Sequence record: OR805294.1
Length of the DNA: 64,000 bases
Direction: 5' to 3' (one strand)
In this document: positions 1-64,000 of the stretch, piece by piece
Layout: each line of letters starts with the position of its first letter
Numbering within the stretch: position 1 is the first letter of the stretch
The notes under the pieces: model-generated
The model's input: the letters and a program-made list of their open reading frames with translations, nothing else
Told to the model about the DNA's origin: nothing
Database searches by the model: none
Translations under genes and position numbers: made by a program

Positions 1-662
1 AGTCTTTCTAAGAAATCTTTTAGTCCATTTATTTCGAAGCCCCGATCGTGTTGCTCTATATCGCCGGTAACAATCATTTTACAATTCTCACCTATTCTTG
101 AAAAAAGCATTTTAGACATGTTAGGCGTTGTATTCTGTATTTCGTCTGCTAATATAACACAATTTTTAAATGTTCTGCCTCTCATATATGCAAGGGGAGC
201 AATTTCTATAATTTCTTCCATAAGCATTTGTTCTATTTCGACAGGGGAATAATATTCTTTAAACACATCCATTATTGGTATTACCCAAGGAGCCATTTTA
301 TCTATTAGCGTGCCTGGCAAAAAACCGTGTTCTTCGTCGACTGATACTGCTGGCCTAGTAATTACAATCTTATCGCATTTACCTTCTTTATATGCTTTAA
401 TTGCATACATAGATGCTAGTAATGTTTTTCCAGATCCCGCCGGACCTGTTGCAAATACAATGTGCTGTGTATCGTCTTCTAATGCGTCTACATATTCTTC
501 TTGTGCTAAGCTTTTTGGTATTAGCTTAACTTCTTGTTTTCTTTGTATAGATCTTACTTGTTTAGTATTAGTAGACGGCTGAACAACATTGTTAGTTACT
601 AGATGAAAGGTACTGTTAGGACCTTCGCTTGCTCGAGCTTTGCGCTTATCACGTTGTTTCAA
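1..662 (-). CDS. phoH: PhoH-like ATPase (partial, runs off window start)
   Basis: Manually translated on the minus strand from TTG at 662, with an AGGAG RBS upstream. It reads MKQRDKRK...IVFATGPAGSGKTLLA (Walker A)...IVITRPAV...HGFLPG...IEIAPLAYMRGRTF...ILADEIQN...IVTGDIEQHD, all PhoH signature motifs. It is absent from the ORF track because no stop codon lies in the window. Confidence 0.93.
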   Translation of the reverse strand, partial: MKQRDKRKARASEGPNSTFHLVTNNVVQPSTNTKQVRSIQRKQEVKLIPKSLAQEEYVDALEDDTQHIVFATGPAGSGKTLLASMYAIKAYKEGKCDKIVITRPAVSVDEEHGFLPGTLIDKMAPWVIPIMDVFKEYYSPVEIEQMLMEEIIEIAPLAYMRGRTFKNCVILADEIQNTTPNMSKMLFSRIGENCKMIVTGDIEQHDRGFEINGLKDFLER

Positions 663-732
663 AAGTATGACTCCTGGTTAAAATCTTATTTTTAGTGTGA
701 TAATATGTATAAAGACCTAATCTTTACATTGT

Positions 733-815
733 TATTTATGTGTGTTATTATACATTAAGACTTAAGAAAAATCTACATCTAATTTTAAATATTAAGATTA
801 ATGTGTAGATAAATA
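733..815. promoter_or_regulatory. Divergent T4-late-like promoter boxes (CATAAATA on minus at 733-740; GATAAATA on plus at 808-815)
   Basis: Match to the TATAAATA-type late consensus. The same box recurs upstream of genes at 5136, 12773, 17830, 18527, 21328, 41094, 51971(-) and 52515(-). Confidence 0.55.
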
Positions 816-838
816 TAATATATTATTTGGATAGTAAA

Positions 839-1360
839 ATGAACAAACACAATGCAGATACTGCTAGAGAGAATTTAGTTCAAATAGCAGGAAATAATAA
901 AGTATTAGATATGCTCATAGAATTAGAAAAAACATTAGATAACTGTAATGTTTTTTCTTATGCAAACTGGAATAAAGGAGAATTAGTTGCTGGACCCTTT
1001 ATTTCTAGATATTGGGTTACTACTACTTGGATGTACAATGAAAAAGATATGCCGGATCCCGATGCAGGATTGCGTTTACTAAAATACGGTTGCAAAGTAA
1101 AGTACGAAAGGGATGTTTTTTTAGAACCAAAAAAAGTAACAGGTAGACCTGACTACGAAAACCCATCCACTAAACAAGCAAAAATAGAAGAATTGCCTAT
1201 TTGGTTAGTGACAATAACTATGCCTAGGAAATTTATAGACGAAGCAATAATAGATGGCATGCAGGATTTCTCTAACGTAGATGATATAGATCCTAGTGCA
1301 ATAGCTGATGTAGAAGCAGCAGGCGAAAACGGAATAAACGATGTAGATGGAAATCTATAA
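839..1360 (+). CDS. Conserved jumbo-phage hypothetical protein
   Basis: ORF track 827..1360 (TTG); the ATG at 839 is the more likely start. Globular-looking sequence with an acidic tail. Confidence 0.7.
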   Translation: MNKHNADTARENLVQIAGNNKVLDMLIELEKTLDNCNVFSYANWNKGELVAGPFISRYWVTTTWMYNEKDMPDPDAGLRLLKYGCKVKYERDVFLEPKKVTGRPDYENPSTKQAKIEELPIWLVTITMPRKFIDEAIIDGMQDFSNVDDIDPSAIADVEAAGENGINDVDGNL

Positions 1361-1389
1361 AATTATTCCATATTATAAAGGGGTATATA

Positions 1390-2091
1390 ATGTTAGCTAG
1401 ACACTCATTAAAAGGAACCGTATTACCTATAATTTCGGTGGATGAGTATATGCCTAAATCTGGAACACAGGAAGAAGTTATAGTCATTGCATTCTATACC
1501 ATTGACGAAGACCCTGCGTTTGATTTAGACGATTTTATAGAAAAAAGTTTTATAGAAGTATTAGATGTTGATGTAAGTCCCAATCCCGACGAAAACGGAA
1601 ATTATTTAGTATTTGTAGAATTAAAAAGAAAAGCAGGCTTCTTTGAAAAATTTTACAAGATTATAAAAGATGTAGAAAATGTTTCTGGAAAGCAAGACTG
1701 GTTAGTGAAGGCATATCTTTGTAACGAATTACTACCATACAATGACGAAAGACTATTAGATTATATAATATTACTAGGTGACGAAGAAGCATCAATAACA
1801 GAAAGTGTAATATCTATGCTTACTGATAGCGATATATCTTCTGCTCACATAGATGATTCTAGAATATACATATCTAATTCTCATAGAACAGTAAGTTTTG
1901 AGCCATTGTATATAGGCGAAACAGCATTTAATAGTTTAAAACTAAATGAATGTGCTATAGAACTATCTAATGTAGATAGTAATGTTGCTTTATTATCGGC
2001 ATTTTTAGGTAAAAGATGGGAAGTATATAAACTAAACGAATATATAATACTTCAACACCAATCTAAGCAACCTATTATAGCCAAATTATAA
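1390..2091 (+). CDS. Hypothetical protein
   Basis: 233-aa ORF in operon with its neighbours. Confidence 0.7.
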
Positions 2092-2095
2092 TCAA

Positions 2096-2122
2096 AAAGC
2101 ACTTATTTTCGATAAGTGCTTT
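2096..2122. terminator. 11-bp hairpin AAAGCACTTAT-tttcg-ATAAGTGCTTT (terminator or attenuator)
   Basis: Perfect inverted repeat between ORF 1390 and the DnaJ gene; the U-tract on plus is weak. Confidence 0.45.
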
Positions 2123-2129
2123 AACTATC

Positions 2130-2819
2130 ATGAAGAATTGGCAAACAATCCTTGGCGTATCTGCTAATCCCACAGAAAAACAGATAAAGACTGCATATAG
2201 AAAACTTGCATCAAAATATCATCCTGACAGAAATAAAGATAAAGATGCAGAAAACATGTTTAAACAAGTAAGGGAAGCATACGAATATGCAATAAAATGG
2301 ATTTCTATTAAAACAGAACAATACACAGATACAGTATATATTCCATTAAAATACCAAAATAAAGGCGGCAAATTCAAGACAGCTAATCATAAATTTATTA
2401 TAGAAATTCCGCCACATTTCCCTCATAATTCACAAAAAATAATAATAGTAAACAATTCTATATTATTAGTTACTGTAATATTCATACATGATACATTTTC
2501 TATAGCTCAAAATGGAATAGATGTATATGCAACTATTTCTGTAGAAAGTCTCGACATAATTATGGGTACAGAAATAATAGTTGAGCATCCGTACGGAAAT
2601 AAGATAAAAGTAGGTATACCTACATCATTTGTATCTGGATCTAAAATACTAGTGAAGAATAAAGGTATTAAGAATACATATACAGTAAACAATATTTTAG
2701 AAACCATAACAGGTCATTTGTATATAACTGTCAACATGTTCACAAAAGTTCGTTTGACTAAAAGTAGCGATACTAGTATACTACTAACGTACAAAGCAAA
2801 ACCATACACAATCTCGTAA
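2130..2819 (+). CDS. dnaJ: DnaJ-family co-chaperone (J-domain plus DnaJ C-terminal domain, CbpA-like, no Zn finger)
   Basis: N-terminal WQTILGV...[18 protein letters not shown] (HPD motif)...[10 protein letters not shown]-terminal [26 protein letters not shown]...VKNKGI...GHLYITV. Confidence 0.88.
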
Positions 2820-2828
2820 GGGGTACAC

Positions 2829-5048
2829 ATGGATAGCCAAAAGAAACTGAATACCGTACTTACTGAAGCAAAAAAACTTGCAGTAAGTCACCAACACGAA
2901 GCCATTACTTCAGATCATGTATTGTATGTTTTATTAGGATACGACGAAGTAAAGGACTGTGTTAAAAACTGCAATGCAGACCCGGATCAATTAACTAAAG
3001 CAGTATCTGATTTCCTTGTTACCCAGTTAGGAAAATCCCGACACATAACTGATATGAATATTGATATCAGTCCCTCTCTTAGTCGCTGGTGCCAGCAATT
3101 GGCAACTAAAATTGCATTAGATCCTAACAAAGCAATGACGTATGTCGATATGCTCGATGCACTCATCAAAGACACCAGTTGCAATGCAAGCCAGCTTCTC
3201 GCGCACTACGGTGTTACTACTGCTGTAGTAACTGAAGCTAAGAAATCTGCAGAAGCAGAATCCCTCATAAAGTCGTTTACTCGCAATCTTAACGACGAAG
3301 TATCTGAGGGTAAAATCGATCCGGTTATCGGCCGGGAAACTGAACTAGAAGAAGTTATCGAAGCCCTCGCCCGCCGGCGAAAAAACAATTGCATTCTTAC
3401 CGGCAAAGAAGGTGTGGGTAAGACAGCAATTGCCGAAGGGTTGGCGATGAAAATCGTTAACGGCGAGGTGCCCGAAGCAATTTCTGACAAACAAGTTATT
3501 TCACTCGATATCGGCGCGATGATGGCAGGCACTAAATATCGCGGCGAGTTCGAAGAGCGTATGAAAGCGCTGCTAGACGAACTAAAAGCAATGAAAAATG
3601 CCATCGTCTTCATTGACGAAATACATATGATCATGGGCGCCGGTGCAAGTAATGGTTCGTCAGTAGACGCTGCTAACCTGCTCAAGCCAGAATTGGCAAA
3701 AGGAACACTTCGTTGCATAGGCGCAACTACCTACGACGAATATAGTACACACTTCGAAAAAGATCGGGCATTAATGCGTCGGTTCCAAAAAGTGGATGTT
3801 CCGCCGCCTAGTGTAGGCGACACTAAAAAAATAGTTGCCGGACTAAAGCAATATTACGAAGAGTTCCATGGCGTCAAATACGACGTAGGGACTCTAGATC
3901 TAGCAGTCGATTTGACTGAACGATACATCAAAACTCGGCACCAACCCGACAAATCAATCGATGCAATAGACTTAGTCGGCGCCAGAGCTAAATTAGCAGG
4001 GATCTCTACCATTACCGAGCGTATGGTCATAGAAACTGTAGCTAAATTAGCTCATATGCGTCCGGAAATGCTGGATAACACCGAAAACGACACTATTGCT
4101 CGTCTAGAAGGTAACCTCAAACACGATGTGTTTGGGCAAGACGAAGCTATTAACAAGCTCTGCGAAGCAGTAATGGTACACAAAGCAGGACTTCGAGATG
4201 CTAATAAGCCGATCGGTAACTTCTTATTAGTAGGTCCGACCGGTACTGGCAAAACGTTCTTGGCAAAAAAACTATCCCAACATATGGGTATTCCATTAGT
4301 GCGGTTCGATATGTCTGAATACCAAGAACAGCATAGCGTCGCCCGGCTGCTGGGCGCGCCGCCCGGATATGTAGGGCACGGGGAAGGTGAAGCCGGCGCC
4401 GGGCAGTTAATCTCTGAGATTGAAAAAAATCCCAACTGCATCTTGTTGCTAGACGAAATCGAAAAAGCACACCCGAAGGTATTTAGTACATTCCTTCAAG
4501 TGATGGATGACGCCCGGCTAACTTCGTCAACTGGCAAAACTGTATTCTTCGGTAACGTTTTGCTACTAATGACATCTAATTCCGGCGCCGCACAAGCTGC
4601 TAAAGCATCAATCGGATTTGGAAATAATTTTAACGACGGTGCAATAGATAGCGCAGTTACAAAAGGATTTGCGCCTGAATTCCGGAACAGGCTCGACGGC
4701 ATTGTTAAGTTCTCGGCGCTCACTATTAACGAAATGTCTAAGATTGTAGACACTGAGTTTGCTAAAGTGCAAGCAAGTGTACTAGAAAAAGGCGTATCGT
4801 TGATCCTTACCCAAGAAGCACGTCAAAAATTAGCAACAGATGGATATGATCCCAAGATGGGAGCCCGTCCGCTCGCGAGGCTGTTCCAAGAGAAAGTCAA
4901 GTTGCCGCTGTCAAAGCTGATGCTACTTGGCGATCTTAAAAATGGCGGTCACGCAGAAGTCAGGGTAGTAGCAGACGAAGTTGTAGTTATACAAGCAATT
5001 GCCCCTGCCACTAAAGCTAAAAAGAAAATAGACCAAACAGTAGTTTAA
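2829..5048 (+). CDS. clpA: ClpA-like AAA+ unfoldase
   Basis: Clp N-domain. NBD1: DPVIGRETE, GKEGVGKT, FIDEIH. NBD2: VFGQDEA, GPTGTGKT, RFDMSEYQE, APPGYVG, LLDEIEKAH. ClpP-docking IGF loop (ASIGFG). The ClpB middle coiled coil is absent. Confidence 0.92.
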   Translation: MDSQKKLNTVLTEAKKLAVSHQHEAITSDHVLYVLLGYDEVKDCVKNCNADPDQLTKAVSDFLVTQLGKSRHITDMNIDISPSLSRWCQQLATKIALDPNKAMTYVDMLDALIKDTSCNASQLLAHYGVTTAVVTEAKKSAEAESLIKSFTRNLNDEVSEGKIDPVIGRETELEEVIEALARRRKNNCILTGKEGVGKTAIAEGLAMKIVNGEVPEAISDKQVISLDIGAMMAGTKYRGEFEERMKALLDELKAMKNAIVFIDEIHMIMGAGASNGSSVDAANLLKPELAKGTLRCIGATTYDEYSTHFEKDRALMRRFQKVDVPPPSVGDTKKIVAGLKQYYEEFHGVKYDVGTLDLAVDLTERYIKTRHQPDKSIDAIDLVGARAKLAGISTITERMVIETVAKLAHMRPEMLDNTENDTIARLEGNLKHDVFGQDEAINKLCEAVMVHKAGLRDANKPIGNFLLVGPTGTGKTFLAKKLSQHMGIPLVRFDMSEYQEQHSVARLLGAPPGYVGHGEGEAGAGQLISEIEKNPNCILLLDEIEKAHPKVFSTFLQVMDDARLTSSTGKTVFFGNVLLLMTSNSGAAQAAKASIGFGNNFNDGAIDSAVTKGFAPEFRNRLDGIVKFSALTINEMSKIVDTEFAKVQASVLEKGVSLILTQEARQKLATDGYDPKMGARPLARLFQEKVKLPLSKLMLLGDLKNGGHAEVRVVADEVVVIQAIAPATKAKKKIDQTVV

Positions 5049-5058
5049 CACTACTCCT

Positions 5059-5088
5059 AAAAATAGCCCCAAACGGGGCTATTTTTTT
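5059..5088 (+). terminator. Rho-independent terminator
   Basis: AAAAATAGCCCC-aaac-GGGGCTATTTTTTT directly after the clpA stop. Confidence 0.85.
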
Positions 5089-5165
5089 GACAACAATTTT
5101 CAGTAACGTACTAATTCAATACAATTACGTACACTGATAAATACTGCATAATAATAGAGGTCAAA

Positions 5166-5600
5166 ATGAGTATTAGAAAATCTGTATTAATGCTGCAAGG
5201 TGCAAGTTTTGACGGAGAAATGAAAATAGTAGGTGAAAGAGTTAGGGCTGACAACTTTTTCGGTTTTACTGACGGAATTCATACAGTATCTATGTCTTAT
5301 TATAATTTTAAAGGATACTTTATGCTTCAAGGAACTCTATCTATGAATCCAGAAGAGTCGGATTGGTTTAATATAGATGTAACTGAACGAAATAGAAGAA
5401 CCACTGTTTTACGTTTCCCCGAAGATCCGGCGCATCCCACAGGCGAGAAAAACGGCGATACCGGTACAAAGGCATTTACTTTTATAGGTAATTTTACTTA
5501 TCTAAGAGCAGTTGTATCGTGGGAAGGATATATACCGCCGCCTGTACTTGTAACAAACGAAGATATGGGTAGTGTAGATAAAGTGCTGTTAGCAATGTAA
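5166..5600 (+). CDS. Putative virion structural protein
   Basis: 144-aa beta-rich ORF behind a GATAAATA box (5136-5143) and a GAGG RBS; first gene of the structural block. Confidence 0.6.
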   Translation: MSIRKSVLMLQGASFDGEMKIVGERVRADNFFGFTDGIHTVSMSYYNFKGYFMLQGTLSMNPEESDWFNIDVTERNRRTTVLRFPEDPAHPTGEKNGDTGTKAFTFIGNFTYLRAVVSWEGYIPPPVLVTNEDMGSVDKVLLAM

Positions 5601-5613
5601 GGTTAAAAAGAAT

Positions 5614-8600
5614 ATGAGTATACAATCGGGTCCTTCTGTATTAAATCAATTTGTTCCAGATTTTCTGATAGATAGTACACCAACTAATGGTCAATTTTTA
5701 GTTTATGACGATACTGTCCAGGCATTTGTAAATAGCACAAATCCCAGAATCGTATTAGATTCGTCTAATATATTAGACGGTTCTATAACAATTGATAAAC
5801 TTGCAATATCTGGTAATAAAGTACCTGGATACGTACTAACTATAACTTCCGCAGGCGGAATGGCATTTTTACCAGTGCCCGGCAACGGCGGCCAGCTACC
5901 TAGTCTAGATGAATTACTAGACACAAATATAGTATCTCCTACTGTAACCCAATATCTTAAATGGGACGGTTCTGCATGGGTTAATAGTAATATAACATTA
6001 AATGATGTATCAGATGTCTCTGTTATCTCCCCTACAGCCGATGATGTATTAGCATGGGAATCAGGTTCTTGGACAAATAAGAAAATAGATTATACATCAC
6101 TAACAAACAAACCAGATTTGAGTGATGTAGTTAGATCTAGCGAATTGTCATCAGTTGCATTCAGTGGTGATTATAATGATTTAGTAAATATTCCCAGTGC
6201 AACTTCTAATACTATAGTTGGATTAACAGATGTTAACGATACTGCACTACCTAACGGATTCTTGCGCTGGAACGCAAGCGGTGATGAGGTAGAATTTATT
6301 ACTTCAATTTCTGCTACTGTAATAACCGGGTTAGCTCCAGTTGCTACTAGTGGAAATTATAATGACTTATTAGGAAAACCTAATTTGTCAGTGTATCCGC
6401 TTAGAACTGAATTTTCTACTGTTGCAACCACCGGTAATTATTCTGATTTGAACAATGTGCCTTTGACATTTGCACCAAGTGCGCATACTCACCCGGCTGC
6501 ACAAATCACAGGATTAGCATCTGTAGCTACTAGCAACGATTATAACGATTTAGTTAATAAACCGACTGCGATGGCTCCAACATCACATACGCATGCTATA
6601 TCTGATATTATAGGATTGCAAAATTCGCTAGATAGTAAGTTGACTGTTAATTTAACTACTAGACTTCCAAAAGATGTTATTTATTTTAACGGCACTTCAT
6701 GGATAAACAAGCAATTATCTTATACTGATATTTCCGGTACTCCTAACTTAGATAACTATGTTACTGATTCAGAATTATCTACTGTTGCTACAACTGGCAG
6801 ATATTCTGATTTAATAAATAAACCTGAGTTAGTAGAAAATTTAAACGACTTATTAGACGTAGATGTTTCTTCTAAACAGACAGGGAACGTATTAACCTGG
6901 AACGGAACAGCATGGGTTGCTAGTGCAATAACACAAGCAAGCATAGATTGGGCTAATATAAGCAATAAACCAAGCGTTTTTAGCCCCGCTGCGCATACAC
7001 ACGACATAGTAGACGTACTAGGCCTGCAAAGTTTACTAGACAGTAAACTTGACGCAAATATTGCATTCGACGGCGATTATAATAGTTTAACAAATAAACC
7101 GGGGTTAATAGATCTTCAAGATACATTTAGTCCTGCTGTGCCTAATGGATTCTTACGGTGGAATAATTTAGGTACCTTAGTTGCATATCAAGATTACATA
7201 TATCCGCAAGATATTTCAGGATTGTCAGATGTTGCTATATCGGGTCAGTATTCAGATTTATTGGGTACCCCTTCCTTATCGACTGTTGCTATAACCGGGA
7301 GTTATAGCGACTTAATTGATGCGCCGCCTGCGTTTGACGGCGATTATGATAGTTTAACAAATAAACCGTTTATTCCTACTAATTTTGATTTTAAATTTAT
7401 AGGTTTGAATGATGTAAGTCCCACAGTTCAGCCCGGTGGCTATTTAAAATGGAACTTAGACGGTTCATTTGTTGTATCGTCAGCAAACATTCCTGCAACA
7501 GATGTAGCAGGATTGTCTGTTGTGTCTACAACCGGACAATATTCAGATTTATTAGGCAAACCGTTATTAGCTACAGTTTCTTCGTCAGGTAGTTATACTG
7601 ATTTAATAAATATTCCTGCTGAATTTAATCCAGCCGAACATACCCACAATATAGCAGACGTATCCGGATTACAGGCATCCCTAGATAATAAATTAAATAC
7701 CTCTGATGCATTTAGTGGTGATTATAATGATTTAACTAACGCACCTACTAATAGTTCATATTCATTAGTGGGATTATCAGATACTAATTCTGTACCTGTT
7801 GCAAACGGATTCTTACGCTGGAATGCATCTGGAAGTAGTATTGAATATATTCAAACAATTCCTGTAAATGCAATAACTGGATTGGCTCCTGTCGCATCAT
7901 CTGGCCAGTATGCAGATTTGCAAGGAATACCGGATTTATCTGACTATGTTTTATCTGTATCATTAGCTGACATAGCTACAACTGGAGAATATTCAGATTT
8001 AATAAATGCACCCGATTTAAGTGTGTATGCTAATAAAACTGATCTGTCAGATGTAGCTACAACAGGACAATATTCGGATTTATTGGGTATTCCTACGCAA
8101 TTTACACCGACAGTTCATGTCCATAACGTTTCTCAAATAAGTGGATTATCTACAGTTGCTACTAGCGGAAGTTATAATGATTTATCTAATAAACCGTCGT
8201 TTGCTAATGTTGCAACAACAGGCAGCTATGATGATCTAAACAATAAACCATCCATACCTACTAATGGCAGTTTTAGTTTACTTGGGTTAAATGATACGAA
8301 TAATACGCCAGTTGCAGATGGTATATTGCGTTGGAATTCCAGTGCAAATCAGGTAATATATGCAAATACAATCGATGCACAATCTGTTTCTGGATTAGCT
8401 ACTGTTGCGACTATAGGTAAACTATCTTCACTAAGTGATGTTGATTTAATAGGTTTGAACCAGAATGAAATATTGCAGTGGAACGGTTCTGCATGGGTAC
8501 CTGTACCTTATAATCCTAATCAAATACAAGCTTACATAGAGAGCGGAAATACAAAAGTTTCTACTAACGATATTTTAGATAGCATTGTTCTAACAGCAGG

Positions 8601-11600
8601 ACCTACCACTGGAAATATAATATTCGAGTTAGGAAATACAAATAGCTCAATTATTCTAAATCCAGTTGCTAATAACGTAGATGCTCTTATTTCTTCTACT
8701 TCTAGAATAAAATTAGATTCATCCACTGGCATATCATTAGGTAATATAAGTTATCCAATGACCGACGGTACAGTTGGACAAGCAGTAGTTACAAATGGAG
8801 CTGGCCAACTATCGTTTGAAACGGTAGTTAAACCCTCTCAATTGGCTACAGTTGCTACTAGTGGAAATTATAATGACTTAACTAATAAACCTACATTAGT
8901 AACCGAACTAAACGGACTTGCTGACGTTCGTATGCGTGATACTAATGGAAATTATTTAGCACAACCAGAGGATGTGTTAACATATTCTAACGGAATATGG
9001 CAAGCACGACCGAACACTAGTTCTTCTTTTATAGGTTTAAGCGATACCCAAAATATAACATTGCCGGAAGATAGGGCCAATGCATACCTACGTTGGGATA
9101 CTACTGGAAATCTAATTATATACGAAGATAGTATTTCTGCAAGCGTAATTGCCGGATTAGCAGAAGTAGCAACCACAGGAGATTTGCACGATTTAATAAA
9201 TGTAAATGTAAATTTACCTGATATGAACAATCCAGCTACACAAGCTGTTTGGGGTTTAATATGGGATCGTCAGAATCAACGTTGGATAAATTACAATTTA
9301 CGTAATATAGCAGGTTCGGGTGGATCTACAGTAGTAGCATTAAATGACTTAACTGATGTTACTCTTACTTTCCCTGTAGTTGACGGTAATGTTCTTAGAG
9401 CAACTGTGCAACCAGACAATAGTATTGTTTGGCAGAACAAACAACTATCTTATAGTGACTTAACTGGAACTATAAGTATGAGTCTGTTGCAATTAACTGA
9501 TACTAGTTCATCTGCTGTACCTAATGGATTCTTGCGGTGGGACTCGTCGGGTAGTACAGTTCAGTATATTACTACAATAAGTACAAATGATATAACTGGG
9601 TTAGCTCCAGTTGCTACTAGTGGAAATTATAATGACTTATCTAATACACCTGCTATACCGGCATCAATTAACGATTTAGCAGATGTTAATACCGTTAGTC
9701 CTGTTCCTACAAACGGATATGTATTAACATGGGATAGTAGTTCGAATAATTGGATTGCAAAAGAACCTGCAACTAACCCATCTGGTAGTACAGCCCTAGC
9801 TGATCTAACAGATGTATCTCTATCTGATCTAGCTGCTAGTGATGTTTTAAAATACAACGGCACTACATGGGTAAACGAACCAGTTACGTATTCTGAATTA
9901 ACAGATTTACCTACATTTGCGTTAGTTGCATTTAGTGGTGATTATAATGATTTAACTAATAAGCCATCGGGATCTACTACATCTATACTAGATCTAACTG
10001 ATACTGCAGATACTGCACTACCTAACGGATTCTTGCGCTGGAACGCAAGCGGTGATGAGGTTTTATATCAATCATCTATTAATGTTTCTGATATAATAGG
10101 ATTATCCGGTGTAGCTATAAGTGGTGATTATAACGATTTATCCAACAAACCGGAAAATAATTCGTATTATTTTAGAAAGTTAGCTGATGCAGGAAATCCG
10201 CAGCCTAATACATTTATAAAATATCCTGCGTTTACTATTCCGCCCGGTAGTGATATAGACGATGTTAATCCTATACTCGAATATGTAAGTAGCATAAATG
10301 CACTAACTGACATAGATAACCTAGCTCCGGTTGCTACTAACGGAATACTAGGAAGTTTAGTAGACGTAAATCTAAATTCAGTAGAAGACGGACAAGTTCT
10401 TACTTATGATGCTGTAACAAATAGCTGGATAAACAAAAATAGTTCAGGATCGCCGGTAGTAACTTCGTGGACAAAGATAAATGGCAACTATACTGTAACT
10501 GGTTCAGAATATTTATTGGTAGATACAACTTCTGCTAGTGTAACAATTACTCTGCCTGTTGCCCCTACCGAAAATATGGTAATTCGTATTGCTGATTGGA
10601 AAGGTACATTTAGAACAAATAGTTGCGTAGTGAATACTAATGGCATGCCTTTAATGGGTGCCAGCATGGATAACACACTAACTATTCAGAACCAAAATGC
10701 AAGTATAGAGTTAACATTTGTAGACACAACGTACGGTTGGAAAATAACAGATGGTATAGGTGAGATATCTAAACAAAACATTCCAGTTACGAATTGGCGT
10801 ACTGTAGATTCATCTAGCACTCCTGCTATGCTAATAGCTCAACCGGGCGAAGCAATTTATGTTAATACCAACAATGGTGCAGTAACTGTTAAATTACCGA
10901 CAGGAGCAAGTGTTAACGCTGTTGTTAGAATAGCTGACTTGTTAGGTACTTACGATAAAGCAAGTTGCTTTGTAGATGGCAACGGCAACCCAATAATGGG
11001 TAAAAACGAAATATTAGAAATTGCAAACGAAAATGCTTCTATAGAATTTACATACGTCGATTCGGTAGTAGGGTGGAAAGTAACAGACGGCATAGGTGAA
11101 TTAGGTAGAAAAACTGATATTGCATCTGATTCGGATATAATAGTTTATGTAGCTACAGATGGTAACGACACTACAGGAAGTGGAACCGAAGAATCTCCAT
11201 TTGCTACATTAAATGCTGCTTTCCTTAGTCTAGATGGCAAATTTGTAAATAGTTCTGCAGAAATTATAGTTCGTGTTGCAGAAGGTGTATACGAACCTAC
11301 TAATCCTGTTGCGTTTAGTCACATTCAAGGGATGAATGTAAAACTAATAGGCGAATTGCCCCAGGCAAGTAGTTCATTTACTGTTACTAATATAACCAAT
11401 GATTCAGGATTGGCAAAAGTAACAATGCAACTTTCTTCTGTCAGTGAGTACGAAGTAGGGGACATTATAAAGATTACGTCAGCAGCAACTATGTTAGAAT
11501 GTGTTGAAATTATAACAGCAATAAACACAGGATCTAATACTTTAGAGATAGTAATTCCTAATAGTGTATTAGCTGATGTATCTGACTATACTGGGTACAC

Positions 11601-12324
11601 CGGAACTATATCTAAATTCACTACAGTATTTAAAAATACAAACATGTATGTAGCTGGCGGATATTCGTTAGGTTTCATAGATAACATAGCGTTAGTAGAC
11701 GATACTGGATTAGGAACTGCACTTACTGTAGGAAGAACATATACCACAGGTATATATGATGGACCTGCGTATGTTGGTTTAGGTGCAAACTTTGCAGTAT
11801 ATGGATACGAAACTGCAATACAATCTATACCGGGTTCCAGTGTAGTATTGGCAGGAAATCTATGCAGGCAAGCAGGCGCTGCAATCCGTGCAGACGGTTC
11901 TATATTGTCATTTAATGCCGGACAATCTGTTTATATTGCAAACCAAGCACAAGATGGTATTGTGTTAAAACACGGAAGTAAACTAATACACAACGACGAT
12001 GCTAGTCAATCGTTTGTATTTGTGATATTCAATAATATCAAATCCGGCACAATCCTGTCGTTAGATACAAGTATATCTACTGCTAATTTTGAAGTTAAAA
12101 ACTCAGAAGGCATAATGATAGCTGCAACCAGACATAGTACAGTTGATGCTAGATCGGCTATTGTATCTGGAACAATAACGGGCGATTTAGAAGTAAATGC
12201 AACAGGCATGTCTGTAATCAGCATAAACGAACCTGCAGGCAGTACAAATATACCATTGGCAGTTGTTTGTAATCCTGCTCATGGATCTAATACAGAATTA
12301 CAAAAAGGTTACATAGGATTATAA
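5614..12324 (+). CDS. Giant repeat-rich fibre/decoration protein (2236 aa)
   Basis: Many (A/S)(T/F)SG(D/N)YNDLxNKP, PNGFLRWN and LxDLxDV repeats. Two tandem ~100-aa modules each end in YGWKITDGIGE or VGWKVTDGIGE. The C-terminal VYVATDGNDTTGSGTEESPFATLNAA resembles the start of a beta-helix, receptor-binding-like domain. Confidence 0.8.
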   Translation: MSIQSGPSVLNQFVPDFLIDSTPTNGQFLVYDDTVQAFVNSTNPRIVLDSSNILDGSITIDKLAISGNKVPGYVLTITSAGGMAFLPVPGNGGQLPSLDELLDTNIVSPTVTQYLKWDGSAWVNSNITLNDVSDVSVISPTADDVLAWESGSWTNKKIDYTSLTNKPDLSDVVRSSELSSVAFSGDYNDLVNIPSATSNTIVGLTDVNDTALPNGFLRWNASGDEVEFITSISATVITGLAPVATSGNYNDLLGKPNLSVYPLRTEFSTVATTGNYSDLNNVPLTFAPSAHTHPAAQITGLASVATSNDYNDLVNKPTAMAPTSHTHAISDIIGLQNSLDSKLTVNLTTRLPKDVIYFNGTSWINKQLSYTDISGTPNLDNYVTDSELSTVATTGRYSDLINKPELVENLNDLLDVDVSSKQTGNVLTWNGTAWVASAITQASIDWANISNKPSVFSPAAHTHDIVDVLGLQSLLDSKLDANIAFDGDYNSLTNKPGLIDLQDTFSPAVPNGFLRWNNLGTLVAYQDYIYPQDISGLSDVAISGQYSDLLGTPSLSTVAITGSYSDLIDAPPAFDGDYDSLTNKPFIPTNFDFKFIGLNDVSPTVQPGGYLKWNLDGSFVVSSANIPATDVAGLSVVSTTGQYSDLLGKPLLATVSSSGSYTDLINIPAEFNPAEHTHNIADVSGLQASLDNKLNTSDAFSGDYNDLTNAPTNSSYSLVGLSDTNSVPVANGFLRWNASGSSIEYIQTIPVNAITGLAPVASSGQYADLQGIPDLSDYVLSVSLADIATTGEYSDLINAPDLSVYANKTDLSDVATTGQYSDLLGIPTQFTPTVHVHNVSQISGLSTVATSGSYNDLSNKPSFANVATTGSYDDLNNKPSIPTNGSFSLLGLNDTNNTPVADGILRWNSSANQVIYANTIDAQSVSGLATVATIGKLSSLSDVDLIGLNQNEILQWNGSAWVPVPYNPNQIQAYIESGNTKVSTNDILDSIVLTAGPTTGNIIFELGNTNSSIILNPVANNVDALISSTSRIKLDSSTGISLGNISYPMTDGTVGQAVVTNGAGQLSFETVVKPSQLATVATSGNYNDLTNKPTLVTELNGLADVRMRDTNGNYLAQPEDVLTYSNGIWQARPNTSSSFIGLSDTQNITLPEDRANAYLRWDTTGNLIIYEDSISASVIAGLAEVATTGDLHDLINVNVNLPDMNNPATQAVWGLIWDRQNQRWINYNLRNIAGSGGSTVVALNDLTDVTLTFPVVDGNVLRATVQPDNSIVWQNKQLSYSDLTGTISMSLLQLTDTSSSAVPNGFLRWDSSGSTVQYITTISTNDITGLAPVATSGNYNDLSNTPAIPASINDLADVNTVSPVPTNGYVLTWDSSSNNWIAKEPATNPSGSTALADLTDVSLSDLAASDVLKYNGTTWVNEPVTYSELTDLPTFALVAFSGDYNDLTNKPSGSTTSILDLTDTADTALPNGFLRWNASGDEVLYQSSINVSDIIGLSGVAISGDYNDLSNKPENNSYYFRKLADAGNPQPNTFIKYPAFTIPPGSDIDDVNPILEYVSSINALTDIDNLAPVATNGILGSLVDVNLNSVEDGQVLTYDAVTNSWINKNSSGSPVVTSWTKINGNYTVTGSEYLLVDTTSASVTITLPVAPTENMVIRIADWKGTFRTNSCVVNTNGMPLMGASMDNTLTIQNQNASIELTFVDTTYGWKITDGIGEISKQNIPVTNWRTVDSSSTPAMLIAQPGEAIYVNTNNGAVTVKLPTGASVNAVVRIADLLGTYDKASCFVDGNGNPIMGKNEILEIANENASIEFTYVDSVVGWKVTDGIGELGRKTDIASDSDIIVYVATDGNDTTGSGTEESPFATLNAAFLSLDGKFVNSSAEIIVRVAEGVYEPTNPVAFSHIQGMNVKLIGELPQASSSFTVTNITNDSGLAKVTMQLSSVSEYEVGDIIKITSAATMLECVEIITAINTGSNTLEIVIPNSVLADVSDYTGYTGTISKFTTVFKNTNMYVAGGYSLGFIDNIALVDDTGLGTALTVGRTYTTGIYDGPAYVGLGANFAVYGYETAIQSIPGSSVVLAGNLCRQAGAAIRADGSILSFNAGQSVYIANQAQDGIVLKHGSKLIHNDDASQSFVFVIFNNIKSGTILSLDTSISTANFEVKNSEGIMIAATRHSTVDARSAIVSGTITGDLEVNATGMSVISINEPAGSTNIPLAVVCNPAHGSNTELQKGYIGL
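6238..6290 (+). repeat. 53-bp exact direct repeat, copy 1 (copy 2 at 10009-10061)
   Basis: gatactgcactacctaacggattcttgcgctggaacgcaagcggtgatgaggt is identical at both positions. Confidence 0.9.
6328..6370 (+). repeat. 43-bp exact direct repeat, copy 1 (copy 2 at 9598-9640; 32-bp partial copy at 8849-8880)
   Basis: gggttagctccagttgctactagtggaaattataatgacttat is identical at both positions. Confidence 0.88.
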
Positions 12325-12325
12325 T

Positions 12326-12712
12326 ATGTCTAATTTAAATGATTATTTCGGCGGAACATCTAATAGCACTGGAAGTTATCCCAGTGCTATTCCTGCAAAA
12401 AGAATTAATACTTCTGCAACTACTATTACATCTGGCGAAACTAGAGACTTTATTTTAGGAGTATCATCGGGTGCTGTGTTATTCCTCGCTGTCTCTACAA
12501 TAATAGGTAACCAAACAGACACATACGAACTTTATATAAAAATAGGATCTAATATAGTAATAGATTTCGAAACAATAACTGGTAATTTTAATACAAATCA
12601 ACCTGCATTTTTATTAGGTTCAGGTACAGCAACCCTTACAGTACATAATACATCTGCAACAGATATGATGTTTAGTTCAAACACATATTTTGCACCAATA
12701 TCTCTTAGTTAA
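12326..12712 (+). CDS. Small virion/fibre-associated protein
   Basis: 128 aa, Ser/Thr-rich beta composition. Its N-terminus MSNLNDYFGG is shared with the next gene. Confidence 0.65.
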   Translation: MSNLNDYFGGTSNSTGSYPSAIPAKRINTSATTITSGETRDFILGVSSGAVLFLAVSTIIGNQTDTYELYIKIGSNIVIDFETITGNFNTNQPAFLLGSGTATLTVHNTSATDMMFSSNTYFAPISLS

Positions 12713-12738
12713 TAAAAGGGCTTTTAAGCCCTTTTATT
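12711..12738 (+). terminator. Rho-independent terminator
   Basis: AATAAAAGGGC-ttttaa-GCCCTTTTATT. Confidence 0.8.
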
Positions 12739-12827
12739 ATATTTTACCTATGTTAAAATACTACTAAAATCTGGTAAATATTGTGATAACAATATAATAG
12801 ATTTTAGCTAAGTGTAAAAGGAAACAT

Positions 12828-15800
12828 ATGTCTAATTTAAATGATTTTTTTGGATCAAGTGGATCAGAAGGCGGGGGAGCCGAAGTTAAAAGACTAGACG
12901 ACTTAGTAGACGTTTCTGTAGCTAGTCCAACTAACGGTCAAACCCTTGTTTTTGACAACACAGGCTGGGTAAACAGAAAACTTAGCTACAATGATTTATC
13001 TAATCTTCCGTCTATATCAAACACATTAAGTGGATTAGATGATGTAGACACTGCCGGTACTATAGCCGGATATGTATTACAATTTAACGGAATAAAATGG
13101 GTAGGTATGCCTGCCAGTAGTTCCATTTCGTTAGACGATTTATCTAATGTTGCTATTACAGCACCCTCAATAAACCAAACACTGCTATTTAATGGATCAA
13201 CATGGTATAACGGATCTGTAGATTTTAATAATTTAATAAACACACCCGTTATTCCTACACATTTAGGTGATTTGTCAGATGTTTCTGTCAGTGCTTCTAC
13301 TCAAGAAGGAAGTGTACTAGTTTTTAGAACAGGACAATGGATTGGTTCTGTAATAAATTACAACGATTTGTCAAATACTCCTACTATACCGCAAAACGAT
13401 TCATTTACATTCTTAGGTTTATCTGATACTAACGATATACCGGAAGCAAATGGGTTTTTAAAATGGAACAATTTAAGTACAGAAATAGAATATGTTACTT
13501 CAATACCTTCGTCTGCTATAACAGGATTAGCCAATGTTGCAACAACCGGTTTATTATCCAATTTAGTAGATGTGAATGTCAGTGGTGTATCTAATGGCCA
13601 GGTTCTAACATATAATTCCTCTTCTAGCACATGGGTTCCTACTACGCCATCAACTGGCGGCGGAACAAGTGATCCTACTGCTATTTTTAGTACAGACGGT
13701 AATACGTATATTAATACTGAAGAATTAGTAGACGAGCTAGTTTTAAAAACCGGACCTGGATCCGGAAATGTAAATGTCGTTCTCGGTGGCAGCGGCAAGA
13801 TTGTCGTCGAAGGTCAATCTCCGGAAATAATATCGGAAACTAGTTTAAAATTAACAGGTAGCAATTTATATTTAAATGAACTATCTTGGCCTACGACTGA
13901 CGGAACGAGCGGTCAAGTTTTAGCTACAGACGGAAATGGAAATCTCTCATTTATAACAGTATCGTCCGGTGGAACTACTATACTCATAAACTGGCGCGGC
14001 GAATGGGAAGAAACTAGTTATAATATAAACGACGCTGTAAGTTATGCTGGTTCTAGTTATATATGTGTTGCTGAAGTAGCTGGCGGCGATATTTCTGTTC
14101 CGCCTAGCAATACAAACTTAAATTGGAATATACTAGCACTAAAAGGTGAAGACGGATCATTCTTTACTTATACGGGAACTTATGATTCTAATACTGAATA
14201 TGTAGATAAAGATGTAGTTTATTATAACGGTTCATCTTATGTAGTGTTAGACGGGCAAGGACCTATTACAGGAATCACCCCTACTGACCAATCTAAATGG
14301 GGTATATTAGCGTTAGCTGGTTCTGGAGGAACAGGCAGTGGTTTTACTTACAAAAATGAATATAATAATTCGGAAACTTATCAAGACCAAGACGTTGTTA
14401 GTTATGGAGGATCTTCATACATTGTTAGTCCTGGCAACGGTCCTGTTACTGGTATTTTGCCTACCGATTCTTCTATTTGGGGTATTATTGCACTCAAGGG
14501 TCAAGACGGGTCTGGAACAGGTAACCAGTCGCTTGAAGATTTAACTGATGTATCTAGTGCCACTCCTACTTCGGGGAATGTGTTAGTAGCTAACGGGTCA
14601 TCATGGTCTTCTTCTAAGTTATCATATAGTCAACTCCAAGGTCTACCCACTTTATCTGTAGTTGCTACTTCTGGTAGTTATAATGACTTATTAGATAAAC
14701 CTTCTAATACAGGAACATTTATTGGATTATCAGATACTGATACTCCTTCCCTACCGAATGGATTTTTAAAATGGAATGCACAAGGAACATCTATATCTTA
14801 TGTACAATCAATACCTTCAGAATCTATTTCTGGTTTGGCTACTGTTGCTACTACCGGTGATTATAGCGATTTAACTAATACACCTAACATACCAGTTATT
14901 CTAGACGACTTGACCGATGTGAATTTAGTTACGCCTCCTGTAACAGGACAAGCTTTAGTATACAACGGTACGTATTGGTTGGCAGGCAATGCCGGAAGCG
15001 GTTCGAGCACACTAGCATCATTAACTGACGTTAACTTAACTACTCCTACCAACAATCAAGTATTATCGTATGACAATACACAAAATTTGTGGATTAATAC
15101 ACAAATAGATTATGATGATATTTTAAATACACCTAGTATACCCGTAAATAATAGCTTTAGCTTGGTTGGGTTGAACGACACGGATAATTCTGCTATTCCG
15201 AACGCATTCTTAAAATGGAACTCAACTGGGAATTCAGTAGAATATGTTCAGTCTATTTCTGCTAGTAGTATAACAGGATTATCTACTGTTGCTACAACTG
15301 GAGACTACAACGACTTAACTAATTTACCTTCTATTCCAGAAAATATAGGTGATTTAAATGACGTAGATACATCTACTGCACCTACTGATGGTCAAATACT
15401 CATATATAGTGCAGCACTAGGAAAGTGGATTCCTGGAGATCAAAGCGGTACTAGTCCAGTTCCAGGCGGCTTCCCCGGCGAATGGTTAAAAATCAATTAT
15501 ACCCCCGGCAATTTAATAGGTACAATTGAGTGTTCGCCTAACATATCATACACTATAGTAGATAATGTTGCAAATAATAATCTTACTTTAGATTTAGTAT
15601 TTGCAAATAGACCATACCCGCCTGCTGGATGGATGTGGTATGGTTACTTAGTAACACAAGGCAGATATGTATTAAAAATGCAAGATACTACTAGTCATCC
15701 GCATACGTTAGAGCTTACAACTACTGAAAATCCGTTTGGGACAGGAACTGGAAAATTATCAGGATTCCAGTGCAGGGTATCAACTACTGGAGCCCAAAGT

Positions 15801-15848
15801 TATGGTCCTCTTCAGCCTACGCATGCATATGTGATATTTGGGTGGTAA
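12828..15848 (+). CDS. Repeat-rich fibre/decoration protein, paralog of 5614..12324
   Basis: Same SGxYNDL, NGFLKWN and LxDLxDV repeats. Three (W/Y)xGx(W/Y)xxxxxYxxxDxVxYxGSSY carbohydrate-binding-like modules. GGTAAATA box at 12773. Confidence 0.8.
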   Translation: MSNLNDFFGSSGSEGGGAEVKRLDDLVDVSVASPTNGQTLVFDNTGWVNRKLSYNDLSNLPSISNTLSGLDDVDTAGTIAGYVLQFNGIKWVGMPASSSISLDDLSNVAITAPSINQTLLFNGSTWYNGSVDFNNLINTPVIPTHLGDLSDVSVSASTQEGSVLVFRTGQWIGSVINYNDLSNTPTIPQNDSFTFLGLSDTNDIPEANGFLKWNNLSTEIEYVTSIPSSAITGLANVATTGLLSNLVDVNVSGVSNGQVLTYNSSSSTWVPTTPSTGGGTSDPTAIFSTDGNTYINTEELVDELVLKTGPGSGNVNVVLGGSGKIVVEGQSPEIISETSLKLTGSNLYLNELSWPTTDGTSGQVLATDGNGNLSFITVSSGGTTILINWRGEWEETSYNINDAVSYAGSSYICVAEVAGGDISVPPSNTNLNWNILALKGEDGSFFTYTGTYDSNTEYVDKDVVYYNGSSYVVLDGQGPITGITPTDQSKWGILALAGSGGTGSGFTYKNEYNNSETYQDQDVVSYGGSSYIVSPGNGPVTGILPTDSSIWGIIALKGQDGSGTGNQSLEDLTDVSSATPTSGNVLVANGSSWSSSKLSYSQLQGLPTLSVVATSGSYNDLLDKPSNTGTFIGLSDTDTPSLPNGFLKWNAQGTSISYVQSIPSESISGLATVATTGDYSDLTNTPNIPVILDDLTDVNLVTPPVTGQALVYNGTYWLAGNAGSGSSTLASLTDVNLTTPTNNQVLSYDNTQNLWINTQIDYDDILNTPSIPVNNSFSLVGLNDTDNSAIPNAFLKWNSTGNSVEYVQSISASSITGLSTVATTGDYNDLTNLPSIPENIGDLNDVDTSTAPTDGQILIYSAALGKWIPGDQSGTSPVPGGFPGEWLKINYTPGNLIGTIECSPNISYTIVDNVANNNLTLDLVFANRPYPPAGWMWYGYLVTQGRYVLKMQDTTSHPHTLELTTTENPFGTGTGKLSGFQCRVSTTGAQSYGPLQPTHAYVIFGW

Positions 15849-15851
15849 TAT

Positions 15852-17825
15852 ATGATTTTATCTATACCTAATAAAGTAATTCAACTGAATATACAATCAG
15901 CAGTTGGTAAAGATTATTGGCCGTACAATCAAGGCGACGAATTCTGGGAAAACGGAAGTTCTCCCAGATTTTATACATGGATTATATCTGCAACCGTTAT
16001 TCCGCAGTTTCATAGTTACGAAAATACAAGAGAACCATATACATATAACGGTTTAGATTTAAATGTAGGGGATTGGATATCTAACACCGATATACCGCAA
16101 GCTTTTGAAATTATTTCTATAACTGAAAAAACAGAAACGTCATTAGTTGCAGTAATTAGAGATACATTTAGGTATAATACATTTTCTGCAATTTCACAAG
16201 ATGGATTAATAAGTCCCCAATTAGGTAATAATATATTATTCACTCTTAGTGTAGATGGAATGCCATTATTAGATCCATTGCCGGCGTCTATAAACAAATA
16301 TGGTTTTGTTTCATCGTTAGATAGTAGATTTAGAAAAGAAAAGAAAAATGAAATATTACAATTATACAAAGAAAATAACGGATTTATAAAAGGCGATATA
16401 TTATCTTTAGATCCTGCTGCAGGATACATCTTATCAGACAATAACATTACTCATAAAATTTTAGGGACAGTATACAGTTCGGGACCGGGTCCAAATGATT
16501 TCATAGTTTCTCCTGTAAATGTTTTTAGTAAAAACTATCAAGCATCTGTATTAGGCCAAATCGGTGACACTTTATATATTTCTGATACAGATCCCGGAAA
16601 GTTAACTACCGAAAATACGGGTGTTCCTGCATATGTAAAAATAACAAATGCAATACAAGGAACATCTATTACAACAAAAAGCACAGATAATATGACAATT
16701 GTTGTAGGAAACACATTTTCTCTAAATAATTCTAACATAGTTATACCTTCTACTAATATTCAAGATCTCGTAAATAGAATTAATACATTTACTATTGATA
16801 CAGGAATAGAAAGCTCTTTGCAGTTGGCGCCTACTAGTTGTGTGTCAAATACAGCTGACATGGCATTCGGTGGTATATTTGTTGGTATAACTCCGCCAGG
16901 TTCAGCAAAAATAAACAATGTTGAAATAATATTCAATAGCGACACTGCTAGCCCAGGTCAATGGGGTGAAGCAAATGATGTTGCTATAGCTATTAATAAT
17001 GCAAACATACCTGGCATAGTAGCAATAGCAGAGAATGGGCAAGTTACATTAACTAATACGTTAGGAACAGAGATAGTTATAGAAAATATAAGTAATGAAA
17101 GTTTTGGTTCTCCTATAGCAGGTCCAAATTCTGCAACCGGCTTGCCGTTATACACACCTGCTGCAACTAACAGTTTTATGAAATTTGTTAGTTTAACAGG
17201 CACCGGAATTATATTTAAAAATATATTAGGAAATCCAATAGACGAACTCGGTTTACTATCTAACGAAAATGGAATGCCTGCATATGTTATGTCAGTTGCC
17301 AACGGCATAAGAACGGCAGACACGTATGTAGTAGCAAATATATCTGCAAGAGATGCATTAACTCCGTTAACGGGCGATCAAGCATATGTAATTGACGGAA
17401 TGTTGCCGAACGGATCCAAGGCAGGCGAATGGGCACTATATTTATGGAACGGAAATAGTTGGATAAAAACCGCCGATGAAGATTCTGCAAAAACAGATGC
17501 AAGTTCTATAGAACTAGAAATACAATATAATTCCTTAGAAGCTGTTACTATAGGAAAAATGAGTAATAATTCTAAAGTTACGCAAATATCTATTACTGTA
17601 GAAGAAATATTCAGTAACGAAAATGCAACATTGTCTATAGGAACAGACATTAATAACACAGACATATTAATGAGTTCTGATTTTATAGATTTAACTGTAG
17701 AAGACACTTATTTTATAACACCTAATGTATATTTCGATTCTGGAACCGATACAGAAATTGTAGCTTATTTGGATAGTAACGGTTCTACTACCGGACGAGT
17801 AAAGATAATTGTATCATACACATAA
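15852..17825 (+). CDS. Putative virion structural protein
   Basis: 657 aa, Asn/Thr/Ser/Ile-rich. The C-terminal beta-sandwich-like domain resembles that of 18565..21249. Confidence 0.7.
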   Translation: MILSIPNKVIQLNIQSAVGKDYWPYNQGDEFWENGSSPRFYTWIISATVIPQFHSYENTREPYTYNGLDLNVGDWISNTDIPQAFEIISITEKTETSLVAVIRDTFRYNTFSAISQDGLISPQLGNNILFTLSVDGMPLLDPLPASINKYGFVSSLDSRFRKEKKNEILQLYKENNGFIKGDILSLDPAAGYILSDNNITHKILGTVYSSGPGPNDFIVSPVNVFSKNYQASVLGQIGDTLYISDTDPGKLTTENTGVPAYVKITNAIQGTSITTKSTDNMTIVVGNTFSLNNSNIVIPSTNIQDLVNRINTFTIDTGIESSLQLAPTSCVSNTADMAFGGIFVGITPPGSAKINNVEIIFNSDTASPGQWGEANDVAIAINNANIPGIVAIAENGQVTLTNTLGTEIVIENISNESFGSPIAGPNSATGLPLYTPAATNSFMKFVSLTGTGIIFKNILGNPIDELGLLSNENGMPAYVMSVANGIRTADTYVVANISARDALTPLTGDQAYVIDGMLPNGSKAGEWALYLWNGNSWIKTADEDSAKTDASSIELEIQYNSLEAVTIGKMSNNSKVTQISITVEEIFSNENATLSIGTDINNTDILMSSDFIDLTVEDTYFITPNVYFDSGTDTEIVAYLDSNGSTTGRVKIIVSYT

Positions 17826-17862
17826 GACAGGTAAATATCTTTATTAACACGGATTGTATAAA

Positions 17863-18498
17863 ATGATAAAAAGTTTTCTTCTTAGTGCTGTATCTAATGT
17901 TTTACAGTTTGGAAAAAAAGGTGGAAAAATAACATATACGCCTGAAACATCTAGTTTTAAAGTAGAAACGGATAGCAATGTATTATGTCCGATCGCTGTA
18001 GGACCGGCAACTGCAACTACACATGCCGTTCCTAAAAGTTATGTAGATGGAAGAACTACCAAGTACACAATGCAAGCTGACAAAACAGTTTCTGGTTCTA
18101 CATTAAGTGCAATAACAGAATTTACTAGTATATCATTAGAAGCAAATACAACATATTCATACACGTTATTATTGTTATATTCTTCCAATAATACTGCTGC
18201 CGGTATAAAATATCAATTAATGACAAATGGATCATTGACTAGATCTTTTTCTAGTGTAGAAAATGCAAAAACAGGAACAGCATCAACACTTGTAAACGGT
18301 TTTGTTTTAGGAGCAAGTGCAACTATTACAGTAACTACGGTTGCTATTGCAAATAACTTGTATAATGTTTGGGTTCAAGGTTTTATAGAAAATTCTGGAG
18401 GATCACCAGACACACTAACTATATCTCTTGCTTCGTCGTCATCCGGCGCGTCGTGTTCTGCATACGCAGGTTCCCAGTTGGTTATGACTAGATTATAA
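17863..18498 (+). CDS. Putative virion structural protein
   Basis: ORF track starts at TTG 17854; ATG 17863 is preferred. Contains a HAVPKSYVD fibre-type motif and an N-terminal QFGKKGG. Confidence 0.7.
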   Translation: MIKSFLLSAVSNVLQFGKKGGKITYTPETSSFKVETDSNVLCPIAVGPATATTHAVPKSYVDGRTTKYTMQADKTVSGSTLSAITEFTSISLEANTTYSYTLLLLYSSNNTAAGIKYQLMTNGSLTRSFSSVENAKTGTASTLVNGFVLGASATITVTTVAIANNLYNVWVQGFIENSGGSPDTLTISLASSSSGASCSAYAGSQLVMTRL

Positions 18499-18564
18499 TC
18501 TTAGCAAGTAAAAATACAAAAATACCGATAAATATCGGTATAATATATCGAAGGACTAATAACA

Positions 18565-21249
18565 ATGGCTATTAAAAATTTTAGCATAAGTGGCATCGGA
18601 CGCGATGTCCAGCTAGGCAAAAAAGGCGGCCGCCTTTCTTTTACAAGCGGTGTATTTGCATTCACTAGTGACCTGGGCGGTACTAACTATGCACCTGTTA
18701 TAGGCGGAACACCCCTACAACCAGAACATTTAGCAACTAAAGCATATGTAGATTCTATAAGCGGCGGAATAAAACCACTCCAAAGTGTTTCGGTTTCTAC
18801 ACAACAGTCATATACTGTAGATGGTAATAATACTAATCCGGGAACAGGTGCAACTTGGGCTGCCGGTGTATTTAGTGATTTCCCCAGAACAGTAGACGGA
18901 CATGTACTGGAAATGGGAAGTCGTGTTTTAGTTAGACTAGAAGGTATAACTATAACAGGTGACACACCTACTGTCAACGATGCTGGCGCAGCTAGAAACG
19001 GTATTTATATTGTTACTAACGTAGACACGGAAAACAATACAGTTACATTAGACAGGGCACCAGATTCGGACGAAGATAATGAGTTTATATTTGGCTCATA
19101 TGTTCTTGTAGAAAACGGTACTTCTGCAGGTGACGGTTATACTTTAACTGCACAATACGGTGGTTCAGAAGTTACTCCTCCTAACCAGATGAACGTTGAT
19201 CCGCAATTCTGGGTAAAATACACTTCTGCAGGTGCAACATATACTGCCGGCGCTGGCCTAGCGTTGTCGGATAACGAATTTTCGTTAAGTATTCCTACTT
19301 TATCGGATTTTACAGGCACTGCTGCTGATACATTATCTCTAGCAGTATCTAACGGTACAACTAATAATAAATTAACAGTAAATAAATTATTTACTGATTT
19401 AGGAGTTGTTACTGCGTTAGGACAAACCGATGGTGTTATAGTAAAATCTGGTTCTAGCTATGTAAGTAGAACTATAGTTGCAGATACTACCGGCAATAAA
19501 CTAGGTATTGCTGTATCTAATACAGACGGTTCTGCAGGAAATATAACAGTAGGGTTAGATGTAAATGGATTAACTGCCGTTTCCTCTGCACTAAACGATA
19601 CTGATGTCCTCCCAATATACGATGGAACTAGTAACAAAAAGGTTTCTATAAGCCAATTAGCTGCCGAATTTACATCTGGTTTTTCTTCTAATAGTATTTC
19701 TCAATTAGATAGTTCTGTTGTAGTAACAGATACAGGAACCGACGGCACAATTACCTTTACTGCCGATAATACTGCGGTTGCTACTATTACTTCTGCAGGC
19801 CTTACTTCGTCTAATTTAACTGCAAGTAACTTAACTAGCGGAAGAATAGTACTGGCAGGAACTTCCGGTCATTTAGAAGATAACTCTGCTCTTACTTTTT
19901 CTGCAGGTATACTGAATGTAGGATCACTGACTGTAGATAGTGCTACTAGTACAATTTCTACAACAGAAACAAACGGAAATATAATTATTGCGCCAAACGG
20001 TACAGGCGAAGTAGTAATACAAGGCAATGGTAATGCAGAAATAAGTGCAGAACTAGGTGAACAACTAAGTCTACGCGGTGACGGTGTTATTATAGGAAAC
20101 ACTGCAAACACAGTAGACTATATTACTGCAACAGAAACTAATACTATATTCTATTCTACATTAGCAAATAATATAGCCATTGCCGGTGCCGCTGCGAGTT
20201 CAAACCCGTCTATTACTGCATTAGGTTCAGATACAAACTTAGGTCTAAACTTAGGAGTAAAAGGCACAGGAAAAATTGTTGTTACTGGCGTAACAGCATC
20301 TGCATATTCTTCTGGCTTAACTGACGCATCGTTAGTTAACAAACTATATGTAGATACTGCTGTTTCGGGTGCTTCTGGCAACATAACAGCACTACAAACA
20401 GAAGTAAATGCCATAGAAACTTCCGTAGGATTGAATACAGACGGAACTCTTTCTGCATATACCGGAACAAACTATTTAGACTCTGCAACTACTATAAGAC
20501 AGGCTACTACCTTACTTGACGCACAAGTAAAAACTAATGCAGACGATATATTAGATAAAGCAGATCAAACAGAAGTAGATGCTATAGAGACTGCTGTTGG
20601 CTTAGGAACAGATGGCACACTAGCACCTTATACTGGAACAAATTATTTAAATTCTGCAACTAGTATAAAACAAGCAACTATTTTGCTAGATACACAAATA
20701 AAGTCCAACGAAGACGATATAGCACTAAAAGCCAACCAAACAGAAGTAGATGCTATAGAAACAGGCGCTGGGCTCAATACAGACGGTACTTATACTGCCG
20801 ATGCAACTACTAACTATATAACTACTGCTACAAGTTTAGCTAATGCAGACAAGTTATTAGATGCACAAATTAAAATTAATACCGATGCTATTGCACAATT
20901 GGGTTCTGCTGCAGGTTCGGTTCGTACTGTAACATTAGAAAATATTCCATTTGATACTGATAGTTCGACTCCTATAATAGAAGGCACCGATCTACCTGCA
21001 AACGGCATTATTATCAATAGTATAATATTTAAAGTAAATACTGCTGCTGATACTGCTGCCTGGGCTACTGTAACTCATAACTCAGTTACACTAGCATCAG
21101 ACACAACTAATGATCCGGAGGTAGCTGGATTATATCAAGTGGACGTGTTCTCTAATTCGGTCGCCGGACAAGATATTACTCTAACTATAGCTGCACATGG
21201 CGCAAGTACAGGTACTGTTACTGTATTACTCCAATATACAATTCTATAA
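18565..21249 (+). CDS. Fibre-like structural protein with coiled-coil repeats
   Basis: HLATKAYVD and LVNKLYVD fibre motifs. Three ~52-aa repeats (EVxAIETxxGLxTDGT...TNYxxxAT...LLDxQxKxNxDxI). Confidence 0.78.
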   Translation: MAIKNFSISGIGRDVQLGKKGGRLSFTSGVFAFTSDLGGTNYAPVIGGTPLQPEHLATKAYVDSISGGIKPLQSVSVSTQQSYTVDGNNTNPGTGATWAAGVFSDFPRTVDGHVLEMGSRVLVRLEGITITGDTPTVNDAGAARNGIYIVTNVDTENNTVTLDRAPDSDEDNEFIFGSYVLVENGTSAGDGYTLTAQYGGSEVTPPNQMNVDPQFWVKYTSAGATYTAGAGLALSDNEFSLSIPTLSDFTGTAADTLSLAVSNGTTNNKLTVNKLFTDLGVVTALGQTDGVIVKSGSSYVSRTIVADTTGNKLGIAVSNTDGSAGNITVGLDVNGLTAVSSALNDTDVLPIYDGTSNKKVSISQLAAEFTSGFSSNSISQLDSSVVVTDTGTDGTITFTADNTAVATITSAGLTSSNLTASNLTSGRIVLAGTSGHLEDNSALTFSAGILNVGSLTVDSATSTISTTETNGNIIIAPNGTGEVVIQGNGNAEISAELGEQLSLRGDGVIIGNTANTVDYITATETNTIFYSTLANNIAIAGAAASSNPSITALGSDTNLGLNLGVKGTGKIVVTGVTASAYSSGLTDASLVNKLYVDTAVSGASGNITALQTEVNAIETSVGLNTDGTLSAYTGTNYLDSATTIRQATTLLDAQVKTNADDILDKADQTEVDAIETAVGLGTDGTLAPYTGTNYLNSATSIKQATILLDTQIKSNEDDIALKANQTEVDAIETGAGLNTDGTYTADATTNYITTATSLANADKLLDAQIKINTDAIAQLGSAAGSVRTVTLENIPFDTDSSTPIIEGTDLPANGIIINSIIFKVNTAADTAAWATVTHNSVTLASDTTNDPEVAGLYQVDVFSNSVAGQDITLTIAAHGASTGTVTVLLQYTIL

Positions 21250-21261
21250 GTTGTTTTAAAT

Positions 21262-21291
21262 TAAATAAAGGGCCCTAGGGCCCTTTATTTA
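21262..21291 (+). terminator. Rho-independent terminator
   Basis: TAAATAAAGGGCCC-ta-GGGCCCTTTATTTA. Confidence 0.8.
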
Positions 21292-21361
21292 TGTATAAAC
21301 AGAGCAGATCACAAAACACAATAAACTCATAAATACTTTCGTATAGTAAAATACTATGCAC

Positions 21362-21404
21362 AGGAGTTCCTGCTCGGAGTAGAAGCTCCGAGCAAGGGGT
21401 TCTT
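21362..21404 (+). promoter_or_regulatory. Long 5' leader hairpin upstream of the putative holin
   Basis: TGCTCGGAG-tagaag-CTCCGAGCA core, extended by AGGAGTTCC/GGGGTTCTT with G-U pairs. Confidence 0.6.
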
Positions 21405-21406
21405 TC

Positions 21407-21748
21407 GTGAGGAAACAAAAAATGTCAGAGAACACTAAACCCCTAACTTCAGACAAAATGCTTAATTGGAAACCGCTGGCGGCATTAGTCTACTTGTTTA
21501 TCTGCGTTATGGATTTTGTTGTTATGCCGGTCCTAGTCCATCAATACAACAAAGAAATGTTATCTAAAATTTCTAACTTATCTGAACAAAATCTTGTTCT
21601 AGAAAAAACAGAAGTTTTAAAATTACAGAAATGGGAACCATTAACATTACAAAACGCAGGGTTGTTTCATATTGCATTTGGCACTATAATAACAGGTGCA
21701 GCAGTGTTTGGCGAAATTAGACAACGTACCAAATCATCTGGCTCTTAA
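21407..21748 (+). CDS. Putative holin (3TM GTA-holin-like); in-frame starts GTG 21407 and ATG 21422
   Basis: NWKPLAALVYLFICVMDFVVMP and WEPLTLQNAGLFHIAFGTIITGAAVF hydrophobic segments with a basic C-terminus. Family assignment is from recalled motif similarity only. Confidence 0.55.
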   Translation: MRKQKMSENTKPLTSDKMLNWKPLAALVYLFICVMDFVVMPVLVHQYNKEMLSKISNLSEQNLVLEKTEVLKLQKWEPLTLQNAGLFHIAFGTIITGAAVFGEIRQRTKSSGS

Positions 21749-21956
21749 AATGAATAATACATACACAGTTTTAACCATTCGGGGTTTTGGTAGAACTTAA
21801 ATAGAATACCCAAGCCCAGACCAGGCTTAAGTATTTTTTAATTAATAGCTGACAGTCACACATAACATTGTATCACATATAGCTACTTGGTGCAAGAATA
21901 CAAGTCGGAATTTGTTAGCTGACCCAAACGGGTCAGCTCTTTGATTGGATTAGACA

Positions 21957-22529
21957 ATGAGCATACTTACTTCTATATTAAATAATACTTTAAATTCAGT
22001 AGTGTTTGTTTATGGTAGAATGAATCCCCCTACAATAGGGCACGGAAAAGTTATATCAGAAATGCTAAAGATAGCAAAAGAATATAATGCTGCGCATTGT
22101 GTGTTTTTGTCTCATTCTTCTGGAAATAAAAAAAATCCATTACTTTGGGAAGAAAAAGTATCATATATGAAAATGTTTTTTCCTGGGGTAAATATTAACG
22201 AATCTAAAATAAATAATCCGTTTTCTGCATTAGATTTACTTTCGAAAAAATATAAACACGTAACCTTTATTGCAGGAAGTGATAGATTAGAAGATTACAA
22301 AAGAAATATGCCTGCATATGCAAAAAGTATAGGCATAGAATTAGATATAATATCGTCTGGTAATAGACTAGAAGAGAGTACTTCTATAGAAGGTGTAAGT
22401 GCGTCTAAAGCAAGAAAATTAGTCTTAGAAAACAATTTTGAACTATTTTCTGAATTAATACCATCTGACGATATTGCAGAAAAAAGAAATTTATTTTTGC
22501 TGCTTCAAACTAGATTAATGGATAATTAA
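21957..22529 (+). CDS. HIGH-motif nucleotidyltransferase (cytidylyltransferase/NMNAT-like)
   Basis: VFVYGRMNPPTIGH (HIGH-like), KKNPL, FIAGSDR, and GVSASKAR (SxS/T-xxR motif). Confidence 0.85.
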   Translation: MSILTSILNNTLNSVVFVYGRMNPPTIGHGKVISEMLKIAKEYNAAHCVFLSHSSGNKKNPLLWEEKVSYMKMFFPGVNINESKINNPFSALDLLSKKYKHVTFIAGSDRLEDYKRNMPAYAKSIGIELDIISSGNRLEESTSIEGVSASKARKLVLENNFELFSELIPSDDIAEKRNLFLLLQTRLMDN

Positions 22530-22531
22530 AT

Positions 22532-23479
22532 ATGTTGAAAATAAAAGGAAGTCCATCCGTAGGTAAAATATCAGCAACAATTAATAGACCGTTTTTAACT
22601 AAAACCTTAGTTACTACGATGCCACAAAACATTGCAAATTTTACTGCAGGATATGGTGGCGGAATGTTGCATATATTCGGGGGCGAAGCTGTTCCTAGTG
22701 TAGGCCAAATACAAATATATAGACGATACAATATAGCAACTAATACTTGGTTAAGTCCTAGCGGAAACATAGGAGCCTGGGCATGGGGAGGCGGCGGCTA
22801 TTACAATGGAAGTTTTTGGGCGCTGTGTGGTTCTAACAATGGATATAATACTTCGTATTTTCAGATAAACCCTTCCACTGCAACAGGTACACGATATACA
22901 GATATGGCCGGCGGTTCTAGAGGACAAGGAAGAACCGCATCAGTAGATAATCTAAACGTATTTGTTATAGGAGGTATTGGGCAAAATAATATAACAAATG
23001 CATTGTGTTATAGATTTAATGCTAGTACAAGAGCATGGACAGTAAGAACAAGTATGCCATCGCCAAGAAATGGTCATACCATAGGATCGTATAACGGGAA
23101 AATATATGTACTAGGTGGCTGGAACGAAACATCAAACAATCTTTCAGACGTTCTAGAATACAACATATCTACTAATACGTGGACAACTTTACCTACTACA
23201 ATACCAGGAGCACCTTCTAGCTGGTTCGGCGGGTTTGTATATAAACAATATGCTGTATACGGCGCGTCATCTTCTTCTAATACGCTTTTATTTAAAATAT
23301 TAGATTTAAATAAAATGACATGGGAAATTTTAGATACCGGGTTGCCTCGCCGCTGGTCTGCAGAATATGTAGTTACAGAAACCGGTGTATATATGATAGG
23401 CGGTAGTAGTTCTTATCCCGGCGCTGCCAACTATTTTACTGCCCCCAGATATAACGAAATATATTTCTTTAAAGGTTAA
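22532..23479 (+). CDS. Kelch-repeat beta-propeller protein
   Basis: Repeated IFGG/VIGG/VLGG/MIGG...Y(N/D)xxTNTW units, e.g. NGKIYVLGGWN...VLEYNISTNTW. Confidence 0.88.
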   Translation: MLKIKGSPSVGKISATINRPFLTKTLVTTMPQNIANFTAGYGGGMLHIFGGEAVPSVGQIQIYRRYNIATNTWLSPSGNIGAWAWGGGGYYNGSFWALCGSNNGYNTSYFQINPSTATGTRYTDMAGGSRGQGRTASVDNLNVFVIGGIGQNNITNALCYRFNASTRAWTVRTSMPSPRNGHTIGSYNGKIYVLGGWNETSNNLSDVLEYNISTNTWTTLPTTIPGAPSSWFGGFVYKQYAVYGASSSSNTLLFKILDLNKMTWEILDTGLPRRWSAEYVVTETGVYMIGGSSSYPGAANYFTAPRYNEIYFFKG

Positions 23480-23481
23480 AC

Positions 23482-25392
23482 ATGAAATTAGGAAAATTTA
23501 ATCATAACGGAAATTTACATATAAAATATAGACCGGCGCCGTTAGTCGATGTAGGTCCTGTCCTACAATATAAATTTCTAGCAAATGAACCATTAGACGA
23601 AGCAACAGAATCGATGTCAATTTCGTCTGGCACAGTTTCTATACAAAATAGTTCGATGTATACTTCTGGCAGCACAGTAAACAATTATTTCTATAGAAAA
23701 TTACCTAGTATACTTAAAAATACCAAATTTACAATAGAATTGACAATAAGGTCAGAAGGCGAAATTCCGTCTACTAGTAATATAATAGGTACATGGAATC
23801 CATCTAACGAATTTTGGTTGTTATCTGTAATTAACAACAATTTAGTATTTCAGTGGAATAATGGAACTGCCACTACCGGTACTAGACAAGTATTTACATT
23901 TAGTAATGTACAAGTACCTTCAGACCAAGACGTTCATTTAGCCGTATGTAGAGATGACACTATGTTATATGGATTTGTAAATGGACAACTAGCAGGTTCG
24001 TTTGAAGTGTCATTTGCAGGGCATACTAATGTTGTATCGGGGTCTATATTCTCTACAAGAAGCATGGCCACCACAAATAACTATTTTAATGGATATAGAA
24101 AAAATATTAGAATAGTAAATGACAAGGCATTATATGTTGCACCATTTACACTATCTAGCGTAACTATGGCTGATGTAAAGCCAGAATACTATACCCCGGA
24201 AGATGCTAGCTTAGTAGTAGGTCAAATAACATGTAAACGAAATTCATTGTTCCAAGAAACTATGAATACTCCTACTTTACTACTTACAGGTTTATCTAAT
24301 TCTACAACAGGACGATTTGTAACAACTACTAATAATACTTCTGGCTTCCAATTTTCTCCTGTAACAAATTGGCAATCGGGTGATTACACAATAGAATTAT
24401 ATATAAACTTATCTACAGTAGGCGCCGGCGGTGCCATACTAATAGGTCAATGGACATCTTCGGGTGGCACTGACATCGGATGGTCTATCTCTATGCAACA
24501 AAATGGAAGCGTCAGACATTTCTATTCCACCGACGGATTATACGACCAAGCAAACGGTAATTCCGGAGTATTGCAAGCACCCAATGGTACCTTGGTATTA
24601 AACAAAGATACCCATGTATGTGCAATGCGGAAAAATGGGGTAATAGGATTATTTGTAGATGGTGTTAGACTAGCCCAGGTAAACGAGGCAAGGCCACTAT
24701 GGAATAGTCAAATACCTATTAGAAACACATGGACTGCGCCAGCAGATGGTTATGCATTAGCAGAACGCTGGAATATAAGATGTATTTCTAAAGCAATGTA
24801 TGATATAAACGGTTTCGTTCCACCGGTTCGTTTACCTACATTTCCCAATTTATTAACAAATACAGGTAGTTATTCGCGCTCTGTATTGTCTGGCACAACT
24901 ACTACAGCAGATGTTATGGGAAATATTATACAATTTAATTCCTCCGGACAAACATCCGGCGGCGGCTACCAAAAATATTTTATATATGGTTCTAAAAAAG
25001 TAGAAATAATAGGAAATACCATATCTTCAGATTCAACACAACAAATGAGATATGGTTTAACAAACACAACTCCTACCACATTTGCAGAGTCAGAATCTGA
25101 TTTTAATTCCGGTACATTCCCATATGCGTATGCCGATAGAATTAACAGTGTCATTCAAATAGTTAAACAAGGTAGTGTTATAGGTAGTTTGCCTCATTCT
25201 ACTGCCAACCACACCTTTAAAATAACGTATGATTTCGAAAATAATCAGTTTACTTATGCAGTTACTTCTGGCACTGCACAAGGACAATCTGTTACTACAA
25301 GTCTAGATTCTACAATAACACAGAATACTAAGTTTGCAGTATGTGGGTCCAAATCTAATATACAAATAACTTCTGTAAAAATACAACAATAA
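23482..25392 (+). CDS. Concanavalin A/LamG-like lectin-domain protein (two domains)
   Basis: FTIELTI...HLAVCRDDTMLYGFVNG...RIVNDKALY and YTIELYI...HVCAMRKNGVIGLFVDG. Confidence 0.8.
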   Translation: MKLGKFNHNGNLHIKYRPAPLVDVGPVLQYKFLANEPLDEATESMSISSGTVSIQNSSMYTSGSTVNNYFYRKLPSILKNTKFTIELTIRSEGEIPSTSNIIGTWNPSNEFWLLSVINNNLVFQWNNGTATTGTRQVFTFSNVQVPSDQDVHLAVCRDDTMLYGFVNGQLAGSFEVSFAGHTNVVSGSIFSTRSMATTNNYFNGYRKNIRIVNDKALYVAPFTLSSVTMADVKPEYYTPEDASLVVGQITCKRNSLFQETMNTPTLLLTGLSNSTTGRFVTTTNNTSGFQFSPVTNWQSGDYTIELYINLSTVGAGGAILIGQWTSSGGTDIGWSISMQQNGSVRHFYSTDGLYDQANGNSGVLQAPNGTLVLNKDTHVCAMRKNGVIGLFVDGVRLAQVNEARPLWNSQIPIRNTWTAPADGYALAERWNIRCISKAMYDINGFVPPVRLPTFPNLLTNTGSYSRSVLSGTTTTADVMGNIIQFNSSGQTSGGGYQKYFIYGSKKVEIIGNTISSDSTQQMRYGLTNTTPTTFAESESDFNSGTFPYAYADRINSVIQIVKQGSVIGSLPHSTANHTFKITYDFENNQFTYAVTSGTAQGQSVTTSLDSTITQNTKFAVCGSKSNIQITSVKIQQ

Positions 25393-25417
25393 GTCCTTTA
25401 AATTAGGAAAAATTTCA

Positions 25418-25446
25418 TTGACTAACTCCGTTTACACTAGTATAAT
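25418..25446 (+). promoter_or_regulatory. sigma70 promoter
   Basis: TTGACT-17 bp-TATAAT. Confidence 0.8.
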
Positions 25447-25472
25447 ATATGCAATGTTTAACGGAGTTAACA

Positions 25473-25748
25473 ATGACTGACATTAATCCAAATTCTCGCC
25501 ACTACTCTGCTGAAGACGTCCGGCGAATTAAACAGTTAGTTTCTGAAGGCATGCAAGTCATGCAAGAAATTGAAGATTTAAAAACTGGACTAGCAGAAAC
25601 AGTTAAAGCAATTGCAGAAGAAGTAAATGTTAAGCCTTCCCAGCTTAATAAAGTTATTAAAATCGCACATAAACGTTCTTTAAACGAAGAACTAGATAAG
25701 ATTAACGAAGTAGAAGAGATTCTAGACGCAATTAAAGAAGGTCGTTAA
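25473..25748 (+). CDS. Small coiled-coil DNA-binding protein (T4 DsbA/GapR-like)
   Basis: Start moved to ATG 25473 after an ACGGAG RBS. RIKQLVSEG...EIEDLKTGLAETVKAI...KPSQLNKVIKIAH pattern. Confidence 0.5.
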   Translation: MTDINPNSRHYSAEDVRRIKQLVSEGMQVMQEIEDLKTGLAETVKAIAEEVNVKPSQLNKVIKIAHKRSLNEELDKINEVEEILDAIKEGR

Positions 25749-25760
25749 TATTTTCAAAAC

Positions 25761-25785
25761 AAGCCGTGCTTTTGCGCGGCTTTTT
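25761..25785 (+). terminator. Rho-independent terminator
   Basis: AAGCCGTGC-tttt-GCGCGGCTTTTT. Confidence 0.65.
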
Positions 25786-25801
25786 ATTTTGTAGGACAAT
25801 T

Positions 25802-28213
25802 ATGTACATCGATATTTTCGAAGATAAGAAAAATGAAATACTTCTGGTTGCAGAACGATCTGCAGGCAAACGAATATACAAACAATACCCTATAGATCAT
25901 ACGTATTACATATTAGATGCAAACGGACCGTATAAGGATATATTCGGTAATAATGCTAAAGCCATTAAGCCATCTAGCATAAATGAAAAAATGACTCAAA
26001 TGAAAATGCTAGATTTTTCGCAAACGTGCGAAATAGACGTCAGGCCAGAATTTAGATGCCTGGAAGTAAACTATAAGAATGCACCTATGCCAGATTTGCA
26101 TGTTGCATTCTTCGATATCGAGACCGCGTTTGATCAAAAACGCGGTTATGCCGACCCAGCTGATCCTTTTAATCCCATTATATCAATATCTGTATATTTG
26201 CAATGGATGCAGCAAATGGTTTGCTTAGCATTAGCACCAGAGACTATATTGCCAGAAGATGCACAACGCATAGCATCAGAAGTAGGCGAAACAATTATAT
26301 GTAAAAATGAAAAAGAAATGCTAAGTATGTTTATTGACTTAGTAGAAGATGCAGACATTTTATCAGGTTGGAACTCAGAACGTTTCGATATTCCTTATAC
26401 TTTTAACAGAATTGTAAAATTATTAGGTAAGAATGAACTAAGAAAATTATGCCTTTGGAATCTTATGCCCAAGAAGCGCAATATTGAACAAGAAGGCGGC
26501 AGTAGTTTTGTTACATTCGAAACGTTTGGTAGAATACATTTAGATTATCTCCAATTGTATAAAAAATATAATTACGAAGAACGTCATAGTTACTCGTTAG
26601 ATTCTATTTCGGAAATCGAACTAGGTGAACGAAAAGTTCCATACAACGGAACATTAGACAAACTTTATAAATATGATTTTAAAAAGTTTTTAGAATATAA
26701 CATTCAAGATACTCGACTCCTAGATAAGTTAGATAGAAAATTAAAATATATAGATCTAGCTTCCACTATTGCACATAGTAATTGCATTCCTATCCCTACT
26801 GTTATGGGTGCAGTAGCTACAACCGAACAAGCAATTATAATCGAAGCACATAATAACGGCATGGTAGTGCCATCTAGGCAACGTTTTAAAAACAATGATA
26901 CCCTTAAAGCTGCAGGCGGCTGGGTAGCATATCCTAAAGTAGGACTGCATAGAGATATTGGCTCAAGTGACTTAAATTCTCTGTATCCTTCTGTGTTAAG
27001 GGCACTAAACATGAGCCCAGAAACTATTATAGGACAAGTTCGGTTAACACTTACTAACCCTGCAATTGAAGAATGGTGTGCAAAAGGCGGAACAAAACAT
27101 ACATTTGCTGCATGGTGGAACGATAGGTTTACCACTTTAGAAATGGAATATGTGTTAAACAAAGACAGGGGTACTATATTAACGTTAGATATGGCAGACG
27201 GGCGCTCGTTTGAACTGTCAGGTGCCGAAATATACGAATTAGTATTCAACAGTGGTCAGAATTGGCATATCAGTGCTAACGGAACTATATTCACACAAGA
27301 CAGAGCAGGTGTAATTCCGTTACTGCTTACAAGATGGTATGCAGAACGTAAAGGGATGCAGAAAATTGCATCAGATTATAATTCTTTAGATAAAGAACAC
27401 CATAGCGACAAAACTGTATTTTTAGAAGATAAATCAGTATTAGATGGAATATGCGTAGGCGAAGTTGAATTAGCAGACCATTATAATATTAATGATGTAT
27501 ATGTTGCAGCTACATTAAAAAATCTTGTCGAATCAAAAAATTGGCAAGAAGTAGCAATATATATGAAAAAGTATGGACTAGAAGTGTCGTCTGACAATTC
27601 AATTGTTATGTCAGATTCCCATATGCAAAACGAATATTACGAATATTGGGATAAAGCCCAGTTAGTTCGTAAAATTGGATTGAACAGCTTATATGGCGGA
27701 CTACTTAACGAACATTCCAGGTTCTACGATAAAAGACTAGGGCAGAGTACTACACTCACAGGGCGCTGTATCACTAGACATATGGCTTCTAAAACAAACG
27801 AAATGTTCACTGGCATTTATGATCACGAAGGCGATTGTGTAATTTATGGCGATACAGATAGTGTAGATGGATCAACTATCCTAAATACTTCTCTAGGTAA
27901 AATAACTATAGAAGAATTGTTTAATGTGTCTGACAAGCATGTAGTTCATGCAGAAAAAGAATTTGCTTCGAATGAAGATGTTATGGTAATGTCGTGGGAC
28001 AATTCTGCAAAACAACCATATATGGGGCATATAAACTATGTGTACCGCCACGAAGTAGAAAAAGAGTTATTCGAAATAGAAGACAACAACGGAAATAAAG
28101 TTATAGTAACCGAAGATCATTCTATTATGGTTATACGTAATGCAGAACTACTAGAAGTTAAACCCACAGATTTAACAGATAGTGATATAATATTATCTAT
28201 TGTATATGAATAA
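25802..28213 (+). CDS. polB: DNA polymerase family B, N-terminal part, fused to the N-fragment of a split intein
   Basis: ExoI FFDIET, ExoII GWNSERFDIPY, ExoIII YNIQD, motif A SSDLNSLYPS, motif B KIGLNSLYG, motif C YGDTD, then intein sequence. ATG 25802 is preferred. Confidence 0.95.
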   Translation: MYIDIFEDKKNEILLVAERSAGKRIYKQYPIDHTYYILDANGPYKDIFGNNAKAIKPSSINEKMTQMKMLDFSQTCEIDVRPEFRCLEVNYKNAPMPDLHVAFFDIETAFDQKRGYADPADPFNPIISISVYLQWMQQMVCLALAPETILPEDAQRIASEVGETIICKNEKEMLSMFIDLVEDADILSGWNSERFDIPYTFNRIVKLLGKNELRKLCLWNLMPKKRNIEQEGGSSFVTFETFGRIHLDYLQLYKKYNYEERHSYSLDSISEIELGERKVPYNGTLDKLYKYDFKKFLEYNIQDTRLLDKLDRKLKYIDLASTIAHSNCIPIPTVMGAVATTEQAIIIEAHNNGMVVPSRQRFKNNDTLKAAGGWVAYPKVGLHRDIGSSDLNSLYPSVLRALNMSPETIIGQVRLTLTNPAIEEWCAKGGTKHTFAAWWNDRFTTLEMEYVLNKDRGTILTLDMADGRSFELSGAEIYELVFNSGQNWHISANGTIFTQDRAGVIPLLLTRWYAERKGMQKIASDYNSLDKEHHSDKTVFLEDKSVLDGICVGEVELADHYNINDVYVAATLKNLVESKNWQEVAIYMKKYGLEVSSDNSIVMSDSHMQNEYYEYWDKAQLVRKIGLNSLYGGLLNEHSRFYDKRLGQSTTLTGRCITRHMASKTNEMFTGIYDHEGDCVIYGDTDSVDGSTILNTSLGKITIEELFNVSDKHVVHAEKEFASNEDVMVMSWDNSAKQPYMGHINYVYRHEVEKELFEIEDNNGNKVIVTEDHSIMVIRNAELLEVKPTDLTDSDIILSIVYE
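27860..28210 (+). mobile_element. Split intein N-fragment (IntN, 117 aa)
   Basis: Begins SVDGSTIL immediately after YGDTD (block A, Ser1). Block B VTEDHS (TxxH). Ends at stop codon 28211-28213. Confidence 0.92.
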
Positions 28214-29888
28214 AGATTATTATCAGTCATACGCAAAAGAATTAAAAAAGAATAATAAGAAAGAATACAATCGTATTCTTTCTTTGTATGAGCCTGTATT
28301 CGATAAATGGGTTGCATTCAAGTATTACATAGAAGGAATATCGCCGCCTGTATGTAAAGAATGTGGTAATAGAATAACTGTTTCGGCAAAACAAGCAGAA
28401 TATCACACAGAATGCAAATATAATAAACACAAGTATTCATTTGATAAATTTATAAAATGCATAGATGATGACCAATACATATATTGTGTGTGGAATGGAT
28501 ATATTTCAACATCTGACAATATAACATACAGATGCACTAAACACGGCATAATTGTTCAAAAACTTAGTTCTAGACTAAAAGGTCACAAATGCCAAAAATG
28601 TTCAGCTGAGCGTAAAGTAAGTCTAGATAACTTTAATAACTGGAAAACGCAGTGTTCTAAAATACATAATAATTTTTATGATTATTCTGTATCTACTGAT
28701 TTTACATTCTTAACAAAAGATGTATCTATTAAATGTCCAATACATGGAATATTTAAACAAAGAGCAAACGTTCATCAATCGGGTCACGGTTGTAAAAAAT
28801 GCTCGTTCGAAGCCATCGGTCATAGATTATCATATGACACAGATTCTTTTATAGAAAGAAGTAATAACGTTCATAATAATTTTTATGACTATACCAAAAC
28901 TATATACACTAACATTAGAGATAAAGTTATTATAACATGTCCGATACACGGCGACTTTAATCAGATAGCATATTATCATACTGCCGGACACGGTTGTCAG
29001 AAATGCGATTTAGATAAAGTAGCAGAAACTACCTATAGATCTAAGGCAGAAATAGAAATATTTGATTTAGTTAAATCTTATTGCTCAGATACAATTCATT
29101 CATACAATAAATTCGGGTTCGAATTAGACATATATGTTCCTAGTAAAAATCTTGCAATAGAATATAATGGACTTTATTGGCATTCTTCTAAACACATAGA
29201 AACTGATCAAAAGTATAAAACATACCATCTTGATAAAACCACTACATGCGAACAAAATAATATCCAATTATTACACATTTTCGACAACGAATGGCATACT
29301 AAAAAAGATATATGGATCTCGGTGATAAAAAATAAACTAGGTTTATCTAATAAAATATATGCAAGAAAAACAGAAATTAAAGAAGTTAATTTCGATGATG
29401 CAAAGCAATTCGCCGAAACGAATCATTTGCAGGGTCATGCACAATTTCGGTATGCATACGGACTGTATTATTTAGATCAATTAGTTTCTTTATTAACAAT
29501 TGCAAAACCCAGGTTTAATAAAAATGCAAACTGGGAAATAGTAAGATTTTGTAACCTAAATAACACAAGTGTAATAGGTGGGTTTTCTAAATTATTAAAG
29601 GTAGTTTCTTGTAATTTTACAGGCAAGATAGTATCATATGCAAATAGGCGCTGGTCCGCAGGAAACGTTTATGAAAAAAACGGATTTGCCAAAACTTCAA
29701 TAATAGCTCCTGGATTTTATTATACTGACTTCAAAGATACATATAATAGATTATCTTTCTCTAAAGACAAGGCAAAAGTTAAATTAAAAAATTATAATAA
29801 TTCAGTTAGCGTAGTAGAAAATATTTACGCAAACGGATATGGCAGGATTTGGGATTCAGGAAATATTGTTTATACAAAGGATTTATAA
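28206..29888 (+). CDS. Free-standing homing endonuclease (Zn-ribbon repeats, Vsr/EDxHD-like nuclease, C-terminal Mom/GNAT-like domain)
   Basis: Three C-x2-HG...H-x2-G-x2-CxxC repeats. ELDIYVPSKNLAIEYNGLYWHS nuclease motif. Overlaps the Pol-N stop (ATGAATAA). Confidence 0.85.
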   Translation: MNKDYYQSYAKELKKNNKKEYNRILSLYEPVFDKWVAFKYYIEGISPPVCKECGNRITVSAKQAEYHTECKYNKHKYSFDKFIKCIDDDQYIYCVWNGYISTSDNITYRCTKHGIIVQKLSSRLKGHKCQKCSAERKVSLDNFNNWKTQCSKIHNNFYDYSVSTDFTFLTKDVSIKCPIHGIFKQRANVHQSGHGCKKCSFEAIGHRLSYDTDSFIERSNNVHNNFYDYTKTIYTNIRDKVIITCPIHGDFNQIAYYHTAGHGCQKCDLDKVAETTYRSKAEIEIFDLVKSYCSDTIHSYNKFGFELDIYVPSKNLAIEYNGLYWHSSKHIETDQKYKTYHLDKTTTCEQNNIQLLHIFDNEWHTKKDIWISVIKNKLGLSNKIYARKTEIKEVNFDDAKQFAETNHLQGHAQFRYAYGLYYLDQLVSLLTIAKPRFNKNANWEIVRFCNLNNTSVIGGFSKLLKVVSCNFTGKIVSYANRRWSAGNVYEKNGFAKTSIIAPGFYYTDFKDTYNRLSFSKDKAKVKLKNYNNSVSVVENIYANGYGRIWDSGNIVYTKDL

Positions 29889-30143
29889 ATGCATAATCTA
29901 ACAAAACACCTTTTAGGTGTATTTTCTGCAAAAACAGAAGACGAAGAATATAACAGTGCAAAAAGAGCGTTAGAAGAATTAAACAAAAATATAAAAGAAA
30001 GAGATCCTAATAAATTTAATGTGTCTTTAGGAAAGGTATCTAAAGTAACTAATTTAGGAAAAAAGAAACAATATGTATACGATATAGGGATGAAAAATCC
30101 CGATAATCCGTATTTCTTCGGAAATAATATATTAGTTCACAAT
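29889..30143 (+). mobile_element. Split intein C-fragment (IntC, up to 85 aa)
   Basis: Block F VYDI and block G ILVHN, followed by Ser+1 at 30144. Confidence 0.92.
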
Positions 30144-31028
30144 TCTTGCTATTTTACTGCATGGCCTGCAGTAAAAGACCTTGTAGAATCCGGCGAAATG
30201 GAATGGGATAAAGATACTGTCATTAAATTATACGACAACGTTTCGTCGCAAGTAAGTGATACATTTCCAGAATTTTTAAAACAAACATTTAATGTTCCAT
30301 ATAAAAACTCAGAAGGTGTTATTAAGTCAGGTAGGGAAATTGTAGCTACTTCCGGTCTTTTTATTAAAAAGAAACGTTATGCTGCTATGATGTATGATAA
30401 AGAAGGTACTAGATACGACGACGAAAACAGCCCAGGAAAAGTAAAAGCAATGGGTTTAGACTTACGTCGGTCAGATACGCCTAAATTTGTCCAAACATTC
30501 CTCATGGAAATTCTAGTTATGGTGCTAACACATAAAACAGAAGATGAAGTAATAGAATATATTAGAGAATTTAAAAAAGAATTTAATAAAATGAAACCGT
30601 GGGAAAAGGGAATGCCAAAAGGCGTCAACGGTATCAGTACATATGAAGATAAATTAGAAGAACACATGAATAAAAAGTTAGCAGGAAGAGAGTCTAGAAT
30701 CACTGTCCCTGGTCACGTGTCTGCTGCGATGAATTGGAATAAACTAAAGCTTATCAATAAAGACCTACATACTCCTAAAATCTCAGATGGTCAAAAATGT
30801 GTTGTTTGTTATTTAAAAGAAACCGCAGACAATCATTTTACTAGTATAGCATATCCTGTAGATGAATTGCACTTACCAGAATGGTTTACGTCTTTGCCAT
30901 TTGATGAAGATTTAATGAGAGAAAAAGTAGTAGATAACAAAGTTAAGAACCTTTTGGGTATTCTAAAATGGGATTTTAGTAAAACAGAAGAAGCTGCTGC
31001 ACACTTTGATTCGCTGTTTGGTTGGTAA
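29889..31028 (+). CDS. polB: Split intein C-fragment fused to DNA polymerase B C-terminal part
   Basis: YVYDIGM...FFGNNILVHN|SCYF, followed by Pol thumb motifs IKKKRYA, KAMGLDLRRSDTP and VPGHV. Confidence 0.95.
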   Translation: MHNLTKHLLGVFSAKTEDEEYNSAKRALEELNKNIKERDPNKFNVSLGKVSKVTNLGKKKQYVYDIGMKNPDNPYFFGNNILVHNSCYFTAWPAVKDLVESGEMEWDKDTVIKLYDNVSSQVSDTFPEFLKQTFNVPYKNSEGVIKSGREIVATSGLFIKKKRYAAMMYDKEGTRYDDENSPGKVKAMGLDLRRSDTPKFVQTFLMEILVMVLTHKTEDEVIEYIREFKKEFNKMKPWEKGMPKGVNGISTYEDKLEEHMNKKLAGRESRITVPGHVSAAMNWNKLKLINKDLHTPKISDGQKCVVCYLKETADNHFTSIAYPVDELHLPEWFTSLPFDEDLMREKVVDNKVKNLLGILKWDFSKTEEAAAHFDSLFGW

Positions 31029-31050
31029 TCAAAAACTATACTTTGTACAC

Positions 31051-31079
31051 TTGCATTATGAAAATATTTAATGTATAAT
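31051..31079 (+). promoter_or_regulatory. sigma70 promoter
   Basis: TTGCAT-17 bp-TATAAT. Confidence 0.65.
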
Positions 31080-31108
31080 TCACACACATCTTAGGAGAAT
31101 AATAAGTA

Positions 31109-31855
31109 ATGATTGTAGACAATTTAAAGGACGTAGTTCGTAACACTCACGGTTTAGGTTTTATAGATACTGTTAAAATTATCGGTTCTGTAAATGAAAC
31201 TAAATTAGAAGCTATGTCAACTAATAAAACTGTAGTTATGTACGGTTCTTTAAAAAAATCCATTCCGGGGTTAGACGATACTGTAGGTTTAAGTAGAATG
31301 TCTGTACTGAGCGGTATGTTAAATTTCCCACCATATTCGGGAGATGATGCTGAAGTTTCTATTAAGAAACAAGAACGTAACGGTGAAGAAATTCCTGCAG
31401 AAATTGTATTTTCTTCTTCGACGGGTCATAAATCGTCGTACCGGTTTATGGCACGAGATACAGTAGACGAAGTGCTAAAAGTTCCGCCGTTTAGAGGAGT
31501 TGTGTGGGATATAGTTATTCAACCTACTAAACAAGCGATGAAGGATCTTCAATATTTTAGTGCTGTATTGGGTTCTTATGAATCTAACTTTTTAGTTAAA
31601 GTAACAGACGGTGTTTTAGAATTCCACATAGGTACCGGTGCTACTAGTGACCGTACTGTTGTACCATTTGCAAAAGATGTAAAGAGCACATTACGCAATA
31701 ACTGGTCCTGGCCATTACCAGAAGTGTTAGCAATTCTAAAAAACGCAGATAGTGGCAAATGTACTATGTCTATTTCTAGCCAGGGTGCATTAATGATTGA
31801 ACTCGATACTGGGTTAATAGAAGTTCAATATATTCTTCCTGCAAAAAGTGCATAA
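31109..31855 (+). CDS. Putative DNA sliding clamp / processivity factor
   Basis: 248 aa, clamp-sized, directly after polB. Alpha/beta pattern, and the C-terminal ALMIELDTGLIEVQYILPA resembles PCNA/gp45 ends. Confidence 0.6.
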   Translation: MIVDNLKDVVRNTHGLGFIDTVKIIGSVNETKLEAMSTNKTVVMYGSLKKSIPGLDDTVGLSRMSVLSGMLNFPPYSGDDAEVSIKKQERNGEEIPAEIVFSSSTGHKSSYRFMARDTVDEVLKVPPFRGVVWDIVIQPTKQAMKDLQYFSAVLGSYESNFLVKVTDGVLEFHIGTGATSDRTVVPFAKDVKSTLRNNWSWPLPEVLAILKNADSGKCTMSISSQGALMIELDTGLIEVQYILPAKSA

Positions 31856-31858
31856 ATA

Positions 31859-32119
31859 ATGATCTTACCTGCTCGTAAATTAGTTAAATTGCAATACTAT
31901 ATTGTACAGGAATCTTACAATTCTATAGGTAGACCAATAACTACAGTTACTCTTGTATACAGAAAATATATATTTTTTACAAAGAAAGAAAAAATTATAT
32001 TCGAGCGTATTAAGAAAACAGACAATTTGTATTATAAACAAGAATCTGAAAAAGAGTTGTGTGAACAACTAAGTGTATGGGCAAAAAGAACATTAAAAAT
32101 ATATGATATAGGGCAATAA
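31859..32119 (+). CDS. Hypothetical protein
   Basis: 86-aa ORF ending in a terminator. Confidence 0.55.
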   Translation: MILPARKLVKLQYYIVQESYNSIGRPITTVTLVYRKYIFFTKKEKIIFERIKKTDNLYYKQESEKELCEQLSVWAKRTLKIYDIGQ

Positions 32120-32134
32120 TTGCCCTATATTTTT
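32106..32134 (+). terminator. Rho-independent terminator
   Basis: ATATAGGGCAA-taa-TTGCCCTATATTTTT. Confidence 0.75.
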
Positions 32135-32191
32135 CATTTATAAATGAATTAACCTAAATACATATGCACTAAAGAATAATTAAGGAATATA

Positions 32192-33814
32192 ATGAAAAAT
32201 TTATCAAACAGTCAAAAAGATTATGCGATCTATTTGCCTGCAATTAGTGGGTTTTACACAAAACAATTAGACAGTTCTATTAACGATCCGTCTACAAGAA
32301 AAATACCTAGCTTTCCTAATGGATATAATACTCTTAATTTTTTAGATCCATCTAGCGATACTTTCTTTTACGGGTATGGGTTATATTCTGCAGGCCATGC
32401 AGAACTGTCTTTATCTAGAACTGATGCAAAAGAATGGATGATCCAAGCCAGGGACAAAACACAAACAACAGTTATTGCAGATTCGGGTGGTTTCCAGGTA
32501 GCTACTGGTGTAATTAAATTAAACTGGGATGATTTTAAAGGAGCTAGCGGAGATAAAATAAGAAATGAAATTTTAAAATGGTGTGAACATACCGCCGACT
32601 GGTCGATGACACTAGATGTTCCTGCGTTTGCTGCTACTCCTCCGTACAGTTCAAAAACCGGTCTTAATAAATTTGAAGATACATTAGATTATTCTCTTCA
32701 TAATTTACATTATTACATGAAGAACAGAACTCCCGGCGCAACTAAATTCCTTAGTGTATTATCAGGATCAGATGTAGATACATCTAAAATTTGGTACGAC
32801 AACGTAAAAGCATTTAGTGACCCAGCTAAAGTAGTAGAAATGGGATATCCAGCTAGTCATACACTTGAAGGGTATGCATTTGCTGGTATAAACATGAGAA
32901 ATATGTATTGTGCTCTTTCTCGATTCTTAGATCTAATAGATGATAATATTATTTCAGATAAAAACTGGATACACTTTCTTGGATTAGGCAGGACTGATTG
33001 GGCTTGTTTCTTAACATCTATTCAGCGAAATATAAGAAAACATTATAATCCTAATATTAACATAAGTTTTGACGCGGCTTCTCCGTTTGTTTCTGTGGCA
33101 TACGGTCTTGCATATAACTATAATTATTTTAATCCCAAACGGTGGGGATATAATATGGATTCTGCCCCAGACAGCAGAGAGTTTAGTGATAAGGATATTC
33201 CTATGCCGTTTATGAGTCCTATTATGGAAAAATTATCATTAAAAGACATATGTCCATATCACAATGGTTATGGTATAATAAATGGCGTTAAAAATGCAAA
33301 CTTTACAAAAGAAGATGTAGAAACTGCTCTTAAAGAAGGAAAAGATGCAGAATACGTGCCGCCTAGCGCAAATAAAAATGGTAAAGTAGGTAAAACCAGT
33401 TGGGATTCACTTAGTTACTTATTAATAATGAATCACAATGTTTACAACCATATAGCTGCAATCCAAGAATCTAATAGATTAGTCGATATAGAACGGTTGC
33501 GAGTTAAAGTAGATTACCGAGATTGGACTAGAGATAAAAAGAAAGGTACTATAGAAGTAAGTAATCACGTCCCTAGTTCGATTTTATATTTTGACCATTT
33601 CGTAGAAGTATTGCTAGATCCGAGTACTCCTAATAAGCGACAATTACTAGAAGATTATAGACCTATGCTAGACAGCATTAGTTTCGGTAATTATAACTCA
33701 AACTCATTTAATAGTCTTTTTGATGTAGATGCTACTGCAATTGAAGATGAAAATAAGTTTGCAGACATAAACGACGAAAAACTAACTGAATTAGAACAAG
33801 GATTAGACAATTAA
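32192..33814 (+). CDS. TGT-fold transglycosylase, DpdA-like (7-deazaguanine DNA insertion candidate)
   Basis: ADSGGFQ (TGT signature), MTLDVP, IHFLGLG, ISFDAASP (catalytic-Asp region) and NHN. The CxCxxC Zn site is not evident. Confidence 0.78.
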   Translation: MKNLSNSQKDYAIYLPAISGFYTKQLDSSINDPSTRKIPSFPNGYNTLNFLDPSSDTFFYGYGLYSAGHAELSLSRTDAKEWMIQARDKTQTTVIADSGGFQVATGVIKLNWDDFKGASGDKIRNEILKWCEHTADWSMTLDVPAFAATPPYSSKTGLNKFEDTLDYSLHNLHYYMKNRTPGATKFLSVLSGSDVDTSKIWYDNVKAFSDPAKVVEMGYPASHTLEGYAFAGINMRNMYCALSRFLDLIDDNIISDKNWIHFLGLGRTDWACFLTSIQRNIRKHYNPNINISFDAASPFVSVAYGLAYNYNYFNPKRWGYNMDSAPDSREFSDKDIPMPFMSPIMEKLSLKDICPYHNGYGIINGVKNANFTKEDVETALKEGKDAEYVPPSANKNGKVGKTSWDSLSYLLIMNHNVYNHIAAIQESNRLVDIERLRVKVDYRDWTRDKKKGTIEVSNHVPSSILYFDHFVEVLLDPSTPNKRQLLEDYRPMLDSISFGNYNSNSFNSLFDVDATAIEDENKFADINDEKLTELEQGLDN

Positions 33815-34875
33815 TGAAAGTTATAATAATCCCAATCGAATCAATAGAAACTCGGTATACGTCAGAATGGAATACGTTTCTTAAACCGCAACTAGAAAAG
33901 TATATAAACGAATCCGGTCTCGATGCAGAAATAGTTCAAATCGATGTAGATTATGTTGACGAAGGCACCTCTGCGGGCGCCTTCCTTAACTTTGCAAATA
34001 CAAACATATTCAAAAGCAATCAATTCATTAAGTTAGCAAGTATAATAGAAACTTTAAACGATAACGATGTTGTTCTCTATACAGACGCATGGAATCCCAC
34101 AGTAGTTCAACTAAATTACATGCGATCGTTAATGAATAAAAAATTTAAAATAATGGGGTTGTGGCACGCCGGTTCGTATGATCCGCATGATTTTTTAGGA
34201 AGGCACTTTGATAAAAATTGGTCATATGAATTTGAAAGATCATTATATAATATATATGATGTAAATTTCTATGCAACTAATTTTAGTAAAGATCTCATGA
34301 TAGATAACCTTTTTGGTAAAACAGCTAACGTAAACAGACACGATATAGTAGGTTGGCCAATGGAATATTTAGTTGACCAACTTACGCCTTCTCCTAACAA
34401 GACAGATACTATATTATTTCCTCATCGAATTTCTCCTGAAAAACAACCAAATATATTCAAAAAATTAAGATCATTACTTCCTAACTACGAGTTTGTTTTT
34501 GCACAAGAAACTAAATTATCAAAGGCAGAATATCATACACTTCTTAAACGTTCTAAAATTGTCTTTTCGGCTTCGTTGCAGGAAACATTGGGTATAGGTT
34601 TCTACGAAGGTGCATTAGTCGGTGCAATTCCGTTATTGCCTGACCGATTGTCTTATAAAGAAATGACAGAAAATGTAAAAAACAGAAATTTATATGTATA
34701 TCCAAATGAATGGACTATTTCAGAAAATCTGGCAGACCTAAAAAATTTAGTTACCCTAATAGATTATACTATGCGTAATTATAATTTTATAGTAGAAGAA
34801 ATGAAACTTAATTTACTGCCCGAATTAAACAAATATTATAACGGAACAGAGTTGTATAAAAGAATTTTAAAATAA
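33814..34875 (+). CDS. GT-B glycosyltransferase (GT4-like)
   Basis: ILFPHRISPEKQP...SKIVFSASLQETLGIGFYEGALVGAIPLLPD (Ex7E-type motif). TAATG-coupled to the TGT-like gene. Confidence 0.85.
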   Translation: MKVIIIPIESIETRYTSEWNTFLKPQLEKYINESGLDAEIVQIDVDYVDEGTSAGAFLNFANTNIFKSNQFIKLASIIETLNDNDVVLYTDAWNPTVVQLNYMRSLMNKKFKIMGLWHAGSYDPHDFLGRHFDKNWSYEFERSLYNIYDVNFYATNFSKDLMIDNLFGKTANVNRHDIVGWPMEYLVDQLTPSPNKTDTILFPHRISPEKQPNIFKKLRSLLPNYEFVFAQETKLSKAEYHTLLKRSKIVFSASLQETLGIGFYEGALVGAIPLLPDRLSYKEMTENVKNRNLYVYPNEWTISENLADLKNLVTLIDYTMRNYNFIVEEMKLNLLPELNKYYNGTELYKRILK

Positions 34876-34959
34876 TTTCCATTTAATATTCTGCATGCAA
34901 TTTACATTTTAATACGAAAACATTATAATATTACAAAATTAAAAATAAGGATTATTTTT

Positions 34960-35337
34960 ATGGGAATTAAACGATGGATCGAAGTTCCTTTTCAAAAAGA
35001 AGGAATTCACATGTACCCGGGTGCAGATAATAACCCTGCACTAGCTACAAATGATTGGAAAGATGTATCTTTTTTAGGATATCCTCATTTTCATTATTTT
35101 TATTTTACTGTTAAAATTGAAGTTTTTCATAATGAACGAGATATCGAATTTATTCAATTTAGACGGTTCTTAGAAAGACTATATAGTGAATCTCTGCTAA
35201 AACTAGATGGTAAATCTTGTGAAACAATGGCAGAAGAATTATATGAACAAATTAACATTGTATATCCTAACAGGGACGTTGTGATTACAGTGGCAGAAGA
35301 CAATATTAATAAAGCTGTTTTAGAATTTTTCAAATAA
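34960..35337 (+). CDS. queD: QueD-like T-fold 6-carboxytetrahydropterin synthase
   Basis: EGIH...GYPHFHYFYFTVKIEV...IEF...KSCETMAEEL...ITVAED: metal-binding His triad and T-fold pattern. Confidence 0.68.
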   Translation: MGIKRWIEVPFQKEGIHMYPGADNNPALATNDWKDVSFLGYPHFHYFYFTVKIEVFHNERDIEFIQFRRFLERLYSESLLKLDGKSCETMAEELYEQINIVYPNRDVVITVAEDNINKAVLEFFK

Positions 35338-35351
35338 GCAAGGATGCTATT

Positions 35352-35612
35352 ATGTATAATAAACAACTGTCAGGAATATATACTACTACAACGATAAACT
35401 CTATGCCAGCTAGCTACTCCGGATTAACGGATCTAGGCATGTATGATACAGAACTTTCGGTATTGAGGAAAAAGATAGAACAGATAGAAAAAATGTTGTG
35501 CATGTTAGAAGTAGATAAATTACTTTCAGAAAAATATCCTGCATTAAAATCTGCATATGACGAATACGAAGTCATATTATCTATCATAAACGGTACGGAG
35601 AAAAAAGAGTAA
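35352..35612 (+). CDS. Hypothetical coiled-coil protein
   Basis: 86-aa ORF with a KYPALKSAYDEY motif. Confidence 0.6.
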   Translation: MYNKQLSGIYTTTTINSMPASYSGLTDLGMYDTELSVLRKKIEQIEKMLCMLEVDKLLSEKYPALKSAYDEYEVILSIINGTEKKE

Positions 35613-36131
35613 ATGGCAATGCGTGTCATTATTACTGGTTGTAACGGTTATGTTGGTAAAACAGTAAGCAAATACTACTATACATTAGGATATAATGTAG
35701 TGGGATTTGATTTAATTAATTCAAAAAATAGTTACATAACTAATTTTTATCAAACTAGCTATGCATCTAGTATCGCAGAAGATATAATACTCGAGTCTGA
35801 TGCAGACACGCTTATTCATTGTGCTGTAGAAAAAAGCAATACATTACAACAACATTTCTACCACAATAGTATTCAATTTATAAACTTATTATCAGTATTA
35901 AAAAATACTTCTATAAAAGAAATAATAGTATTTAGAAATAAAAGTGCAGAAAATAATGATGCCCTTTTAAAACTCTCTAATAACACTAATAAAGACTATT
36001 TAGAAGAATTTTCTAAATCGACAGGAATTAATTCAAAAATATATAATTTGTTAGATAAGAATAATGAACAACACATTATAGAATTAGTACAACCGTATTT
36101 AGAATTAAGTAAACACTTTTATATATTTTAA
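35613..36131 (+). CDS. Truncated NAD-dependent epimerase/dehydratase-like protein
   Basis: RVIITGCNGYVG (GxxGxxG), VVGFD and LIHCA motifs. Only 172 aa, and no clear YxxxK. Confidence 0.65.
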   Translation: MAMRVIITGCNGYVGKTVSKYYYTLGYNVVGFDLINSKNSYITNFYQTSYASSIAEDIILESDADTLIHCAVEKSNTLQQHFYHNSIQFINLLSVLKNTSIKEIIVFRNKSAENNDALLKLSNNTNKDYLEEFSKSTGINSKIYNLLDKNNEQHIIELVQPYLELSKHFYIF

Positions 36132-36142
36132 GGAGATATTAT

Positions 36143-36577
36143 ATGTACGATAAAAATTTTGTATCAATGGATCAAATGCCAGTTATTGTCAGTGACTTGG
36201 TTAGTGATATAGACGAAGCAGGAATTTCTCCTAAAGTTATTATTGCTATTAGCAAAGGTGGACTAATTCCTGCCACTATGATTAGCTATTATTATGATTG
36301 CCCTATTGTAACATACGATCCGGTAGAAGATTGTTTTAGTACAAATAATGATATAAGTTCTGAATGCATTATCGTAGATGATGTTATCGATACAGGCAAT
36401 ACTGTAAATTCTGTTATTTCTTTGTTAGAAGACGAATTCTTTTTTACAAAAGAAGACATTAGTAAAATTAGAGTAGCATCAATATTTGCAACAAGAAATA
36501 ATACAATTGTAGATTTTTATCATGACGAAATAAGTTACCATGATTCGGTAAGTTTTGAATTTAAACAATTTATTTAA
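36143..36577 (+). CDS. Type I phosphoribosyltransferase
   Basis: IIAISKGGLIPA and the PRPP-binding loop IIVDDVIDTGNT. Confidence 0.85.
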   Translation: MYDKNFVSMDQMPVIVSDLVSDIDEAGISPKVIIAISKGGLIPATMISYYYDCPIVTYDPVEDCFSTNNDISSECIIVDDVIDTGNTVNSVISLLEDEFFFTKEDISKIRVASIFATRNNTIVDFYHDEISYHDSVSFEFKQFI

Positions 36578-36647
36578 TATAAAGTTATTCTTTACTTTTA
36601 GTATGATTGCGTTTATAATGTATATTATAAAATAAAGCGGATTATGT

Positions 36648-37520
36648 ATGAAACACAGATATACTGAAAAGTTTTTCTCAGTCCAGGGAGAAAGCCTACA
36701 TACCGGAAAACTATGCACTTGGCTTAGATTTTTCGGATGTTCGTTGCAATGTAGGGGCTTTGGACAAAAAGAACCTGGAAATCCCGAAACATGGGTAGAA
36801 CAACGACCGGATTTAATAGATGTAACAAACATTACAGATTATAAACAATTACCGACTCCTAAGTATGGATGTGATTCAGACTATTCTGTATTTGCTAAAT
36901 TTAAACATCTTGCAACAGAAGTCGATCCTGTTGTAGTTGCAAATGAAATAAAACAATTAATTCCTAGTAAAACATTTGGTAAAAAAATAGGTCATGTATT
37001 TACGGGCGGAGAACCGTTAGTAAACCAAGAATCTATAGTAGATATAGTAAATTATTGGATAGATACTAATGATTATCCTGCATGGATAGGAATAGAAACA
37101 AATACAACTAGACCGTTAGAAAAATGCTTAATCGATTTAGTTAACAGATGTAAATCGATTGGTGTGCAATTTTATTTTTCTATGTCACCCAAACTACTTC
37201 ATGTAGCAGGTGAACAACCCAAACGAGCTATCCATATAAATTTAATGAAGGAATATATAGATATTGCACCGGATAGCTATCTAAAATTTGTAGTAAATGA
37301 AGATCAGCGATCGTGGGATCAAGCAAAAAGTATAGTAGACACATTAAATGCTGACGGGTATTTACCAGATGTGTGGGTTATGCCAGTCGGAGGCATTTAT
37401 TCCCAACAAACAGACCCAGTAATTGGAAGACTTGCAGATAAAGCTATCTTCGAATACGAATGGAATGTTAGTTTACGTGTTCACGTATTAACCTGGGGTG
37501 ACGATCAACTAGGTAGGTAA
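36648..37520 (+). CDS. queE: 7-carboxy-7-deazaguanine synthase (radical SAM)
   Basis: EKFFSVQGES...LRFFGCSLQC...CDSDYS (Cx3C...C cluster motif with insertion), VFTGGEPL, IETN, SMSPKL, LKFVV, WVMPVG, SLRVHV. Confidence 0.92.
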   Translation: MKHRYTEKFFSVQGESLHTGKLCTWLRFFGCSLQCRGFGQKEPGNPETWVEQRPDLIDVTNITDYKQLPTPKYGCDSDYSVFAKFKHLATEVDPVVVANEIKQLIPSKTFGKKIGHVFTGGEPLVNQESIVDIVNYWIDTNDYPAWIGIETNTTRPLEKCLIDLVNRCKSIGVQFYFSMSPKLLHVAGEQPKRAIHINLMKEYIDIAPDSYLKFVVNEDQRSWDQAKSIVDTLNADGYLPDVWVMPVGGIYSQQTDPVIGRLADKAIFEYEWNVSLRVHVLTWGDDQLGR

Positions 37521-37524
37521 AACC

Positions 37525-37944
37525 ATGAACCGTATTATCCTTTCTGTAGTGTTTAGTTTAATATCGTCGTATGCAGTATGCGGAGAAAATAAATCCTATA
37601 TAAATCCGCATCTTCATGGAAAATGCGTCGGGATGGTTACTAAACTGTCTGAATATGCAAATACCGAAGTATTAACTTTAAAATTGTATAATATAGGTCA
37701 GGTACTTCATGCATACGGCAAATACACTGCACTAAAATCGAATAATGCAGATACAGCACTGTATGATCAAGGATTAGTTGACGGAAGAGAAACAGTTTCT
37801 AAAAATATAGAAAATAACAATTTTAATGTTTTAGTAAAATATTATGAAGATAATTGTCTAGAAATATTTTACAAATCTGCAGACTGGTTATATCATAATA
37901 ACATACACCAGTTCAATAAATTAACGGATATTTTTAATAAATGA
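37525..37944 (+). CDS. Hypothetical exported protein
   Basis: N-terminal signal-like MNRIILSVVFSLISSYAVC. Confidence 0.6.
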   Translation: MNRIILSVVFSLISSYAVCGENKSYINPHLHGKCVGMVTKLSEYANTEVLTLKLYNIGQVLHAYGKYTALKSNNADTALYDQGLVDGRETVSKNIENNNFNVLVKYYEDNCLEIFYKSADWLYHNNIHQFNKLTDIFNK

Positions 37945-38552
37945 AAAAAAGATTATTTCCATTTTGGTTATGGCCATATAGCTGGGGATTACCTGCTAAA
38001 CAGAAAGCTATTGCAAAAGCAGAGTATTATCTCGAAGGAGAAGAATTAGATAGGGAATTAGTAGCACTATCGAATGCAACAAGCAAAGCCAAAGAAATTG
38101 AATTATTACATATTGATTTTAAATATGGTAAAATAACAGAATACGAATACGATGTTGCTTTAGCTAACACTCAATACGATCTGGGCCTAGCTTTAGACTT
38201 AAAATTAGCTGATATAGATTTAAAGCATCATAAAATAAATGAAAGGGAACATAGCAAACGAATTGCTACCTTAAGAAAGCTACCTTGGGTAGATATAATA
38301 AAGATAGGCTTGTCTTCCTCTGATATTTCGACAGGAGAAATGGAATTAGACTGGAATGAATATTTTATAGAAGAATTGCACGAATACGGATATGTAGGTA
38401 GGACTGATGAAGAAGTAGTAAATTTATGGTTATCTACTTTATGTAAAAATATCGCATTAGACGAATTCGGTGGAATGGGATCTGTAGACGATCTTTCAGA
38501 AGATAATGACAAAATAGATAGCAAAGAAAACTATAAAAGGGAATTTAAGTAA
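37941..38552 (+). CDS. Conserved jumbo-phage hypothetical protein
   Basis: 203 aa containing ELDWNEYFIEELHEYGY; coupled to the exonuclease gene. Confidence 0.7.
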   Translation: MKKRLFPFWLWPYSWGLPAKQKAIAKAEYYLEGEELDRELVALSNATSKAKEIELLHIDFKYGKITEYEYDVALANTQYDLGLALDLKLADIDLKHHKINEREHSKRIATLRKLPWVDIIKIGLSSSDISTGEMELDWNEYFIEELHEYGYVGRTDEEVVNLWLSTLCKNIALDEFGGMGSVDDLSEDNDKIDSKENYKREFK

Positions 38553-39538
38553 TGTCTAAAACTTATATTTTAATCGATACATTCAACATGTTTCATAGAG
38601 CAAAACATGTAATCAGGTCCTCCTCATTAGATGAAAAAGTAGGCATGTGTCTTCATGTAATGTTTAACAGTATACGCAAAGTATACAGAGACCATTCTGC
38701 AGATCATGCTGTGTTTTGCATAGAAGGCAAATCTTGGCGGAAGGACTTTTATAAAGAATATAAGTTCAACCGAACAGCAGCTAGAATGGCAAGAACAGAA
38801 GCTGAAATCGAAGAAGATGCTGCTTTAATGGAAGCATATAACGATTTAATTACGTTCATTAATGATAAAACAAATTCTAGCGTACTACATCACCATAAAG
38901 CAGAAGCAGATGATATGATAGCTACTTGGATTCAAAATAATCCAAACGATAATCATATTATTGTTAGTTCAGACAGCGATTTTTTCCAGCTATTAGCACC
39001 TAACGTTAAAATATATAATGGAATTACAGAACAACTAATCACATTAGAAGGTTTCTTTGATAATAAAGGCAAACCTGTAATTGATAATAAAACAAAGAAA
39101 CCAAAAGTGGCTCCTGATCCTAAATGGTTATTATTTGAAAAATGCATTAGGGGAGATAAATCTGATTTTATTTTTGCGGCGTATCCAGGTGCAAGAGAAA
39201 CTAGTTCTAAAAATAAAGTAGGTATGCGTGAAGTATTTGCCGATATGGATAATAAAGGTTACGCATGGAATAATTTTATGTTGACAAAAATTACAGATTC
39301 TGCTGGTAATGAATTTGTTGTTCACGATAAGTACGAATTTAACAAAACACTAATTGACTTAACTTGTCAGCCAGATGATCTAAAAACAGAATTTAAAACA
39401 GTCGCAGATGTGGCTCGTAATAAACCGCCCGTATCTAACGTAGGCATCCATTTTTTAAAATTCTGTAATAGATGGGCACTAGAGCAAATCTCTAAATATC
39501 CGGACGAATTTGCAAAACTTCTTAATGCTAAACCATAA
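38552..39538 (+). CDS. 5'-3' exonuclease / flap endonuclease (T4 RNase H-like)
   Basis: YILIDTFNMFHRA, WRKDFYKEYKFNR, EADDMIA, IIVSSDSDFFQL, IRGDKSD. Confidence 0.92.
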   Translation: MSKTYILIDTFNMFHRAKHVIRSSSLDEKVGMCLHVMFNSIRKVYRDHSADHAVFCIEGKSWRKDFYKEYKFNRTAARMARTEAEIEEDAALMEAYNDLITFINDKTNSSVLHHHKAEADDMIATWIQNNPNDNHIIVSSDSDFFQLLAPNVKIYNGITEQLITLEGFFDNKGKPVIDNKTKKPKVAPDPKWLLFEKCIRGDKSDFIFAAYPGARETSSKNKVGMREVFADMDNKGYAWNNFMLTKITDSAGNEFVVHDKYEFNKTLIDLTCQPDDLKTEFKTVADVARNKPPVSNVGIHFLKFCNRWALEQISKYPDEFAKLLNAKP

Positions 39539-39540
39539 TT

Positions 39541-39999
39541 ATGAAATTAAAATCATTAACTGAAACTTCGTGGATTGTGTTAGACAACCAGGGCGATAAA
39601 GTAGGTATACTTACTAGAACCAAAGAAAAGCTCAATCTAATGACTCCTGGCGGATCTATGTTATTCGATACGCAAGATGATGCAAATACATTCTTCGGTG
39701 AAGATATATTCAGTAATATAGTATATGTTAGCAAAACAGAAGAAGTGTTCGAATTAGATGGATGGCCAGTATCTACTGCTAACCCTGTTAGGGCACAATC
39801 AGTAAATAATCTTCCTTGTTACACTAAAACAGAGGGAGGAAAATCAATACACTGTGCCGGATATTATAGTATTAAATTTCCTGGATCATATATAAACAGT
39901 TTTTGTCCTAAACTTTCTACATTAGAAAAATACGAGTTTAGTGGACCTTTCAAAACTGAACTCGAAGCAAGAGCAACAACCAGTATTAATAAAAAATAA
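39541..39999 (+). CDS. Hypothetical protein
   Basis: 152-aa ORF in operon. Confidence 0.7.
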   Translation: MKLKSLTETSWIVLDNQGDKVGILTRTKEKLNLMTPGGSMLFDTQDDANTFFGEDIFSNIVYVSKTEEVFELDGWPVSTANPVRAQSVNNLPCYTKTEGGKSIHCAGYYSIKFPGSYINSFCPKLSTLEKYEFSGPFKTELEARATTSINKK

Positions 40000-40010
40000 G
40001 GAAAATAAAA

Positions 40011-40301
40011 ATGCTCGATAACTATGAACTATTAGCAAAACAAGAATTAGAATCTATGTATAAAAACGTAGTATATGATTTAGGTGCCGACATTCCCACG
40101 ACATTCTTTAATATTAAGTTATCCGAGCACATAGTTCCTAACTCAGAAGCAAATAGAACATTTATAAACAAATATACTAACTTAGTGCATGGTGAATGTA
40201 TGGAATTAGTTTGGTATAGGGCAGTTTGTACAACAGATTCCAAAACAAATAATCTAGTTGTATTAAAATTAGAACGTTGCAGTTCTTATCAGGAAATTTA
40301 A
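40011..40301 (+). CDS. Hypothetical protein
   Basis: 96-aa ORF with an AAGGA RBS. Confidence 0.55.
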   Translation: MLDNYELLAKQELESMYKNVVYDLGADIPTTFFNIKLSEHIVPNSEANRTFINKYTNLVHGECMELVWYRAVCTTDSKTNNLVVLKLERCSSYQEI

Positions 40302-40303
40302 TT

Positions 40304-40849
40304 ATGAACAGAAGAAGTTATGATCCCGATTTGTTTAAACAAATAGAAGAAGACGTAGACTGTTATGTGTTTAAACACGAAATATTTAAAGATATCTATT
40401 TGTTTATGGATGGTTGGGGTCAAAGTCACAGAACAAACGGTCCTGCTCTTATAATTCCTAATGTATGCGAAGTTTGGTATAATCATGGAAAGATACACAG
40501 GGATAACGGTCCTGCATTTTTTGAAATTACAAAAGACAATGAAGTTAGATATTGTTGGGTTTTAGATAACAATATAATTTCATGCAAGGATCAATACGAT
40601 AACGTATTAGGCACAGAAGCATATGGTGCTTGGGTAGAAGCAACATTAATAAATCATCCTAATTTTTTGGTATTTAATACTAACTATGTAACTCATGATT
40701 ATGTATCTACTGCAAAGAATAAGTATATGCTCGGAGCTACCGATATGAAAGAAGATAATTCTAAATGGGCACAGTTGGGTTCGCAACACGATATATATAA
40801 AAATTTTAAACCAATTTGGATGTCGGAAGAAGAATGGATCAATAGCTAA
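40304..40849 (+). CDS. Hypothetical protein with HRxNGPA beta-hairpin repeats
   Basis: HRTNGPA and HRDNGPA repeats; ATG 40304 preferred. Confidence 0.65.
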   Translation: MNRRSYDPDLFKQIEEDVDCYVFKHEIFKDIYLFMDGWGQSHRTNGPALIIPNVCEVWYNHGKIHRDNGPAFFEITKDNEVRYCWVLDNNIISCKDQYDNVLGTEAYGAWVEATLINHPNFLVFNTNYVTHDYVSTAKNKYMLGATDMKEDNSKWAQLGSQHDIYKNFKPIWMSEEEWINS

Positions 40850-40851
40850 TA

Positions 40852-41052
40852 ATGACGTTAGTAGTATTGTACATAATAATCCAATCTATTTTAGTAGGTA
40901 TACTGCATCATTTAGCTATAAGAAATCTTGTATTAAAAGAAAATTGGTTATGTGTATTTATACTATCGACTATATTATGGATATTATGGCCTATAGGTTA
41001 TCTAATATCATGTATATACGCAATGTATATTAAATATAAAAACCCTGTATAG
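40852..41052 (+). CDS. Small membrane protein
   Basis: Two hydrophobic segments. Confidence 0.55.
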   Translation: MTLVVLYIIIQSILVGILHHLAIRNLVLKENWLCVFILSTILWILWPIGYLISCIYAMYIKYKNPV

Positions 41053-41068
41053 TCTATACAGGGTTTTT
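41038..41068. terminator. Bidirectional terminator
   Basis: AAAAACCCTGTATAG-t-CTATACAGGGTTTTT. Confidence 0.8.
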
Positions 41069-41128
41069 ATATACCCAGTAAATTATAAAATCAGATAAAT
41101 AATACGATGGCTATTACTGGAGATATAT

Positions 41129-41422
41129 ATGGCACGTCCAAAACCTACTATCCTTGTTGAACATGTAGATCCAAAAACATATAAATCTGAGCAAATACTC
41201 GAAGCTGAAGCTGTGTTTGCTGTATTTTATAAAGGCGAGCCTATCAATATACGGTCACAGAGTGCATTGATAGATTATGCTCCTAAATATAAGAAATCTA
41301 CATTTGTTAACCCGGGCCATGCACTTAATTTGGCTGAACGTTTAAATGAAATGTTTAAATGCACTGACTTTACTGTTCATAAATTAATTGCAGGAGAAAA
41401 ATACACCGGTGAAGAATACTAA
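41129..41422 (+). CDS. Conserved jumbo-phage hypothetical protein
   Basis: MARPKPTILVEH...; GATAAATA box at 41094 and a GGAG RBS. Confidence 0.75.
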   Translation: MARPKPTILVEHVDPKTYKSEQILEAEAVFAVFYKGEPINIRSQSALIDYAPKYKKSTFVNPGHALNLAERLNEMFKCTDFTVHKLIAGEKYTGEEY

Positions 41423-41759
41423 GCTTAGAGATTCAATTTTCTCTTATTTAAGAGAAAATAACGAATCTTTAACTGAGTTAACAGATATAGAACTTAATCG
41501 TTTTATATTTGCACACCCTTCTAGTTTTAGACTGTCGTATGATGGTCTAAAACTATTTTCAAAACTATTCACTTCTTATACCTACCATATAGATTTTAAA
41601 ATAACTTTCAGACAAAGATTGCTATTAGGTAGGCATCTAAAATTTCCTTATTATTTTAGTGATAAAAGATTAATATTGTTTTCATACGACGATTCTTTAT
41701 ATTTAAATTTAATAGGCGATATAAAACTCTGGTTAGAATCGTTCGAACATAGTGTTTGA
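41388..41759 (+). CDS. Hypothetical protein
   Basis: ORF; GTG at 41409 is an alternative start. Confidence 0.65.
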   Translation: MQEKNTPVKNTKLRDSIFSYLRENNESLTELTDIELNRFIFAHPSSFRLSYDGLKLFSKLFTSYTYHIDFKITFRQRLLLGRHLKFPYYFSDKRLILFSYDDSLYLNLIGDIKLWLESFEHSV

Positions 41760-41784
41760 CATATTTTAAATACTTTTATAAAAT
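41756..41784 (+). promoter_or_regulatory. sigma70 promoter
   Basis: TTGACA-17 bp-TAAAAT. Confidence 0.7.
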
Positions 41785-41813
41785 TACAGTATATAAAGTG
41801 CTGTAAAATTGTC

Positions 41814-42188
41814 ATGAAAAAATCTAAATCTATCACTAGAGCCGAAAACAAAAAACATCAACAATATATAACTAATATGAAATTAGGTGGCAATCCTAAT
41901 AAGTACGGTAAATCTAATACTTATAAAAAACCTAATATAGAACTAAGTCCTAGTATACCTGCATGGGCTACTACACTATCAGAATACAAAAGCATAGAAA
42001 CAAATAAACCTATAAACAATGCTATTCCAGTCAAATATGAAGACGAATTTGCAATAAGAGAAGAAATTGCATTAAAAGAAAAAGAACGTAAAAAACAATT
42101 TGTTGCAGTAGCTTACAACAAGGGCGGATATGTATATTTAGGTGAAAATCCACCCGATGAAATTGTTAAATCAATTGGCAAAAAGTAA
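41814..42188 (+). CDS. Hypothetical basic protein
   Basis: Contains VAVAYNKGGYVY. Confidence 0.65.
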   Translation: MKKSKSITRAENKKHQQYITNMKLGGNPNKYGKSNTYKKPNIELSPSIPAWATTLSEYKSIETNKPINNAIPVKYEDEFAIREEIALKEKERKKQFVAVAYNKGGYVYLGENPPDEIVKSIGKK

Positions 42189-42198
42189 AGGAACATTT

Positions 42199-42507
42199 AT
42201 GTTCTGCACACTACTAAACTTCTTTAAAAAAGATGTAAAGGTATATGCTGTAGTGGTACTTGCTCCTGGCTTAATTTGTTATCTAAGCAAGTTAAATAAT
42301 TTCGATTTAAAGATGGCAACAAGAATTTCTGGTTCAAAATATAAATTAGACGAAAAATTAATCGAAATAATTACTAAAGAAGATGCCATATTAAAAATGA
42401 TATCGGGAGAAATTACTAAAGATGGTAAAAACTATGTTCGCTTTGTAGAAATACCAGATCGTCTTAGACAAGTATTAAAATACCATTACATCGCAAATGT
42501 GATTTAA
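42199..42507 (+). CDS. Hypothetical protein
   Basis: ATG 42199 after AAGGA is preferred over the track start. Confidence 0.55.
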   Translation: MFCTLLNFFKKDVKVYAVVVLAPGLICYLSKLNNFDLKMATRISGSKYKLDEKLIEIITKEDAILKMISGEITKDGKNYVRFVEIPDRLRQVLKYHYIANVI

Positions 42508-42530
42508 TAGAAAAATATCTAAAAAGGAAC

Positions 42531-43082
42531 ATGAATAGTATAAAAATGAAATATTACACTAAATGGTTTTTGATGACACACAGAAATAAAATGTATGATT
42601 TTAAGAATCTATCATTTTATATATTACTAGTAGGAAATGTAGTTTTTAATCCTATTATAGCGAGTTTCTTAATTATTCTCAAAATAATGCAATTATTGCA
42701 AAATAAACCAGAATATTTAGATACTATCCCTGTGCTTAATGAAGTATTTTATATGTTTGTTGCTGAGTTAGTTTCTATATCTTATCGGTTTATAAATAAA
42801 ACACCCGATTATGAAATATTTCATTCTTCGTTTAACAAAAGAAAACCAAAACAACATAAAAATAATACATGCAAAAAAAGAAATGATTGTCTTAACGGGG
42901 GAGAAGAAATTAGCAATAAAAGATCATCATTTTATAATACAGGTGTTAAACTATATAAAGACAGCAAAGATAAAAGAAAACGATATGCTTATCCTAGGCA
43001 ATCCGGTCCGCATGGCTGCCGCTGGTATCCTACATTTAGACTTCCTAAATATTTTAAGAGAAAAAAGAAAAAAGGGCTATAA
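42531..43082 (+). CDS. Hypothetical membrane protein (3' half overlaps another ORF)
   Basis: Hydrophobic N-half; the low-complexity basic C-half overlaps 42811..43131. Confidence 0.45.
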   Translation: MNSIKMKYYTKWFLMTHRNKMYDFKNLSFYILLVGNVVFNPIIASFLIILKIMQLLQNKPEYLDTIPVLNEVFYMFVAELVSISYRFINKTPDYEIFHSSFNKRKPKQHKNNTCKKRNDCLNGGEEISNKRSSFYNTGVKLYKDSKDKRKRYAYPRQSGPHGCRWYPTFRLPKYFKRKKKKGL

Positions 43083-43131
43083 TTGCCCTTTTTTAATGAT
43101 TAAAAAAATTACGTTTTACTATGTTGACTAA
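42811..43131 (+). CDS. Hypothetical protein (overlapping ORF)
   Basis: Protein-like sequence; exact TATAAATA at 42791-42798 just upstream. Confidence 0.45.
   Translation: MKYFILRLTKENQNNIKIIHAKKEMIVLTGEKKLAIKDHHFIIQVLNYIKTAKIKENDMLILGNPVRMAAAGILHLDFLNILREKRKKGYNCPFLMIKKITFYYVD
43068..43094 (+). terminator. Rho-independent terminator
   Basis: AAAAAAGGGC-tataatt-GCCCTTTTTT. Confidence 0.75.
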
Positions 43132-43285
43132 CTATATAGTTATTTGCTTTAATAACATCCTGCTTTGCAAAACAACAAATAATAGCATTCATAAAAATTG
43201 TTAATTATGTGTTGTTTTAAAAGCTACAAGCTGTAAAATGTAGGTGTTAAACAGCAAAACATATTCAACCACAGAGGCATTATAG

Positions 43286-44401
43286 ATGGCTAAAAAAGAA
43301 AACATCGTAGAAACGTATCTTCGTCCGACGGAGTGTGCTGCAATTATCCGCGGCATGTTCAAGGCGAAGCGTCCTGTGTTCCTCTGGGGTCCGCCGGGGG
43401 TAGGCAAGTCGGATATCATCGCCCAGTTGGGTTTCGAGGCTGACCGACCGGTCATCGACATGCGTCTGATCCTCATGGATCCCACTGATATCAAGGGCAT
43501 TCCGTACTACGATCCGAAAACCAATACCATGCGCTGGGCTATTCCGTCCGATCTTCCGCAACCCGGCGAAACTACCCTGGACAACGCCATCTTGTTCCTG
43601 GACGAAATGAACTCGGCGCCGGCGAGCGTTCAGGGCGCTGCATATCAGCTTATCCTGAACCGTGCCATCGGTTCGTATAAGCTGCCCGATGGCGTCGACA
43701 TTGTCGCTGCTGGTAACCGCGATACCGACAAGGGCGTTACTTATCGTATGCCTAGTCCGTTGGCCAACCGTTTCGTTCACTTGCAGATCGAAACCAACTT
43801 CGAGGACTGGCAGCAGTGGGCGCTTAACAACACGGTACACCCGGATGTAGTCGGCTACCTCACTCAGCACAAGCAGAACCTGTTCTGCTTCGATCCCCAA
43901 GATCGTAGCAAGGCGTTTGCTACTCCGCGAGCCTGGAAGTTCGTGTCCGACATCCTCCAGCTCGCAGGAATCAACAAGGACCACCTGCTACGTGCGACTA
44001 TCGCAGGAACCGTCGGCGAAAGTCACAGCTACTCCTTCATGCAGCACATGAAGTATGCTTCGCAGCTTCCGAAGCCGGAAGATGTACTAACCGGCCGGGT
44101 AACCGATCTCAAAGTCGAAGAGATCAGTGCTCGTTACTCGCTCGTGGTCAGTATGTGCTACACTCTAAAAGAGTGGCTGGCTGACGTAGCTGACGCTGAC
44201 AAAAAGTACACTACCGAGGATTGGCACAAGTCGGTAAACTTGTTCTTCGAGTACATGATGAACAACTTTGCCCAAGAAATGGTCATCCTCGGCGCGCGTA
44301 CTGCGTTGCGCGAATACCAACTGCCGATCAACAGAAAGTTGATCCCTTGCTTCACTAAGTTCTTCCAAGAGTACGGCAAGTTTATTGTCGACTCGAACTA
44401 A
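43286..44401 (+). CDS. MoxR-like AAA+ ATPase
   Basis: VFLWGPPGVGKS (Walker A), ILFLDEMNSA (Walker B), VAAGNR, PLANRF, ATPRAW. Confidence 0.92.
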   Translation: MAKKENIVETYLRPTECAAIIRGMFKAKRPVFLWGPPGVGKSDIIAQLGFEADRPVIDMRLILMDPTDIKGIPYYDPKTNTMRWAIPSDLPQPGETTLDNAILFLDEMNSAPASVQGAAYQLILNRAIGSYKLPDGVDIVAAGNRDTDKGVTYRMPSPLANRFVHLQIETNFEDWQQWALNNTVHPDVVGYLTQHKQNLFCFDPQDRSKAFATPRAWKFVSDILQLAGINKDHLLRATIAGTVGESHSYSFMQHMKYASQLPKPEDVLTGRVTDLKVEEISARYSLVVSMCYTLKEWLADVADADKKYTTEDWHKSVNLFFEYMMNNFAQEMVILGARTALREYQLPINRKLIPCFTKFFQEYGKFIVDSN

Positions 44402-44409
44402 GTAAGGGC

Positions 44410-44442
44410 AAAATAAAAGGGGCTTAAAGCCCCTTTTATTTT
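44410..44442 (+). terminator. Rho-independent terminator
   Basis: AAAATAAAAGGGGC-ttaaa-GCCCCTTTTATTTT. Confidence 0.85.
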
Positions 44443-44470
44443 ATATATTAATAGGATACAGAATTATAGA

Positions 44471-44926
44471 ATGAGAACACTAACTTCATCTTTGTTTGTC
44501 ATTATATTGACAATAGTAAATATCCTTTCTGTAATATATATGTATGTTACTAATGTGCCATTAATTTATATGCTTGTTGCATTTCCTAATCAGTGTGTTA
44601 TATTATTAATTTCCTGTGTATACAGAAAAATCATAGCAGAATTTTTTTATATAAAGAGATTTAGTTTTTATAAACTAGAGGTCGTTTTAGATAAGCAAAG
44701 AGGGAGCTCAACAAAATATATTTTAAAATTAAATGTATTGGGCGAAACATATTATTTCGATTTTCATGACAATTCTTTTTGCTGTCTTCCTATTTATGCA
44801 AATTTATATACTAATTCAGAATCATTGGCACTTAAAACATTTCAAAATTATGAAGACCAAGCTGAGCTATATAAAAAGAGCAGCGCCATTACTACTGTAA
44901 TAAAATCTAGTAAAGGTACTAAGTAG
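44471..44926 (+). CDS. Membrane-anchored hypothetical protein (tandem paralog 1)
   Basis: Two N-terminal TM segments; similar to the next two ORFs. Confidence 0.65.
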   Translation: MRTLTSSLFVIILTIVNILSVIYMYVTNVPLIYMLVAFPNQCVILLISCVYRKIIAEFFYIKRFSFYKLEVVLDKQRGSSTKYILKLNVLGETYYFDFHDNSFCCLPIYANLYTNSESLALKTFQNYEDQAELYKKSSAITTVIKSSKGTK

Positions 44927-44927
44927 T

Positions 44928-45380
44928 ATGAGACTTCCGTTCAGTAACATATGTTTAATATTAATACCTTTATTTGCTGTATTGATTACTATATGTATTA
45001 TTCTAGAATACCAAGAACATGTCGTACTGGCACTAGTAATAATACCTTTAATAGTATGTGTACTGTCTGTCAGTATATGCGGGATTGCGATATTGTTTTA
45101 TTTGATGATTCTCTGCGAAATATCGGAAAATAAATATTTTACTTCATTCGAAATAGAAGCTATAAAAAGAAAAGGTAAACCTACATTATATTTTATAAAA
45201 AAGATATGGCTGTCCGAAATATTTTATTTTAATATAAAACAAAATAGATTTTCTATAAGAAGACATATAGATAGTTCGTATGATTCATTGGAAGAAGCAC
45301 TAAAAGAAATAGAACATATATATAAACAATACACAGAGACAGAATATAATAAAGTTGTGTTTAAAAAAGGAAAAAATTAA
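44928..45380 (+). CDS. Membrane-anchored hypothetical protein (tandem paralog 2)
   Basis: Two N-terminal TM segments. Confidence 0.65.
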   Translation: MRLPFSNICLILIPLFAVLITICIILEYQEHVVLALVIIPLIVCVLSVSICGIAILFYLMILCEISENKYFTSFEIEAIKRKGKPTLYFIKKIWLSEIFYFNIKQNRFSIRRHIDSSYDSLEEALKEIEHIYKQYTETEYNKVVFKKGKN

Positions 45381-45381
45381 T

Positions 45382-45735
45382 ATGATCGTCAGCGAGATTA
45401 TATATTCTATTTTCATAGCTGCATTAATAACAGTTATGACTATACTATATATAAGTCTCAGAATAATAACATGTAAGATATTAAATAAGTCATTAAAGAT
45501 TTCAGCTAATGTAATTATATATGGTACCTCTAATATAGAATATGTATATATTCCTGAAATAAAATATAAATTTCTTTCTTTTAAAATAACACATTCTGGT
45601 TTAGTTATGTTTGATAAAGAGTTTGGATTTAGGACACTAAACGATGCCATAAATGCATTAAATATGTATGTAGACACCGATATTATAAAAATAGTATATA
45701 AAAAGGTACCCACATTTTATACTTGGCACGAATAA
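45382..45735 (+). CDS. Membrane-anchored hypothetical protein (tandem paralog 3)
   Basis: ATG 45382 preferred; one N-terminal TM segment. Confidence 0.55.
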   Translation: MIVSEIIYSIFIAALITVMTILYISLRIITCKILNKSLKISANVIIYGTSNIEYVYIPEIKYKFLSFKITHSGLVMFDKEFGFRTLNDAINALNMYVDTDIIKIVYKKVPTFYTWHE

Positions 45736-47231
45736 TGGATAATTTTGATATAGAATTAAAAGAACTCATAAAAAATACAAATCCTAACGCATTAGGAAAT
45801 GTAGTAAAAAGTAAAAAAGAAATATATGAGGAATTAGTTCGTCGAACTAATTCCTTTCTTCGTGACGACGTTTCTGTAACAGAAAGGATTCATATATACT
45901 TAAATCCGGCTGATAATGTTTACTGTAAGTATGATAACAAACGGACACTAAAGCGAAATAAAGATACAAAACAAACCCAATACGGATTTTGCGGAAATAA
46001 AAGTAAATGTAAATGTCATATGGAATGGTCTTTAAAAAATCATCCAGGCATGACACAATCCGGAAAAGAAAGTATGAAAACAAAAAGGATAAAAACTTGG
46101 ATAGAAAAATACGGTGTCGATAATCCATCTAAGTCAAAAGATATTATTGCAAAACAGCAATTAAGTAAAAAACATATAAAGCCAGATCATAGAACTATAA
46201 AGGAATTGGGATATAAAAAAGTAGTAGAACGACTTTCTAACATACTCACTCCTACGTTTAGTATAGACGAGTACGAAGGGTGCTTTAGAAAAAATGTGTA
46301 TGACTGGGTATGCAATGCATGCGGAAATATAGTTATCGGACACGTAGATTATGGGTCTACTCCGAGGTGCAATGTTTGTAATCCTATAACAAAGTCTGCT
46401 GGCGAGAATGAAATATCTAACTATATAGTATCGCTAGGTTTTGATGTGATTAACAATGACCGAACTATATTATCTAACAAAGAATTAGATATAGTAATTA
46501 AAGGCACAAACATAGCAATAGAATATAATGGTTGTTATTGGCATTCTACAAAACACAGAAAAAAATCATATCATGTAGATAAATTTATAGAATGCAGAGA
46601 TAAAGGAATAAAGTTAATACAAATTTTAGATGTAGATTGGATATCAAAACAAGACATAATAAAATCAAGGTTAAAATCTATTTTAGGTTGTAGTGATAGA
46701 ATATATGCAAGGAATACAACCATAAAAGAAATAACATTTAACGAATCTTTAATTTTTTTAGAAGAAACTCACATCCAAGGTTCTTGTCAATCATCTGTAA
46801 GACTAGGTCTATACGACAATGAGAATTTGTTAGTAGCCGTAATGACATTTGGGAAATCTAGATATACAAAAGAGGAATATGAGTTACTTAGGTATGCTAG
46901 CAAAAATACTGTTGTAGGAGGAGCCAGCAAACTTCTTAGATATTTCATAAAAACCTATTCCCCTAAATCTATCATTACATATGCAGACAGGTGCTGGTCA
47001 GATGGAAATTTATATAAACAACTCGGGTTTACAAATGTAACTAAGAATGACAGAAATACAGGATATTGGTATATAAAAGACAACATAAAATATCATAGAT
47101 CTAATTTCATAAAATCTAAGATTTCTAATAAAAATAATTTACATCTAAGCGAATCGGAAATAATGGATAGTTTAGGTTATTTAAAATATTACGATTGCGG
47201 CAATTACAAATATACATTGCAGGTACGCTAG
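45735..47231 (+). CDS. Free-standing homing endonuclease, paralog of 28206..29888
   Basis: ATG 45735 is TAATG-coupled. CNAC...CNVC Zn ribbon, KYGVDNPSK motif, ELDIVIKGTNIAIEYNGCYWHS, IYARNT, TYADRCWSDGNLYKQLGF, YDCGNYKY. Confidence 0.85.
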   Translation: MDNFDIELKELIKNTNPNALGNVVKSKKEIYEELVRRTNSFLRDDVSVTERIHIYLNPADNVYCKYDNKRTLKRNKDTKQTQYGFCGNKSKCKCHMEWSLKNHPGMTQSGKESMKTKRIKTWIEKYGVDNPSKSKDIIAKQQLSKKHIKPDHRTIKELGYKKVVERLSNILTPTFSIDEYEGCFRKNVYDWVCNACGNIVIGHVDYGSTPRCNVCNPITKSAGENEISNYIVSLGFDVINNDRTILSNKELDIVIKGTNIAIEYNGCYWHSTKHRKKSYHVDKFIECRDKGIKLIQILDVDWISKQDIIKSRLKSILGCSDRIYARNTTIKEITFNESLIFLEETHIQGSCQSSVRLGLYDNENLLVAVMTFGKSRYTKEEYELLRYASKNTVVGGASKLLRYFIKTYSPKSIITYADRCWSDGNLYKQLGFTNVTKNDRNTGYWYIKDNIKYHRSNFIKSKISNKNNLHLSESEIMDSLGYLKYYDCGNYKYTLQVR

Positions 47232-47245
47232 CATAATGTTATACT
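47217..47245 (+). promoter_or_regulatory. sigma70 promoter for the VWA gene (overlaps the endonuclease 3' end)
   Basis: TTGCAG-17 bp-TATACT. Confidence 0.55.
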
Positions 47246-47286
47246 TGTAACGTAACACAAAACATATCATTTTAACGGAGCATTAT

Positions 47287-48471
47287 ATGTCCACTAAAAC
47301 CCTAGAAGAACGCATCATCCGCGCCCGTGTTCAGTTGCTGTTGAACCATCCGTTTTTCGGGACCTTGGCGCTGCGCCTTAAACTAGTCGAGGCGAACGAC
47401 TGGTGCCCTACTGCTGGTACTGATGGACGCCATCTTTATTATAATACCAAGTTCCTCGAAGACTTGGACGATAAGGAACTTATCTTCCTCATCGGTCATG
47501 AGGTAATGCACGTCGTCTACGACCACATGGGGCGGCGCGGCAGCAGAGAGCCTAAACTGTGGAACTGTGCTGCCGACTTTGTTATCAACCTCGAATTGCA
47601 CGATATGAAGATCGGCAAGCTTATCCACCGTCCGGGTACTTGCGAGCCGTGCTTTGATGAAAAGTACCGCGGAATGTCCGCTGACCAGATCTATGAACTA
47701 ATTAAGAAAGATCCGTCACTAAAAGATAAAGATAGCTTCGACGTTCACCTCGAACCCGGCGGCGCCGGGAATGAAGACGGCGATGCTTCTGGCAAATCCG
47801 GTCCTATCCCTATGTCTGCAGATGAGCAAGCTGCTCTTCGGGACGAGATCACTGAAGCTGTTCTTCAGGCTGCTAAAGCTGCTGGTGTCGGCAACACTCC
47901 GGCAGGTGTGCGTCAGATGATCAGTGACATCACTGAACCTAAACTAGATTGGCGCGAATTGCTAAACCAGACTATTCCGTCGCACATTAAATCCGACTAT
48001 ATGTGGACTCGTCCGTCGCGGAAGAGTTGGGGAACTGGTGCGACTCTGCCGGGTCAGATTGTTGATGACAAAATCGATGTTATCCTGGCACTAGACGCCT
48101 CTGGTTCGATTAGCTCTTCTCAGCTAAGGGATTTCTTAGGGGAAGTGTTAGGAATTATGGAACAGTTTAGTGACTTTTCCATACAAGTGCTAACGTTTGA
48201 TACTAGAGTGTATGAATTCCGAAAATATACTCCCGACAATGCAGACGAAATCTATGAGTATCCCCTTAAAGGCGGCGGTGGTACCGATTTTGTGGCTGTG
48301 TTTAACTTCCTTAAAGATACGCTCACTGAACCGCCGCATCAGTTAGTATTCTTCACTGACATGGAAGTGTACGACTACGGCGATCCTAACTATTGCGATA
48401 CTGTGTTTATAAACCACGGTCGCAAAGGTGTAACTGCACCGTTTGGCATCACCATCGACTACGACGAATAA
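47287..48471 (+). CDS. Metallopeptidase-VWA protein (DUF2201-like), MoxR partner
   Basis: PTAGTDG; GHEVMH (HExxH); VILALDASGSIS (MIDAS DxSxS); GGGGTDF; VFFTD. Confidence 0.9.
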   Translation: MSTKTLEERIIRARVQLLLNHPFFGTLALRLKLVEANDWCPTAGTDGRHLYYNTKFLEDLDDKELIFLIGHEVMHVVYDHMGRRGSREPKLWNCAADFVINLELHDMKIGKLIHRPGTCEPCFDEKYRGMSADQIYELIKKDPSLKDKDSFDVHLEPGGAGNEDGDASGKSGPIPMSADEQAALRDEITEAVLQAAKAAGVGNTPAGVRQMISDITEPKLDWRELLNQTIPSHIKSDYMWTRPSRKSWGTGATLPGQIVDDKIDVILALDASGSISSSQLRDFLGEVLGIMEQFSDFSIQVLTFDTRVYEFRKYTPDNADEIYEYPLKGGGGTDFVAVFNFLKDTLTEPPHQLVFFTDMEVYDYGDPNYCDTVFINHGRKGVTAPFGITIDYDE

Positions 48472-48485
48472 TCGTAGGTTAAAAC

Positions 48486-48513
48486 AAAAAAGGGGCTTAT
48501 AAGCCCCTTTTTT
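48486..48513 (+). terminator. Rho-independent terminator
   Basis: AAAAAAGGGGC-ttataa-GCCCCTTTTTT. Confidence 0.85.
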
Positions 48514-48560
48514 GTTGACTAGTTTTAACTACTTAAAGCGCTGTAGCATAGCTGTACATA

Positions 48561-48658
48561 AGCGCTAAATTAGCGCAAATTTGCGTGTTTTTATGCGTTA
48601 CAATACATAGCTAATACTACGCATGCAAAACGCGCTATAGCGCAAATTTGCGTGTTTT
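48561..48658. repeat. Two copies of a 21-bp repeat TAGCGCAAATTTGCGTGTTTT with nested palindromes
   Basis: Copies at 48571-48591 and 48638-48658, each preceded by GCGCTA. CGCAAATTTGCG is a perfect 12-bp palindrome. Confidence 0.85.
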
Positions 48659-48752
48659 AAGCACATCTACTATGCTTTTTATTTTGCATTGTATTTAATG
48701 CACAGGGACAGTATTGTATGCTTGTTTGTGTCATATAAGACAATAAAATGTT

Positions 48753-48995
48753 ATGTTACATTATCTTCCAGTTATACTATTCGTTTATGTTATAGGAAAC
48801 ATATTATCATTGTTTTTATACAATGTAGTATCATACAGCACACTATTTCCATATAGTATGTTACACAAACAAAACCACAAGCAAACTCTGTTTCATAAAT
48901 TTATAAAAATGTGGTGGTTTTCTTACTTAAATGTTATTGTACTCAGTTGTGCTTGCATATATGTAATAGGCAAAAAATATATAAAGAGAATTTGA
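48753..48995 (+). CDS. Small membrane protein
   Basis: Two hydrophobic segments. Confidence 0.45.
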   Translation: MLHYLPVILFVYVIGNILSLFLYNVVSYSTLFPYSMLHKQNHKQTLFHKFIKMWWFSYLNVIVLSCACIYVIGKKYIKRI

Positions 48996-49050
48996 AATAT
49001 TATAAAGATTTTATTAAGATTATGATAAATTTAATATAGAACTAATTTAC

Positions 49051-49081
49051 AAAATAAAAGGGCTTAACGCCCTTTTATTTT
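49051..49081. terminator. Bidirectional terminator at the convergence of the plus and minus gene blocks
   Basis: AAAATAAAAGGGC-ttaac-GCCCTTTTATTTT. Confidence 0.85.
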
Positions 49082-49087
49082 AATCAA

Positions 49088-49408
49088 TTATTCTATTTTT
49101 GCATGAATAGTACATAGCATATTGTGATATGCTTCCTGGTATTCAGATTCTAGTTTAATCATATCTAAGTAGATAAAAATAGCCTCTATTTTGCCTAACT
49201 TAGACAACCGTTCATCTTTTTTGCTCTTAATTAGATTTCCTATAAACTGTCTGTCAAATTTATTAACAGAACCGTTTTCACAAATAACTTCTACATAATC
49301 TACATAAGAAAGATGTAAATCGTCTAAGCTTATGCTAGGCAGAAATTCTTCTATATCAAACGAAATCCCCTCCTGTTCGGGGAGTTTTTTAAGATAGATT
49401 TTGGCCAT
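49088..49408 (-). CDS. Hypothetical protein
   Basis: 106 aa with a GGAG RBS. Confidence 0.7.
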   Translation of the reverse strand: MAKIYLKKLPEQEGISFDIEEFLPSISLDDLHLSYVDYVEVICENGSVNKFDRQFIGNLIKSKKDERLSKLGKIEAIFIYLDMIKLESEYQEAYHNMLCTIHAKIE

Positions 49409-49540
49409 ATATGCTACTCCGTTCTATGCATATAGATATTTAGCAATTATACAAAAATGCATAGTTTTAATAGCACACACAAACACGATGCAGCGTATTA
49501 GTTAGTTTTATTACCAAGCAAAATTGTGCATTTTTTGCCC

Positions 49541-49570
49541 AAAAAAAACAGCCCTAGCTAGGGCTGTTTT
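49541..49570 (-). terminator. Rho-independent terminator
   Basis: AAAACAGCCCTA-gc-TAGGGCTGTTTT with an 8-nt A-run on plus. Confidence 0.75.
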
Positions 49571-49575
49571 GTTTG

Positions 49576-49845
49576 TTAAAGCTTTTCTAAAACAAGTGTT
49601 AGCGCATCTTCTCCTATATTAAAGTGTTGTGTCGCACTAACATGACAAAACTTGCCATATATATCTAATGCAGATATTACAACATCTTCAATAACTTTTT
49701 CTATCATTTCACTAGTATCTTTACATCTACATTTTAGTGTAATGTTATCCATAGTTTCTTCAATGGATATAATATTAATGCCCTTTACTTCTAAAGCTTC
49801 TTTTATTTCTTGCATTTTACTCCGCGCGAGTGGAATCGCGCTCAA
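49576..49845 (-). CDS. Hypothetical protein
   Basis: 89-aa ORF in operon. Confidence 0.55.
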   Translation of the reverse strand: MSAIPLARSKMQEIKEALEVKGINIISIEETMDNITLKCRCKDTSEMIEKVIEDVVISALDIYGKFCHVSATQHFNIGEDALTLVLEKL

Positions 49846-50557
49846 GTTTTTGAGAAACCTTAAGTTCTAATTCCTCAACGGCCTTAGCTTTGCTTTCTTC
49901 TAGTAAAGCTCTAGCCTTTTCTTCTTCTCGTTTCTGCCTAGCTTCCCTGCGCTTTTCCTTACGTTTTTCTAGGCGCTCTTTGTAACGTTCTTCTAGTTCT
50001 TCTTCTGTAAGTTCACGCTGACGACCAGGAGCTGGTTTTAGTTCAGGACATAAAGAATATGCAAGCTCTAACTTTGCATCAGCCTCTTCTTTAAGCAACC
50101 GTGCTTGAACTATAAGACCTTCTGCTCGTTGTTTATCAGTAATAGATTCTTCAACTACAGGTACTGATGCGGTTTCTGTATGTACAGGGTCGGCGCCTGC
50201 TAATGCAGCTTCACGTATCTGAGAATTAATAAGTTCTAAAGCAACATTAGTACCTGGGTACGGTTGCATAAAAACCTGTCTAACTTCCACTTTGCGTAAA
50301 AAAGACCGATCGTGCATTGTACGAAGTGCAGGCAATCCGTCACCTAAAAGTTTATTATTTAGGACAGTATACAAATCGACAGAATTTTGTCCTTCTCTAC
50401 TTTCAACTATAGTTTTTAGGTTATCTTGGTACATGTCTGGTAGTCTATCTATTTCAACTACTAAACAATGAGTAGGATCATCGGGTAATTCCCGGAACAC
50501 GACATACACACGTGTTCCGGTATTAGCGATTTTCCCTATGTGGCGCTTAAGACTCAT
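49817..50557 (-). CDS. Hypothetical protein with a charged coiled-coil C-terminus
   Basis: 246 aa with a GGAG RBS. Confidence 0.75.
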   Translation of the reverse strand: MSLKRHIGKIANTGTRVYVVFRELPDDPTHCLVVEIDRLPDMYQDNLKTIVESREGQNSVDLYTVLNNKLLGDGLPALRTMHDRSFLRKVEVRQVFMQPYPGTNVALELINSQIREAALAGADPVHTETASVPVVEESITDKQRAEGLIVQARLLKEEADAKLELAYSLCPELKPAPGRQRELTEEELEERYKERLEKRKEKRREARQKREEEKARALLEESKAKAVEELELKVSQKLERDSTRAE

Positions 50558-50574
50558 TAGGAAATCTCCGTGTA

Positions 50575-50847
50575 TTATTTGGCTTCAGTTTCAGCTTCTT
50601 GCTCTTCTTGTTTAGGTTCAATTGCTGATACAAAAGATTTAACTTTACTAAACACACCACCGACGCTGGCCATTTCTTCTGCGCGGAATGCTCCGCGTTG
50701 GCATGCAACATCAACTATGGTTAGTAAATCTTTAATGTCTTGTACACCTAGACGAGGTTCTTCGCTTGCTTGTTCAGTCATATTCTCTTGATCTACAACT
50801 TCTTTTTCTACAACTTCTTTTTCTACAGCTTTAGCTTTCTTAGCCAT
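50575..50847 (-). CDS. Hypothetical acidic protein
   Basis: IVDVACQRGAFRAEEMASVG core. Confidence 0.7.
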   Translation of the reverse strand: MAKKAKAVEKEVVEKEVVDQENMTEQASEEPRLGVQDIKDLLTIVDVACQRGAFRAEEMASVGGVFSKVKSFVSAIEPKQEEQEAETEAK

Positions 50848-51442
50848 TTAACATTTCTCCGTAATTGTGTGTCGGGCTCGATTCAATTTCTGATATACAT
50901 TTTTTATCAGTAATAATTATTAAGTTTGAATCCCATGGCAAATAAAATTTCCAATCACTATCTCTTATTAAAATAGGTAATTGTTGCCTACGAGAAACAA
51001 GTTCATAATAAGTAGGTCTATGTGGCATTTTAATGGGAATAATATTCTTGTTATCGCCTTTTTTGTTATTACAAACTTTGCATGCAGTGCATATATTAGT
51101 CCAATTTGTCTTACCACCGTATCTCTTAGGTAAAACATGATCTAGTGTTAGTTGTTTAACAGGAAACGTTCTAAAACAAAACTGACACTGATAGTTATCC
51201 CTTAAATATACGTTGTTTCTGGAAAACTTTGTTTTATGATTCCATTTAATGTATTCAGTTGACATTACAATAGATGGAACCTTCATAGTAATACTGGGAG
51301 AATTAACTTCCCAATTGTCGTAATTTTTTAAAATTTCGACCTTGCCAAGCGATACTAATTTAATACTAGTTTGCCAGTCTACAACAGATAATGGTAACAT
51401 GCATAACGGATTACCGTCTTTGTTAAGTATCAAAGTATCCAT
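50840..51442 (-). CDS. HNH endonuclease
   Basis: VYLRDNYQCQFC...LTLDHVLPKRYGG...NICTACKVCNNKKG. Confidence 0.92.
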   Translation of the reverse strand: MDTLILNKDGNPLCMLPLSVVDWQTSIKLVSLGKVEILKNYDNWEVNSPSITMKVPSIVMSTEYIKWNHKTKFSRNNVYLRDNYQCQFCFRTFPVKQLTLDHVLPKRYGGKTNWTNICTACKVCNNKKGDNKNIIPIKMPHRPTYYELVSRRQQLPILIRDSDWKFYLPWDSNLIIITDKKCISEIESSPTHNYGEMLNG

Positions 51443-51469
51443 TTATAAACTACACAGTTATTTATCTTT

Positions 51470-51712
51470 TTATTTCATGTATTTCTTTAATTCTTCCGGA
51501 AAACCTTTTAATGTTACAAACACTTGATCTTCCTGTTTTTCGAAATCAATGTTATAAAAAATTTCATTTTTTGTAGGTTGTATTTCTTCTAAAATAGTAT
51601 ACTTTCCATCACAATTAGAGTCTAGCCATACACCTAAGTAAAGCTTAAATACTTCTCCTAACCCGTTAGCAGATCGTTGTACACTAAACCTAGTCATATT
51701 AACAAAATCCAC
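51470..51712 (-). CDS. Hypothetical protein
   Basis: 80-aa ORF in operon. Confidence 0.55.
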   Translation of the reverse strand: MDFVNMTRFSVQRSANGLGEVFKLYLGVWLDSNCDGKYTILEEIQPTKNEIFYNIDFEKQEDQVFVTLKGFPEELKKYMK

Positions 51713-51947
51713 TTAATATTCCTGGGTCTACATATTGTGAAAAGTATACAGTAGATCTACTATCTTGTATTTTTATATACCAAGGATATTTTATATTTGT
51801 ACTAATAACTGTAATGAGTTTTTCTACTTCATCCTTAGAAATATGAACTACATATTTGTTATAAAGTAAATTAGAATATAGAGTAGTGCCTTTTAATGAA
51901 TAAAATTCGTCTTCTGTTAATCTATATTCCCGTGTGACAGAAATCAT
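51699..51947 (-). CDS. Hypothetical protein
   Basis: AGGAG RBS; both sigma70 and late boxes upstream. Confidence 0.6.
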   Translation of the reverse strand: MISVTREYRLTEDEFYSLKGTTLYSNLLYNKYVVHISKDEVEKLITVISTNIKYPWYIKIQDSRSTVYFSQYVDPGILSGFC

Positions 51948-52031
51948 ATACGTTTCTCCTTTTATTAAAGTATTTATCTACGTATATATTTCCTAAGAAG
52001 GGAAACAACGCCTTCCCTAGCTAGTGTGCAT

Positions 52032-52060
52032 ATTATATAACAGCATATTACCGTTGTCAA
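52032..52060 (-). promoter_or_regulatory. Perfect-consensus sigma70 promoter
   Basis: TTGACA-17 bp-TATAAT on the minus strand. Confidence 0.85.
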
Positions 52061-52067
52061 TATATTT

Positions 52068-52493
52068 TTAACTAGTCTTTGTCAGAAGGTAAGTATGTTC
52101 ATTATTGGTATTTTTGTTTGACTGTATTGTGTAACCATATTGAGTAGCCATTTTTGTTGCGAGTCTGTTGTATAATTTAACTCTAGATGGCTCGGATAGA
52201 TCGGCAGTAAAATATATTTGGTTAGGTTTTAATTCAGAAATAGCACGTTTGGTAATATCTAATATAGTAGAAAATACTTTAAATTCATTGCCAGTTCCAG
52301 TGACCGCAGCATCATAATAATAATCGTCAGCATCGACTTCCTTTGCAGTAAACGATATTAATAGTCTTCCATTAACCATAGTTTCTATGACTCTATATTT
52401 CATATTACCAACAATAAAATATGCATTAACGGTTCCATTAGTGTTGGTATATTGATATTTTTCAATCTGATCAAATAGTTCAAATAAGTGCAT
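52068..52493 (-). CDS. Hypothetical protein (virion-associated family with an MxLxELF start)
   Basis: TGTGNEFKVFSTI...SRVKLYNRL; GATAAATA box at 52515-52522. Confidence 0.65.
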   Translation of the reverse strand: MHLFELFDQIEKYQYTNTNGTVNAYFIVGNMKYRVIETMVNGRLLISFTAKEVDADDYYYDAAVTGTGNEFKVFSTILDITKRAISELKPNQIYFTADLSEPSRVKLYNRLATKMATQYGYTIQSNKNTNNEHTYLLTKTS

Positions 52494-52563
52494 AAAAATA
52501 GTCCTTAATATGGATATTTATCTTATATATAAATTAAAAGGGGAATTAAATTCCCCTTTAGCA

Positions 52564-53310
52564 TTACTTACCTTTTCTTACTAAAATTGACATACAATGT
52601 GCTAGTTCGTCATAGTAATTTGGAAATAATTGCTTTACTTTTTTATGAAAACTCATAGGCATTGTTTTATTTTTATCTGCTATATGGTAATATTCGGGAT
52701 CAACTTTCATTAATCTAATAGCATCAGTGCCAGTTAATTGTATTTTATTCAATAATGTTTCAGTTTCCCTAGATTTAGGCAATTTATTATTACATATTTC
52801 AGAAATTACAAGGCAAGGTTTAATGTTATCTATATTGTTATTTGCTACAAATTCGATAAATTTTGTTCTAAACGAAATTTTAAATAATTGTTCAGGAATA
52901 GGTGTATTATATACTATTGAGTTTAAATCTAAATCTGTTAATATTTTTGCCATACGTTTTATACAGTCTTTAGAATTATAATAAATTACACGATAGTATG
53001 GAGTATTATGCCATACTTGTATATACTTCATTAACACTTTGGGGTGAATACTAACAATAGTTTTTAACCGCTCGGTTGGAATAACATCACCGAATGTGTG
53101 TATATGTCTAGCAACAAACTTGTCTGACATTTTAGAAACTAATCTAGTTTTTGCTGCTGTAGATGCATCTACAGCAGCATGATACAGTAGTTCGTCGTCA
53201 TTAGAATAATTATTCTCTATTAGTTTTACGATGTTATGTTTTTTGCAATTATACGTATTTAATAAGATTTCTTTCAAATCTTCTTTTTCTATATAAATTT
53301 TATTATTCAT
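52564..53310 (-). CDS. Hypothetical protein (possible paralog family)
   Basis: 248 aa, helical, Lys/Ile-rich. Confidence 0.65.
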   Translation of the reverse strand: MNNKIYIEKEDLKEILLNTYNCKKHNIVKLIENNYSNDDELLYHAAVDASTAAKTRLVSKMSDKFVARHIHTFGDVIPTERLKTIVSIHPKVLMKYIQVWHNTPYYRVIYYNSKDCIKRMAKILTDLDLNSIVYNTPIPEQLFKISFRTKFIEFVANNNIDNIKPCLVISEICNNKLPKSRETETLLNKIQLTGTDAIRLMKVDPEYYHIADKNKTMPMSFHKKVKQLFPNYYDELAHCMSILVRKGK

Positions 53311-54262
53311 TTGTTTTTCTTTTTCCTTTGCCTGTAGATAAAATATACATAAAATATTCTTCGTTATTTTTTAATTCGGGATACATCTTAAACATTTCTG
53401 ACCAACTAGTTTTTGTTAATTTTTCGAGATGCTTAGGTACTATAGGCTTAAAGGTTGTCGTATATTTCTTAGCAAATGCTACCAAGTTAGCACCTGTAAA
53501 CGGGGTGCCGTGTACAAATTCTTTAGAAGAAAGTTCATCCGATATATCGTTTTCGTTAATTTCAAAAAAGTTAACAATATTGTATACATCAGATTTAGAA
53601 ATGTACCTATTTTTTATTATATCGTTTTTTATTGTATCTAAAGTAAATATTTGCTTAAGATCGTTTACTGTATCTAAAGCATATTTAGGACACAATTTAT
53701 TAGACTTATTAAAGTCAGATACTGTATGTTTAATTGCTGGCGGCAAATGGTAATAATACGAAAATGAATTATAAGTAAATACGAGATTTGCCATACTACA
53801 CAGACGTTTAATATGTTTATCTATTACATTGGCATATAATTTATCATAATTTTTATATGTTTTTAAATTATGTAAATCAGACACATCTATTTTATTTAAA
53901 CACAGCATCAATGGAATACAGTCACTGTACCTAGCTGCCACATTATTTACAATAGGTTTACTGTTGAATTTAGATTTAAACTCATTAATTATTTTTTCAT
54001 TAAACAAAATAGAAATGTCTTTTATAAGAAATTCATGCAATGCTCTGCATAACCCATCAAACTGTGTACTATTCTTAAATGCATAAAGACTAGTAGATAA
54101 ACTATCATTGTTAAAAAACGATGATAATGCACGGTGTGCATCTGATGAATGCGCTAGCGGTATGTCATATCTAATAGAACTTTCTAATATATATTCTATA
54201 TCATTTCGTTCTACTGAATTCCAGTCAATTTGTGATAACATTTGTGATACTGATTTTTTCAT
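53303..54262 (-). CDS. Hypothetical protein (possible paralog family)
   Basis: 319 aa, coupled to its neighbours. Confidence 0.65.
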   Translation of the reverse strand: MKKSVSQMLSQIDWNSVERNDIEYILESSIRYDIPLAHSSDAHRALSSFFNNDSLSTSLYAFKNSTQFDGLCRALHEFLIKDISILFNEKIINEFKSKFNSKPIVNNVAARYSDCIPLMLCLNKIDVSDLHNLKTYKNYDKLYANVIDKHIKRLCSMANLVFTYNSFSYYYHLPPAIKHTVSDFNKSNKLCPKYALDTVNDLKQIFTLDTIKNDIIKNRYISKSDVYNIVNFFEINENDISDELSSKEFVHGTPFTGANLVAFAKKYTTTFKPIVPKHLEKLTKTSWSEMFKMYPELKNNEEYFMYILSTGKGKRKTNE

Positions 54263-55155
54263 TAGTTTCGGGGACCTTTAAGTTTTGCTAGTACATGTTG
54301 TTCTGACCCAGACAAATGAGGGAAGATCTTTATAAGTTTGTTCCAGTACGAATACGGCAAAAAATCGAGATTTATATGATCTAAATATTTTATATAATTA
54401 CTATGCAACCTATTCCTCGAAAATATAGTCAATATATGTCGTCCTGCTATATAAGACCAATCTATATTTTTAAGAAATTTAATACAACTGTCAGTAGACA
54501 TTGTCTGACCATTTGCTTTATGCATATAGAATAGCGAAGACATCCTTTCAAAAAGAAACCAGTGATATTGTTTATTTTTAGAAATAGTATCAAACCCTAC
54601 AAATTTTACATATTCTTCAAAAACAGAATATCTTTTACTACAAAAAAAATTAAATACTCTTTTATCTAACAAAACGTTATGTCGTTTTAATTCTTTTAAA
54701 ATAAGTCTTACTATGTTTAAATCAGGTAAAGATTGTATGGTACACAATTGCGTTATTATATCTTTAGATAATGCTTTTCTCGGTTTTAAATTCTTTAAAA
54801 CAACATAAAATAATTTATGACATGTTATAGGAACTTTCATAGGAAACATTGAATTTGAAAATTTTCCAATACATTGCCTGACAAGATATAAATCTTCTTT
54901 ACTTATAGATCTGTTATATTCACTAATAGAAGATGAATAATTACTTGATATAAAGTTTACTAATTTGGGACTTTTAATTTCCATAAGAACATTCAATACA
55001 GTAGCATTGAACGGTATATATTCAACATCAATAGAATTACAGACTGCAATTAGTGCATCTTTAGCTGAATTATTAGCAATTGTTATTTCTTTATTTTTTC
55101 TAAATTTAATGAAATATTCTAATTCACTTAAAGCTTTAATGTAACTAATATCCAT
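54262..55155 (-). CDS. Hypothetical protein (possible paralog family)
   Basis: 297 aa, first gene behind the minus-strand sigma70 promoter. Confidence 0.65.
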   Translation of the reverse strand: MDISYIKALSELEYFIKFRKNKEITIANNSAKDALIAVCNSIDVEYIPFNATVLNVLMEIKSPKLVNFISSNYSSSISEYNRSISKEDLYLVRQCIGKFSNSMFPMKVPITCHKLFYVVLKNLKPRKALSKDIITQLCTIQSLPDLNIVRLILKELKRHNVLLDKRVFNFFCSKRYSVFEEYVKFVGFDTISKNKQYHWFLFERMSSLFYMHKANGQTMSTDSCIKFLKNIDWSYIAGRHILTIFSRNRLHSNYIKYLDHINLDFLPYSYWNKLIKIFPHLSGSEQHVLAKLKGPRN

Positions 55156-55181
55156 ACATATACCGTAAAAATTTTTACCAT

Positions 55182-55210
55182 ACTATAAAATATGTATATT
55201 CAATAGTCAA
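55182..55210 (-). promoter_or_regulatory. sigma70 promoter (leftward)
   Basis: TTGACT-17 bp-TATAGT on the minus strand. Confidence 0.75.
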
Positions 55211-55244
55211 CTGTGTTTGGTAACAAAATGTGGTAATTAGGCAC

Positions 55245-55273
55245 TTGACATTGGTATTGTCTTTTAGTAAACT
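55245..55273 (+). promoter_or_regulatory. sigma70 promoter (rightward) pointing into the ORF-free structured region
   Basis: TTGACA-17 bp-TAAACT. Confidence 0.78.
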
Positions 55274-55279
55274 GTGCGC

Positions 55280-56028
55280 TTGCGTAAGAAATGTATATAC
55301 GATAGTGCTATATGTATATACAGACAAGTGGCTCTGTTCCGTTATTGGATATTGATAGTAGAAACTATCCCCATCGTGCTGTTATTGTAGTTCCGATAGT
55401 GTCGGGTTAACGTTTTAACAGTTATTTAAATTATGATTTTGGGTGCCACAGAGATTGTACTTACTAAAAGGACTTAGTAAGAACCGCATATAATCTCGAA
55501 ACTTGGGTAGGATGTTGGTCTAACCACGGCATAGAATATATGCCTCAACTACTACACGGAAAGGATGATGCTCTGGTTGAAACAGAGTTTCTATAAATCT
55601 TTCAGTATAGATTCCGTATGGCTGAAAGTTGAAACACCAACATCAATAGACTATAGTTTTTGTTAGTGTGGCTATAGTTTATTCCGGCATTGAAAGTATA
55701 TACAGTGATGCGAGACAGTAAGCATTAGTAGCAACTGTATATATGAGTAAGAGGATGCGTTTACAATGAGGAATTACCTATCGGTGCCCGCCTCGGGGAT
55801 TGCACTTCCCAACGTACACTAAACTTCGTACCATACCGAAACATACGTTTCTGTTATTACGATTTCCTTCCCAAACGGGGAGGAAATCTTCTCCGCCCGA
55901 ATATCATAAGATCAAAAGCATTAATAATTAATACATAAAATTCATTTAATTAGTTATTAAGTATATGAGTTGTAGTTTACGAAAACGAATATACTTAATA
56001 ACTACCAGTGAAGCTTGCTTCGCTGTTT
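55280..56028 (+). ncRNA. Candidate large, highly structured non-coding RNA (about 630-750 nt; 3' end uncertain)
   Basis: No ORF of 60 aa or more on either strand. GC is elevated relative to the flanks. At least 12 hairpins plus nested long-range helices (55431-55445/55894-55909; 55504-55510/55774-55780; 55511-55519/55636-55644). A promoter lies upstream. Confidence 0.7.
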
Positions 56029-56029
56029 A

Positions 56030-56940
56030 AAATTGCAATTTGTATTTTCAATTTTATATTTCGAAATGTGTTTTTGAAAATCAATCTATAAAATATAATT
56101 TTAAATATTATTTTTAAATGTCATTTTGTGATTTTAATTTAAAATACTATTTCATAATTTAAAATGGAAATATATTAAACAATATCATTTTGTGATTTTA
56201 ATTTAAACAATTCCATATAAAACTATTTTGTCTATTTCTTTTATAATCTTAAAGTCATTAAAAACCCTACGTTTGTAGGGTTTTTATTTGATTATATTGT
56301 ATTCGGTTCAAGACATTTAGATTATTATAATTAATAATATCTGTATGATAATTTTATTTTATAGAAATACATTTACTAATTACATTTATCAATGAATGGT
56401 TATTTTCTTTATATTTAATGCGTCTCAGGGTATATAGCAAATATGATAAATCAAGACACATAATATATTGTGTCTATATTTTTAATTTCATTAATCTACA
56501 TAATTGTTTATTAATGTATACAGTTATATACGTTATGTTGTAATAACAAACTAAATTATATAGAAAATACACATTAAATTCTGTTTTGTGTCAAATCGAC
56601 ATTACATATATCATTATGTATTGATACTTGCTGTATATATAAAAATAATTAGTTATTATGTGCTTTAGAAGAATTCCATTATAAATAGTTTTCTGTGTCA
56701 TATTCAAATGATGAAAAACATAATTCTTTCATCTATTTTTATTATATGTTATTCAAGATTTATAATATAATTTTATAATGTTTGCAATTTATGACACAAG
56801 CTATTTTAATAGAATTATACTATTCAAAGTTTTGACTTATTTTGTGTGTAAAACGACAAAAATAGGCATATATAAAAAGCACACCTGTTTCCTGTATGAA
56901 ACAAAATAGTATTTTATTAAAAATAGTGTATAGTAGTAAA
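56030..56940. other. Extremely AT-rich non-coding tract with direct repeats (origin-like)
   Basis: 23-bp direct repeat TCATTTTGTGATTTTAATTTAAA at 56121-56143 and 56185-56207. TGTGTC/GACACA boxes at 56455, 56469, 56587, 56694 and 56793. Confidence 0.45.
56260..56285. terminator. Bidirectional terminator
   Basis: AAAAACCCTAC-gttt-GTAGGGTTTTT. Confidence 0.8.
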
Positions 56941-56967
56941 AAACATCATTAATCATGCACGCAATTT

Positions 56968-57189
56968 ATGGCAAACGTAATTAAAGAACTTCATCCCATT
57001 AAAGGATATTGCATAGTTGTGCGTCATCCGGGCGATACTAGATTTAGCTGGGTATCGCTAGACAATCAATATATTTTGGTAGACAATCCAGTACTTTTAA
57101 ATGATGAATTTGATAATTGTAAAAACGAATGGCCAGATGCTGAAATAAAAATAGTAGAAGTGTATGTTGTCCCGGAGAAGGTGTTATGA
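56968..57189 (+). CDS. Hypothetical protein (tandem paralog A)
   Basis: Aligns with 57186..57404. Confidence 0.65.
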   Translation: MANVIKELHPIKGYCIVVRHPGDTRFSWVSLDNQYILVDNPVLLNDEFDNCKNEWPDAEIKIVEVYVVPEKVL

Positions 57190-57404
57190 ATGCTATATCC
57201 AAAATATCTCCGTCTAAATGTTACACTGTCGTAGTTACAGATAATAATTGGAAATCATGCACGTGGATAAATTATAATGATTCTCCGGTTGTAGAATATG
57301 ATATTTCTAAAATATCATCTATATTGGAATCTTGTAAGAAAAAGTTTGGCGATAGTAATGTAAAAGTAATGGAAATATATTTAGTACCGGAAAACTTTTT
57401 ATGA
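57186..57404 (+). CDS. Hypothetical protein (tandem paralog B)
   Basis: Aligns with 56968..57189. Confidence 0.65.
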   Translation: MNAISKISPSKCYTVVVTDNNWKSCTWINYNDSPVVEYDISKISSILESCKKKFGDSNVKVMEIYLVPENFL

Positions 57405-57610
57405 AAATTCGTTATATATTACTATTAATATTATCAGACTTACAAACACTAGTAAAGGTACAGGCATTTTTATTTGCATTGCTTCCCTGTGTTATTTTAT
57501 TTCTTCCTGCATCGTTCTTTATTACATTAGTTATAACAATTGCTATAGTATGGATAATAAGTTTACTATCTTATTTGCTTATTAATAAACTGATACAAAC
57601 GAGGAGCTAA
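57401..57610 (+). CDS. Small membrane protein
   Basis: Hydrophobic throughout. Confidence 0.55.
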   Translation: MKIRYILLLILSDLQTLVKVQAFLFALLPCVILFLPASFFITLVITIAIVWIISLLSYLLINKLIQTRS

Positions 57611-57612
57611 AA

Positions 57613-57810
57613 ATGGCAGGTCTAAGAAAATGCATTGATGAATTCTGCAAAGGATGTATTTATGATCCTGAGTCTTCCGGCAGTTGGCGACAACAAGTAG
57701 AAAATTGTAGTGCTAAATCATGTGAACTATGGGAAGTTCGACCTGTTTCGGTAGGAACTAAACAAGAAAGAATTATTGCAAAACAAAAAAGTTCACAAGA
57801 ACTTGCGTAA
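57613..57810 (+). CDS. Small Cys-rich (putative Zn-binding) protein
   Basis: CKGCIYDP...NCSAKSCELWEVRP; GAGGAG RBS. Confidence 0.7.
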   Translation: MAGLRKCIDEFCKGCIYDPESSGSWRQQVENCSAKSCELWEVRPVSVGTKQERIIAKQKSSQELA

Positions 57811-57846
57811 GACAGCTAACCAACCTAACTCTAGGTTAACCCTAGG

Positions 57847-57875
57847 TTGACTCATTTGTTGGATAGCACTATACT
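57847..57875 (+). promoter_or_regulatory. sigma70 promoter with an overlapping operator-like AACCTA/TAGGTT array
   Basis: TTGACT-17 bp-TATACT. Upstream sequence: aaccaacctaactctaggttaaccctaggtt. Confidence 0.7.
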
Positions 57876-57914
57876 TGTAGCATGTTTAAAAAAACATAGC
57901 TAGGAGTAGCATTT

Positions 57915-59069
57915 ATGAGTCAGATGTACGTAACTATCACTAACGGAATGTACCGTAACCAGCAAGTAAACGGCACATTCCTTTTACTTGAAGATGTGAA
58001 AGTTACTGGGTCGGGAAAACGAGTTATTAACGTATTAGGTGCATTGCCGGAATGGTCTCAACATAAATGTAGAGTTACACTCGGTAATGACGCAACAGTA
58101 CAATATTCGAACGAACAAGGAGAGGTTTTAGATTTGCCTAATGTTATACGTCCGTTTGTGGGCGAAAATAATAATAATGTTCCTGCATCTAGTCGCGGTA
58201 CAGTGTATGAAGGCACCGCAGTAGAAATTGACTACGAAAAGCAATACCAACAACTAGAATCCGAAAACGATGCAATGAATCGTATCAAACGGACCTTTGA
58301 GATTGTAAATGAACTAACAGAAGCTGCCGCAGCAGGCGAAATCCGTTCTATGATCATCTCCGGTCCTCCCGGAATCGGAAAAAGTTTCGGTGTAGAAGAA
58401 ACACTAAACAGGTGTTTCTTGTTGGATAAAATTAAAGATAATAAAGAACCGTTTGAGATCGTAAAGGGCGCGGCAAGTGCAATTGGTGTTTACCAAAAGC
58501 TTTACGAATTTAAAGATAAAGGTAAAATCCTTATTTTCGATGATTGCGACCGCGTACTATTTGACGAAGATAGTCTAAATCTCCTTAAAGGTGCATTAGA
58601 TACTACTAAGCGTAGAACTATTTACTGGCTTAGTGAGTCCCGTGTTTTAAAAGAAAATGATATTCCACCTAAATTCGATTTCGAAGGTAGTGTAATTTTC
58701 CTTACTAACCTTAACTTCGAGGATACAAAGTCCCGAATCGGAAGGCACCTAGAAGCAATTATGTCCCGGTGTCATTATTTAGACATGGAAATTAGTAGTA
58801 CGAGAGACCAGATCCTTCGTATTAAACAAGTTGTGCGCGACGGGATGCTTAGTAAATATGAATTTAATAACGGAGAAGATGAAGAAATCCTAGAATATAT
58901 TATTGATAATCAGAATGATCTGCGAGAACTTAGCTTGCGTATGGTAATTAAAATTGCCGATCTGATTAAATTCAAAAAAGATGGTTGGCGAGAATATGCA
59001 GAGACAACTGTACTGAAACGGAATGCAAAATTCCGGCGGCTGTATAACGAAAAGTACAGTGATATTTAA
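57915..59069 (+). CDS. AAA+ ATPase of unknown function
   Basis: IISGPPGIGKS (Walker A), LIFDDCD (Walker B), IFLTN, AIMSRC (Arg finger). Confidence 0.85.
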   Translation: MSQMYVTITNGMYRNQQVNGTFLLLEDVKVTGSGKRVINVLGALPEWSQHKCRVTLGNDATVQYSNEQGEVLDLPNVIRPFVGENNNNVPASSRGTVYEGTAVEIDYEKQYQQLESENDAMNRIKRTFEIVNELTEAAAAGEIRSMIISGPPGIGKSFGVEETLNRCFLLDKIKDNKEPFEIVKGAASAIGVYQKLYEFKDKGKILIFDDCDRVLFDEDSLNLLKGALDTTKRRTIYWLSESRVLKENDIPPKFDFEGSVIFLTNLNFEDTKSRIGRHLEAIMSRCHYLDMEISSTRDQILRIKQVVRDGMLSKYEFNNGEDEEILEYIIDNQNDLRELSLRMVIKIADLIKFKKDGWREYAETTVLKRNAKFRRLYNEKYSDI

Positions 59070-59112
59070 TACACAATAAAGTAGCAAGGATGCTACTTTC
59101 CGGAGATACGGT

Positions 59113-59670
59113 ATGAATCATTGTGTTAGGTTTGCTTTTTTAGATAGAAATATAAAAAGTTCTATAACAACGTTTATAGTTATACCTTTAATTCTTACTT
59201 CTGTAATATATTTCCTTTTTTCAGAACAAAATGTGTGGCCAGCGTGTTTTTATTTTGTCACTATGCTTATAATTTTGTTTATTGCAGAACTAGCAGCGTG
59301 TTCATCTGGAAATTTTTTTAATTGTGCTTTAAGTATATTCTCTATTTTTAGAAATATTGGTCACTTTGATACAACTTGGAAAATAACAAATGATGGTTTT
59401 ATTTATTCTTTAAAAGATAACGAAACTATACACATCTTTGTAAATAAAAACGGTGTATATTTACATAATAATGGAAAATTTATTTATGTAGATAATGTTA
59501 AAAATACTAAAATAGATTTATCTAAACTGTCTCACCCGGTATTTATATTAATAACATTTTACCTAAAACATAAACTCAAAGAAGATATGATACTGGCAGA
59601 TTTATACGGATCAGTAAGTTCTAGTGTATTCATGAATGATGAAGATTTTCAAAAATTATACAGACGCTAA
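59113..59670 (+). CDS. Membrane-anchored hypothetical protein
   Basis: Two N-terminal TM segments. Confidence 0.6.
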   Translation: MNHCVRFAFLDRNIKSSITTFIVIPLILTSVIYFLFSEQNVWPACFYFVTMLIILFIAELAACSSGNFFNCALSIFSIFRNIGHFDTTWKITNDGFIYSLKDNETIHIFVNKNGVYLHNNGKFIYVDNVKNTKIDLSKLSHPVFILITFYLKHKLKEDMILADLYGSVSSSVFMNDEDFQKLYRR

Positions 59671-60046
59671 AAAATATCTAAATACGTTTGTTTCTTGTAA
59701 ACCAGAACAAACAGATATGCATAGTGTATTAAATGGATATCAAAATTATTGTATATTCTCGTGTTTAATAGATTCTGCACAAAATTTAATAACAACTAAA
59801 TTTTCTGATACTAATACTAATTCATACGAATGGATTATTTCGTACAAAGAAAATAATAAAAATATAACATATTCTGTTGAAAACAAACCAGACATCCTAA
59901 AGAATAACGGGTTGTCTGTTGCCTTTATTGTATGTAGGGCAAAAATAGTGTATACTAATAAATTAACAGAATTTGGTAAAACTAAATTAAAAGAAAAAAG
60001 AAATATTCTGTTAATAGACAGAGATAAAGAAAAACTAAAAATATAA
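59636..60046 (+). CDS. Hypothetical protein
   Basis: 136-aa ORF in operon. Confidence 0.55.
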   Translation: MMKIFKNYTDAKKYLNTFVSCKPEQTDMHSVLNGYQNYCIFSCLIDSAQNLITTKFSDTNTNSYEWIISYKENNKNITYSVENKPDILKNNGLSVAFIVCRAKIVYTNKLTEFGKTKLKEKRNILLIDRDKEKLKI

Positions 60047-60048
60047 CC

Positions 60049-60915
60049 ATGAATAGCATAATTATAAAAACAAAAAAAGATCTTTTATACGAAACAACAC
60101 TGTCGAATTTAGGATTTATAACAACTACTATACAAGTAGGTGATATAGTAGAGTTCGATAAAATAGAAGAAGAACTTAATTCTAAAGATTTCTTTACTGC
60201 TTATGTACGTACATCTACTCATTTTCAATACGAGATAGCAAAACTTTGTGCTTCGAGATGTAAAATTGTTTTCATAGACATAAATGGTTTTAGATCGGCA
60301 CAAGAATGGGAAGATATTAAAAAAGAATTTCCGTATACTAGATTTATTTTATTAAAAAATAATATGTGGAATTCTAATATTTCTGATTTTAAAAAAATAA
60401 TGCCAGACACAAAGGCAATTAATATAAAATGTCTTAATAAAAACAAATTAAATTCTTTAGATTACTGGAACACAATTAAGGGTTTTTCGTTCGGCGGAAC
60501 AAGCAGAGATATATTGCCTCATTTACTAAGTATATTTGTTTTATTAAATGATGATTTTGCAGAATCTGTAGCAACAGAGACAATATTAAAACGTAATTTG
60601 TCATTATCAGATATAAAAAAATATATACCGGGTCCTGGTTTAATTTATGATGTAGACGATTATTTTAATGTGTCGTATCAATCTAAAATAATATGTAATT
60701 TAGAAGCTGACTGGAAAAGTAATAAAACTGATGTAAAAAATATAGAATTCATTTTAAATGACGATACTAGTAGTTTATTCGATATAGATTATAATGAAGA
60801 ATCATCATACTCTCGGATGATATCTAACTGTGTACAAAATTTAAGTAACGAAGGATTTTGGAGTTATCATTATTTAATAGATGAATGGATACTTAAACAA
60901 ATAGAGAATTTATAA
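60049..60915 (+). CDS. Degenerate Gfo/Idh/MocA-like oxidoreductase
   Basis: AYVRTSTHFQYEIAKLC and FGGTSRDILPHLLS resemble the family. The Rossmann GxGxxG and EKP motifs are absent. Confidence 0.45.
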   Translation: MNSIIIKTKKDLLYETTLSNLGFITTTIQVGDIVEFDKIEEELNSKDFFTAYVRTSTHFQYEIAKLCASRCKIVFIDINGFRSAQEWEDIKKEFPYTRFILLKNNMWNSNISDFKKIMPDTKAINIKCLNKNKLNSLDYWNTIKGFSFGGTSRDILPHLLSIFVLLNDDFAESVATETILKRNLSLSDIKKYIPGPGLIYDVDDYFNVSYQSKIICNLEADWKSNKTDVKNIEFILNDDTSSLFDIDYNEESSYSRMISNCVQNLSNEGFWSYHYLIDEWILKQIENL

Positions 60916-61817
60916 TGAAGGTCCGTTATTTTCATCCCATAAACAATGTATTCGAAGAAACAGTATGGGATAAGCCCGATATAAAAAATACAGAAATTGA
61001 AGTTAAAACAAAATATGTAGGTGTTTCCAATAATGATTTAAATGTAATTTATAACCAAACACCTTATGCTAGTAACAAATATGGTTGTGAAAGTGTAGGT
61101 ATAGTAACAAAAGTTGGATCTAAAATTACCGATGTAAAAGTGGGAGATTTTGTAGCCACAACTACGAATCATTTATATTCAGATTTTTATAATTGTAAAA
61201 CAGAAGAATATGTAAAAATTCCTAAATGTTCTCCTAGATATATTTTAGAACCAATTGCTCGATCATTAAATTTAATAACACAAAATTGGAACAAATTCGT
61301 AGAGTTAAATAGAAACGAAGGTAAAATACTTATTCTAGGATCTGGTTTTGTTGCATCTGTACTGTATACTGTCTTAACAAAAGAACACGATGTTGATCCT
61401 AATAGAATATATGTTGTTGGATCTCATAATAAATCTATCTTTAATAAATCGTTGTATAATACTCTACCGATTCACTTGTATGACATAGTGTTTGATCTGC
61501 AGGGTTTAAACATACCCTTAACAAATAATATATTGAATACGAATTCCTTATTAATAATAGGTGCCGCAGGTAAACCAACTTTAATAGATTTAAATCTATT
61601 AGCACATAAATCTGTTACAATAAATTTCCCTAGTCCCGATAATAATAAATTTTACGAATCATTAAATGATGCATGTAGAATAGTAGAAACTAAAATCTTT
61701 GATCCTAATAAATTTTGGACTAAGGGATATAAAAGAGACACTGAATGGAAAAGTGCATTCAGTACAGGGATTAATCGCCCGAAACATTATAATTATGGTT
61801 ATATTATTTGGAACTAA
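60915..61817 (+). CDS. MDR-superfamily (Zn-alcohol dehydrogenase-like) protein, degenerate
   Basis: EIEVKTKYVGVSNNDL...YGCESVGIVTKVGSKITDVKVGDFV (GroES-like domain), EPIA, ILILGSGFVA, DIVFD. The Zn ligands are substituted. Confidence 0.75.
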   Translation: MKVRYFHPINNVFEETVWDKPDIKNTEIEVKTKYVGVSNNDLNVIYNQTPYASNKYGCESVGIVTKVGSKITDVKVGDFVATTTNHLYSDFYNCKTEEYVKIPKCSPRYILEPIARSLNLITQNWNKFVELNRNEGKILILGSGFVASVLYTVLTKEHDVDPNRIYVVGSHNKSIFNKSLYNTLPIHLYDIVFDLQGLNIPLTNNILNTNSLLIIGAAGKPTLIDLNLLAHKSVTINFPSPDNNKFYESLNDACRIVETKIFDPNKFWTKGYKRDTEWKSAFSTGINRPKHYNYGYIIWN

Positions 61818-61819
61818 CA

Positions 61820-62332
61820 ATGGATAGAAAAGAAGTAATTTATTTTATAGGAACAGAAGTCGAACATACTCCAGTATACGGTGAAAAAACACTTTTTGTT
61901 GCTGGTCCCCAAGCCGGTGACGAAGTAGTAAGTAATGCACTGAAACATAACTGTAAACATATATATTTCGGTGCTAACCAAAGTTTCCCTCTACACAAAA
62001 TAGATATAACAGAAGTAATTAAATGGAAACAAATGATACTGCATTGCTTAAATAAAGGATTTTGGTGTACTTTAGATTTTGATATATGCAATTCTTCTGC
62101 AATTTTAGAAATGGATTTATCTAAGTATGATAAATTTATTCCTATTATAAGTGCAAAAATACCAAATATATCCGAATACAATAAAAACACTATATTAAAG
62201 ATAGATGATATAGGTTTTGATGAAACTAACGAAGGAGTATGGTGTCATAAGTTAAACGATTTAAAAGATAATACCGTACATACTAGCTGGGACAAATATA
62301 CAGGAGATATTTCAATTGACGAAAAAAATTAA
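61820..62332 (+). CDS. Conserved phage hypothetical protein
   Basis: FIGTEVEHTPVYGEKTLFV...HIYFGANQSF...KIDD...GVWCH; ATG 61820 preferred. Confidence 0.7.
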   Translation: MDRKEVIYFIGTEVEHTPVYGEKTLFVAGPQAGDEVVSNALKHNCKHIYFGANQSFPLHKIDITEVIKWKQMILHCLNKGFWCTLDFDICNSSAILEMDLSKYDKFIPIISAKIPNISEYNKNTILKIDDIGFDETNEGVWCHKLNDLKDNTVHTSWDKYTGDISIDEKN

Positions 62333-62621
62333 TTATAGCAAAGTATATGAACCGAAAGGCGCACTATATAGAATTCGTCGCATTTCTGACGGTGCATTTA
62401 GCACAGGGTCTTCCAGTCCGGCGTTTGTAACTTCTGGTCCGGGAAAAGTATTCAATACTTTAGGTAAACTTAGATCTCATCTTACTACTATTCGTAATAA
62501 CCCGGTTTTACAAGACATATACAACGAATGTGAAATTGTTCAGTATGTAGAAGCTGACCAGCCAACATACACTCTAGCTGAACACACAGAATTACTTATA
62601 CTTAAAAAGTTAACACAATAA
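62316..62621 (+). CDS. Hypothetical protein
   Basis: FSTGSSSPAF...GKVFNTLGKLRSHL motif. Confidence 0.65.
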   Translation: MTKKINYSKVYEPKGALYRIRRISDGAFSTGSSSPAFVTSGPGKVFNTLGKLRSHLTTIRNNPVLQDIYNECEIVQYVEADQPTYTLAEHTELLILKKLTQ

Positions 62622-62650
62622 CGCGCTTTACTGCGCGTTAATTTGCGCGT
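62619..62650. repeat. Third, diverged copy of the GCGC/AATTTGCG palindromic element
   Basis: TAACGCGC-tttact-GCGCGTTA-ATTTGCGCGT. Confidence 0.55.
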
Positions 62651-62684
62651 ATGCTGCAAAAACATGTAACACTAGAGCTTATAT

Positions 62685-63161
62685 ATGCTTATGCTTAAAA
62701 AGCTGTATAACGCAATTTATGCGTTCCTTAACGAACTTGCTTATATAAAATATATAAGATTCTATGTCTTCTTTAAATGTGTTCATAAGCATCATGTATC
62801 GGAAATACTTCTGTTAAGTAATCTAGCAGGTACGACTATAGGAGCATATAGATTTGAACGTCTCGGAAGCATGGATTATTGCACTATATCGATTGACATG
62901 CCACTCGACGAGGATTATTTTATTGCCTGTAATACAAAAGGAATTATTTCTGTAGCAAAATGTAATCTCATATCAATGAATTTTTATGATTTTGGTACAC
63001 AATTATCAAACTATTACTTTTTTAAATACGACAATACATCGAATGGTTCGTTTTTTGTGTATCCATCCAAAAATTATTTAGTACATCCAGAAGTAATATC
63101 TTATATAAAGAAATATAATAATGAGAGTTTATATAAAAGAACAACGTATTTGCCGGGGTAA
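62685..63161 (+). CDS. Hypothetical protein
   Basis: 158-aa ORF. Confidence 0.55.
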   Translation: MLMLKKLYNAIYAFLNELAYIKYIRFYVFFKCVHKHHVSEILLLSNLAGTTIGAYRFERLGSMDYCTISIDMPLDEDYFIACNTKGIISVAKCNLISMNFYDFGTQLSNYYFFKYDNTSNGSFFVYPSKNYLVHPEVISYIKKYNNESLYKRTTYLPG

Positions 63162-63360
63162 TGCCGAAATATACGATATAGTTATCAGACAGGAAGGTTA
63201 TTTAGAATTTCTAGAAGAAACAGAAACAGAATACACAGGATTTCTAAATGTTGTTAAAATATACAAATGCACCGATGGGTATCAAAAACGAATTCATACA
63301 ACAAAACAGAAGTTTTCTTTTCCGAAAGATTCTGACGAAATACTTATAATAGAATTATAG
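63121..63360 (+). CDS. Hypothetical protein
   Basis: 79-aa ORF. Confidence 0.5.
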   Translation: MRVYIKEQRICRGNAEIYDIVIRQEGYLEFLEETETEYTGFLNVVKIYKCTDGYQKRIHTTKQKFSFPKDSDEILIIEL

Positions 63361-63370
63361 GAATTTCTGC

Positions 63371-63937
63371 ATGACTACAACTGAGGCAACTCTACTTAGT
63401 CTCGCTATCGCTGCAAGTTGTATGGTAGCAGACAAAATGTATTCTAAAGAATTTGAATACATTACTAACCTTAAAATAAAAGAAGAAAAACTAAAAGAAG
63501 AATTTGCTATAAATGATGAAGATAAAATAAAATCATACATAGCATTGTGTAAAAGAAGAAAGAATTGCAGGGCAGTAGCAGAAGCAATATATTATGAAGC
63601 GCGTAGTGAATCTAGGATAGGAATGCAAGGTGTAGCATTTACGATATTAAATAGAGCCATGAATCCTACTAGATGGCCCAACACCCCGTACAGTGTGGTT
63701 TACTATAAATGCCAATTTAGTTATACTTGCGACGGCAGTAGAAAACAAGGTTTTAAAGAAAAAGATAAATGGGATTTAGCTAATATAGTAGCATATAGGG
63801 CTATAAATAGACTATCTAGCGATCCCACCAACGGCGCTGATCATTATTATGCACCGCACAGAGTAAGCAAACCGTATTGGGCAAAGAAAATGAGAAAAAC
63901 TGCCAAATTAGGTAATCATGTGTTTTATAAATCGTAA
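63371..63937 (+). CDS. SleB-like cell wall hydrolase (Hydrolase_2)
   Basis: AEAIYYEARSE...GVAFTILNR...CQFSY...ADHYYA...LGNHVFY; N-terminal signal-like segment. Confidence 0.9.
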   Translation: MTTTEATLLSLAIAASCMVADKMYSKEFEYITNLKIKEEKLKEEFAINDEDKIKSYIALCKRRKNCRAVAEAIYYEARSESRIGMQGVAFTILNRAMNPTRWPNTPYSVVYYKCQFSYTCDGSRKQGFKEKDKWDLANIVAYRAINRLSSDPTNGADHYYAPHRVSKPYWAKKMRKTAKLGNHVFYKS

Positions 63938-64000
63938 TGAGGGGATTATACTATGGTATGCAAAACAATAACAAAAGAAATGTTTGAAATGCAATATAAT

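Follow-up and report, generated by a model that had tools for sequence, protein, structure and literature searches.

How does a phage produce a working family-B DNA polymerase when the coding sequence is broken inside catalytic motif C? The Pseudomonas jumbo phage Ettore, a PA5oct-like Wroclawvirus with a 288-kb genome (OR805294.1), raises this question in a 64,000-nucleotide stretch of its DNA, referred to as the window. A preliminary description had read the locus as a DNA polymerase gene fractured by a split, serine-initiated intein, with a free-standing endonuclease gene between the halves.

A polymerase gene in two halves

The open reading frames, coordinates, and intein boundaries of that description agree to the base with the ORF map, in which the gene order is Pol-N-IntN, endonuclease, IntC-Pol-C. 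The features of the locus are as follows.

25761-25782, + strand: intrinsic-terminator-like hairpin followed by a T-run, just 5′ of Pol-N (terminator scan and sequence)
25802-28213, + strand: Pol-N gene, 803 amino acids (aa) and stop (phrog_262, E 1e-142; PF03104 and PF00136)
25802-27859, + strand: N-extein, 686 aa, terminus ...VIYGDTD (ORF translation and alignment)
27860-28210, + strand: IntN, 117 aa, net charge -14, no Cys (Pfam, TIGR01445, PDB match, and alignment)
27860-27862, 28046-28051, and 28109-28120, + strand: key residues of IntN, Ser1, NX-motif Arg63-His64, and block B Thr84-x-x-His87, respectively (alignment)
28206-29888, + strand: free-standing homing-endonuclease gene, Hef-like, 560 aa from ATG (phrog_559, E 1.6e-118; phrog_3339)
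28338-29030, + strand: endonuclease residues ~45-275, a CxxC element and three C-x2-H...C-x2-C zinc-ribbon repeats, DUF723-like (PF05265 and invariant Cys/His columns)
29031-29339, + strand: endonuclease residues ~276-378, EDxHD/Vsr-like nuclease core (invariant columns and family profile against 3r3p)
29343-29885, + strand: endonuclease residues ~380-560, GNAT-like fold (model pLDDT 92, Foldseek, and profile search)
29889-31028, + strand: Pol-C gene, 379 aa and stop, comprising IntC, the remaining palm, and the thumb domain (phrog_1918, E 8e-52)
29889-30020, + strand: IntC leader, 44 aa, net charge zero (8 D/E versus 8 K/R), one predicted helix at residues 19-37 (alignment and structure prediction)
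30021-30143, + strand: IntC core, 41 aa, basic (6 K versus 2 D) (Pfam, PDB match, and alignment)
30081-30083 and 30138-30143, + strand: key residues of IntC, block F Asp65 and block G His84-Asn85, respectively (alignment)
30144-31025, + strand: C-extein, 294 aa, beginning with Ser+1 (30144-30146) in SCYFTAWP (alignment)

Pol-N contains the exonuclease domain of a family-B polymerase, motifs A and B, and the YGDTD of motif C, after which IntN begins. The polymerase is of the T4 gp43-like family-B type, and its motifs A, B, and C are intact. Comparison with an intein-free polB, which the preliminary description had proposed, shows the exteins to be collinear with the nearest intein-less polymerase, that of Atu_ph07, in which IAYNDTDSAYFTAYN is continuous across the junction.

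The endonuclease ATG and the Pol-N stop overlap by 8 nt, and the Pol-C ATG, which has an AAGGA Shine-Dalgarno-like sequence 5′ of it, immediately adjoins the endonuclease stop. No + strand terminator comparable to the one upstream was found across the span from Pol-N to Pol-C, where the sole + strand match is a weak 6-bp hairpin within Pol-C (29906-29920); the three genes are probably co-transcribed. All 11 Wroclawvirus genomes examined have the same arrangement, which is therefore not a sequencing artefact, and the layout is also conserved in a divergent, syntenic relative from a gut metagenome (contig L011). With its halves on separate ORFs at one locus, an endonuclease ORF between them, and the split between intein blocks N4 and C2, polB is a fractured gene in the sense of Dassa et al. 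2009.

Existing annotations of the locus vary. Pol-N is annotated as a DNA polymerase in Ettore, PA5oct, and MIJ3, several relatives label all three genes merely as hypothetical proteins, and in MIJ3 the Pol-C gene bears the gene name "ATPase."

The halves make up one complete, Cys-less intein

IntN reads YGDTD/SVDGSTIL...VTEDHS...IVYE-stop (the slash marks the intein boundary), and the whole IntC (85 aa, 29889-30143) ends ILVHN/SCYF. The Pfam model Intein_splicing (PF14890) matches IntN over model positions 2-93 of 155 (E 2.9e-11, above the curated cut-off) and IntC over the complementary part, positions 100-155 (E 3e-6, below the cut-off). TIGR01445 (intein_Nterm; E 1e-8) and PDB 9hth, the structure of the fused Aes123 PolB1 intein (E 8e-12), also match IntN, while IntC is matched by PDB 8cpo, a fused Cys-less PolB intein (E 6e-3). 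The contiguous mini-intein of Salicola phage SCTP-2 is matched from end to end by IntN and the IntC core together, so that no piece of the intein is missing; this alignment and the complementary PF14890 matches define one complete HINT domain in two pieces.

The intein carries the complete class-1 splicing set: Ser1, Arg63-His64, and Thr84/His87 in IntN and Asp65, His84-Asn85, and Ser+1 at the other end. Across five homologues (alignment A1), the columns of block A Ser1, directly after YGDTD, of Thr and His in block B (Thr84-Glu-Asp-His87), and of His in the NX motif, defined as (Arg/Lys)-His in PMC10189870, are invariant, as are Asp65, His84-Asn85, and Ser+1 among 18 sequences. These matches and residues bear out the reading of a split Ser1/Ser+1 intein at the YGDTD/S site of motif C. 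Its 202 residues include no Cys, as had been claimed; the x-DTD/S...HN/S site, the Cys-free junctions, and the NX motif identify it as a Cys-less Ser1/Ser+1 PolB motif-C allele of the Aes123 PolB1 type.

The complementary charge noted earlier for the two halves was also confirmed. IntN contains 23 D/E versus 9 K/R, and the first 20 residues of the IntC core carry a net charge of +5 (IntC overall, +4); the hand counts given previously for IntN and for the last 41 aa of IntC were exact. Modelled alone, the IntC region reaches a pLDDT of 35-54, a low confidence that is expected of a split-intein fragment before it meets its partner.

The IntC leader is absent from the IntC of Aes123, PTm1, and CP21; in metagenomic relatives it is present and poorly conserved (26% identity). 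We considered a shorter IntC beginning at an in-frame GTG (Val45), which lacks a suitably spaced Shine-Dalgarno-like sequence. Because the ATG at 29889 has AAGGA and the equally long leader in L011 is preceded by GAGGGA, the long IntC was kept. The leader is not tied to the Hef-like endonuclease: two relatives (L015 and L016) combine it with a phrog_22677 endonuclease.

The endonuclease joins zinc ribbons, an EDxHD core, and a GNAT-like domain

The ORF between the halves, which could alternatively start at TTG 28200 (562 aa), had been described as a free-standing homing endonuclease, an identity that its phrog_559 match and EDxHD core uphold. Glu282, Asp308, Glu319, and His326 are invariant across 44 sequences of the endonuclease family. 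A direct sequence search of the PDB with the endonuclease gave no match; 3r3p (I-Bth0305I) was reached by the family profile only (E 1.8e-5), with the Glu, Asp, Glu, and His columns aligned. Homologues of the endonuclease, as well as a paralogue within the window, match PF18741 and PF03852. The conserved acidic and His residues of the core make the protein a member of the EDxHD (Vsr-like) family, in which Taylor et al. 2011 (PMC3239194) placed Hef-type enzymes together with I-Bth0305I. The latter is an intron-encoded protein of 266 aa with NUMODs at the N terminus and the nuclease domain at the C terminus, whereas the nuclease core of the Ettore enzyme lies mid-protein, flanked by the zinc ribbons, which are presumed to bind DNA, and the GNAT-like domain.

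An HNH identity, the label given in the MIJ3 annotation and for phrog_559, was rejected: there is no Pfam HNH match, the sole nuclease similarity is to the Vsr/EDxHD fold, and the Cys/His repeats are zinc ribbons (DUF723) and not an HNH motif. Corrections follow for this label, for the hypothetical-protein labels, and for the "ATPase" name in MIJ3.

The best PDB match of the GNAT-like domain is phage Mu Mom (8bv8, E 4e-6), followed by many GNAT acetyltransferases; the family profile reaches 2bsw at E 0.05. Foldseek with the model of the whole endonuclease recovered this domain only and not the Vsr core. One speculative and rather unlikely reading is that this strongly conserved GNAT/Mom-like domain actively modifies nucleic acids or binds a cofactor instead of passively binding DNA; on that reading the protein would be a homing endonuclease with built-in modification activity.

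In seven related loci, the endonuclease at this place is of a different family, and a split allele without any endonuclease exists in metagenomes (L013). The signal for an RNA hairpin that would occlude the start codon of the endonuclease was marginal (z = -2.0), and we do not claim such a structure.

The locus is known and its intein belongs to a well-studied family

The locus is not a discovery: it was described in 2019, when Imam et al. reported the split PolB intein of Pseudomonas phage vB_PaeM_MIJ3 (Front Microbiol, PMC6892783). The region is 98.6% identical between the two phages over all 5,227 bases. Amino acid identity is 100% for IntN, IntC, and the C-extein, and the sequences published as blocks A, N2, B, N4, F, and G recur in Ettore. 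Nothing biological distinguishes the two; the paper labels the endonuclease "HNH," includes no splicing assay, and is silent on the absence of Cys, the charge polarity, the IntC leader, and the relation to Aes123.

By alignment, the intein is allelic with the Cys-less inteins Aes123 PolB1, CP21, and PolB16, which have been characterized biochemically; the insertion site and the Ser1/HN/Ser+1 residues are common to Ettore, Aes123, PTm1, and CP21 (alignments A1 and A2). Aes123 PolB1 (Bhagawati 2019; Humberg 2025, PMC11923092; PDB 9hth) shares the host gene, the Y-x-DTD/S...HN/S site, Ser1/Ser+1, the lack of Cys, and a split at the endonuclease position, where an endonuclease gene separates the halves, and its IntN is ~34% identical to that of Ettore. 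Its charges, however, are reversed (IntN +8 and IntC -11, versus -14 and +4 overall in Ettore), its IntC has 39 aa and no leader, its endonuclease is a 353-aa phrog_22677 "VSR" protein instead of a 560-aa Hef-like phrog_559 protein, and its polymerase has a further split, into gp43A and gp43B. The SCTP-2 mini-intein is a homologous Ser1 motif-C PolB intein and the contiguous counterpart (38% identity), but it is unsplit and inserted two residues earlier (YGD/S...KN/TDS). The PolB16 OarG intein (PMC10189870), also a homologous Ser1 intein, has the same GDTD/S site and the NX histidine but is atypically split after 15 residues.

The fractured genes of Dassa et al. (gp41-1, NrdJ-1, and IMPDH-1, among others; PMC2677866) have the same layout of N-host-IntN, free-standing endonuclease, and IntC-host-C and share with Ettore the split between N4 and C2, overlapping or abutting frames, a negative IntN and positive IntC, and a Vsr-like nuclease core. 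Unlike the Ettore intein, they use Cys, and their Vsr-like endonucleases have NUMOD/HTH elements, not zinc-ribbon repeats with a GNAT-like domain.

Cys-free split inteins had been called uncommon. This holds insofar as few have been characterized; the family itself is abundant in metagenomes, with 757 clusters at 50% identity. Among the 150 best, 122 are split, and 87 of the 150 best IntN relatives have the DTD/S site.

Selection on the intein and the case for trans-splicing

Between Ettore and MIJ3, IntN has 9 nucleotide differences and no amino acid difference. Nearly all substitutions in exteins and intein are synonymous, with 43-44 nucleotide versus 1-2 amino acid differences in the exteins. 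Identity to L011 is 57% for IntN and 58.5% for the IntC core, while the exteins reach 54% and the endonuclease 43%. These comparisons indicate that purifying selection on the intein halves equals in strength that on the polymerase. Neither stops nor frameshifts interrupt the polB locus in any of the 11 genomes.

We conclude that Ettore polB is very likely a fractured gene whose product would be restored by class-1 protein trans-splicing, with the endonuclease as a passenger. The sequence shows the anatomy, the homology, the catalytic residues, a common insertion site, and purifying selection; splicing, co-transcription, and the target of the endonuclease are inferred. Pol-N-IntN, a selfish endonuclease, and IntC-Pol-C are encoded by tandem genes. 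Once translated, IntN, which is acidic, and the IntC core, which is basic, would associate electrostatically and fold into one HINT domain. Trans-splicing would then proceed via oxyester intermediates: an N-O acyl shift at Ser1, aided by NX His64 and block B Thr84/His87, trans-esterification by Ser+1, and cyclization of Asn85, aided by His84. This is predicted to yield an uninterrupted polymerase whose motif C again reads YGDTDSCYF. The Hef-like EDxHD endonuclease would be a mobile passenger, and its most likely route of spread is the cutting of alleles of the locus that lack an endonuclease.

Homologues at the same site (Aes123 PolB1, PolB16, and CP21 PolB1 of the same PolB1 series) trans-splice in vitro with varying efficiency (PMC11923092, PMC12707363, and PMC10189870). 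Splicing of wild-type Aes123 in vitro is only about 30% (PMC11923092) because its IntN aggregates, and the efficiency of the Ettore intein therefore cannot be assumed; its unusual IntC leader may also influence association of the halves. The literature searched yielded no biochemical or proteomic report on this intein, and neither the split of the polymerase nor the endonuclease comes up in the PA5oct omics paper.

Other explanations of the locus would dispense with splicing at the protein level. The intein halves might be splice-dead and serve merely as a charge-driven, high-affinity dimerization handle, the polymerase being a non-covalent two-subunit enzyme, and relatives do have intein-less two-subunit family-B polymerases (Atu_ph07 and Aes123 gp43A/gp43B). 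These are split elsewhere, and covalent joining may thus not be strictly necessary. We nevertheless regard a mere handle as unlikely: the residues needed only for the chemistry (Ser1, His64, Thr84/His87, Asp65, His84-Asn85, and Ser+1) show little or no variation among relatives at ~50% identity, and since the break lies inside motif C, an unspliced insert of ~200 aa would occupy the active site.

Removal of the interruption as RNA, by a group I or II intron containing the endonuclease ORF, would fit the frequent location of phage endonuclease genes within group I introns and the intron-encoded nature of EDxHD enzymes such as I-Bth0305I (PMC3239194). An Rfam scan of 27500-30500 (E≤1), however, returned two chance-level matches and no intron family, and the in-frame intein halves encoded by the flanks have a stop, a start, and a Shine-Dalgarno-like sequence of their own. 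That a contiguous gene was misassembled or missequenced is contradicted by the identical architecture of 11 phages sequenced independently and of divergent contigs from metagenomes, and we give an intron or artefact next to no credence. That the fractured polB is a decaying relic while another polymerase replicates the genome is conceivable in that related jumbo phages encode Pol I-like proteins, but the uninterrupted frames, mostly synonymous substitutions, and intact motifs make it highly improbable.

Implications

To published work, the present analysis adds the EDxHD/zinc-ribbon/GNAT endonuclease, the reversed polarity relative to Aes123, the IntC leader, and the evidence of purifying selection. 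Orthogonal split-intein pairs are actively sought (PMC12707363), and the interest for protein engineering lies in a Cys-free candidate of opposite polarity to Aes123-derived tools, a reversal from which orthogonality is predicted. The biology is ordinary for large lytic phages. A selfish intein and endonuclease are lodged in the replicase motif that is most conserved, so replication of the phage presumably requires protein trans-splicing.

Organization of the fractured polB locus

The fractured polB locus (25802-31028) comprises 5,227 bases that are 100% identical to positions 87802-93028 of Pseudomonas phage Ettore (OR805294.1) and 98.4 to 99.1% identical to the sequences of ten further PA5oct-like jumbo phage records (genus Wroclawvirus, family Arenbergviridae). 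Ettore and all ten of these records share the three-gene arrangement, with the genes labeled DNA polymerase, homing endonuclease, and DNA polymerase, or "hypothetical" throughout. The preliminary description had read here a polymerase gene broken by two intein halves, with a free-standing endonuclease gene between them. The ORF list reproduces these genes, and the hand counts of charged residues were exact on recount.

Genes and intein halves of the polB locus (slash, predicted splice junction)
25802-28213, + strand, Pol-N; C terminus reads ...VIYGDTD/SVDGSTIL...VTEDHS...IVYE-stop
27860-28210, + strand, IntN, the 117-aa intein half ending Pol-N; 23 D/E, 9 K/R, 0 Cys
28206-29888, + strand, endonuclease ORF; 560 aa counted from ATG
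29889-31028, + strand, Pol-C; ATG directly adjoins the endonuclease stop, with AAGGA before it
29889-30143, + strand, IntC, the 85-aa half starting Pol-C (44-aa leader, 41-aa core); 0 Cys, 6 K versus 2 D in the last 41 residues

The endonuclease ATG and the Pol-N stop lie in an 8-nt overlap. An intrinsic-terminator-like hairpin (25761-25782) lies just upstream of Pol-N; inside the three-gene block we found no convincing + strand terminator, just a weak 6-bp hairpin (29906-29920), which suggests that the three genes share one transcript. Pol-C is followed by ORFs of 248, 86, and 540 aa (31109-33814, +), whose order and similar sizes recur in L011, a divergent contig; a Pfam search gave no match for those of 248 and 540 aa, and a QueE-like radical SAM gene lies approximately 3 kb beyond.

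IntN and IntC as halves of one intein

The exteins are those of a T4 gp43-like family-B polymerase (Pol-N, phrog_262, E = 1e-142; Pol-C, phrog_1918, E = 8e-52). As the preliminary description had proposed, the junction was compared with that of an intein-free relative. The closest, that of Agrobacterium phage Atu_ph07, shares 44% identity in the C-extein; its sequence across the junction, IAYNDTDSAYFTAYN, is collinear with YGDTDSCYFTAWP, the splice product predicted here. The Atu_ph07 polB (L008:1416-4385) is itself two adjacent genes, split elsewhere and carrying no intein or endonuclease.

IntN matches positions 2-93 of the Pfam model Intein_splicing (E = 2.9e-11) and IntC positions 100-155 (E = 3e-6); the two are complementary parts of a single domain. 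TIGR01445 also matches IntN. We aligned the window intein with those of Aes123, Tenacibaculum phage PTm1, Campylobacter phage CP21, and Salicola phage SCTP-2. Invariant in the alignment are Ser1, His64 preceded by Arg or Lys, and Thr84/Asp86/His87 in IntN, and Asp65 and Asn85, plus Ser+1, in IntC; His84, invariant in alignment A4 (18 sequences), is Lys in SCTP-2. These Arg/Lys-His residues form the NX motif, which was shown to be restricted to Ser1 inteins and to matter for their activity (Pasch et al. 2023, PMC10189870). The contiguous mini-intein of SCTP-2 spans the end of the window IntN to the start of the IntC core with no segment missing, which places the break between blocks N4 and C2, the canonical site of endonuclease insertion. 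In the PDB, the best matches by sequence are crystal structures of fused Cys-less PolB inteins: 9hth for IntN (E = 8e-12; labeled DNA-directed DNA polymerase, with a sequence corresponding to the Aes123 intein) and 8cpo/8cpn (PolB16) for IntC (E = 6e-3). An AlphaFold model of Pol-C alone has a confident thumb domain and low confidence at residues 1-88 (pLDDT 35 to 54, except for a helix at 19-37), as would be expected for an IntC fragment not yet paired with IntN. The IntC leader is present in about half of close metagenomic relatives and is poorly conserved.

An assembly artifact as the source of the broken gene is excluded by recurrence of the architecture in independently sequenced phages and metagenomic contigs. 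An Rfam scan of 27500-30500 returned no intron family. The split locus is thus confirmed as observed, and its interpretation as a polymerase dependent on protein trans-splicing is supported as far as sequence evidence can go; the intein is very probably functional in trans-splicing.

Known systems and breadth of the family

This finding has been published before, for the essentially identical phage vB_PaeM_MIJ3, and the intein family is well characterized. Intein block sequences in the MIJ3 paper are those of the window intein, and the likeness to SCTP-2 was pointed out there (Imam et al. 2019, PMC6892783). In layout, the locus corresponds to the fractured genes described by Dassa et al. 2009 (PMC2677866). 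The window intein is allelic with Aes123 PolB1, which, like CP21 PolB1, LCGC14 PolB2, and PolB16, is a biochemically characterized, rare cysteine-less split intein (PMC11923092, PMC12707363, PMC10189870). Such inteins had been called uncommon; this holds among characterized inteins but not in nature, where an exhaustive IntN search gave 757 clusters at 50% identity (E ≤ 1e-3).

Among the best 150 IntN relatives, 122 stop at IntN and hence are split, and 87 have DTD/S before the intein. The insertion point x-DTD/S...HN/S is common to the window, Aes123, PTm1, and CP21. The SCTP-2 intein (L006:4426-5300) interrupts motif C two residues earlier (YGD/S...KN/TDS, with Thr+1 and no penultimate His), as do 26 of the best 150, indicating one intein family in two registers of motif C.

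The endonuclease

The endonuclease, annotated "Hef-like" in PA5oct, is a member of a very large family of phage proteins (phrog_559 plus phrog_3339; >5,200 proteins at E ≤ 1e-10). A model from a 44-sequence alignment is confident (pLDDT 92).

Domains of the endonuclease
N-terminal half, CxxC element and three repeated C-x2-H...C-x2-C zinc ribbons (DUF723)
Residues ~276-378, nuclease core; family profile matches the I-Bth0305I catalytic domain (3r3p, E = 1.8e-5)
Residues ~380-560 (29343-29885), GNAT-like fold; best PDB match phage Mu Mom (8bv8, E = 4e-6)

Glu282, Asp308, Glu319, and His326 are invariant in the core, and Hef-type enzymes have been assigned to the EDxHD (Vsr-like) family (Taylor et al. 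2011, PMC3239194). The "HNH" label used for MIJ3 and in PHROGs is unsupported, there being no HNH match. After 8bv8, the further PDB matches of the GNAT-like domain are many acetyltransferases; approximately 15 of its residues are invariant in 44 homologs, including Gly458-Gly459, which opens a helix. Our literature search found no paper that connects a GNAT/Mom-like domain with endonucleases of the Hef type.

The start codon of the endonuclease falls within a weak RNA hairpin (28196-28240, +; 111-nt fold, -13.3 kcal/mol, z = -2.0, marginal), which recalls hairpins upstream of fractured-gene endonucleases (Dassa 2009, PMC2677866). By tblastn, five places in the Ettore genome resemble this enzyme. 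A second free-standing endonuclease (502 aa; 45723-47231, +) is 37% identical to its residues 272-557 and has weak Vsr and MTES_1575 matches; an ATPase gene lies approximately 1.3 kb upstream. The neighboring ETTORE_0139 (47287-48471, +) is a DUF2201 metallopeptidase plus VWA-like protein (PF13203, E = 6e-43; PF09967), so its label "homing endonuclease" appears to be an annotation error.

Selection, endonuclease turnover, and charge reversal

Ettore and MIJ3 differ at 9 nucleotides and 0 amino acids in IntN, versus 44 and 1 in the exteins and 19 and 4 in the endonuclease; against PA5oct, the corresponding values are 5/1, 43/2, and 18/7. The 51-kb contig L011, from a gut metagenome, is syntenic with the window locus (a cytidylyltransferase gene, a DsbA-like gene, 804-aa Pol-N, 560-aa endonuclease, 371-aa Pol-C, then the same genes downstream). 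Its identity to the window is 57% in IntN, 58.5% in the IntC core, and 54% in the exteins, versus 43% in the endonuclease and 26% in the IntC leader. The intein halves are thus as conserved as the exteins and more so than the endonuclease or leader, which, with the few amino acid changes, shows that selection maintains the intein, as expected if the polymerase needs splicing.

A phrog_22677 "VSR" endonuclease (261 to 366 aa) lies between the halves in Aes123, CP21, PTm1, VPALA, L015, L016, and L017, whereas the 560-aa Hef-like phrog_559 enzyme occurs, among the loci compared, only in the window lineage and L011; L013 has no endonuclease but a 108-nt gap (L013:5892-6001). Different or absent endonucleases at a fixed split site indicate that the endonuclease has been exchanged while the split intein was retained.

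In the window, L011, L015, L016, and L017, IntN has a charge of -10 to -21 and the start of the IntC core +1 to +5; in Aes123, PTm1, CP21, and VPALA, IntN is +4 to +9 and IntC -8 to -14. Charge polarity is therefore reversed between subclades of one intein allele, from which we predict that the window intein would be orthogonal to Aes123-derived tools.

Follow-up and report, generated by a model that had tools for sequence, protein, structure and literature searches.

The locus described here raises the question of whether a bacteriophage builds sugar-bearing 7-deazaguanine bases into its own DNA. It lies within a 64,000-nucleotide stretch of record OR805294.1 (the window; its start is record position 62001), which is a 100% match to Pseudomonas phage Ettore, a jumbo phage of the PA5oct-like group (Wroclawvirus), and which PA5oct-like phages match at 98.6-99.6% identity. 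Phage 7-deazaguanine systems combine a transglycosylase, DpdA1 to DpdA4, with FolE, QueD, QueE and, variably, QueC (Hutinet 2019, PMC6884629; Cui et al. 2023, PMC10516641). A first-pass annotation of the window had proposed a DpdA-like gene coupled to a glycosyltransferase (GT) gene, with glycosylation of the inserted 7-deazaguanine, and guanine-modified, restriction-resistant DNA as the outcome. Published data on PA5oct agree with the latter: its DNA withstands several restriction enzymes, consistent with modified guanine, and nucleases that sense modified guanine act against it (2025 preprint, PMC12191111). Taking the evidence below together, we think that the phage probably exchanges guanine in its own DNA for a 7-deazaguanine derivative bearing a hexose added by the GT, as a defence against restriction.

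Table 1 Features of the Ettore cluster and its upstream flank (window coordinates).
Feature	Position	Strand	Remarks
Sliding clamp (neighbour gene)	31109..31855	+	
Terminator-like hairpin	32105..32131	+	12-bp stem then T-run; downstream of clamp/orf86a, ahead of TGT540
TGT540, divergent DpdA-like guanine transglycosylase (candidate)	32192..33814	+	540 aa; TIM-barrel TGT fold (model)
GT-B fold, GT4-like (retaining-type) glycosyltransferase	33814..34875	+	353 aa
DpdL homologue, QueD-paralogous T-fold protein	34960..35337	+	125 aa
86-aa ORF	35352..35612	+	in relatives (L004, L005), homologues immediately precede GalE
GalE (UDP-glucose 4-epimerase) remnant	35613..36131	+	172 aa; N-terminal Rossmann half only
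Phosphoribosyltransferase (PRTase), 6-oxopurine-type	36143..36577	+	144 aa
QueE-like radical SAM enzyme (7-carboxy-7-deazaguanine synthase)	36648..37520	+	PHROG 2076, 6.6e-49
139-aa ORF, lineage-specific	37525..37944	+	no homologue among 80 related loci; module membership uncertain

The product of the first gene in the cluster, TGT540, carries the four motifs that had led the first-pass annotation to a TGT fold: DSGGFQ (residues 97-102), MTLD (139-142), HFLG (261-264) and SFDAASP (292-298). Since D97, S98, G100, Q102, D142, H261, G264, G266, S292, D294, A295, A296, S297 and P298 are invariant across 32 homologues (47-80% identity), these motifs are more than chance resemblances, and D97, D142 and D294 correspond to the three invariant aspartates of TGT/DpdA enzymes described in PMC10164549. 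The sequence of TGT540 gave zero matches in Pfam, PHROG, NCBIfam and PDB, and no significant match to Pfam TGT, DpdA1, DpdA3 or the DpdA of phage X1. When its AF2 model (pLDDT 87.8) was searched against PDB using Foldseek, the best eight matches were all TGTs (prob 1.0), with moderate TM-scores of about 0.5 on the target, and matches among the BFVD viral models included phage TGT/DpdA proteins together with a 259-aa protein of phage phiST. Alignment to the protein in the DpdA position of Acidovorax phage ACP17 using hhalign (prob 84%, E 8e-6) superimposed DSGGxQ, HxLGxG and S-x-D. The structural Zn site of TGT and bacterial DpdA (CXCX2C...H) was not found in TGT540, and its homologues share no invariant cysteine. 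In Vibrio phage 2.275.O, a remote member of the family adjoins QueF, QueC, Gat, FolE and QueE. The model and motifs thus support the assignment of TGT540 to the TGT/DpdA fold and make it a candidate for the enzyme that swaps guanine in DNA for a 7-deazaguanine derivative, although by sequence it fits none of the named DpdA subfamilies and is a previously unnamed branch of the superfamily.

The nearest solved structures of TGT540 are tRNA enzymes, and the phage has a tRNA cluster that includes tRNA-Asn, both of which would suit an enzyme acting on tRNA, whether of the host or of the phage itself, rather than on DNA. We regard this as highly improbable, given that PA5oct DNA resists restriction and is sensed as guanine-modified, that the viral structural neighbours of TGT540 are phage DpdA-type proteins, and that the gene, the sole TGT-like gene of the genome and present in single copy, is syntenic with polymerase and clamp. 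The order of clamp then TGT540 is kept in nearly all relatives (62/64 loci), linking the transglycosylase with the block of replication genes; a new transcription unit probably begins at the hairpin that lies between the two.

The identification of the next gene as a GT-B glycosyltransferase held up. Its AF2 model (pLDDT 90.4) matched BshA, MshA, PglA and PimA in Foldseek (E down to 8.7e-11), with the T4 glucosyltransferases absent from the best 50 matches; an EX7E motif (E257...E265) is invariant, a diphosphate-binding-type motif is present (H204-R205...K210), and the Pfam Glycos_transf_1 match (5.6e-4) falls short of the curated cutoff. The TAATG overlap that had been read as tight coupling exists, in that the TGT540 stop codon TAA (33812-33814) and the GT start codon ATG have one base in common. 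It is nevertheless weak evidence for a link between the two, because such 1-nt overlaps are ordinary in this compact genome (others nearby are 1 nt at 38552 and 4 nt at 37941-37944) and because this one is lineage-specific, relatives having further genes between the two ORFs. Gene neighbourhood, considered below, is strong evidence.

Which base might be inserted is indicated by the genes for its synthesis. The gene following the GT, first described as QueD-like, does encode a QueD-paralogous T-fold protein, but it is specifically a homologue of DpdL, with 33% identity to CGPG_00067 of Cellulophaga phage phiST (BLASTP, E 6e-16) and the alignment invariants L39-x3-H43-F-H45-x-F47. In phiST, DpdL has been proposed to be a 7-carboxy-7-deazaguanine (CDG) decarboxylase (PMC10516641). 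QueE was correctly recognised from the outset; the protein matches NCBIfam QueE models at 1e-10, short of their cutoff, and tblastn finds matching QueE genes in 135 phage records. As anticipated, folE and queC are both absent from the window. A folE gene and two queD copies are located ~54 kb upstream (record 39.7-43.2 kb), but QueC was found neither in the genome annotation nor by tblastn with phage QueC (best E = 1.0). Because DpdL is present and QueC absent, CDG or 7-deazaguanine is the expected source of the modified base, and not preQ0, preQ1 or G+.

In phiST, 2'-deoxy-7-deazaguanosine (dDG) is associated with the combination of FolE, QueD, QueE and DpdL in the absence of QueC, and dDG has been reported as a full replacement in Vibrio phage VP1. 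Ettore DNA might therefore contain plain dDG, with the GT a mere neighbour whose substrate is a protein, a small metabolite or a different DNA base; that 7-deazaguanine (DG) has no obvious glycosyl acceptor and that the GalE gene of Ettore has decayed would also fit. We nonetheless consider this rather unlikely in view of how consistently the GT accompanies DpdL and DpdA-type genes in other phages. It stands beside TGT540 and DpdL in 64/64 IMG/VR viral loci with at least 4.5 kb of upstream flank, and in GT loci with at least 7.5 kb of downstream flank FolE is found in 37/38 and QueE in 35/38, with QueD adjacent in only one of the 38. DpdL accompanies it in 78 of 80 loci overall, and in every locus with enough flank, these 80 loci probably representing one viral clade in which co-occurrence partly reflects shared descent. 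The GT is likewise present in 8/8 class-1 genome-bin loci. It also lies inside 7-deazaguanine clusters with a different DpdA type in ACP17, Xanthomonas phage X1 and Burkholderia phage BCSR5, and in Phosso it again adjoins DpdA and/or DpdL within such a cluster, so that its proximity to DpdL or DpdA spans at least four gene arrangements and two DpdA types. Loci that combine DpdL with a DpdA3 of the phiST, dDG-producing type never carry it (0/13). A pyrimidine target for the GT is further disfavoured in that no hydroxymethyl-pyrimidine route is evident in the genome, which encodes a single thymidylate synthase alongside DHFR and dCMP deaminase. Such recurrence of the GT alongside DpdL and a gene of DpdA type, in several phage lineages independent of one another, supports the earlier suggestion that the GT is a functional member of the 7-deazaguanine pathway, integral to the module.

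Between DpdL and QueE lie, besides the 86-aa ORF, two further genes. The NAD-epimerase-like assignment of one was right as to its Rossmann/epimerase character (Pfam Epimerase, 6e-7, residues 5-106 only), but the gene is a truncated GalE: it shares 26% identity with the N-terminal ~150 aa of the protein at the related locus L003, which matches PDB GalE over its full length (E 4e-57), and in relatives' clusters GalE is full-length (312-324 aa). This bears on the idea that the joint product of FolE, PTPS-like T-fold proteins, an SDR and the GT4 enzyme is a glycosylated pterin resembling cyanobacterial biopterin glucoside, and not a DNA base. T-fold proteins do bind pterins, and a UDP-glucose:tetrahydrobiopterin glucosyltransferase (5zer) is the rank 48 Foldseek match of the GT (E 7.5e-7). 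Such a pathway seems to us barely plausible, since 5zer ranks far under generic GT4 enzymes, the relatives' SDR is a clear GalE and not a sepiapterin reductase, and the module retains QueE and the TGT-fold enzyme with QueD mostly non-adjacent.

The other gene is a PRTase, as annotated (Pfam Pribosyltran, 3e-11; PDB purine PRTase GpT-2, 2.9e-6; NCBIfam XPRT, 2.3e-9, short of cutoff), which may salvage excised guanine or ribosylate the deazaguanine base. The second activity would permit a nucleotide-level route, in which the PRTase converts CDG or 7-deazaguanine to a ribonucleotide, phage kinases and ribonucleotide reductase (RNR) carry this to a dNTP, and the polymerase incorporates it, leaving the TGT-like protein a secondary or other role. 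The PRTase TubE, acting on CDG in tubercidin biosynthesis, is a precedent; the PRTase gene adjoins QueE here and in related clusters; and the genome also has genes for a dNMP kinase, RNR and a MazG-like pyrophosphatase. We judge this route improbable, however, because the DpdA-type transglycosylase is strictly conserved beside the clamp, because all known 7-deazaguanine DNA modifications have been argued to be post-replicative on the ground that DpdA is always there (Cui et al.), and because the PRTase is not universal, being absent from the ACP17, X1 and phiST clusters, and guanine salvage explains it equally well.

The exchange of guanine within DNA that we favour has parallels in several known systems. 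Like those built on DpdA1-DpdA4, the Ettore module is a phage-encoded, GTP-derived pathway among replication genes with a TGT-fold presumed inserter and an anti-restriction role, but its transglycosylase is a 540-aa protein undetected by Pfam TGT and without the conserved Zn-site cysteines, and its cluster includes a GT4 glycosyltransferase (plus GalE in relatives), which goes unmentioned in PMC6884629 and PMC10516641. With the phiST dDG cluster (QueD, QueE, FolE, MazG, DpdL and DpdA3) it shares a DpdL homologue, the absence of QueC, adjacency to polymerase genes and an expected CDG-derived base, whereas phiST has a 259-aa DpdA3 and no GT. The ACP17 cluster (QueD, FolE, gp122, gp123, gp124, gp125, QueE) resembles it in having FolE, QueD, QueE and an A-type GT (39% identity, E 4e-62) between the DpdA-position gene and DpdL, and differs in its DpdA type (424 aa) and in lacking the PRTase and GalE remnant. 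The ACP17 dpdA and dpdL genes alone gave no dDG, and other enzymes were suggested to be necessary (Cui et al., PMC10516641); the GT gene sits between these very two genes.

From the folds, motifs, gene content and conserved neighbourhoods observed, we infer the following steps. FolE, QueD and QueE would convert GTP to CDG, the pathway stopping short of preQ0 because QueC is absent; the DpdL homologue would turn CDG into 7-deazaguanine, the reaction put forward for phiST; TGT540 would place the modified base in DNA instead of guanine through the Asp-nucleophile double displacement of TGT/DpdA enzymes; the PRTase would recycle the excised guanine or, alternatively, make a deazaguanine nucleotide; and the GT would use a UDP-sugar to attach a hexose to the deazaguanine. 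Attachment of the sugar might take place on the base already in DNA, as the first-pass annotation had supposed and in the manner of the T4 alpha- and beta-glucosyltransferases, which are likewise GT-B enzymes encoded among phage DNA metabolism genes, with UDP-sugar transfer onto a non-canonical base and a counter-defence role presumed here as well. The T4 enzymes act on 5-hydroxymethylcytosine, whereas the Ettore base would be a purine analogue without a hydroxymethyl handle, and action of its GT on DNA is putative.

Alternatively, the sugar might be added to the free base before insertion, as by HuiG, a GT4-type enzyme of huimycin biosynthesis that transfers from a UDP-sugar to the 2-amino group of a free 7-deazaguanine-type base (PMC7439116; 10.64898/2026.04.15.718813). 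HuiG, likened here to the phage GT in enzyme type and gene context, is a Glyco_transf_4-type protein encoded beside FolE, QueD and QueE homologues; unlike the phage module, its actinomycete secondary-metabolite cluster lacks a transglycosylase and includes QueC together with a methyltransferase. In animal tRNA, galactosyl- and mannosyl-queuosine are 7-deazaguanine bases bearing a hexose from dedicated glycosyltransferases, although their sugar acceptor is the cyclopentenediol of queuosine, for which the Ettore phage has no genes. 7-deazaguanine itself presents no obvious hydroxyl as a sugar acceptor and, if DpdL is a decarboxylase, the sugar would for this reason need an unusual attachment point, such as N2 or O6. 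That many phages unrelated to one another carry the GT as part of this gene block suggests that their DNA may contain a sugar-bearing base not described before.

The 5.3-kb region that carries the deazaguanine genes is 100% identical to that of Ettore and 98.6-99.6% identical to that of ten further records of PA5oct-like jumbo phages (Wroclawvirus). All its genes of interest lie on the plus strand, downstream of a family-B DNA polymerase and a sliding clamp and upstream of a 5'-3' exonuclease (see table; window position x = record position x + 62000 in OR805294.1). A homing-endonuclease ORF interrupts the polymerase gene and leaves it as two ORFs; in metagenomic relatives the polymerase is single and uninterrupted (981-983 aa). 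Just 5' of the gene for TGT540, the 540-aa TGT-like protein, lies a perfect 12-bp hairpin with a T-run, terminator-like on either strand, and a promoter scan returned sites no more numerous than in shuffled sequence.

The TGT motifs quoted by the first-pass annotation are present in the TGT540 ORF, as is the one-base overlap of its stop with the start of the 353-aa ORF (GT), and the remaining ORFs match their earlier description apart from the QueD-like and epimerase-like genes, for which more specific assignments are given here. We do not retain the coupling argument built on this overlap as evidence: overlaps of this kind are common in the genome, with 1 nt at 38552 and 4 nt at 37941-37944 as examples close by, conservation is lacking, and in relatives other genes intervene between the TGT540 and GT ORFs.

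Coordinates of the genes and sequence features discussed, by sequence
Feature	Sequence	Coordinates	Strand	Length (aa)
Cytidylyltransferase-like, Kelch-repeat and Laminin_G_3 genes	Window	21957-25392		
Cytidylyltransferase-like gene	Window	21957-22529		
Family-B DNA polymerase, two ORFs	Window	25766-31028		
Homing-endonuclease ORF	Window	28200-29888		
Hairpin and T-run	Window	32105-32131		
TGT540	Window	32192-33814	+	540
GT	Window	33814-34875	+	353
DpdL homolog	Window	34960-35337	+	125
GalE remnant	Window	35613-36131	+	172
PRTase	Window	36143-36577	+	
QueE-like ORF	Window	36648-37520	+	
139-aa ORF	Window	37525-37944	+	139
Virion structural protein-like ORF	Window	37941-38552		203
FolE and two QueD copies	OR805294.1 (record)	39.7-43.2 kb		
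ClpX-like AAA+ protein and ribosomal protein S21 homolog	OR805294.1 (record; L011)	40949-42368		
B-type GT	L003	9851-11077		
B-type GT	L004	13026-14204		
B-type GT	L005	11965-13143		
B-type GT	L102, L104			
PAPS-reductase-like PP-loop protein	Phage X1 (L010)	6332-6865		177
2OG-Fe(II) oxygenase genes	Marine metagenome contig L008	6989-7594 and 10822-11454		
TGT540 homolog 3' of the clamp, with its cluster	Vibrio phage 2.275.O (L127)	7905-17290		

Searches of Pfam, PHROGs, NCBIfam and PDB sequences with TGT540, as a single sequence or as a 32-member profile, returned no match, and none of the 32 family members matched Pfam TGT (PF01702) or DUF6610 at E up to 5. The relationship of TGT540 was resolved only by structure comparison. 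Its AF2 model (pLDDT 87.8) has the TIM-barrel fold of the TGT/DpdA superfamily: in a Foldseek search of the PDB, ranks 1-8 are all TGT/QTRT enzymes (Zymomonas TGT, mouse and human QTRT1/2; probability 1.0, E 1.6e-4 to 4e-3), with a TM-score of about 0.5 on the target, and generic TIM barrels come next. In BFVD it matches, among others, proteins with a TGT or queuine tRNA-ribosyltransferase annotation from viruses of Achromobacter, Mycobacterium, Microbacterium and Sulfolobales and, weakly, a 259-aa phiST protein (E 5e-3). The seventh BFVD match (E 2.4e-8) is a 464-aa protein of Vibrio phage nt-1, which could be the DpdA2 of PMC6884629; the nt-1 DpdA2 gene was not found within the stretch of the nt-1 locus examined.

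In TGT and DpdA enzymes, three invariant aspartates act as general acid/base (with an aromatic residue at +4), in base recognition and as nucleophile (PMC10164549). The corresponding residues of TGT540, D97 (with F101 at +4), D142 and D294, are invariant across the alignment of 32 homologs, and their motifs align with DSGGLQ, SFD and SYDS of gp123, the DpdA-type protein of phage ACP17, the equivalence to TGT being at the level of motifs. The structural zinc site CXCX2C...H, conserved in TGT and bacterial DpdA (PMC10164549), is absent from the TGT540 family, whose alignment has no invariant cysteine and no CXCXXC motif; only C272 and C354 are conserved at 90% or more. Profile comparison with hhalign linked TGT540 to the ACP17 DpdA-position protein (84% probability, with the three motif regions aligned). 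Comparisons with phiST DpdA3 (probability 23%), X1 DpdA and the DpdA1 of mycobacteriophage Rinkes were not significant, and TGT540 was therefore left out of those groups; the TGT540 and DpdA3 HMMs likewise gave no cross-matches, so that homology to the DpdA3 subfamily was not recovered.

The family is large, with more than 1,600 matches in a 90% clustered collection; among representatives of 50% clusters the profile recovers 1,017 with E <=1e-3 and 289 with E <=1e-30, and many members lie on contigs of 200-400 kb. A distant homolog in Vibrio phage 2.275.O (30% identity, 596 aa) is surrounded by genes for an amidoligase-like protein, QueF, a YhhQ-type transporter, QueC, an amidotransferase, FolE and QueE; the TGT540 family is therefore also tied to a preQ0/preQ1-type pathway that lacks DpdL and GT. 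We conclude that TGT540 represents a new branch of DpdA-like transglycosylases, with a predicted DpdA-like action, outside the named subfamilies.

The model of GT (pLDDT 90.4) has the two Rossmann domains of a GT-B fold, and Foldseek returned 114 matches in the PDB with E values of 1e-3 or lower, reaching 9e-11. The closest are retaining transferases of family GT4 (BshA, MshA, PglA and PimA, with glycogen synthase also near the top), several of which use small acceptors; T4 alpha-GT and beta-GT are absent from the top 50. An EX7E motif combined with basic diphosphate-binding residues in the C-terminal domain is typical of GT4, and in GT both E257-x7-E265 and H204, R205 and K210 are invariant. 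Against Pfam Glycos_transf_1 the protein scores 19.9 bits, below the gathering cutoff of 26.4; some of its homologs have a precomputed PF00534 match. GT occurs in two subtypes: Ettore, ACP17 (39% identity), Phosso and a marine clade have the A-type, whereas the B-type, of 392-408 aa and with 22% identity to Ettore GT, goes together with full-length GalE among the closest relatives of TGT540.

The first-pass annotation described an NAD-epimerase-like gene, and an epimerase relationship holds; what Ettore carries, however, is the N-terminal Rossmann half only, the gene of relatives being 312-324 aa long and encoding a UDP-glucose 4-epimerase (E 4e-57 against solved GalE structures). Ettore thus has an A-type GT together with a GalE remnant, and it looks as if the GT was replaced and the superfluous epimerase then decayed. 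This assignment bears on a further alternative, in which the GT would belong to a pterin glycoside pathway with the SDR as sepiapterin reductase; the latter role, and with it this unlikely reading, is rejected because the gene of relatives is GalE. A cytidylyltransferase-like gene elsewhere in the window was ruled out as a sugar-activation partner: its match is weak and its neighbours are of tail-fibre type, a Kelch-repeat protein (3e-20) and a Laminin_G_3 protein (2e-14) by a tail-fibre gene, a group unrelated to the deazaguanine module.

The gene described as QueD-like is indeed QueD-paralogous, and is more specifically a homolog of DpdL (phiST CGPG_00067; 33% identity, E 6e-16). DpdL has been proposed as a decarboxylase of 7-carboxy-7-deazaguanine (CDG) leading to 2'-deoxy-7-deazaguanosine (dDG), an activity that is unproven and for which heterologous tests failed; its signature LxxxHRHxF replaces the CxxxHGH of QueD (Cui et al., PMC10516641). 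In the DpdL alignment L39, H43, H45 and F47 are invariant, and the Ettore protein reads LxxxHFHxF, with F instead of R at position 44. The QueE-like ORF matches the QueE-like PHROG (6.6e-49), and by tblastn it finds the QueE genes of 135 phage records; its scores against the NCBIfam QueE equivalogs (1e-10 to 5e-3) are far under the cutoffs, a search of PDB sequences gave no match, and the spacing of its cluster cysteines is atypical.

The phosphoribosyltransferase is 6-oxopurine PRTase-like. In tubercidin clusters a PRTase acts on CDG (10.64898/2026.04.15.718813), and a modified base could likewise enter DNA at the nucleotide level through this enzyme; we consider this less likely than base exchange, and across related loci the PRT gene is variable. 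Under base exchange, recycling of the freed guanine may be its role. The 139-aa ORF, 3' of the QueE-like ORF, was ruled out as a MazG/HisE-like pyrophosphatase (E 0.07-0.09 only, with no homolog in 80 related loci). Next to it, the 203-aa ORF matches the PHROG 'virion structural protein' (8.7e-39), and its position 3' of QueE is kept in 43 of the 80 related loci and in Phosso; a structural gene within a replication/modification block is odd.

The first-pass annotation had expected folE and queC to lie elsewhere in the genome or to be supplied by the host. Whole-genome annotation of Ettore places FolE and two QueD copies outside the window; QueC was not found, with no QueC, QueF or archaeosine genes annotated in the genome and no tblastn match to phage QueC. 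Ettore thus has the DpdL-type genomic pattern, with FolE, QueD, QueE and a DpdA present and QueC absent, and from a gene set that lacks QueC the expected base is derived from CDG or 7-deazaguanine, not from preQ0. An HMM scan found TGT540, GT and DpdL in one copy each. The annotation also lists one thymidylate synthase with DHFR and dCMP deaminase, as well as RNR, dNMP kinase and a MazG-like gene. The two QueD copies enclose a gene for a AAA+ protein that resembles ClpX (Pfam AAA_2 1.5e-24) and has the zinc finger of ClpX, as well as one for a homolog of ribosomal protein S21.

Homologs of GT occur within 7-deazaguanine clusters of independent lineages of cultured phages. The order is QueD, FolE, gp122, gp123 (DpdA-type), GT, DpdL and QueE in ACP17; FolE, a PP-loop protein, GT, DpdA, DpdL and QueE in Xanthomonas phages X1 and BUDD; QueD and DpdL, then GT, a 446-aa protein, QueE and FolE in Burkholderia phage BCSR5; and clamp, DpdL, GT, FolE and QueE in Sinorhizobium phage Phosso, whose TGT540 homolog lies elsewhere in the genome. 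The X1 PP-loop protein, between FolE and GT/DpdA, is PAPS-reductase-like (Pfam 1e-13) and may perform a tailoring step that depends on ATP, QueC-like or otherwise.

IMG/VR holds at least 586 stretches with GT, the best 80 of which were scanned by HMM. Among these 80, TGT540 and DpdL are present in all 64 loci with >=4.5 kb of upstream sequence and the clamp in 62 of the 64; with >=7.5 kb downstream, FolE is found in 37 of 38 and QueE in 35 of 38. The 80 loci probably form a single clade, and it is the rearranged clusters, with their different DpdA type, that give independent support. In the marine metagenome contig L008 the module also has a HIT-family gene and two genes for 2OG-Fe(II) oxygenases, all absent from Ettore; an oxygenase could be the source of a hydroxyl handle for glycosylation in the marine clade.

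The DpdL loci of species-representative genomes and MAGs fall into two classes. Where the clamp, TGT540, DpdL, variable GalE/PRT, FolE and QueE occur together, GT is present in 8 of 8 loci; where a phiST-type DpdA3 adjoins DpdL, it is present in none of 13, and phiST itself has dDG and lacks GT. Taken with the phage clusters, this means that GT tracks TGT540 and ACP17-type transglycosylases, always with DpdL. The comparative evidence for GT as part of the pathway is strong. DpdL, for its part, is also found without GT. The main rival explanation is plain dDG in the DNA, with a different target for GT. The glycosylated-deazaguanine interpretation of the first-pass annotation is strengthened by gene neighbourhood, and partly supported overall once its details are corrected. 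In cellular Actinomycetota genomes and MAGs (loci L112, L116 and L118-L123; Paractinoplanes ferrugineus, Streptomyces, Actinosynnema, Pseudonocardiaceae), DpdL adjoins a phiST-type DpdA3 in the company of QueD, QueE and FolE; these loci may be prophages, or else systems of dDG type that modify DNA and are encoded on the chromosome.

Modification of DNA with 7-deazaguanines is a recognised anti-restriction strategy of phages, and the sugar-bearing phage bases known to us are pyrimidines. In the literature searched we found no glycosylated deazaguanine in phage DNA, nor any report of a sugar on a phage 7-deazaguanine DNA modification. A precedent at the level of small molecules is HuiG, which enters this comparison by its Pfam class only (PF13439; 10.64898/2026.04.15.718813): this Glyco_transf_4-type enzyme, from a cluster with FolE, QueD, QueE and QueC, transfers GlcNAc onto the 2-amino group of a 7-deazapurine base (PMC7439116; 10.64898/2026.04.15.718813). 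For PA5oct, a preprint reports restriction-resistant DNA that behaves as G-modified and infers modified G, shows restriction of the phage by END nucleases sensing modified G, and notes QueE and a PTPS while identifying neither the base, nor a transglycosylase, nor a GT (PMC12191111); the PA5oct genome paper is silent on all these points. With phage DNA behaving in this way, tRNA is the less likely target of TGT540, for all that its closest structural matches are TGT and QTRT enzymes. Cui et al. describe DpdL with DpdA3 and name ACP17, without mention of the GT that separates ACP17 dpdA and dpdL; expression of these two genes in E. coli gave no dDG, for which they report a base ion of m/z 151, and further enzymes may be required (PMC10516641).

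We consider the following mechanism the most likely. The module would make CDG, which DpdL is predicted to convert; GT would glycosylate the deazaguanine and TGT540 would install the base in DNA, either order of these two steps being possible. Action of GT before TGT540 would explain why distinct DpdA types are needed and what Cui et al. saw with ACP17. More tentatively, as a possibility that falls short of a probability, we propose that an undescribed glycosylated 7-deazaguanine is carried by PA5oct-like phages, by many other big phages, most of them marine, and by the ACP17, X1 and BCSR5 lineages. In this version the DpdL product would receive its sugar from the GT4 enzyme while still free, and DpdA branches that are new and have enlarged pockets would then insert it, so that the transglycosylase would install a base already glycosylated; GT subtypes with or without GalE would be swapped among phages, varying the sugar. 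Systems of this kind are already known; what appears new, in the literature searched, is this variant, in which a new DpdA branch is combined with GT4 and GalE as parts of the module, and its wide distribution.

If a sugar-bearing deazaguanine is indeed made, the module would define a new class of DNA hypermodification and, among transglycosylases, a new branch that comprises about 1,000 clusters (50% identity). This branch is undetected by Pfam, so that current screens for "DpdA-positive" phages overlook it; TGT540 or an ACP17-type DpdA, together with DpdL and an A-type or B-type GT, would serve as a marker set for annotation. The proposal would also account for the lack of product from ACP17 dpdA and dpdL, and would give a chemical basis to the resistance of PA5oct-like phages, now under study for therapy, to restriction and to their sensitivity to END nucleases.

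Follow-up and report, generated by a model that had tools for sequence, protein, structure and literature searches.

Copy A, a locus in a 64,000-nt window of sequence record OR805294.1 from the Pseudomonas jumbo phage Ettore (Wroclawvirus, PA5oct-like), is a structured non-coding RNA of about 620-630 nt whose helices are kept by compensatory substitutions and which contains no conserved reading frame. It is one of three plus-strand paralogs in each Wroclawvirus genome checked, and every paralog has its own sigma70-type promoter. The three copies, their promoters, their invariant blocks and a secondary structure shared among them and backed by covariation are directly supported by our data. The original prediction had described a new jumbo-phage lncRNA, which is only half right because copy A itself was published in 2020, while the three-copy family with a conserved fold appears to be unreported.

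The region 55156-56967 was claimed to be free of ORFs, and indeed no ORF of at least 60 aa was found on either strand, the largest being 50 aa (minus strand) and 43 aa. The claim of a GC-rich segment was likewise correct, with 39% GC at 55275-55915 versus 24% upstream and 19% downstream. The copy A locus interrupts no gene. The features that define its transcription unit and 3' flank are the following (window coordinates).

55245-55273, plus strand: sigma70-type promoter of copy A (-35 at 55245-55250, 17-nt spacer, -10 at 55268-55273)
55280-55910, plus strand: copy A RNA, the counterpart of ncRNA004 in PA5oct, with a start deduced from the promoter; the RNA-seq annotation maps to 55292-55910
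55916-56967, no strand: non-coding spacer (20% GC) that separates copy A from the plus-strand genes after it
55951-56034, plus strand: two hairpins past the annotated 3' end (inverted repeat)
56259-56286, no strand: canonical intrinsic terminator, bidirectional, within the AT-rich spacer, found by a terminator scan and with weak terminator-like matches in Rfam

The predicted TTGACA-17-TAAACT promoter proved to be the top-scoring site of our scan, with 10 of 12 matches. Both hexamers are invariant in 10 genomes, and the two SNPs in the spacer occur in Cassandra only. Copies B and C carry TTGACA-17-TATAAT in the equivalent position, and all 21 sequences have kept both hexamers intact. Host-type -35/-10 promoters have been reported for PA5oct (10.1101/406421).

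Copy A is transcribed in the sister phage PA5oct. The orthologous locus lies on the same strand with 99.1% identity (over 851 and 636 nt), and the ncRNA feature 246116..246734 (619 nt) maps onto copy A at 55292-55910. This feature, ncRNA004, was annotated from RNA-seq as the "putative lncRNA" EST35_0353 (Lood et al. 2020, PMC7318152). The paper gives coordinates and read shares only, with no promoter, structure or paralogs (PMC7318152). The annotated 5' end is at most 12 nt from the promoter-predicted start and the 3' end falls at 55910; the prediction of a plus-strand structured ncRNA with its own sigma70-type promoter is thus matched by an RNA-seq transcript with nearly the same ends. The remaining PA5oct ncRNAs, 001-003, show no sequence relation to copy A.

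ncRNA004 is a low-abundance transcript (PMC7318152), with a read density 0.1-0.4 times the genome average, and this makes it a poor fit to a stoichiometric sponge. Its share of phage reads falls from 0.08 to 0.03 and 0.02% (PMC7318152, Table 1) while the phage share of all reads climbs from 21 to 69 and 92%, so that by our arithmetic its share of total RNA holds steady at ~0.02%, as expected of a stable species. Neither a T-run nor a terminator is found at the annotated 3' end. Beyond it, an AU-stem hairpin with a 23-nt loop (55951-56004) is followed by a second hairpin (56005-56025) and a T/A-rich tail, and this may be where the primary transcript truly ends. Downstream of copy C the identical 23-nt loop sits on another stem, and copy B is followed by an equivalent hairpin pair. 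Each copy has its own hairpins or terminators behind it.

We then considered whether the locus encodes protein. Only one ORF in copy A starts with ATG and has a purine-rich stretch upstream, and 4 of 10 genomes have a stop codon inside it; in the remaining small ORFs, substitutions alter the amino acid. A small-ORF cluster or a pseudogene was rejected for copy A on these grounds, the ORFs being broken or their changes non-synonymous. Automated annotation calls small CDS on all three loci. The dozens of tiny "hypothetical protein" CDS on these loci of Wroclawvirus genomes are probably spurious.

Copies B and C lie at positions 170,806-171,460 and 234,690-235,625 of the Ettore genome. Exactly three copies were detected in the complete 287,740-bp genome by blastn, nhmmer and the covariance model R1 of the 5' module described below alike. 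The copies are spaced 53-64 kb apart, and B and C are matched at no less than 98.7% identity in all 11 Wroclawvirus records. Only copy A is annotated as RNA. In PA5oct, where the three loci lie at about 246,104-246,860, 12,832-13,600 and 75,799-76,900, copy B is unannotated and three tiny CDS are placed on copy C; as judged from sequence, the putative RNA genes B and C are absent from this reference annotation. No neighbouring protein gene is duplicated alongside any of the three copies. The paralogs are mostly diverged apart from shared invariant blocks of 24 and 26 nt. Gene conversion, rather than a shared partner, could keep these two largest blocks identical.

Plain MAFFT misaligned the paralogs, so an anchored alignment and covariance-model realignment were used for the comparative analysis. 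The resulting architecture of copy A, from 5' to 3', is as follows.

55292-55322, plus strand: leader hairpin with a 9-bp stem, specific to copy A; the leaders of B and C differ
55328-55449, plus strand: conserved 5' module, a four-way junction (comparative model R1), with helices P1 (55328-32/55445-49), h1 (55338-49), h2 (55354-69), P2 (55370-77/55433-43, with a 3-nt bulge) and P3 plus hairpin (55378-55422)
55356-55379, plus strand: invariant block 1, 24 nt, identical in 21 of 21 sequences
55421-55446, plus strand: invariant block 3, 26 nt, identical in 21 of 21 sequences
55451-55497, plus strand: nested hairpin with an AAGGA-containing loop and inner stem 55460-67/55474-81
55563-55685, plus strand: conserved central junction domain (model R2), with P4a (55563-65/55683-85), P4b (55566-70/55641-45), P4c (55574-77/55636-39), P4d (55587-91/55631-35) and hairpin h7 (55646-57/55671-82)
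55686-55788, plus strand: long-range helix P5 (55686-92/55782-88) and, within it, a variable domain with the hairpin 55696-55744
55789-55910, plus strand: variable 3' domain, unalignable between paralogs, which holds the 12-bp hairpin 55861-55888

The original prediction named covariation among homologs as a check, and when the check was run on the paralogs a conserved fold with compensatory pairs emerged, with controls far lower. In the 5' module, 33 pairs are paired in 98.9% of cells and 8 show compensatory change; the covariation score is 0.265 versus 0.110 for shuffled alignments (none of 500 reached it), and slid controls give 0-2 compensatory pairs. Model R2 was built from copy A alone and then used to align the central domain; it recovers copy B at 57 bits and copy C at 42.6 bits. 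The 29 pairs of this domain are paired in 98.2% of cells, 16 of them with compensatory change, and the covariation score is 0.512 versus 0.158 (0 of 500 shuffles), with 2-4 compensatory pairs in the slid controls. Together, the two modules hold 24 base pairs with compensatory change, a count to be read with the fact that the statistics draw on three independent lineages of one genus and hence on few events. One case, a C-G to U-A double change, falls within a single lineage. In the anchored alignment, P5 pairs at 7 of 7 positions in A, 6 of 7 in B and 7 of 7 in C, with 3 compensatory pairs, and encloses a domain of 99 nt (A), 48 nt (B) or 197 nt (C). The conserved structure spans more than 450 nt. 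Invariant nucleotides cluster in the junctions between covarying helices, several of which have no unpaired linker.

All stems quoted in the original prediction exist at the positions and with the complementarity given, including the 12-bp hairpin at 55861-55888, the 9-bp helix 55511/55636 and the 15-bp helix 55431-45/55894-909. The comparison separates the local from the long-range elements. The local hairpins were largely right: GATAGT/ACTATC and AGACTATAGT/GCTATAGTTT recur in the paralogs with compensatory changes. For the nested hairpin at 55451-55497 the prediction stands in part, as individual folds and anchors place hairpins with the same loop motif at the same relative position in B and C, but the stems there are unrelated. 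The long-range helices fared worse. The 15-bp helix proposed to close the core clashes with the conserved P1 and P2 and has no equivalent in B or C; its duplex energy is -16.6 kcal/mol in A versus -8.1 and -9.9 kcal/mol for B and C. The 9-bp helix is unconserved and competes with the conserved, covarying P4, and the 55504/55774 helix is also unconserved, with no comparative support. The description "almost fully base-paired" was overstated, since 61-64% of bases are paired in the MFE and alifold models.

The folding energy of copy A is -185.3 kcal/mol, giving z = -4.67 against dinucleotide shuffles (z = -3.07 for the minus strand). The proposed comparison with shuffles therefore comes out in favour of folding, but copy A does not stand out as extreme within this genome: among 99 plus-strand windows of 640 nt (mean z -2.0, sd 1.7) the copy A window ranked 3rd-4th, and its 320-nt halves ranked 21st and 38th among 199. 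Because this phage folds well throughout, thermodynamics alone is suggestive rather than decisive, and the case for an RNA is made by conservation, the substitution pattern and covariation between paralogs.

Across 10 genomes copy A has 18 SNPs, no indels and a pi of 0.0095, compared with 0.012-0.025 in the flanking genes and 0.0365 in the adjoining spacer (55916-56967), which with 36 gap columns is the most variable segment of the neighbourhood. Substitutions between A and G outnumber those between C and T by 11:4 in copy A versus ~3:4 in the flanks. Of the 11 A/G sites, 6-10 face an invariant U, depending on the fold model (p = 4e-4 to 0.085). This pattern, together with the G-U pairs, agrees with the predicted RNA-level selection on the plus strand.

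We searched for known families and for homologs, and copy A fell into no Rfam family even at E<=10. Membership in ROOL, GOLLD or OLE, as had been suggested, gained no Rfam covariance-model match: none of the three reached its gathering score in the whole window, E<=10 for the copy A RNA or E<=1 for copies B and C. The reported lack of tmRNA, RNase P and intron hallmarks holds, with no Rfam match (group I and II introns included) and nothing from ARAGORN. The 6S RNA model did not match copy A, and the RsmY, RsmZ and CsrB models gave no match. ARAGORN found no tRNA in the 64-kb window; the tRNA cluster of Ettore (138,743-142,942) lies 21 kb from copy A and 28 kb from copy B. A GTATATAC motif in copy A was checked and was not significant.

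No homolog outside Wroclawvirus was found by blastn, nhmmer or pattern scans. In blastn against 50,697 phage records (E<=5), only chance matches of 29-31 nt lay outside the genus. Pattern scans of IMG/VR with a hairpin and two invariant 18-mers gave 5 chance matches, all rejected by R1, and scans of JGI metagenomes and GTDB gave 164 chance matches, among which nhmmer found no homolog. The invariant blocks were searched in IMG/VR only, the JGI and GTDB scans using patterns that predate their discovery. Synteny through neighbouring proteins gave no homolog either, and the 297-aa neighbour is an ORFan among 5.8 billion proteins.

We tentatively favour, at somewhat short of even chances, a family of stand-alone, trans-acting folded RNAs (~630 nt in copy A) that would bind one shared partner. 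The host sigma70 RNA polymerase would transcribe each compactly folded RNA gene from its own promoter, and the folded product would work in trans. Together, the invariant 5' four-way junction and the tight central junction may offer a common partner, which could be a phage or host protein or a nucleic acid, a single binding or active surface shared by the copies; each paralog would owe its own properties to its divergent peripheral domains. A compact fold would also let a weakly transcribed RNA persist throughout infection.

It is unlikely, though still the best placed of the alternatives, that each copy is a cis-acting element of a longer transcript, whose 5' module, produced immediately after a strong early promoter, acts on the transcribing polymerase or on the downstream message and, through processive antitermination or a leader role, controls the plus-strand gene block after it. 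Each copy directly follows a sigma70-type promoter and faces plus-strand genes with terminator-like hairpins in between, the phage relies on host polymerase, and HK022 put provides a precedent of paralogous RNA elements after early promoters. However, the RNA-seq reveals a discrete 619-nt species ending at 55910 rather than a gene-joined leader, the length of conserved structure far exceeds the needs of known antitermination RNAs, and the genes are set off from the RNA by a canonical terminator and by variable spacer of up to 1 kb.

Less probable still is a replication-origin transcript, in which the RNA or its 3' end forms an R-loop or primer at the AT-rich DNA downstream and the three copies mark three origins. 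The terminator-less 3' end of copy A does adjoin ~1 kb of 20% GC DNA with direct repeats, the copies are widely dispersed, and the phage has a T4-like set of replication and recombination genes. Yet the long AT-rich spacer occurs at copy A only (234 nt 3' of B, 445 nt 3' of C) and is the least conserved DNA in the area, the replication genes are ~100 kb off, and the conserved 5' and central structures would be left unexplained. An origin assignment by GC skew was rejected, as the skew merely tracks gene orientation.

Similarly improbable is a catalytic or self-processing RNA, or an RNA-only multimer like ROOL, GOLLD and OLE, with the invariant junctions as active site or interface. The clustering of invariant nucleotides in junctions, several of them linker-free, and the 3' end without a terminator are compatible with it; the palindromic motifs that might also speak for it are specific to copy A, and the RNA resembles no known ribozyme or ornate RNA family. 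We consider it very doubtful that the RNA is a decoy for a host factor that binds GGA-type loops or RBS-like sequences, such as RsmA/RsmN or the 30S subunit. The AAGGA-loop hairpin is retained in all three copies despite differing stems, and AGGATG occurs 3 times in copy A versus 0.16 expected (a post-hoc count), but GGA is not enriched (10 observed versus 8.3 expected), in the comparative model the conserved AAAGGATG block is taken up in P4a/P4b, one exposed site per 630 nt at low abundance makes a poor sponge, and RsmY, RsmZ and CsrB have no Rfam match here. That no functional RNA exists, and that the loci are weakly transcribed repeats of a DNA element (a protein-binding site, recombination hot spot or mobile remnant) or clusters of small-protein genes, is highly improbable: the low abundance, the nearby homing-endonuclease genes and the automated small CDS would fit, but compensatory changes preserve RNA helices, among them G-U pairs, which in DNA or on the opposite strand would be mispaired, substitutions are strand-asymmetric, the small ORFs are broken or freely changing, and the promoters are conserved.

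The RNA family matters for several reasons. It is rare for a large structured RNA to have no known job, and several such RNAs, GOLLD and ROOL among them, are tied to phages. Three natural variants on an invariant core form a ready-made comparative series for probing the structure, for cryo-EM and for identifying partners, in phages of a laboratory host that are culturable, well studied and candidates for therapy; strand-specific infection RNA-seq of PA5oct is public (Lood et al. 2020; also in the PhageExpressionAtlas). The annotation is corrected as well, in that the tiny CDS on the three loci are doubtful and the putative RNA genes B and C are missing from PA5oct. There is a slim chance that the family is a class of its own, made up of large phage RNAs that fold autonomously and have an invariant junction core that is catalytic, self-assembling or the RNA subunit of a phage-specific ribonucleoprotein; if so, a new RNA class would contribute to host takeover by Wroclawviruses. 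One search for phages able to grow on deep-dormant P. aeruginosa recovered the Wroclawvirus group alone (PMC10761892).

Among known systems, the family shares with phi29 pRNA its character of a phage-encoded structured RNA from an early promoter. pRNA is a single-copy RNA of ~170 nt that works within a protein machine; it has no similarity to the present RNA, which has three copies. With RsmY, RsmZ and CsrB the family shares several paralogs per genome and a conserved hairpin loop with a GGA-type motif, but it is a much larger RNA with a largely rigid fold, low abundance and no Rfam match, in which GGA is not enriched, one loop site is conserved and the second conserved block is paired. ColE1 RNA II (~550 nt, structured) and the T4 oriF and oriG transcripts are likewise promoter-driven RNAs that end at easily melted DNA, whereas here a long AT-rich tract adjoins copy A only. 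The HK022 putL and putR elements are also paralogous structured RNAs, encoded just 3' of early promoters by a phage that relies on the polymerase of its host. The put RNAs are ~70 nt long and act only in cis, and in contrast to them the present structure is conserved over several hundred nt and a discrete RNA accumulates, although a put-like antitermination RNA could also be expected to lie, as these copies do, between a promoter and terminators. Finally, GOLLD, ROOL and OLE are large ornate bacterial and phage RNAs (PMC5737381, PMC12286853). Unlike them, the present family leaves the covariance models unmatched, is confined to one phage genus and comprises three diverged paralogs; ROOL and GOLLD often sit beside tRNA genes in phages and prophages, and copy A is 21 kb from the tRNA cluster. 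It resembles them in its length within 600-900 nt, in a multi-domain fold with covarying helices and in its phage setting.

The window comes from Pseudomonas phage Ettore (OR805294.1; genus Wroclawvirus, family Arenbergviridae), a PA5oct/Paride-like jumbo phage isolated on P. aeruginosa PAO1 (PMC10761892); window coordinates are record coordinates minus 62,000. The original prediction placed here a large folded non-coding RNA behind its own promoter. Zero ORFs of at least 60 aa were found within 55156-56967, the TTGACA-17-TAAACT promoter was located at 55245-55273, every listed stem was present with the complementarity claimed for it, and the RNA was GC-richer than its flanks (39% versus 24% and 19%). 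The transcript itself is already known. The orthologous PA5oct locus is 99.1% identical and carries an ncRNA feature (246116..246734, window 55292-55910) labelled 'putative lncRNA; ncRNA004; annotation based on RNA-Seq data'. It is one of four transcribed ORF-less regions listed by Lood et al. 2020 (PMC7318152), and therefore the core claim, a new jumbo-phage lncRNA, was already in print. The ncRNA004 share of phage reads falls from 0.08% at 5 min to 0.03% at 15 min and 0.02% at 25 min (PMC7318152), and phage reads make up 21, 69, and 92% of the total in PA5oct infection (10.1101/406421). Multiplying these shares puts the RNA near 0.02% of total RNA throughout; this near-constant value, our own arithmetic on published read shares, fits a stable but scarce RNA. 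Reports of its structure, promoter, paralogs, or function were not found in the literature on ncRNA004. The sequence of PA5oct ncRNA003 is unrelated; that feature spans 103065..103668 (604 nt) in GenBank versus 103368 printed in Table 1 of Lood et al. 2020 (PMC7318152), overlaps CDS EST35_0169, and is GC-richer in its first ~250 nt only.

After a similarity search showed three places per genome, the whole Ettore genome was examined for further copies with blastn and nhmmer. Both revealed two additional plus-strand copies, B and C (L180 and L182 are fetched pieces of the genome):

Window 55280-55910, plus strand, copy A (start predicted from the promoter)
Ettore 170,806-171,460 (L180:44806-45460), plus strand, copy B (blastn, nhmmer)
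Ettore 234,690-235,625 (L182:8690-9625), plus strand, copy C (blastn, nhmmer)

A separate TTGACA-17-TATAAT promoter precedes each of copies B and C, its hexamers preserved in all genomes examined, and 11 of 11 Wroclawvirus records match both copies at an identity of at least 98.7%. RNA annotation is lacking for both in every record seen, and automated pipelines place tiny 'hypothetical protein' CDS on them. In PA5oct, copy B falls in an unannotated 910-bp gap within the terminal repeat, and copy C is overlain by three tiny CDS. Identity between copies is just 43-49% over crudely aligned columns, yet one 24-nt block and one 26-nt block are invariant across all 21 sequences (ten genomes for A, six for B, five for C). 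The duplicated unit consists of promoter, RNA, and two trailing hairpins; no co-duplicated protein gene was found among the neighbours. The hairpins at 55951-56004 and L182:9843-9897, downstream of A and C, share an identical 23-nt loop on differing AU-rich stems, and a second, GC-containing hairpin comes next in all three copies. The transcript may in fact stop at these trailing hairpins, or they may form an element of their own.

Plain MAFFT misaligned the paralogs. We anchored the alignment on shared blocks, applied RNAalifold, and tested two conserved modules separately, each with a covariance model (R1, R2):

Window 55328-55449, plus strand, 5' module, comparative structure (R1)
Window 55563-55685, plus strand, central domain, comparative structure (R2)

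In the 5' module, helix P1 closes a four-way junction bearing hairpins h1 and h2 and a stacked P2-P3 arm. Its 33 pairs have 98.9% of cells paired, in MAFFT and model-realigned alignments alike, with both-sided change at 7-8 pairs; a C-G to U-A double change occurs only in copy B of phage phi30-3. The covariation score was 0.172-0.265 versus 0.082-0.110 for shuffled alignments (0 of 500 shuffles reached the observed value), and partner-slid controls gave 34-52% pairing with 0-2 compensatory pairs. R1 scored the three copies at 146-158 bits, and no other site in the 287,740-bp genome exceeded 21.8 bits. R2, built with copy A sequences only, recovered B (57 bits, E ~1e-11) and C (42.6 bits, E ~4e-8) end to end. 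In the R2 alignment, the central domain has 29 pairs, 98.2% paired, with compensatory change in 16 (slid controls, 2-4) and a covariation score of 0.512 versus 0.158 shuffled, which 0 of 500 shuffles reached. The P4a/P4b/h7 junction has no unpaired linkers, and P5 (55686-92/55782-88) begins immediately 3' of P4a, pairing at 7/7 positions in A, 6/7 in B, and 7/7 in C, with three compensatory pairs in the anchored alignment. An AAGGA-containing hairpin loop is common to the copies on unrelated stems. Copy A loses 10 of 184 kcal/mol when constrained to the comparative fold.

Covariation confirmed h2, the nested hairpin, and h7 among the predicted stems; several other local hairpins are A-specific. 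The predicted 15-bp closing helix needs 55431-45, which conserved P2 and P1 also require; as a duplex it reaches -16.6 kcal/mol in A, whereas B and C attain only -8.1 and -9.9 kcal/mol, respectively. The 9-bp 55511/55636 helix competes with covarying P4b/P4c, and the GTGC/GCAC hairpin overlaps the P5 3' strand. The clashing helices may be A-specific alternative pairings or chance. Segments 55511-55519 and 55566-55577 can both pair with 55636-55645, in a mutually exclusive manner; the former, which nearly repeats the copy C version of block IV, is an A-specific second partner for the P4 3' strand. This is possibly a switch and possibly chance.

The proposed folding check gave a mixed result. 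The plus strand folds at -185.3 kcal/mol (z = -4.67; minus strand, -3.07), but this is not extreme genome-wide. Among 99 plus-strand windows of 640 nt (mean z -2.0, sd 1.7) the RNA window comes 3rd-4th, and the 320-nt halves of that window are placed 21st and 38th of 199, so predicted folding energy alone is suggestive and no proof. In a 6.9-kb alignment of ten Wroclawvirus genomes, copy A shows pi 0.0095, 18 SNPs, and zero indels; adjoining genes show pi 0.012-0.025, and the spacer directly downstream (55916-56967), the most variable DNA of the neighbourhood, pi 0.0365 with 36 gap columns. The substitutions that fall within the RNA show strand asymmetry (A/G 11 versus C/T 4; flanks 33:47, 34:41, and 30:42). 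The A/G sites lie opposite an invariant U at 10 of 11 in the alifold model and 6-9 of 11 in single-sequence models (p 4e-4 to 0.085). Of the 9-10 polymorphic sites that are paired in minus-strand folds, only 4-6 stay paired.

Several other elements were observed. The 1,052-bp non-coding spacer (20% GC, very negative folding z-score) carries a bidirectional terminator at 56259-56286 and, at ~56120 and ~56184, the two units of an exact 23-nt direct repeat. A GC island at 43755-44394 (52% versus genome 34%), with the lowest folding z-score among the 99 windows, lies inside ORF 43286-44401, encoding a 371-aa AAA-type ATPase (Pfam AAA_5). The strongly folding 616-nt ORF-less gap at 48472-49087, between convergent genes, has two strong terminator-like hairpins at its edges and a 19-nt motif present twice. 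Three HNH/homing-endonuclease genes lie at most 10 kb upstream of the RNA (45723-47231, 47287-48471, 50840-51442; PHROGs 3339, 1314, 16726), and others are annotated elsewhere in the genome. The 384-aa product of 57915-59069, 'thioredoxin' in PA5oct, resembles an AAA/STAND-type NTPase (PHROG 1250; Pfam AAA_16 below cut-off), with ~1,300 distantly related proteins in T4-like phages; its label is probably a propagated annotation error. The 297-aa gene adjoining copy A is an ORFan.

Three promoter-driven plus-strand RNA genes thus share a conserved covarying fold without coding signal, and the locus is very probably a structured RNA gene family. The copy A transcript is low in abundance and appears stable. 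We tentatively favour, at somewhat below an even chance, a folded RNA that would act in trans, its invariant junction core binding one shared partner and its periphery being specific to each paralog. A cis-acting antitermination or leader element is unlikely. A replication-origin or primer transcript is less likely still: the long AT-rich tract adjoins copy A only, and GC skew just tracks gene orientation. We rate a ribozyme or self-assembling RNA just as low. A decoy for a factor binding GGA-type motifs is improbable, as GGA is not enriched and the second conserved block is base-paired. Least credible is a non-functional repeat or small ORFs; the ATG ORF 55565-55666, rejected as a gene, is interrupted by a stop codon in 4 of 10 genomes, and in the remaining small ORFs on copy A the substitutions alter the amino acid.

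The three-copy family, promoters, invariant blocks, and covariation-backed architecture appear unreported so far. With the searches available, homologs were not found outside Wroclawvirus in phage genomes or in IMG/VR, JGI metagenomes, and GTDB genomes, the JGI and GTDB pattern scans being a weak test with patterns other than the invariant blocks. The family offers a tractable system, with a laboratory host and existing RNA-seq; the counterweight is its restriction to a single genus. Against Rfam 15, the window had no match at gathering score, nor did the RNA itself with E relaxed to 10; tRNA and tmRNA were not found in the window. Within covariance-model reach, introns, RNase P, 6S, and Rsm RNAs were ruled out, as were ROOL, GOLLD, and OLE, the classes in which membership had been suggested. 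The family matches no described RNA family and belongs with the large structured phage and bacterial RNAs of unknown function.
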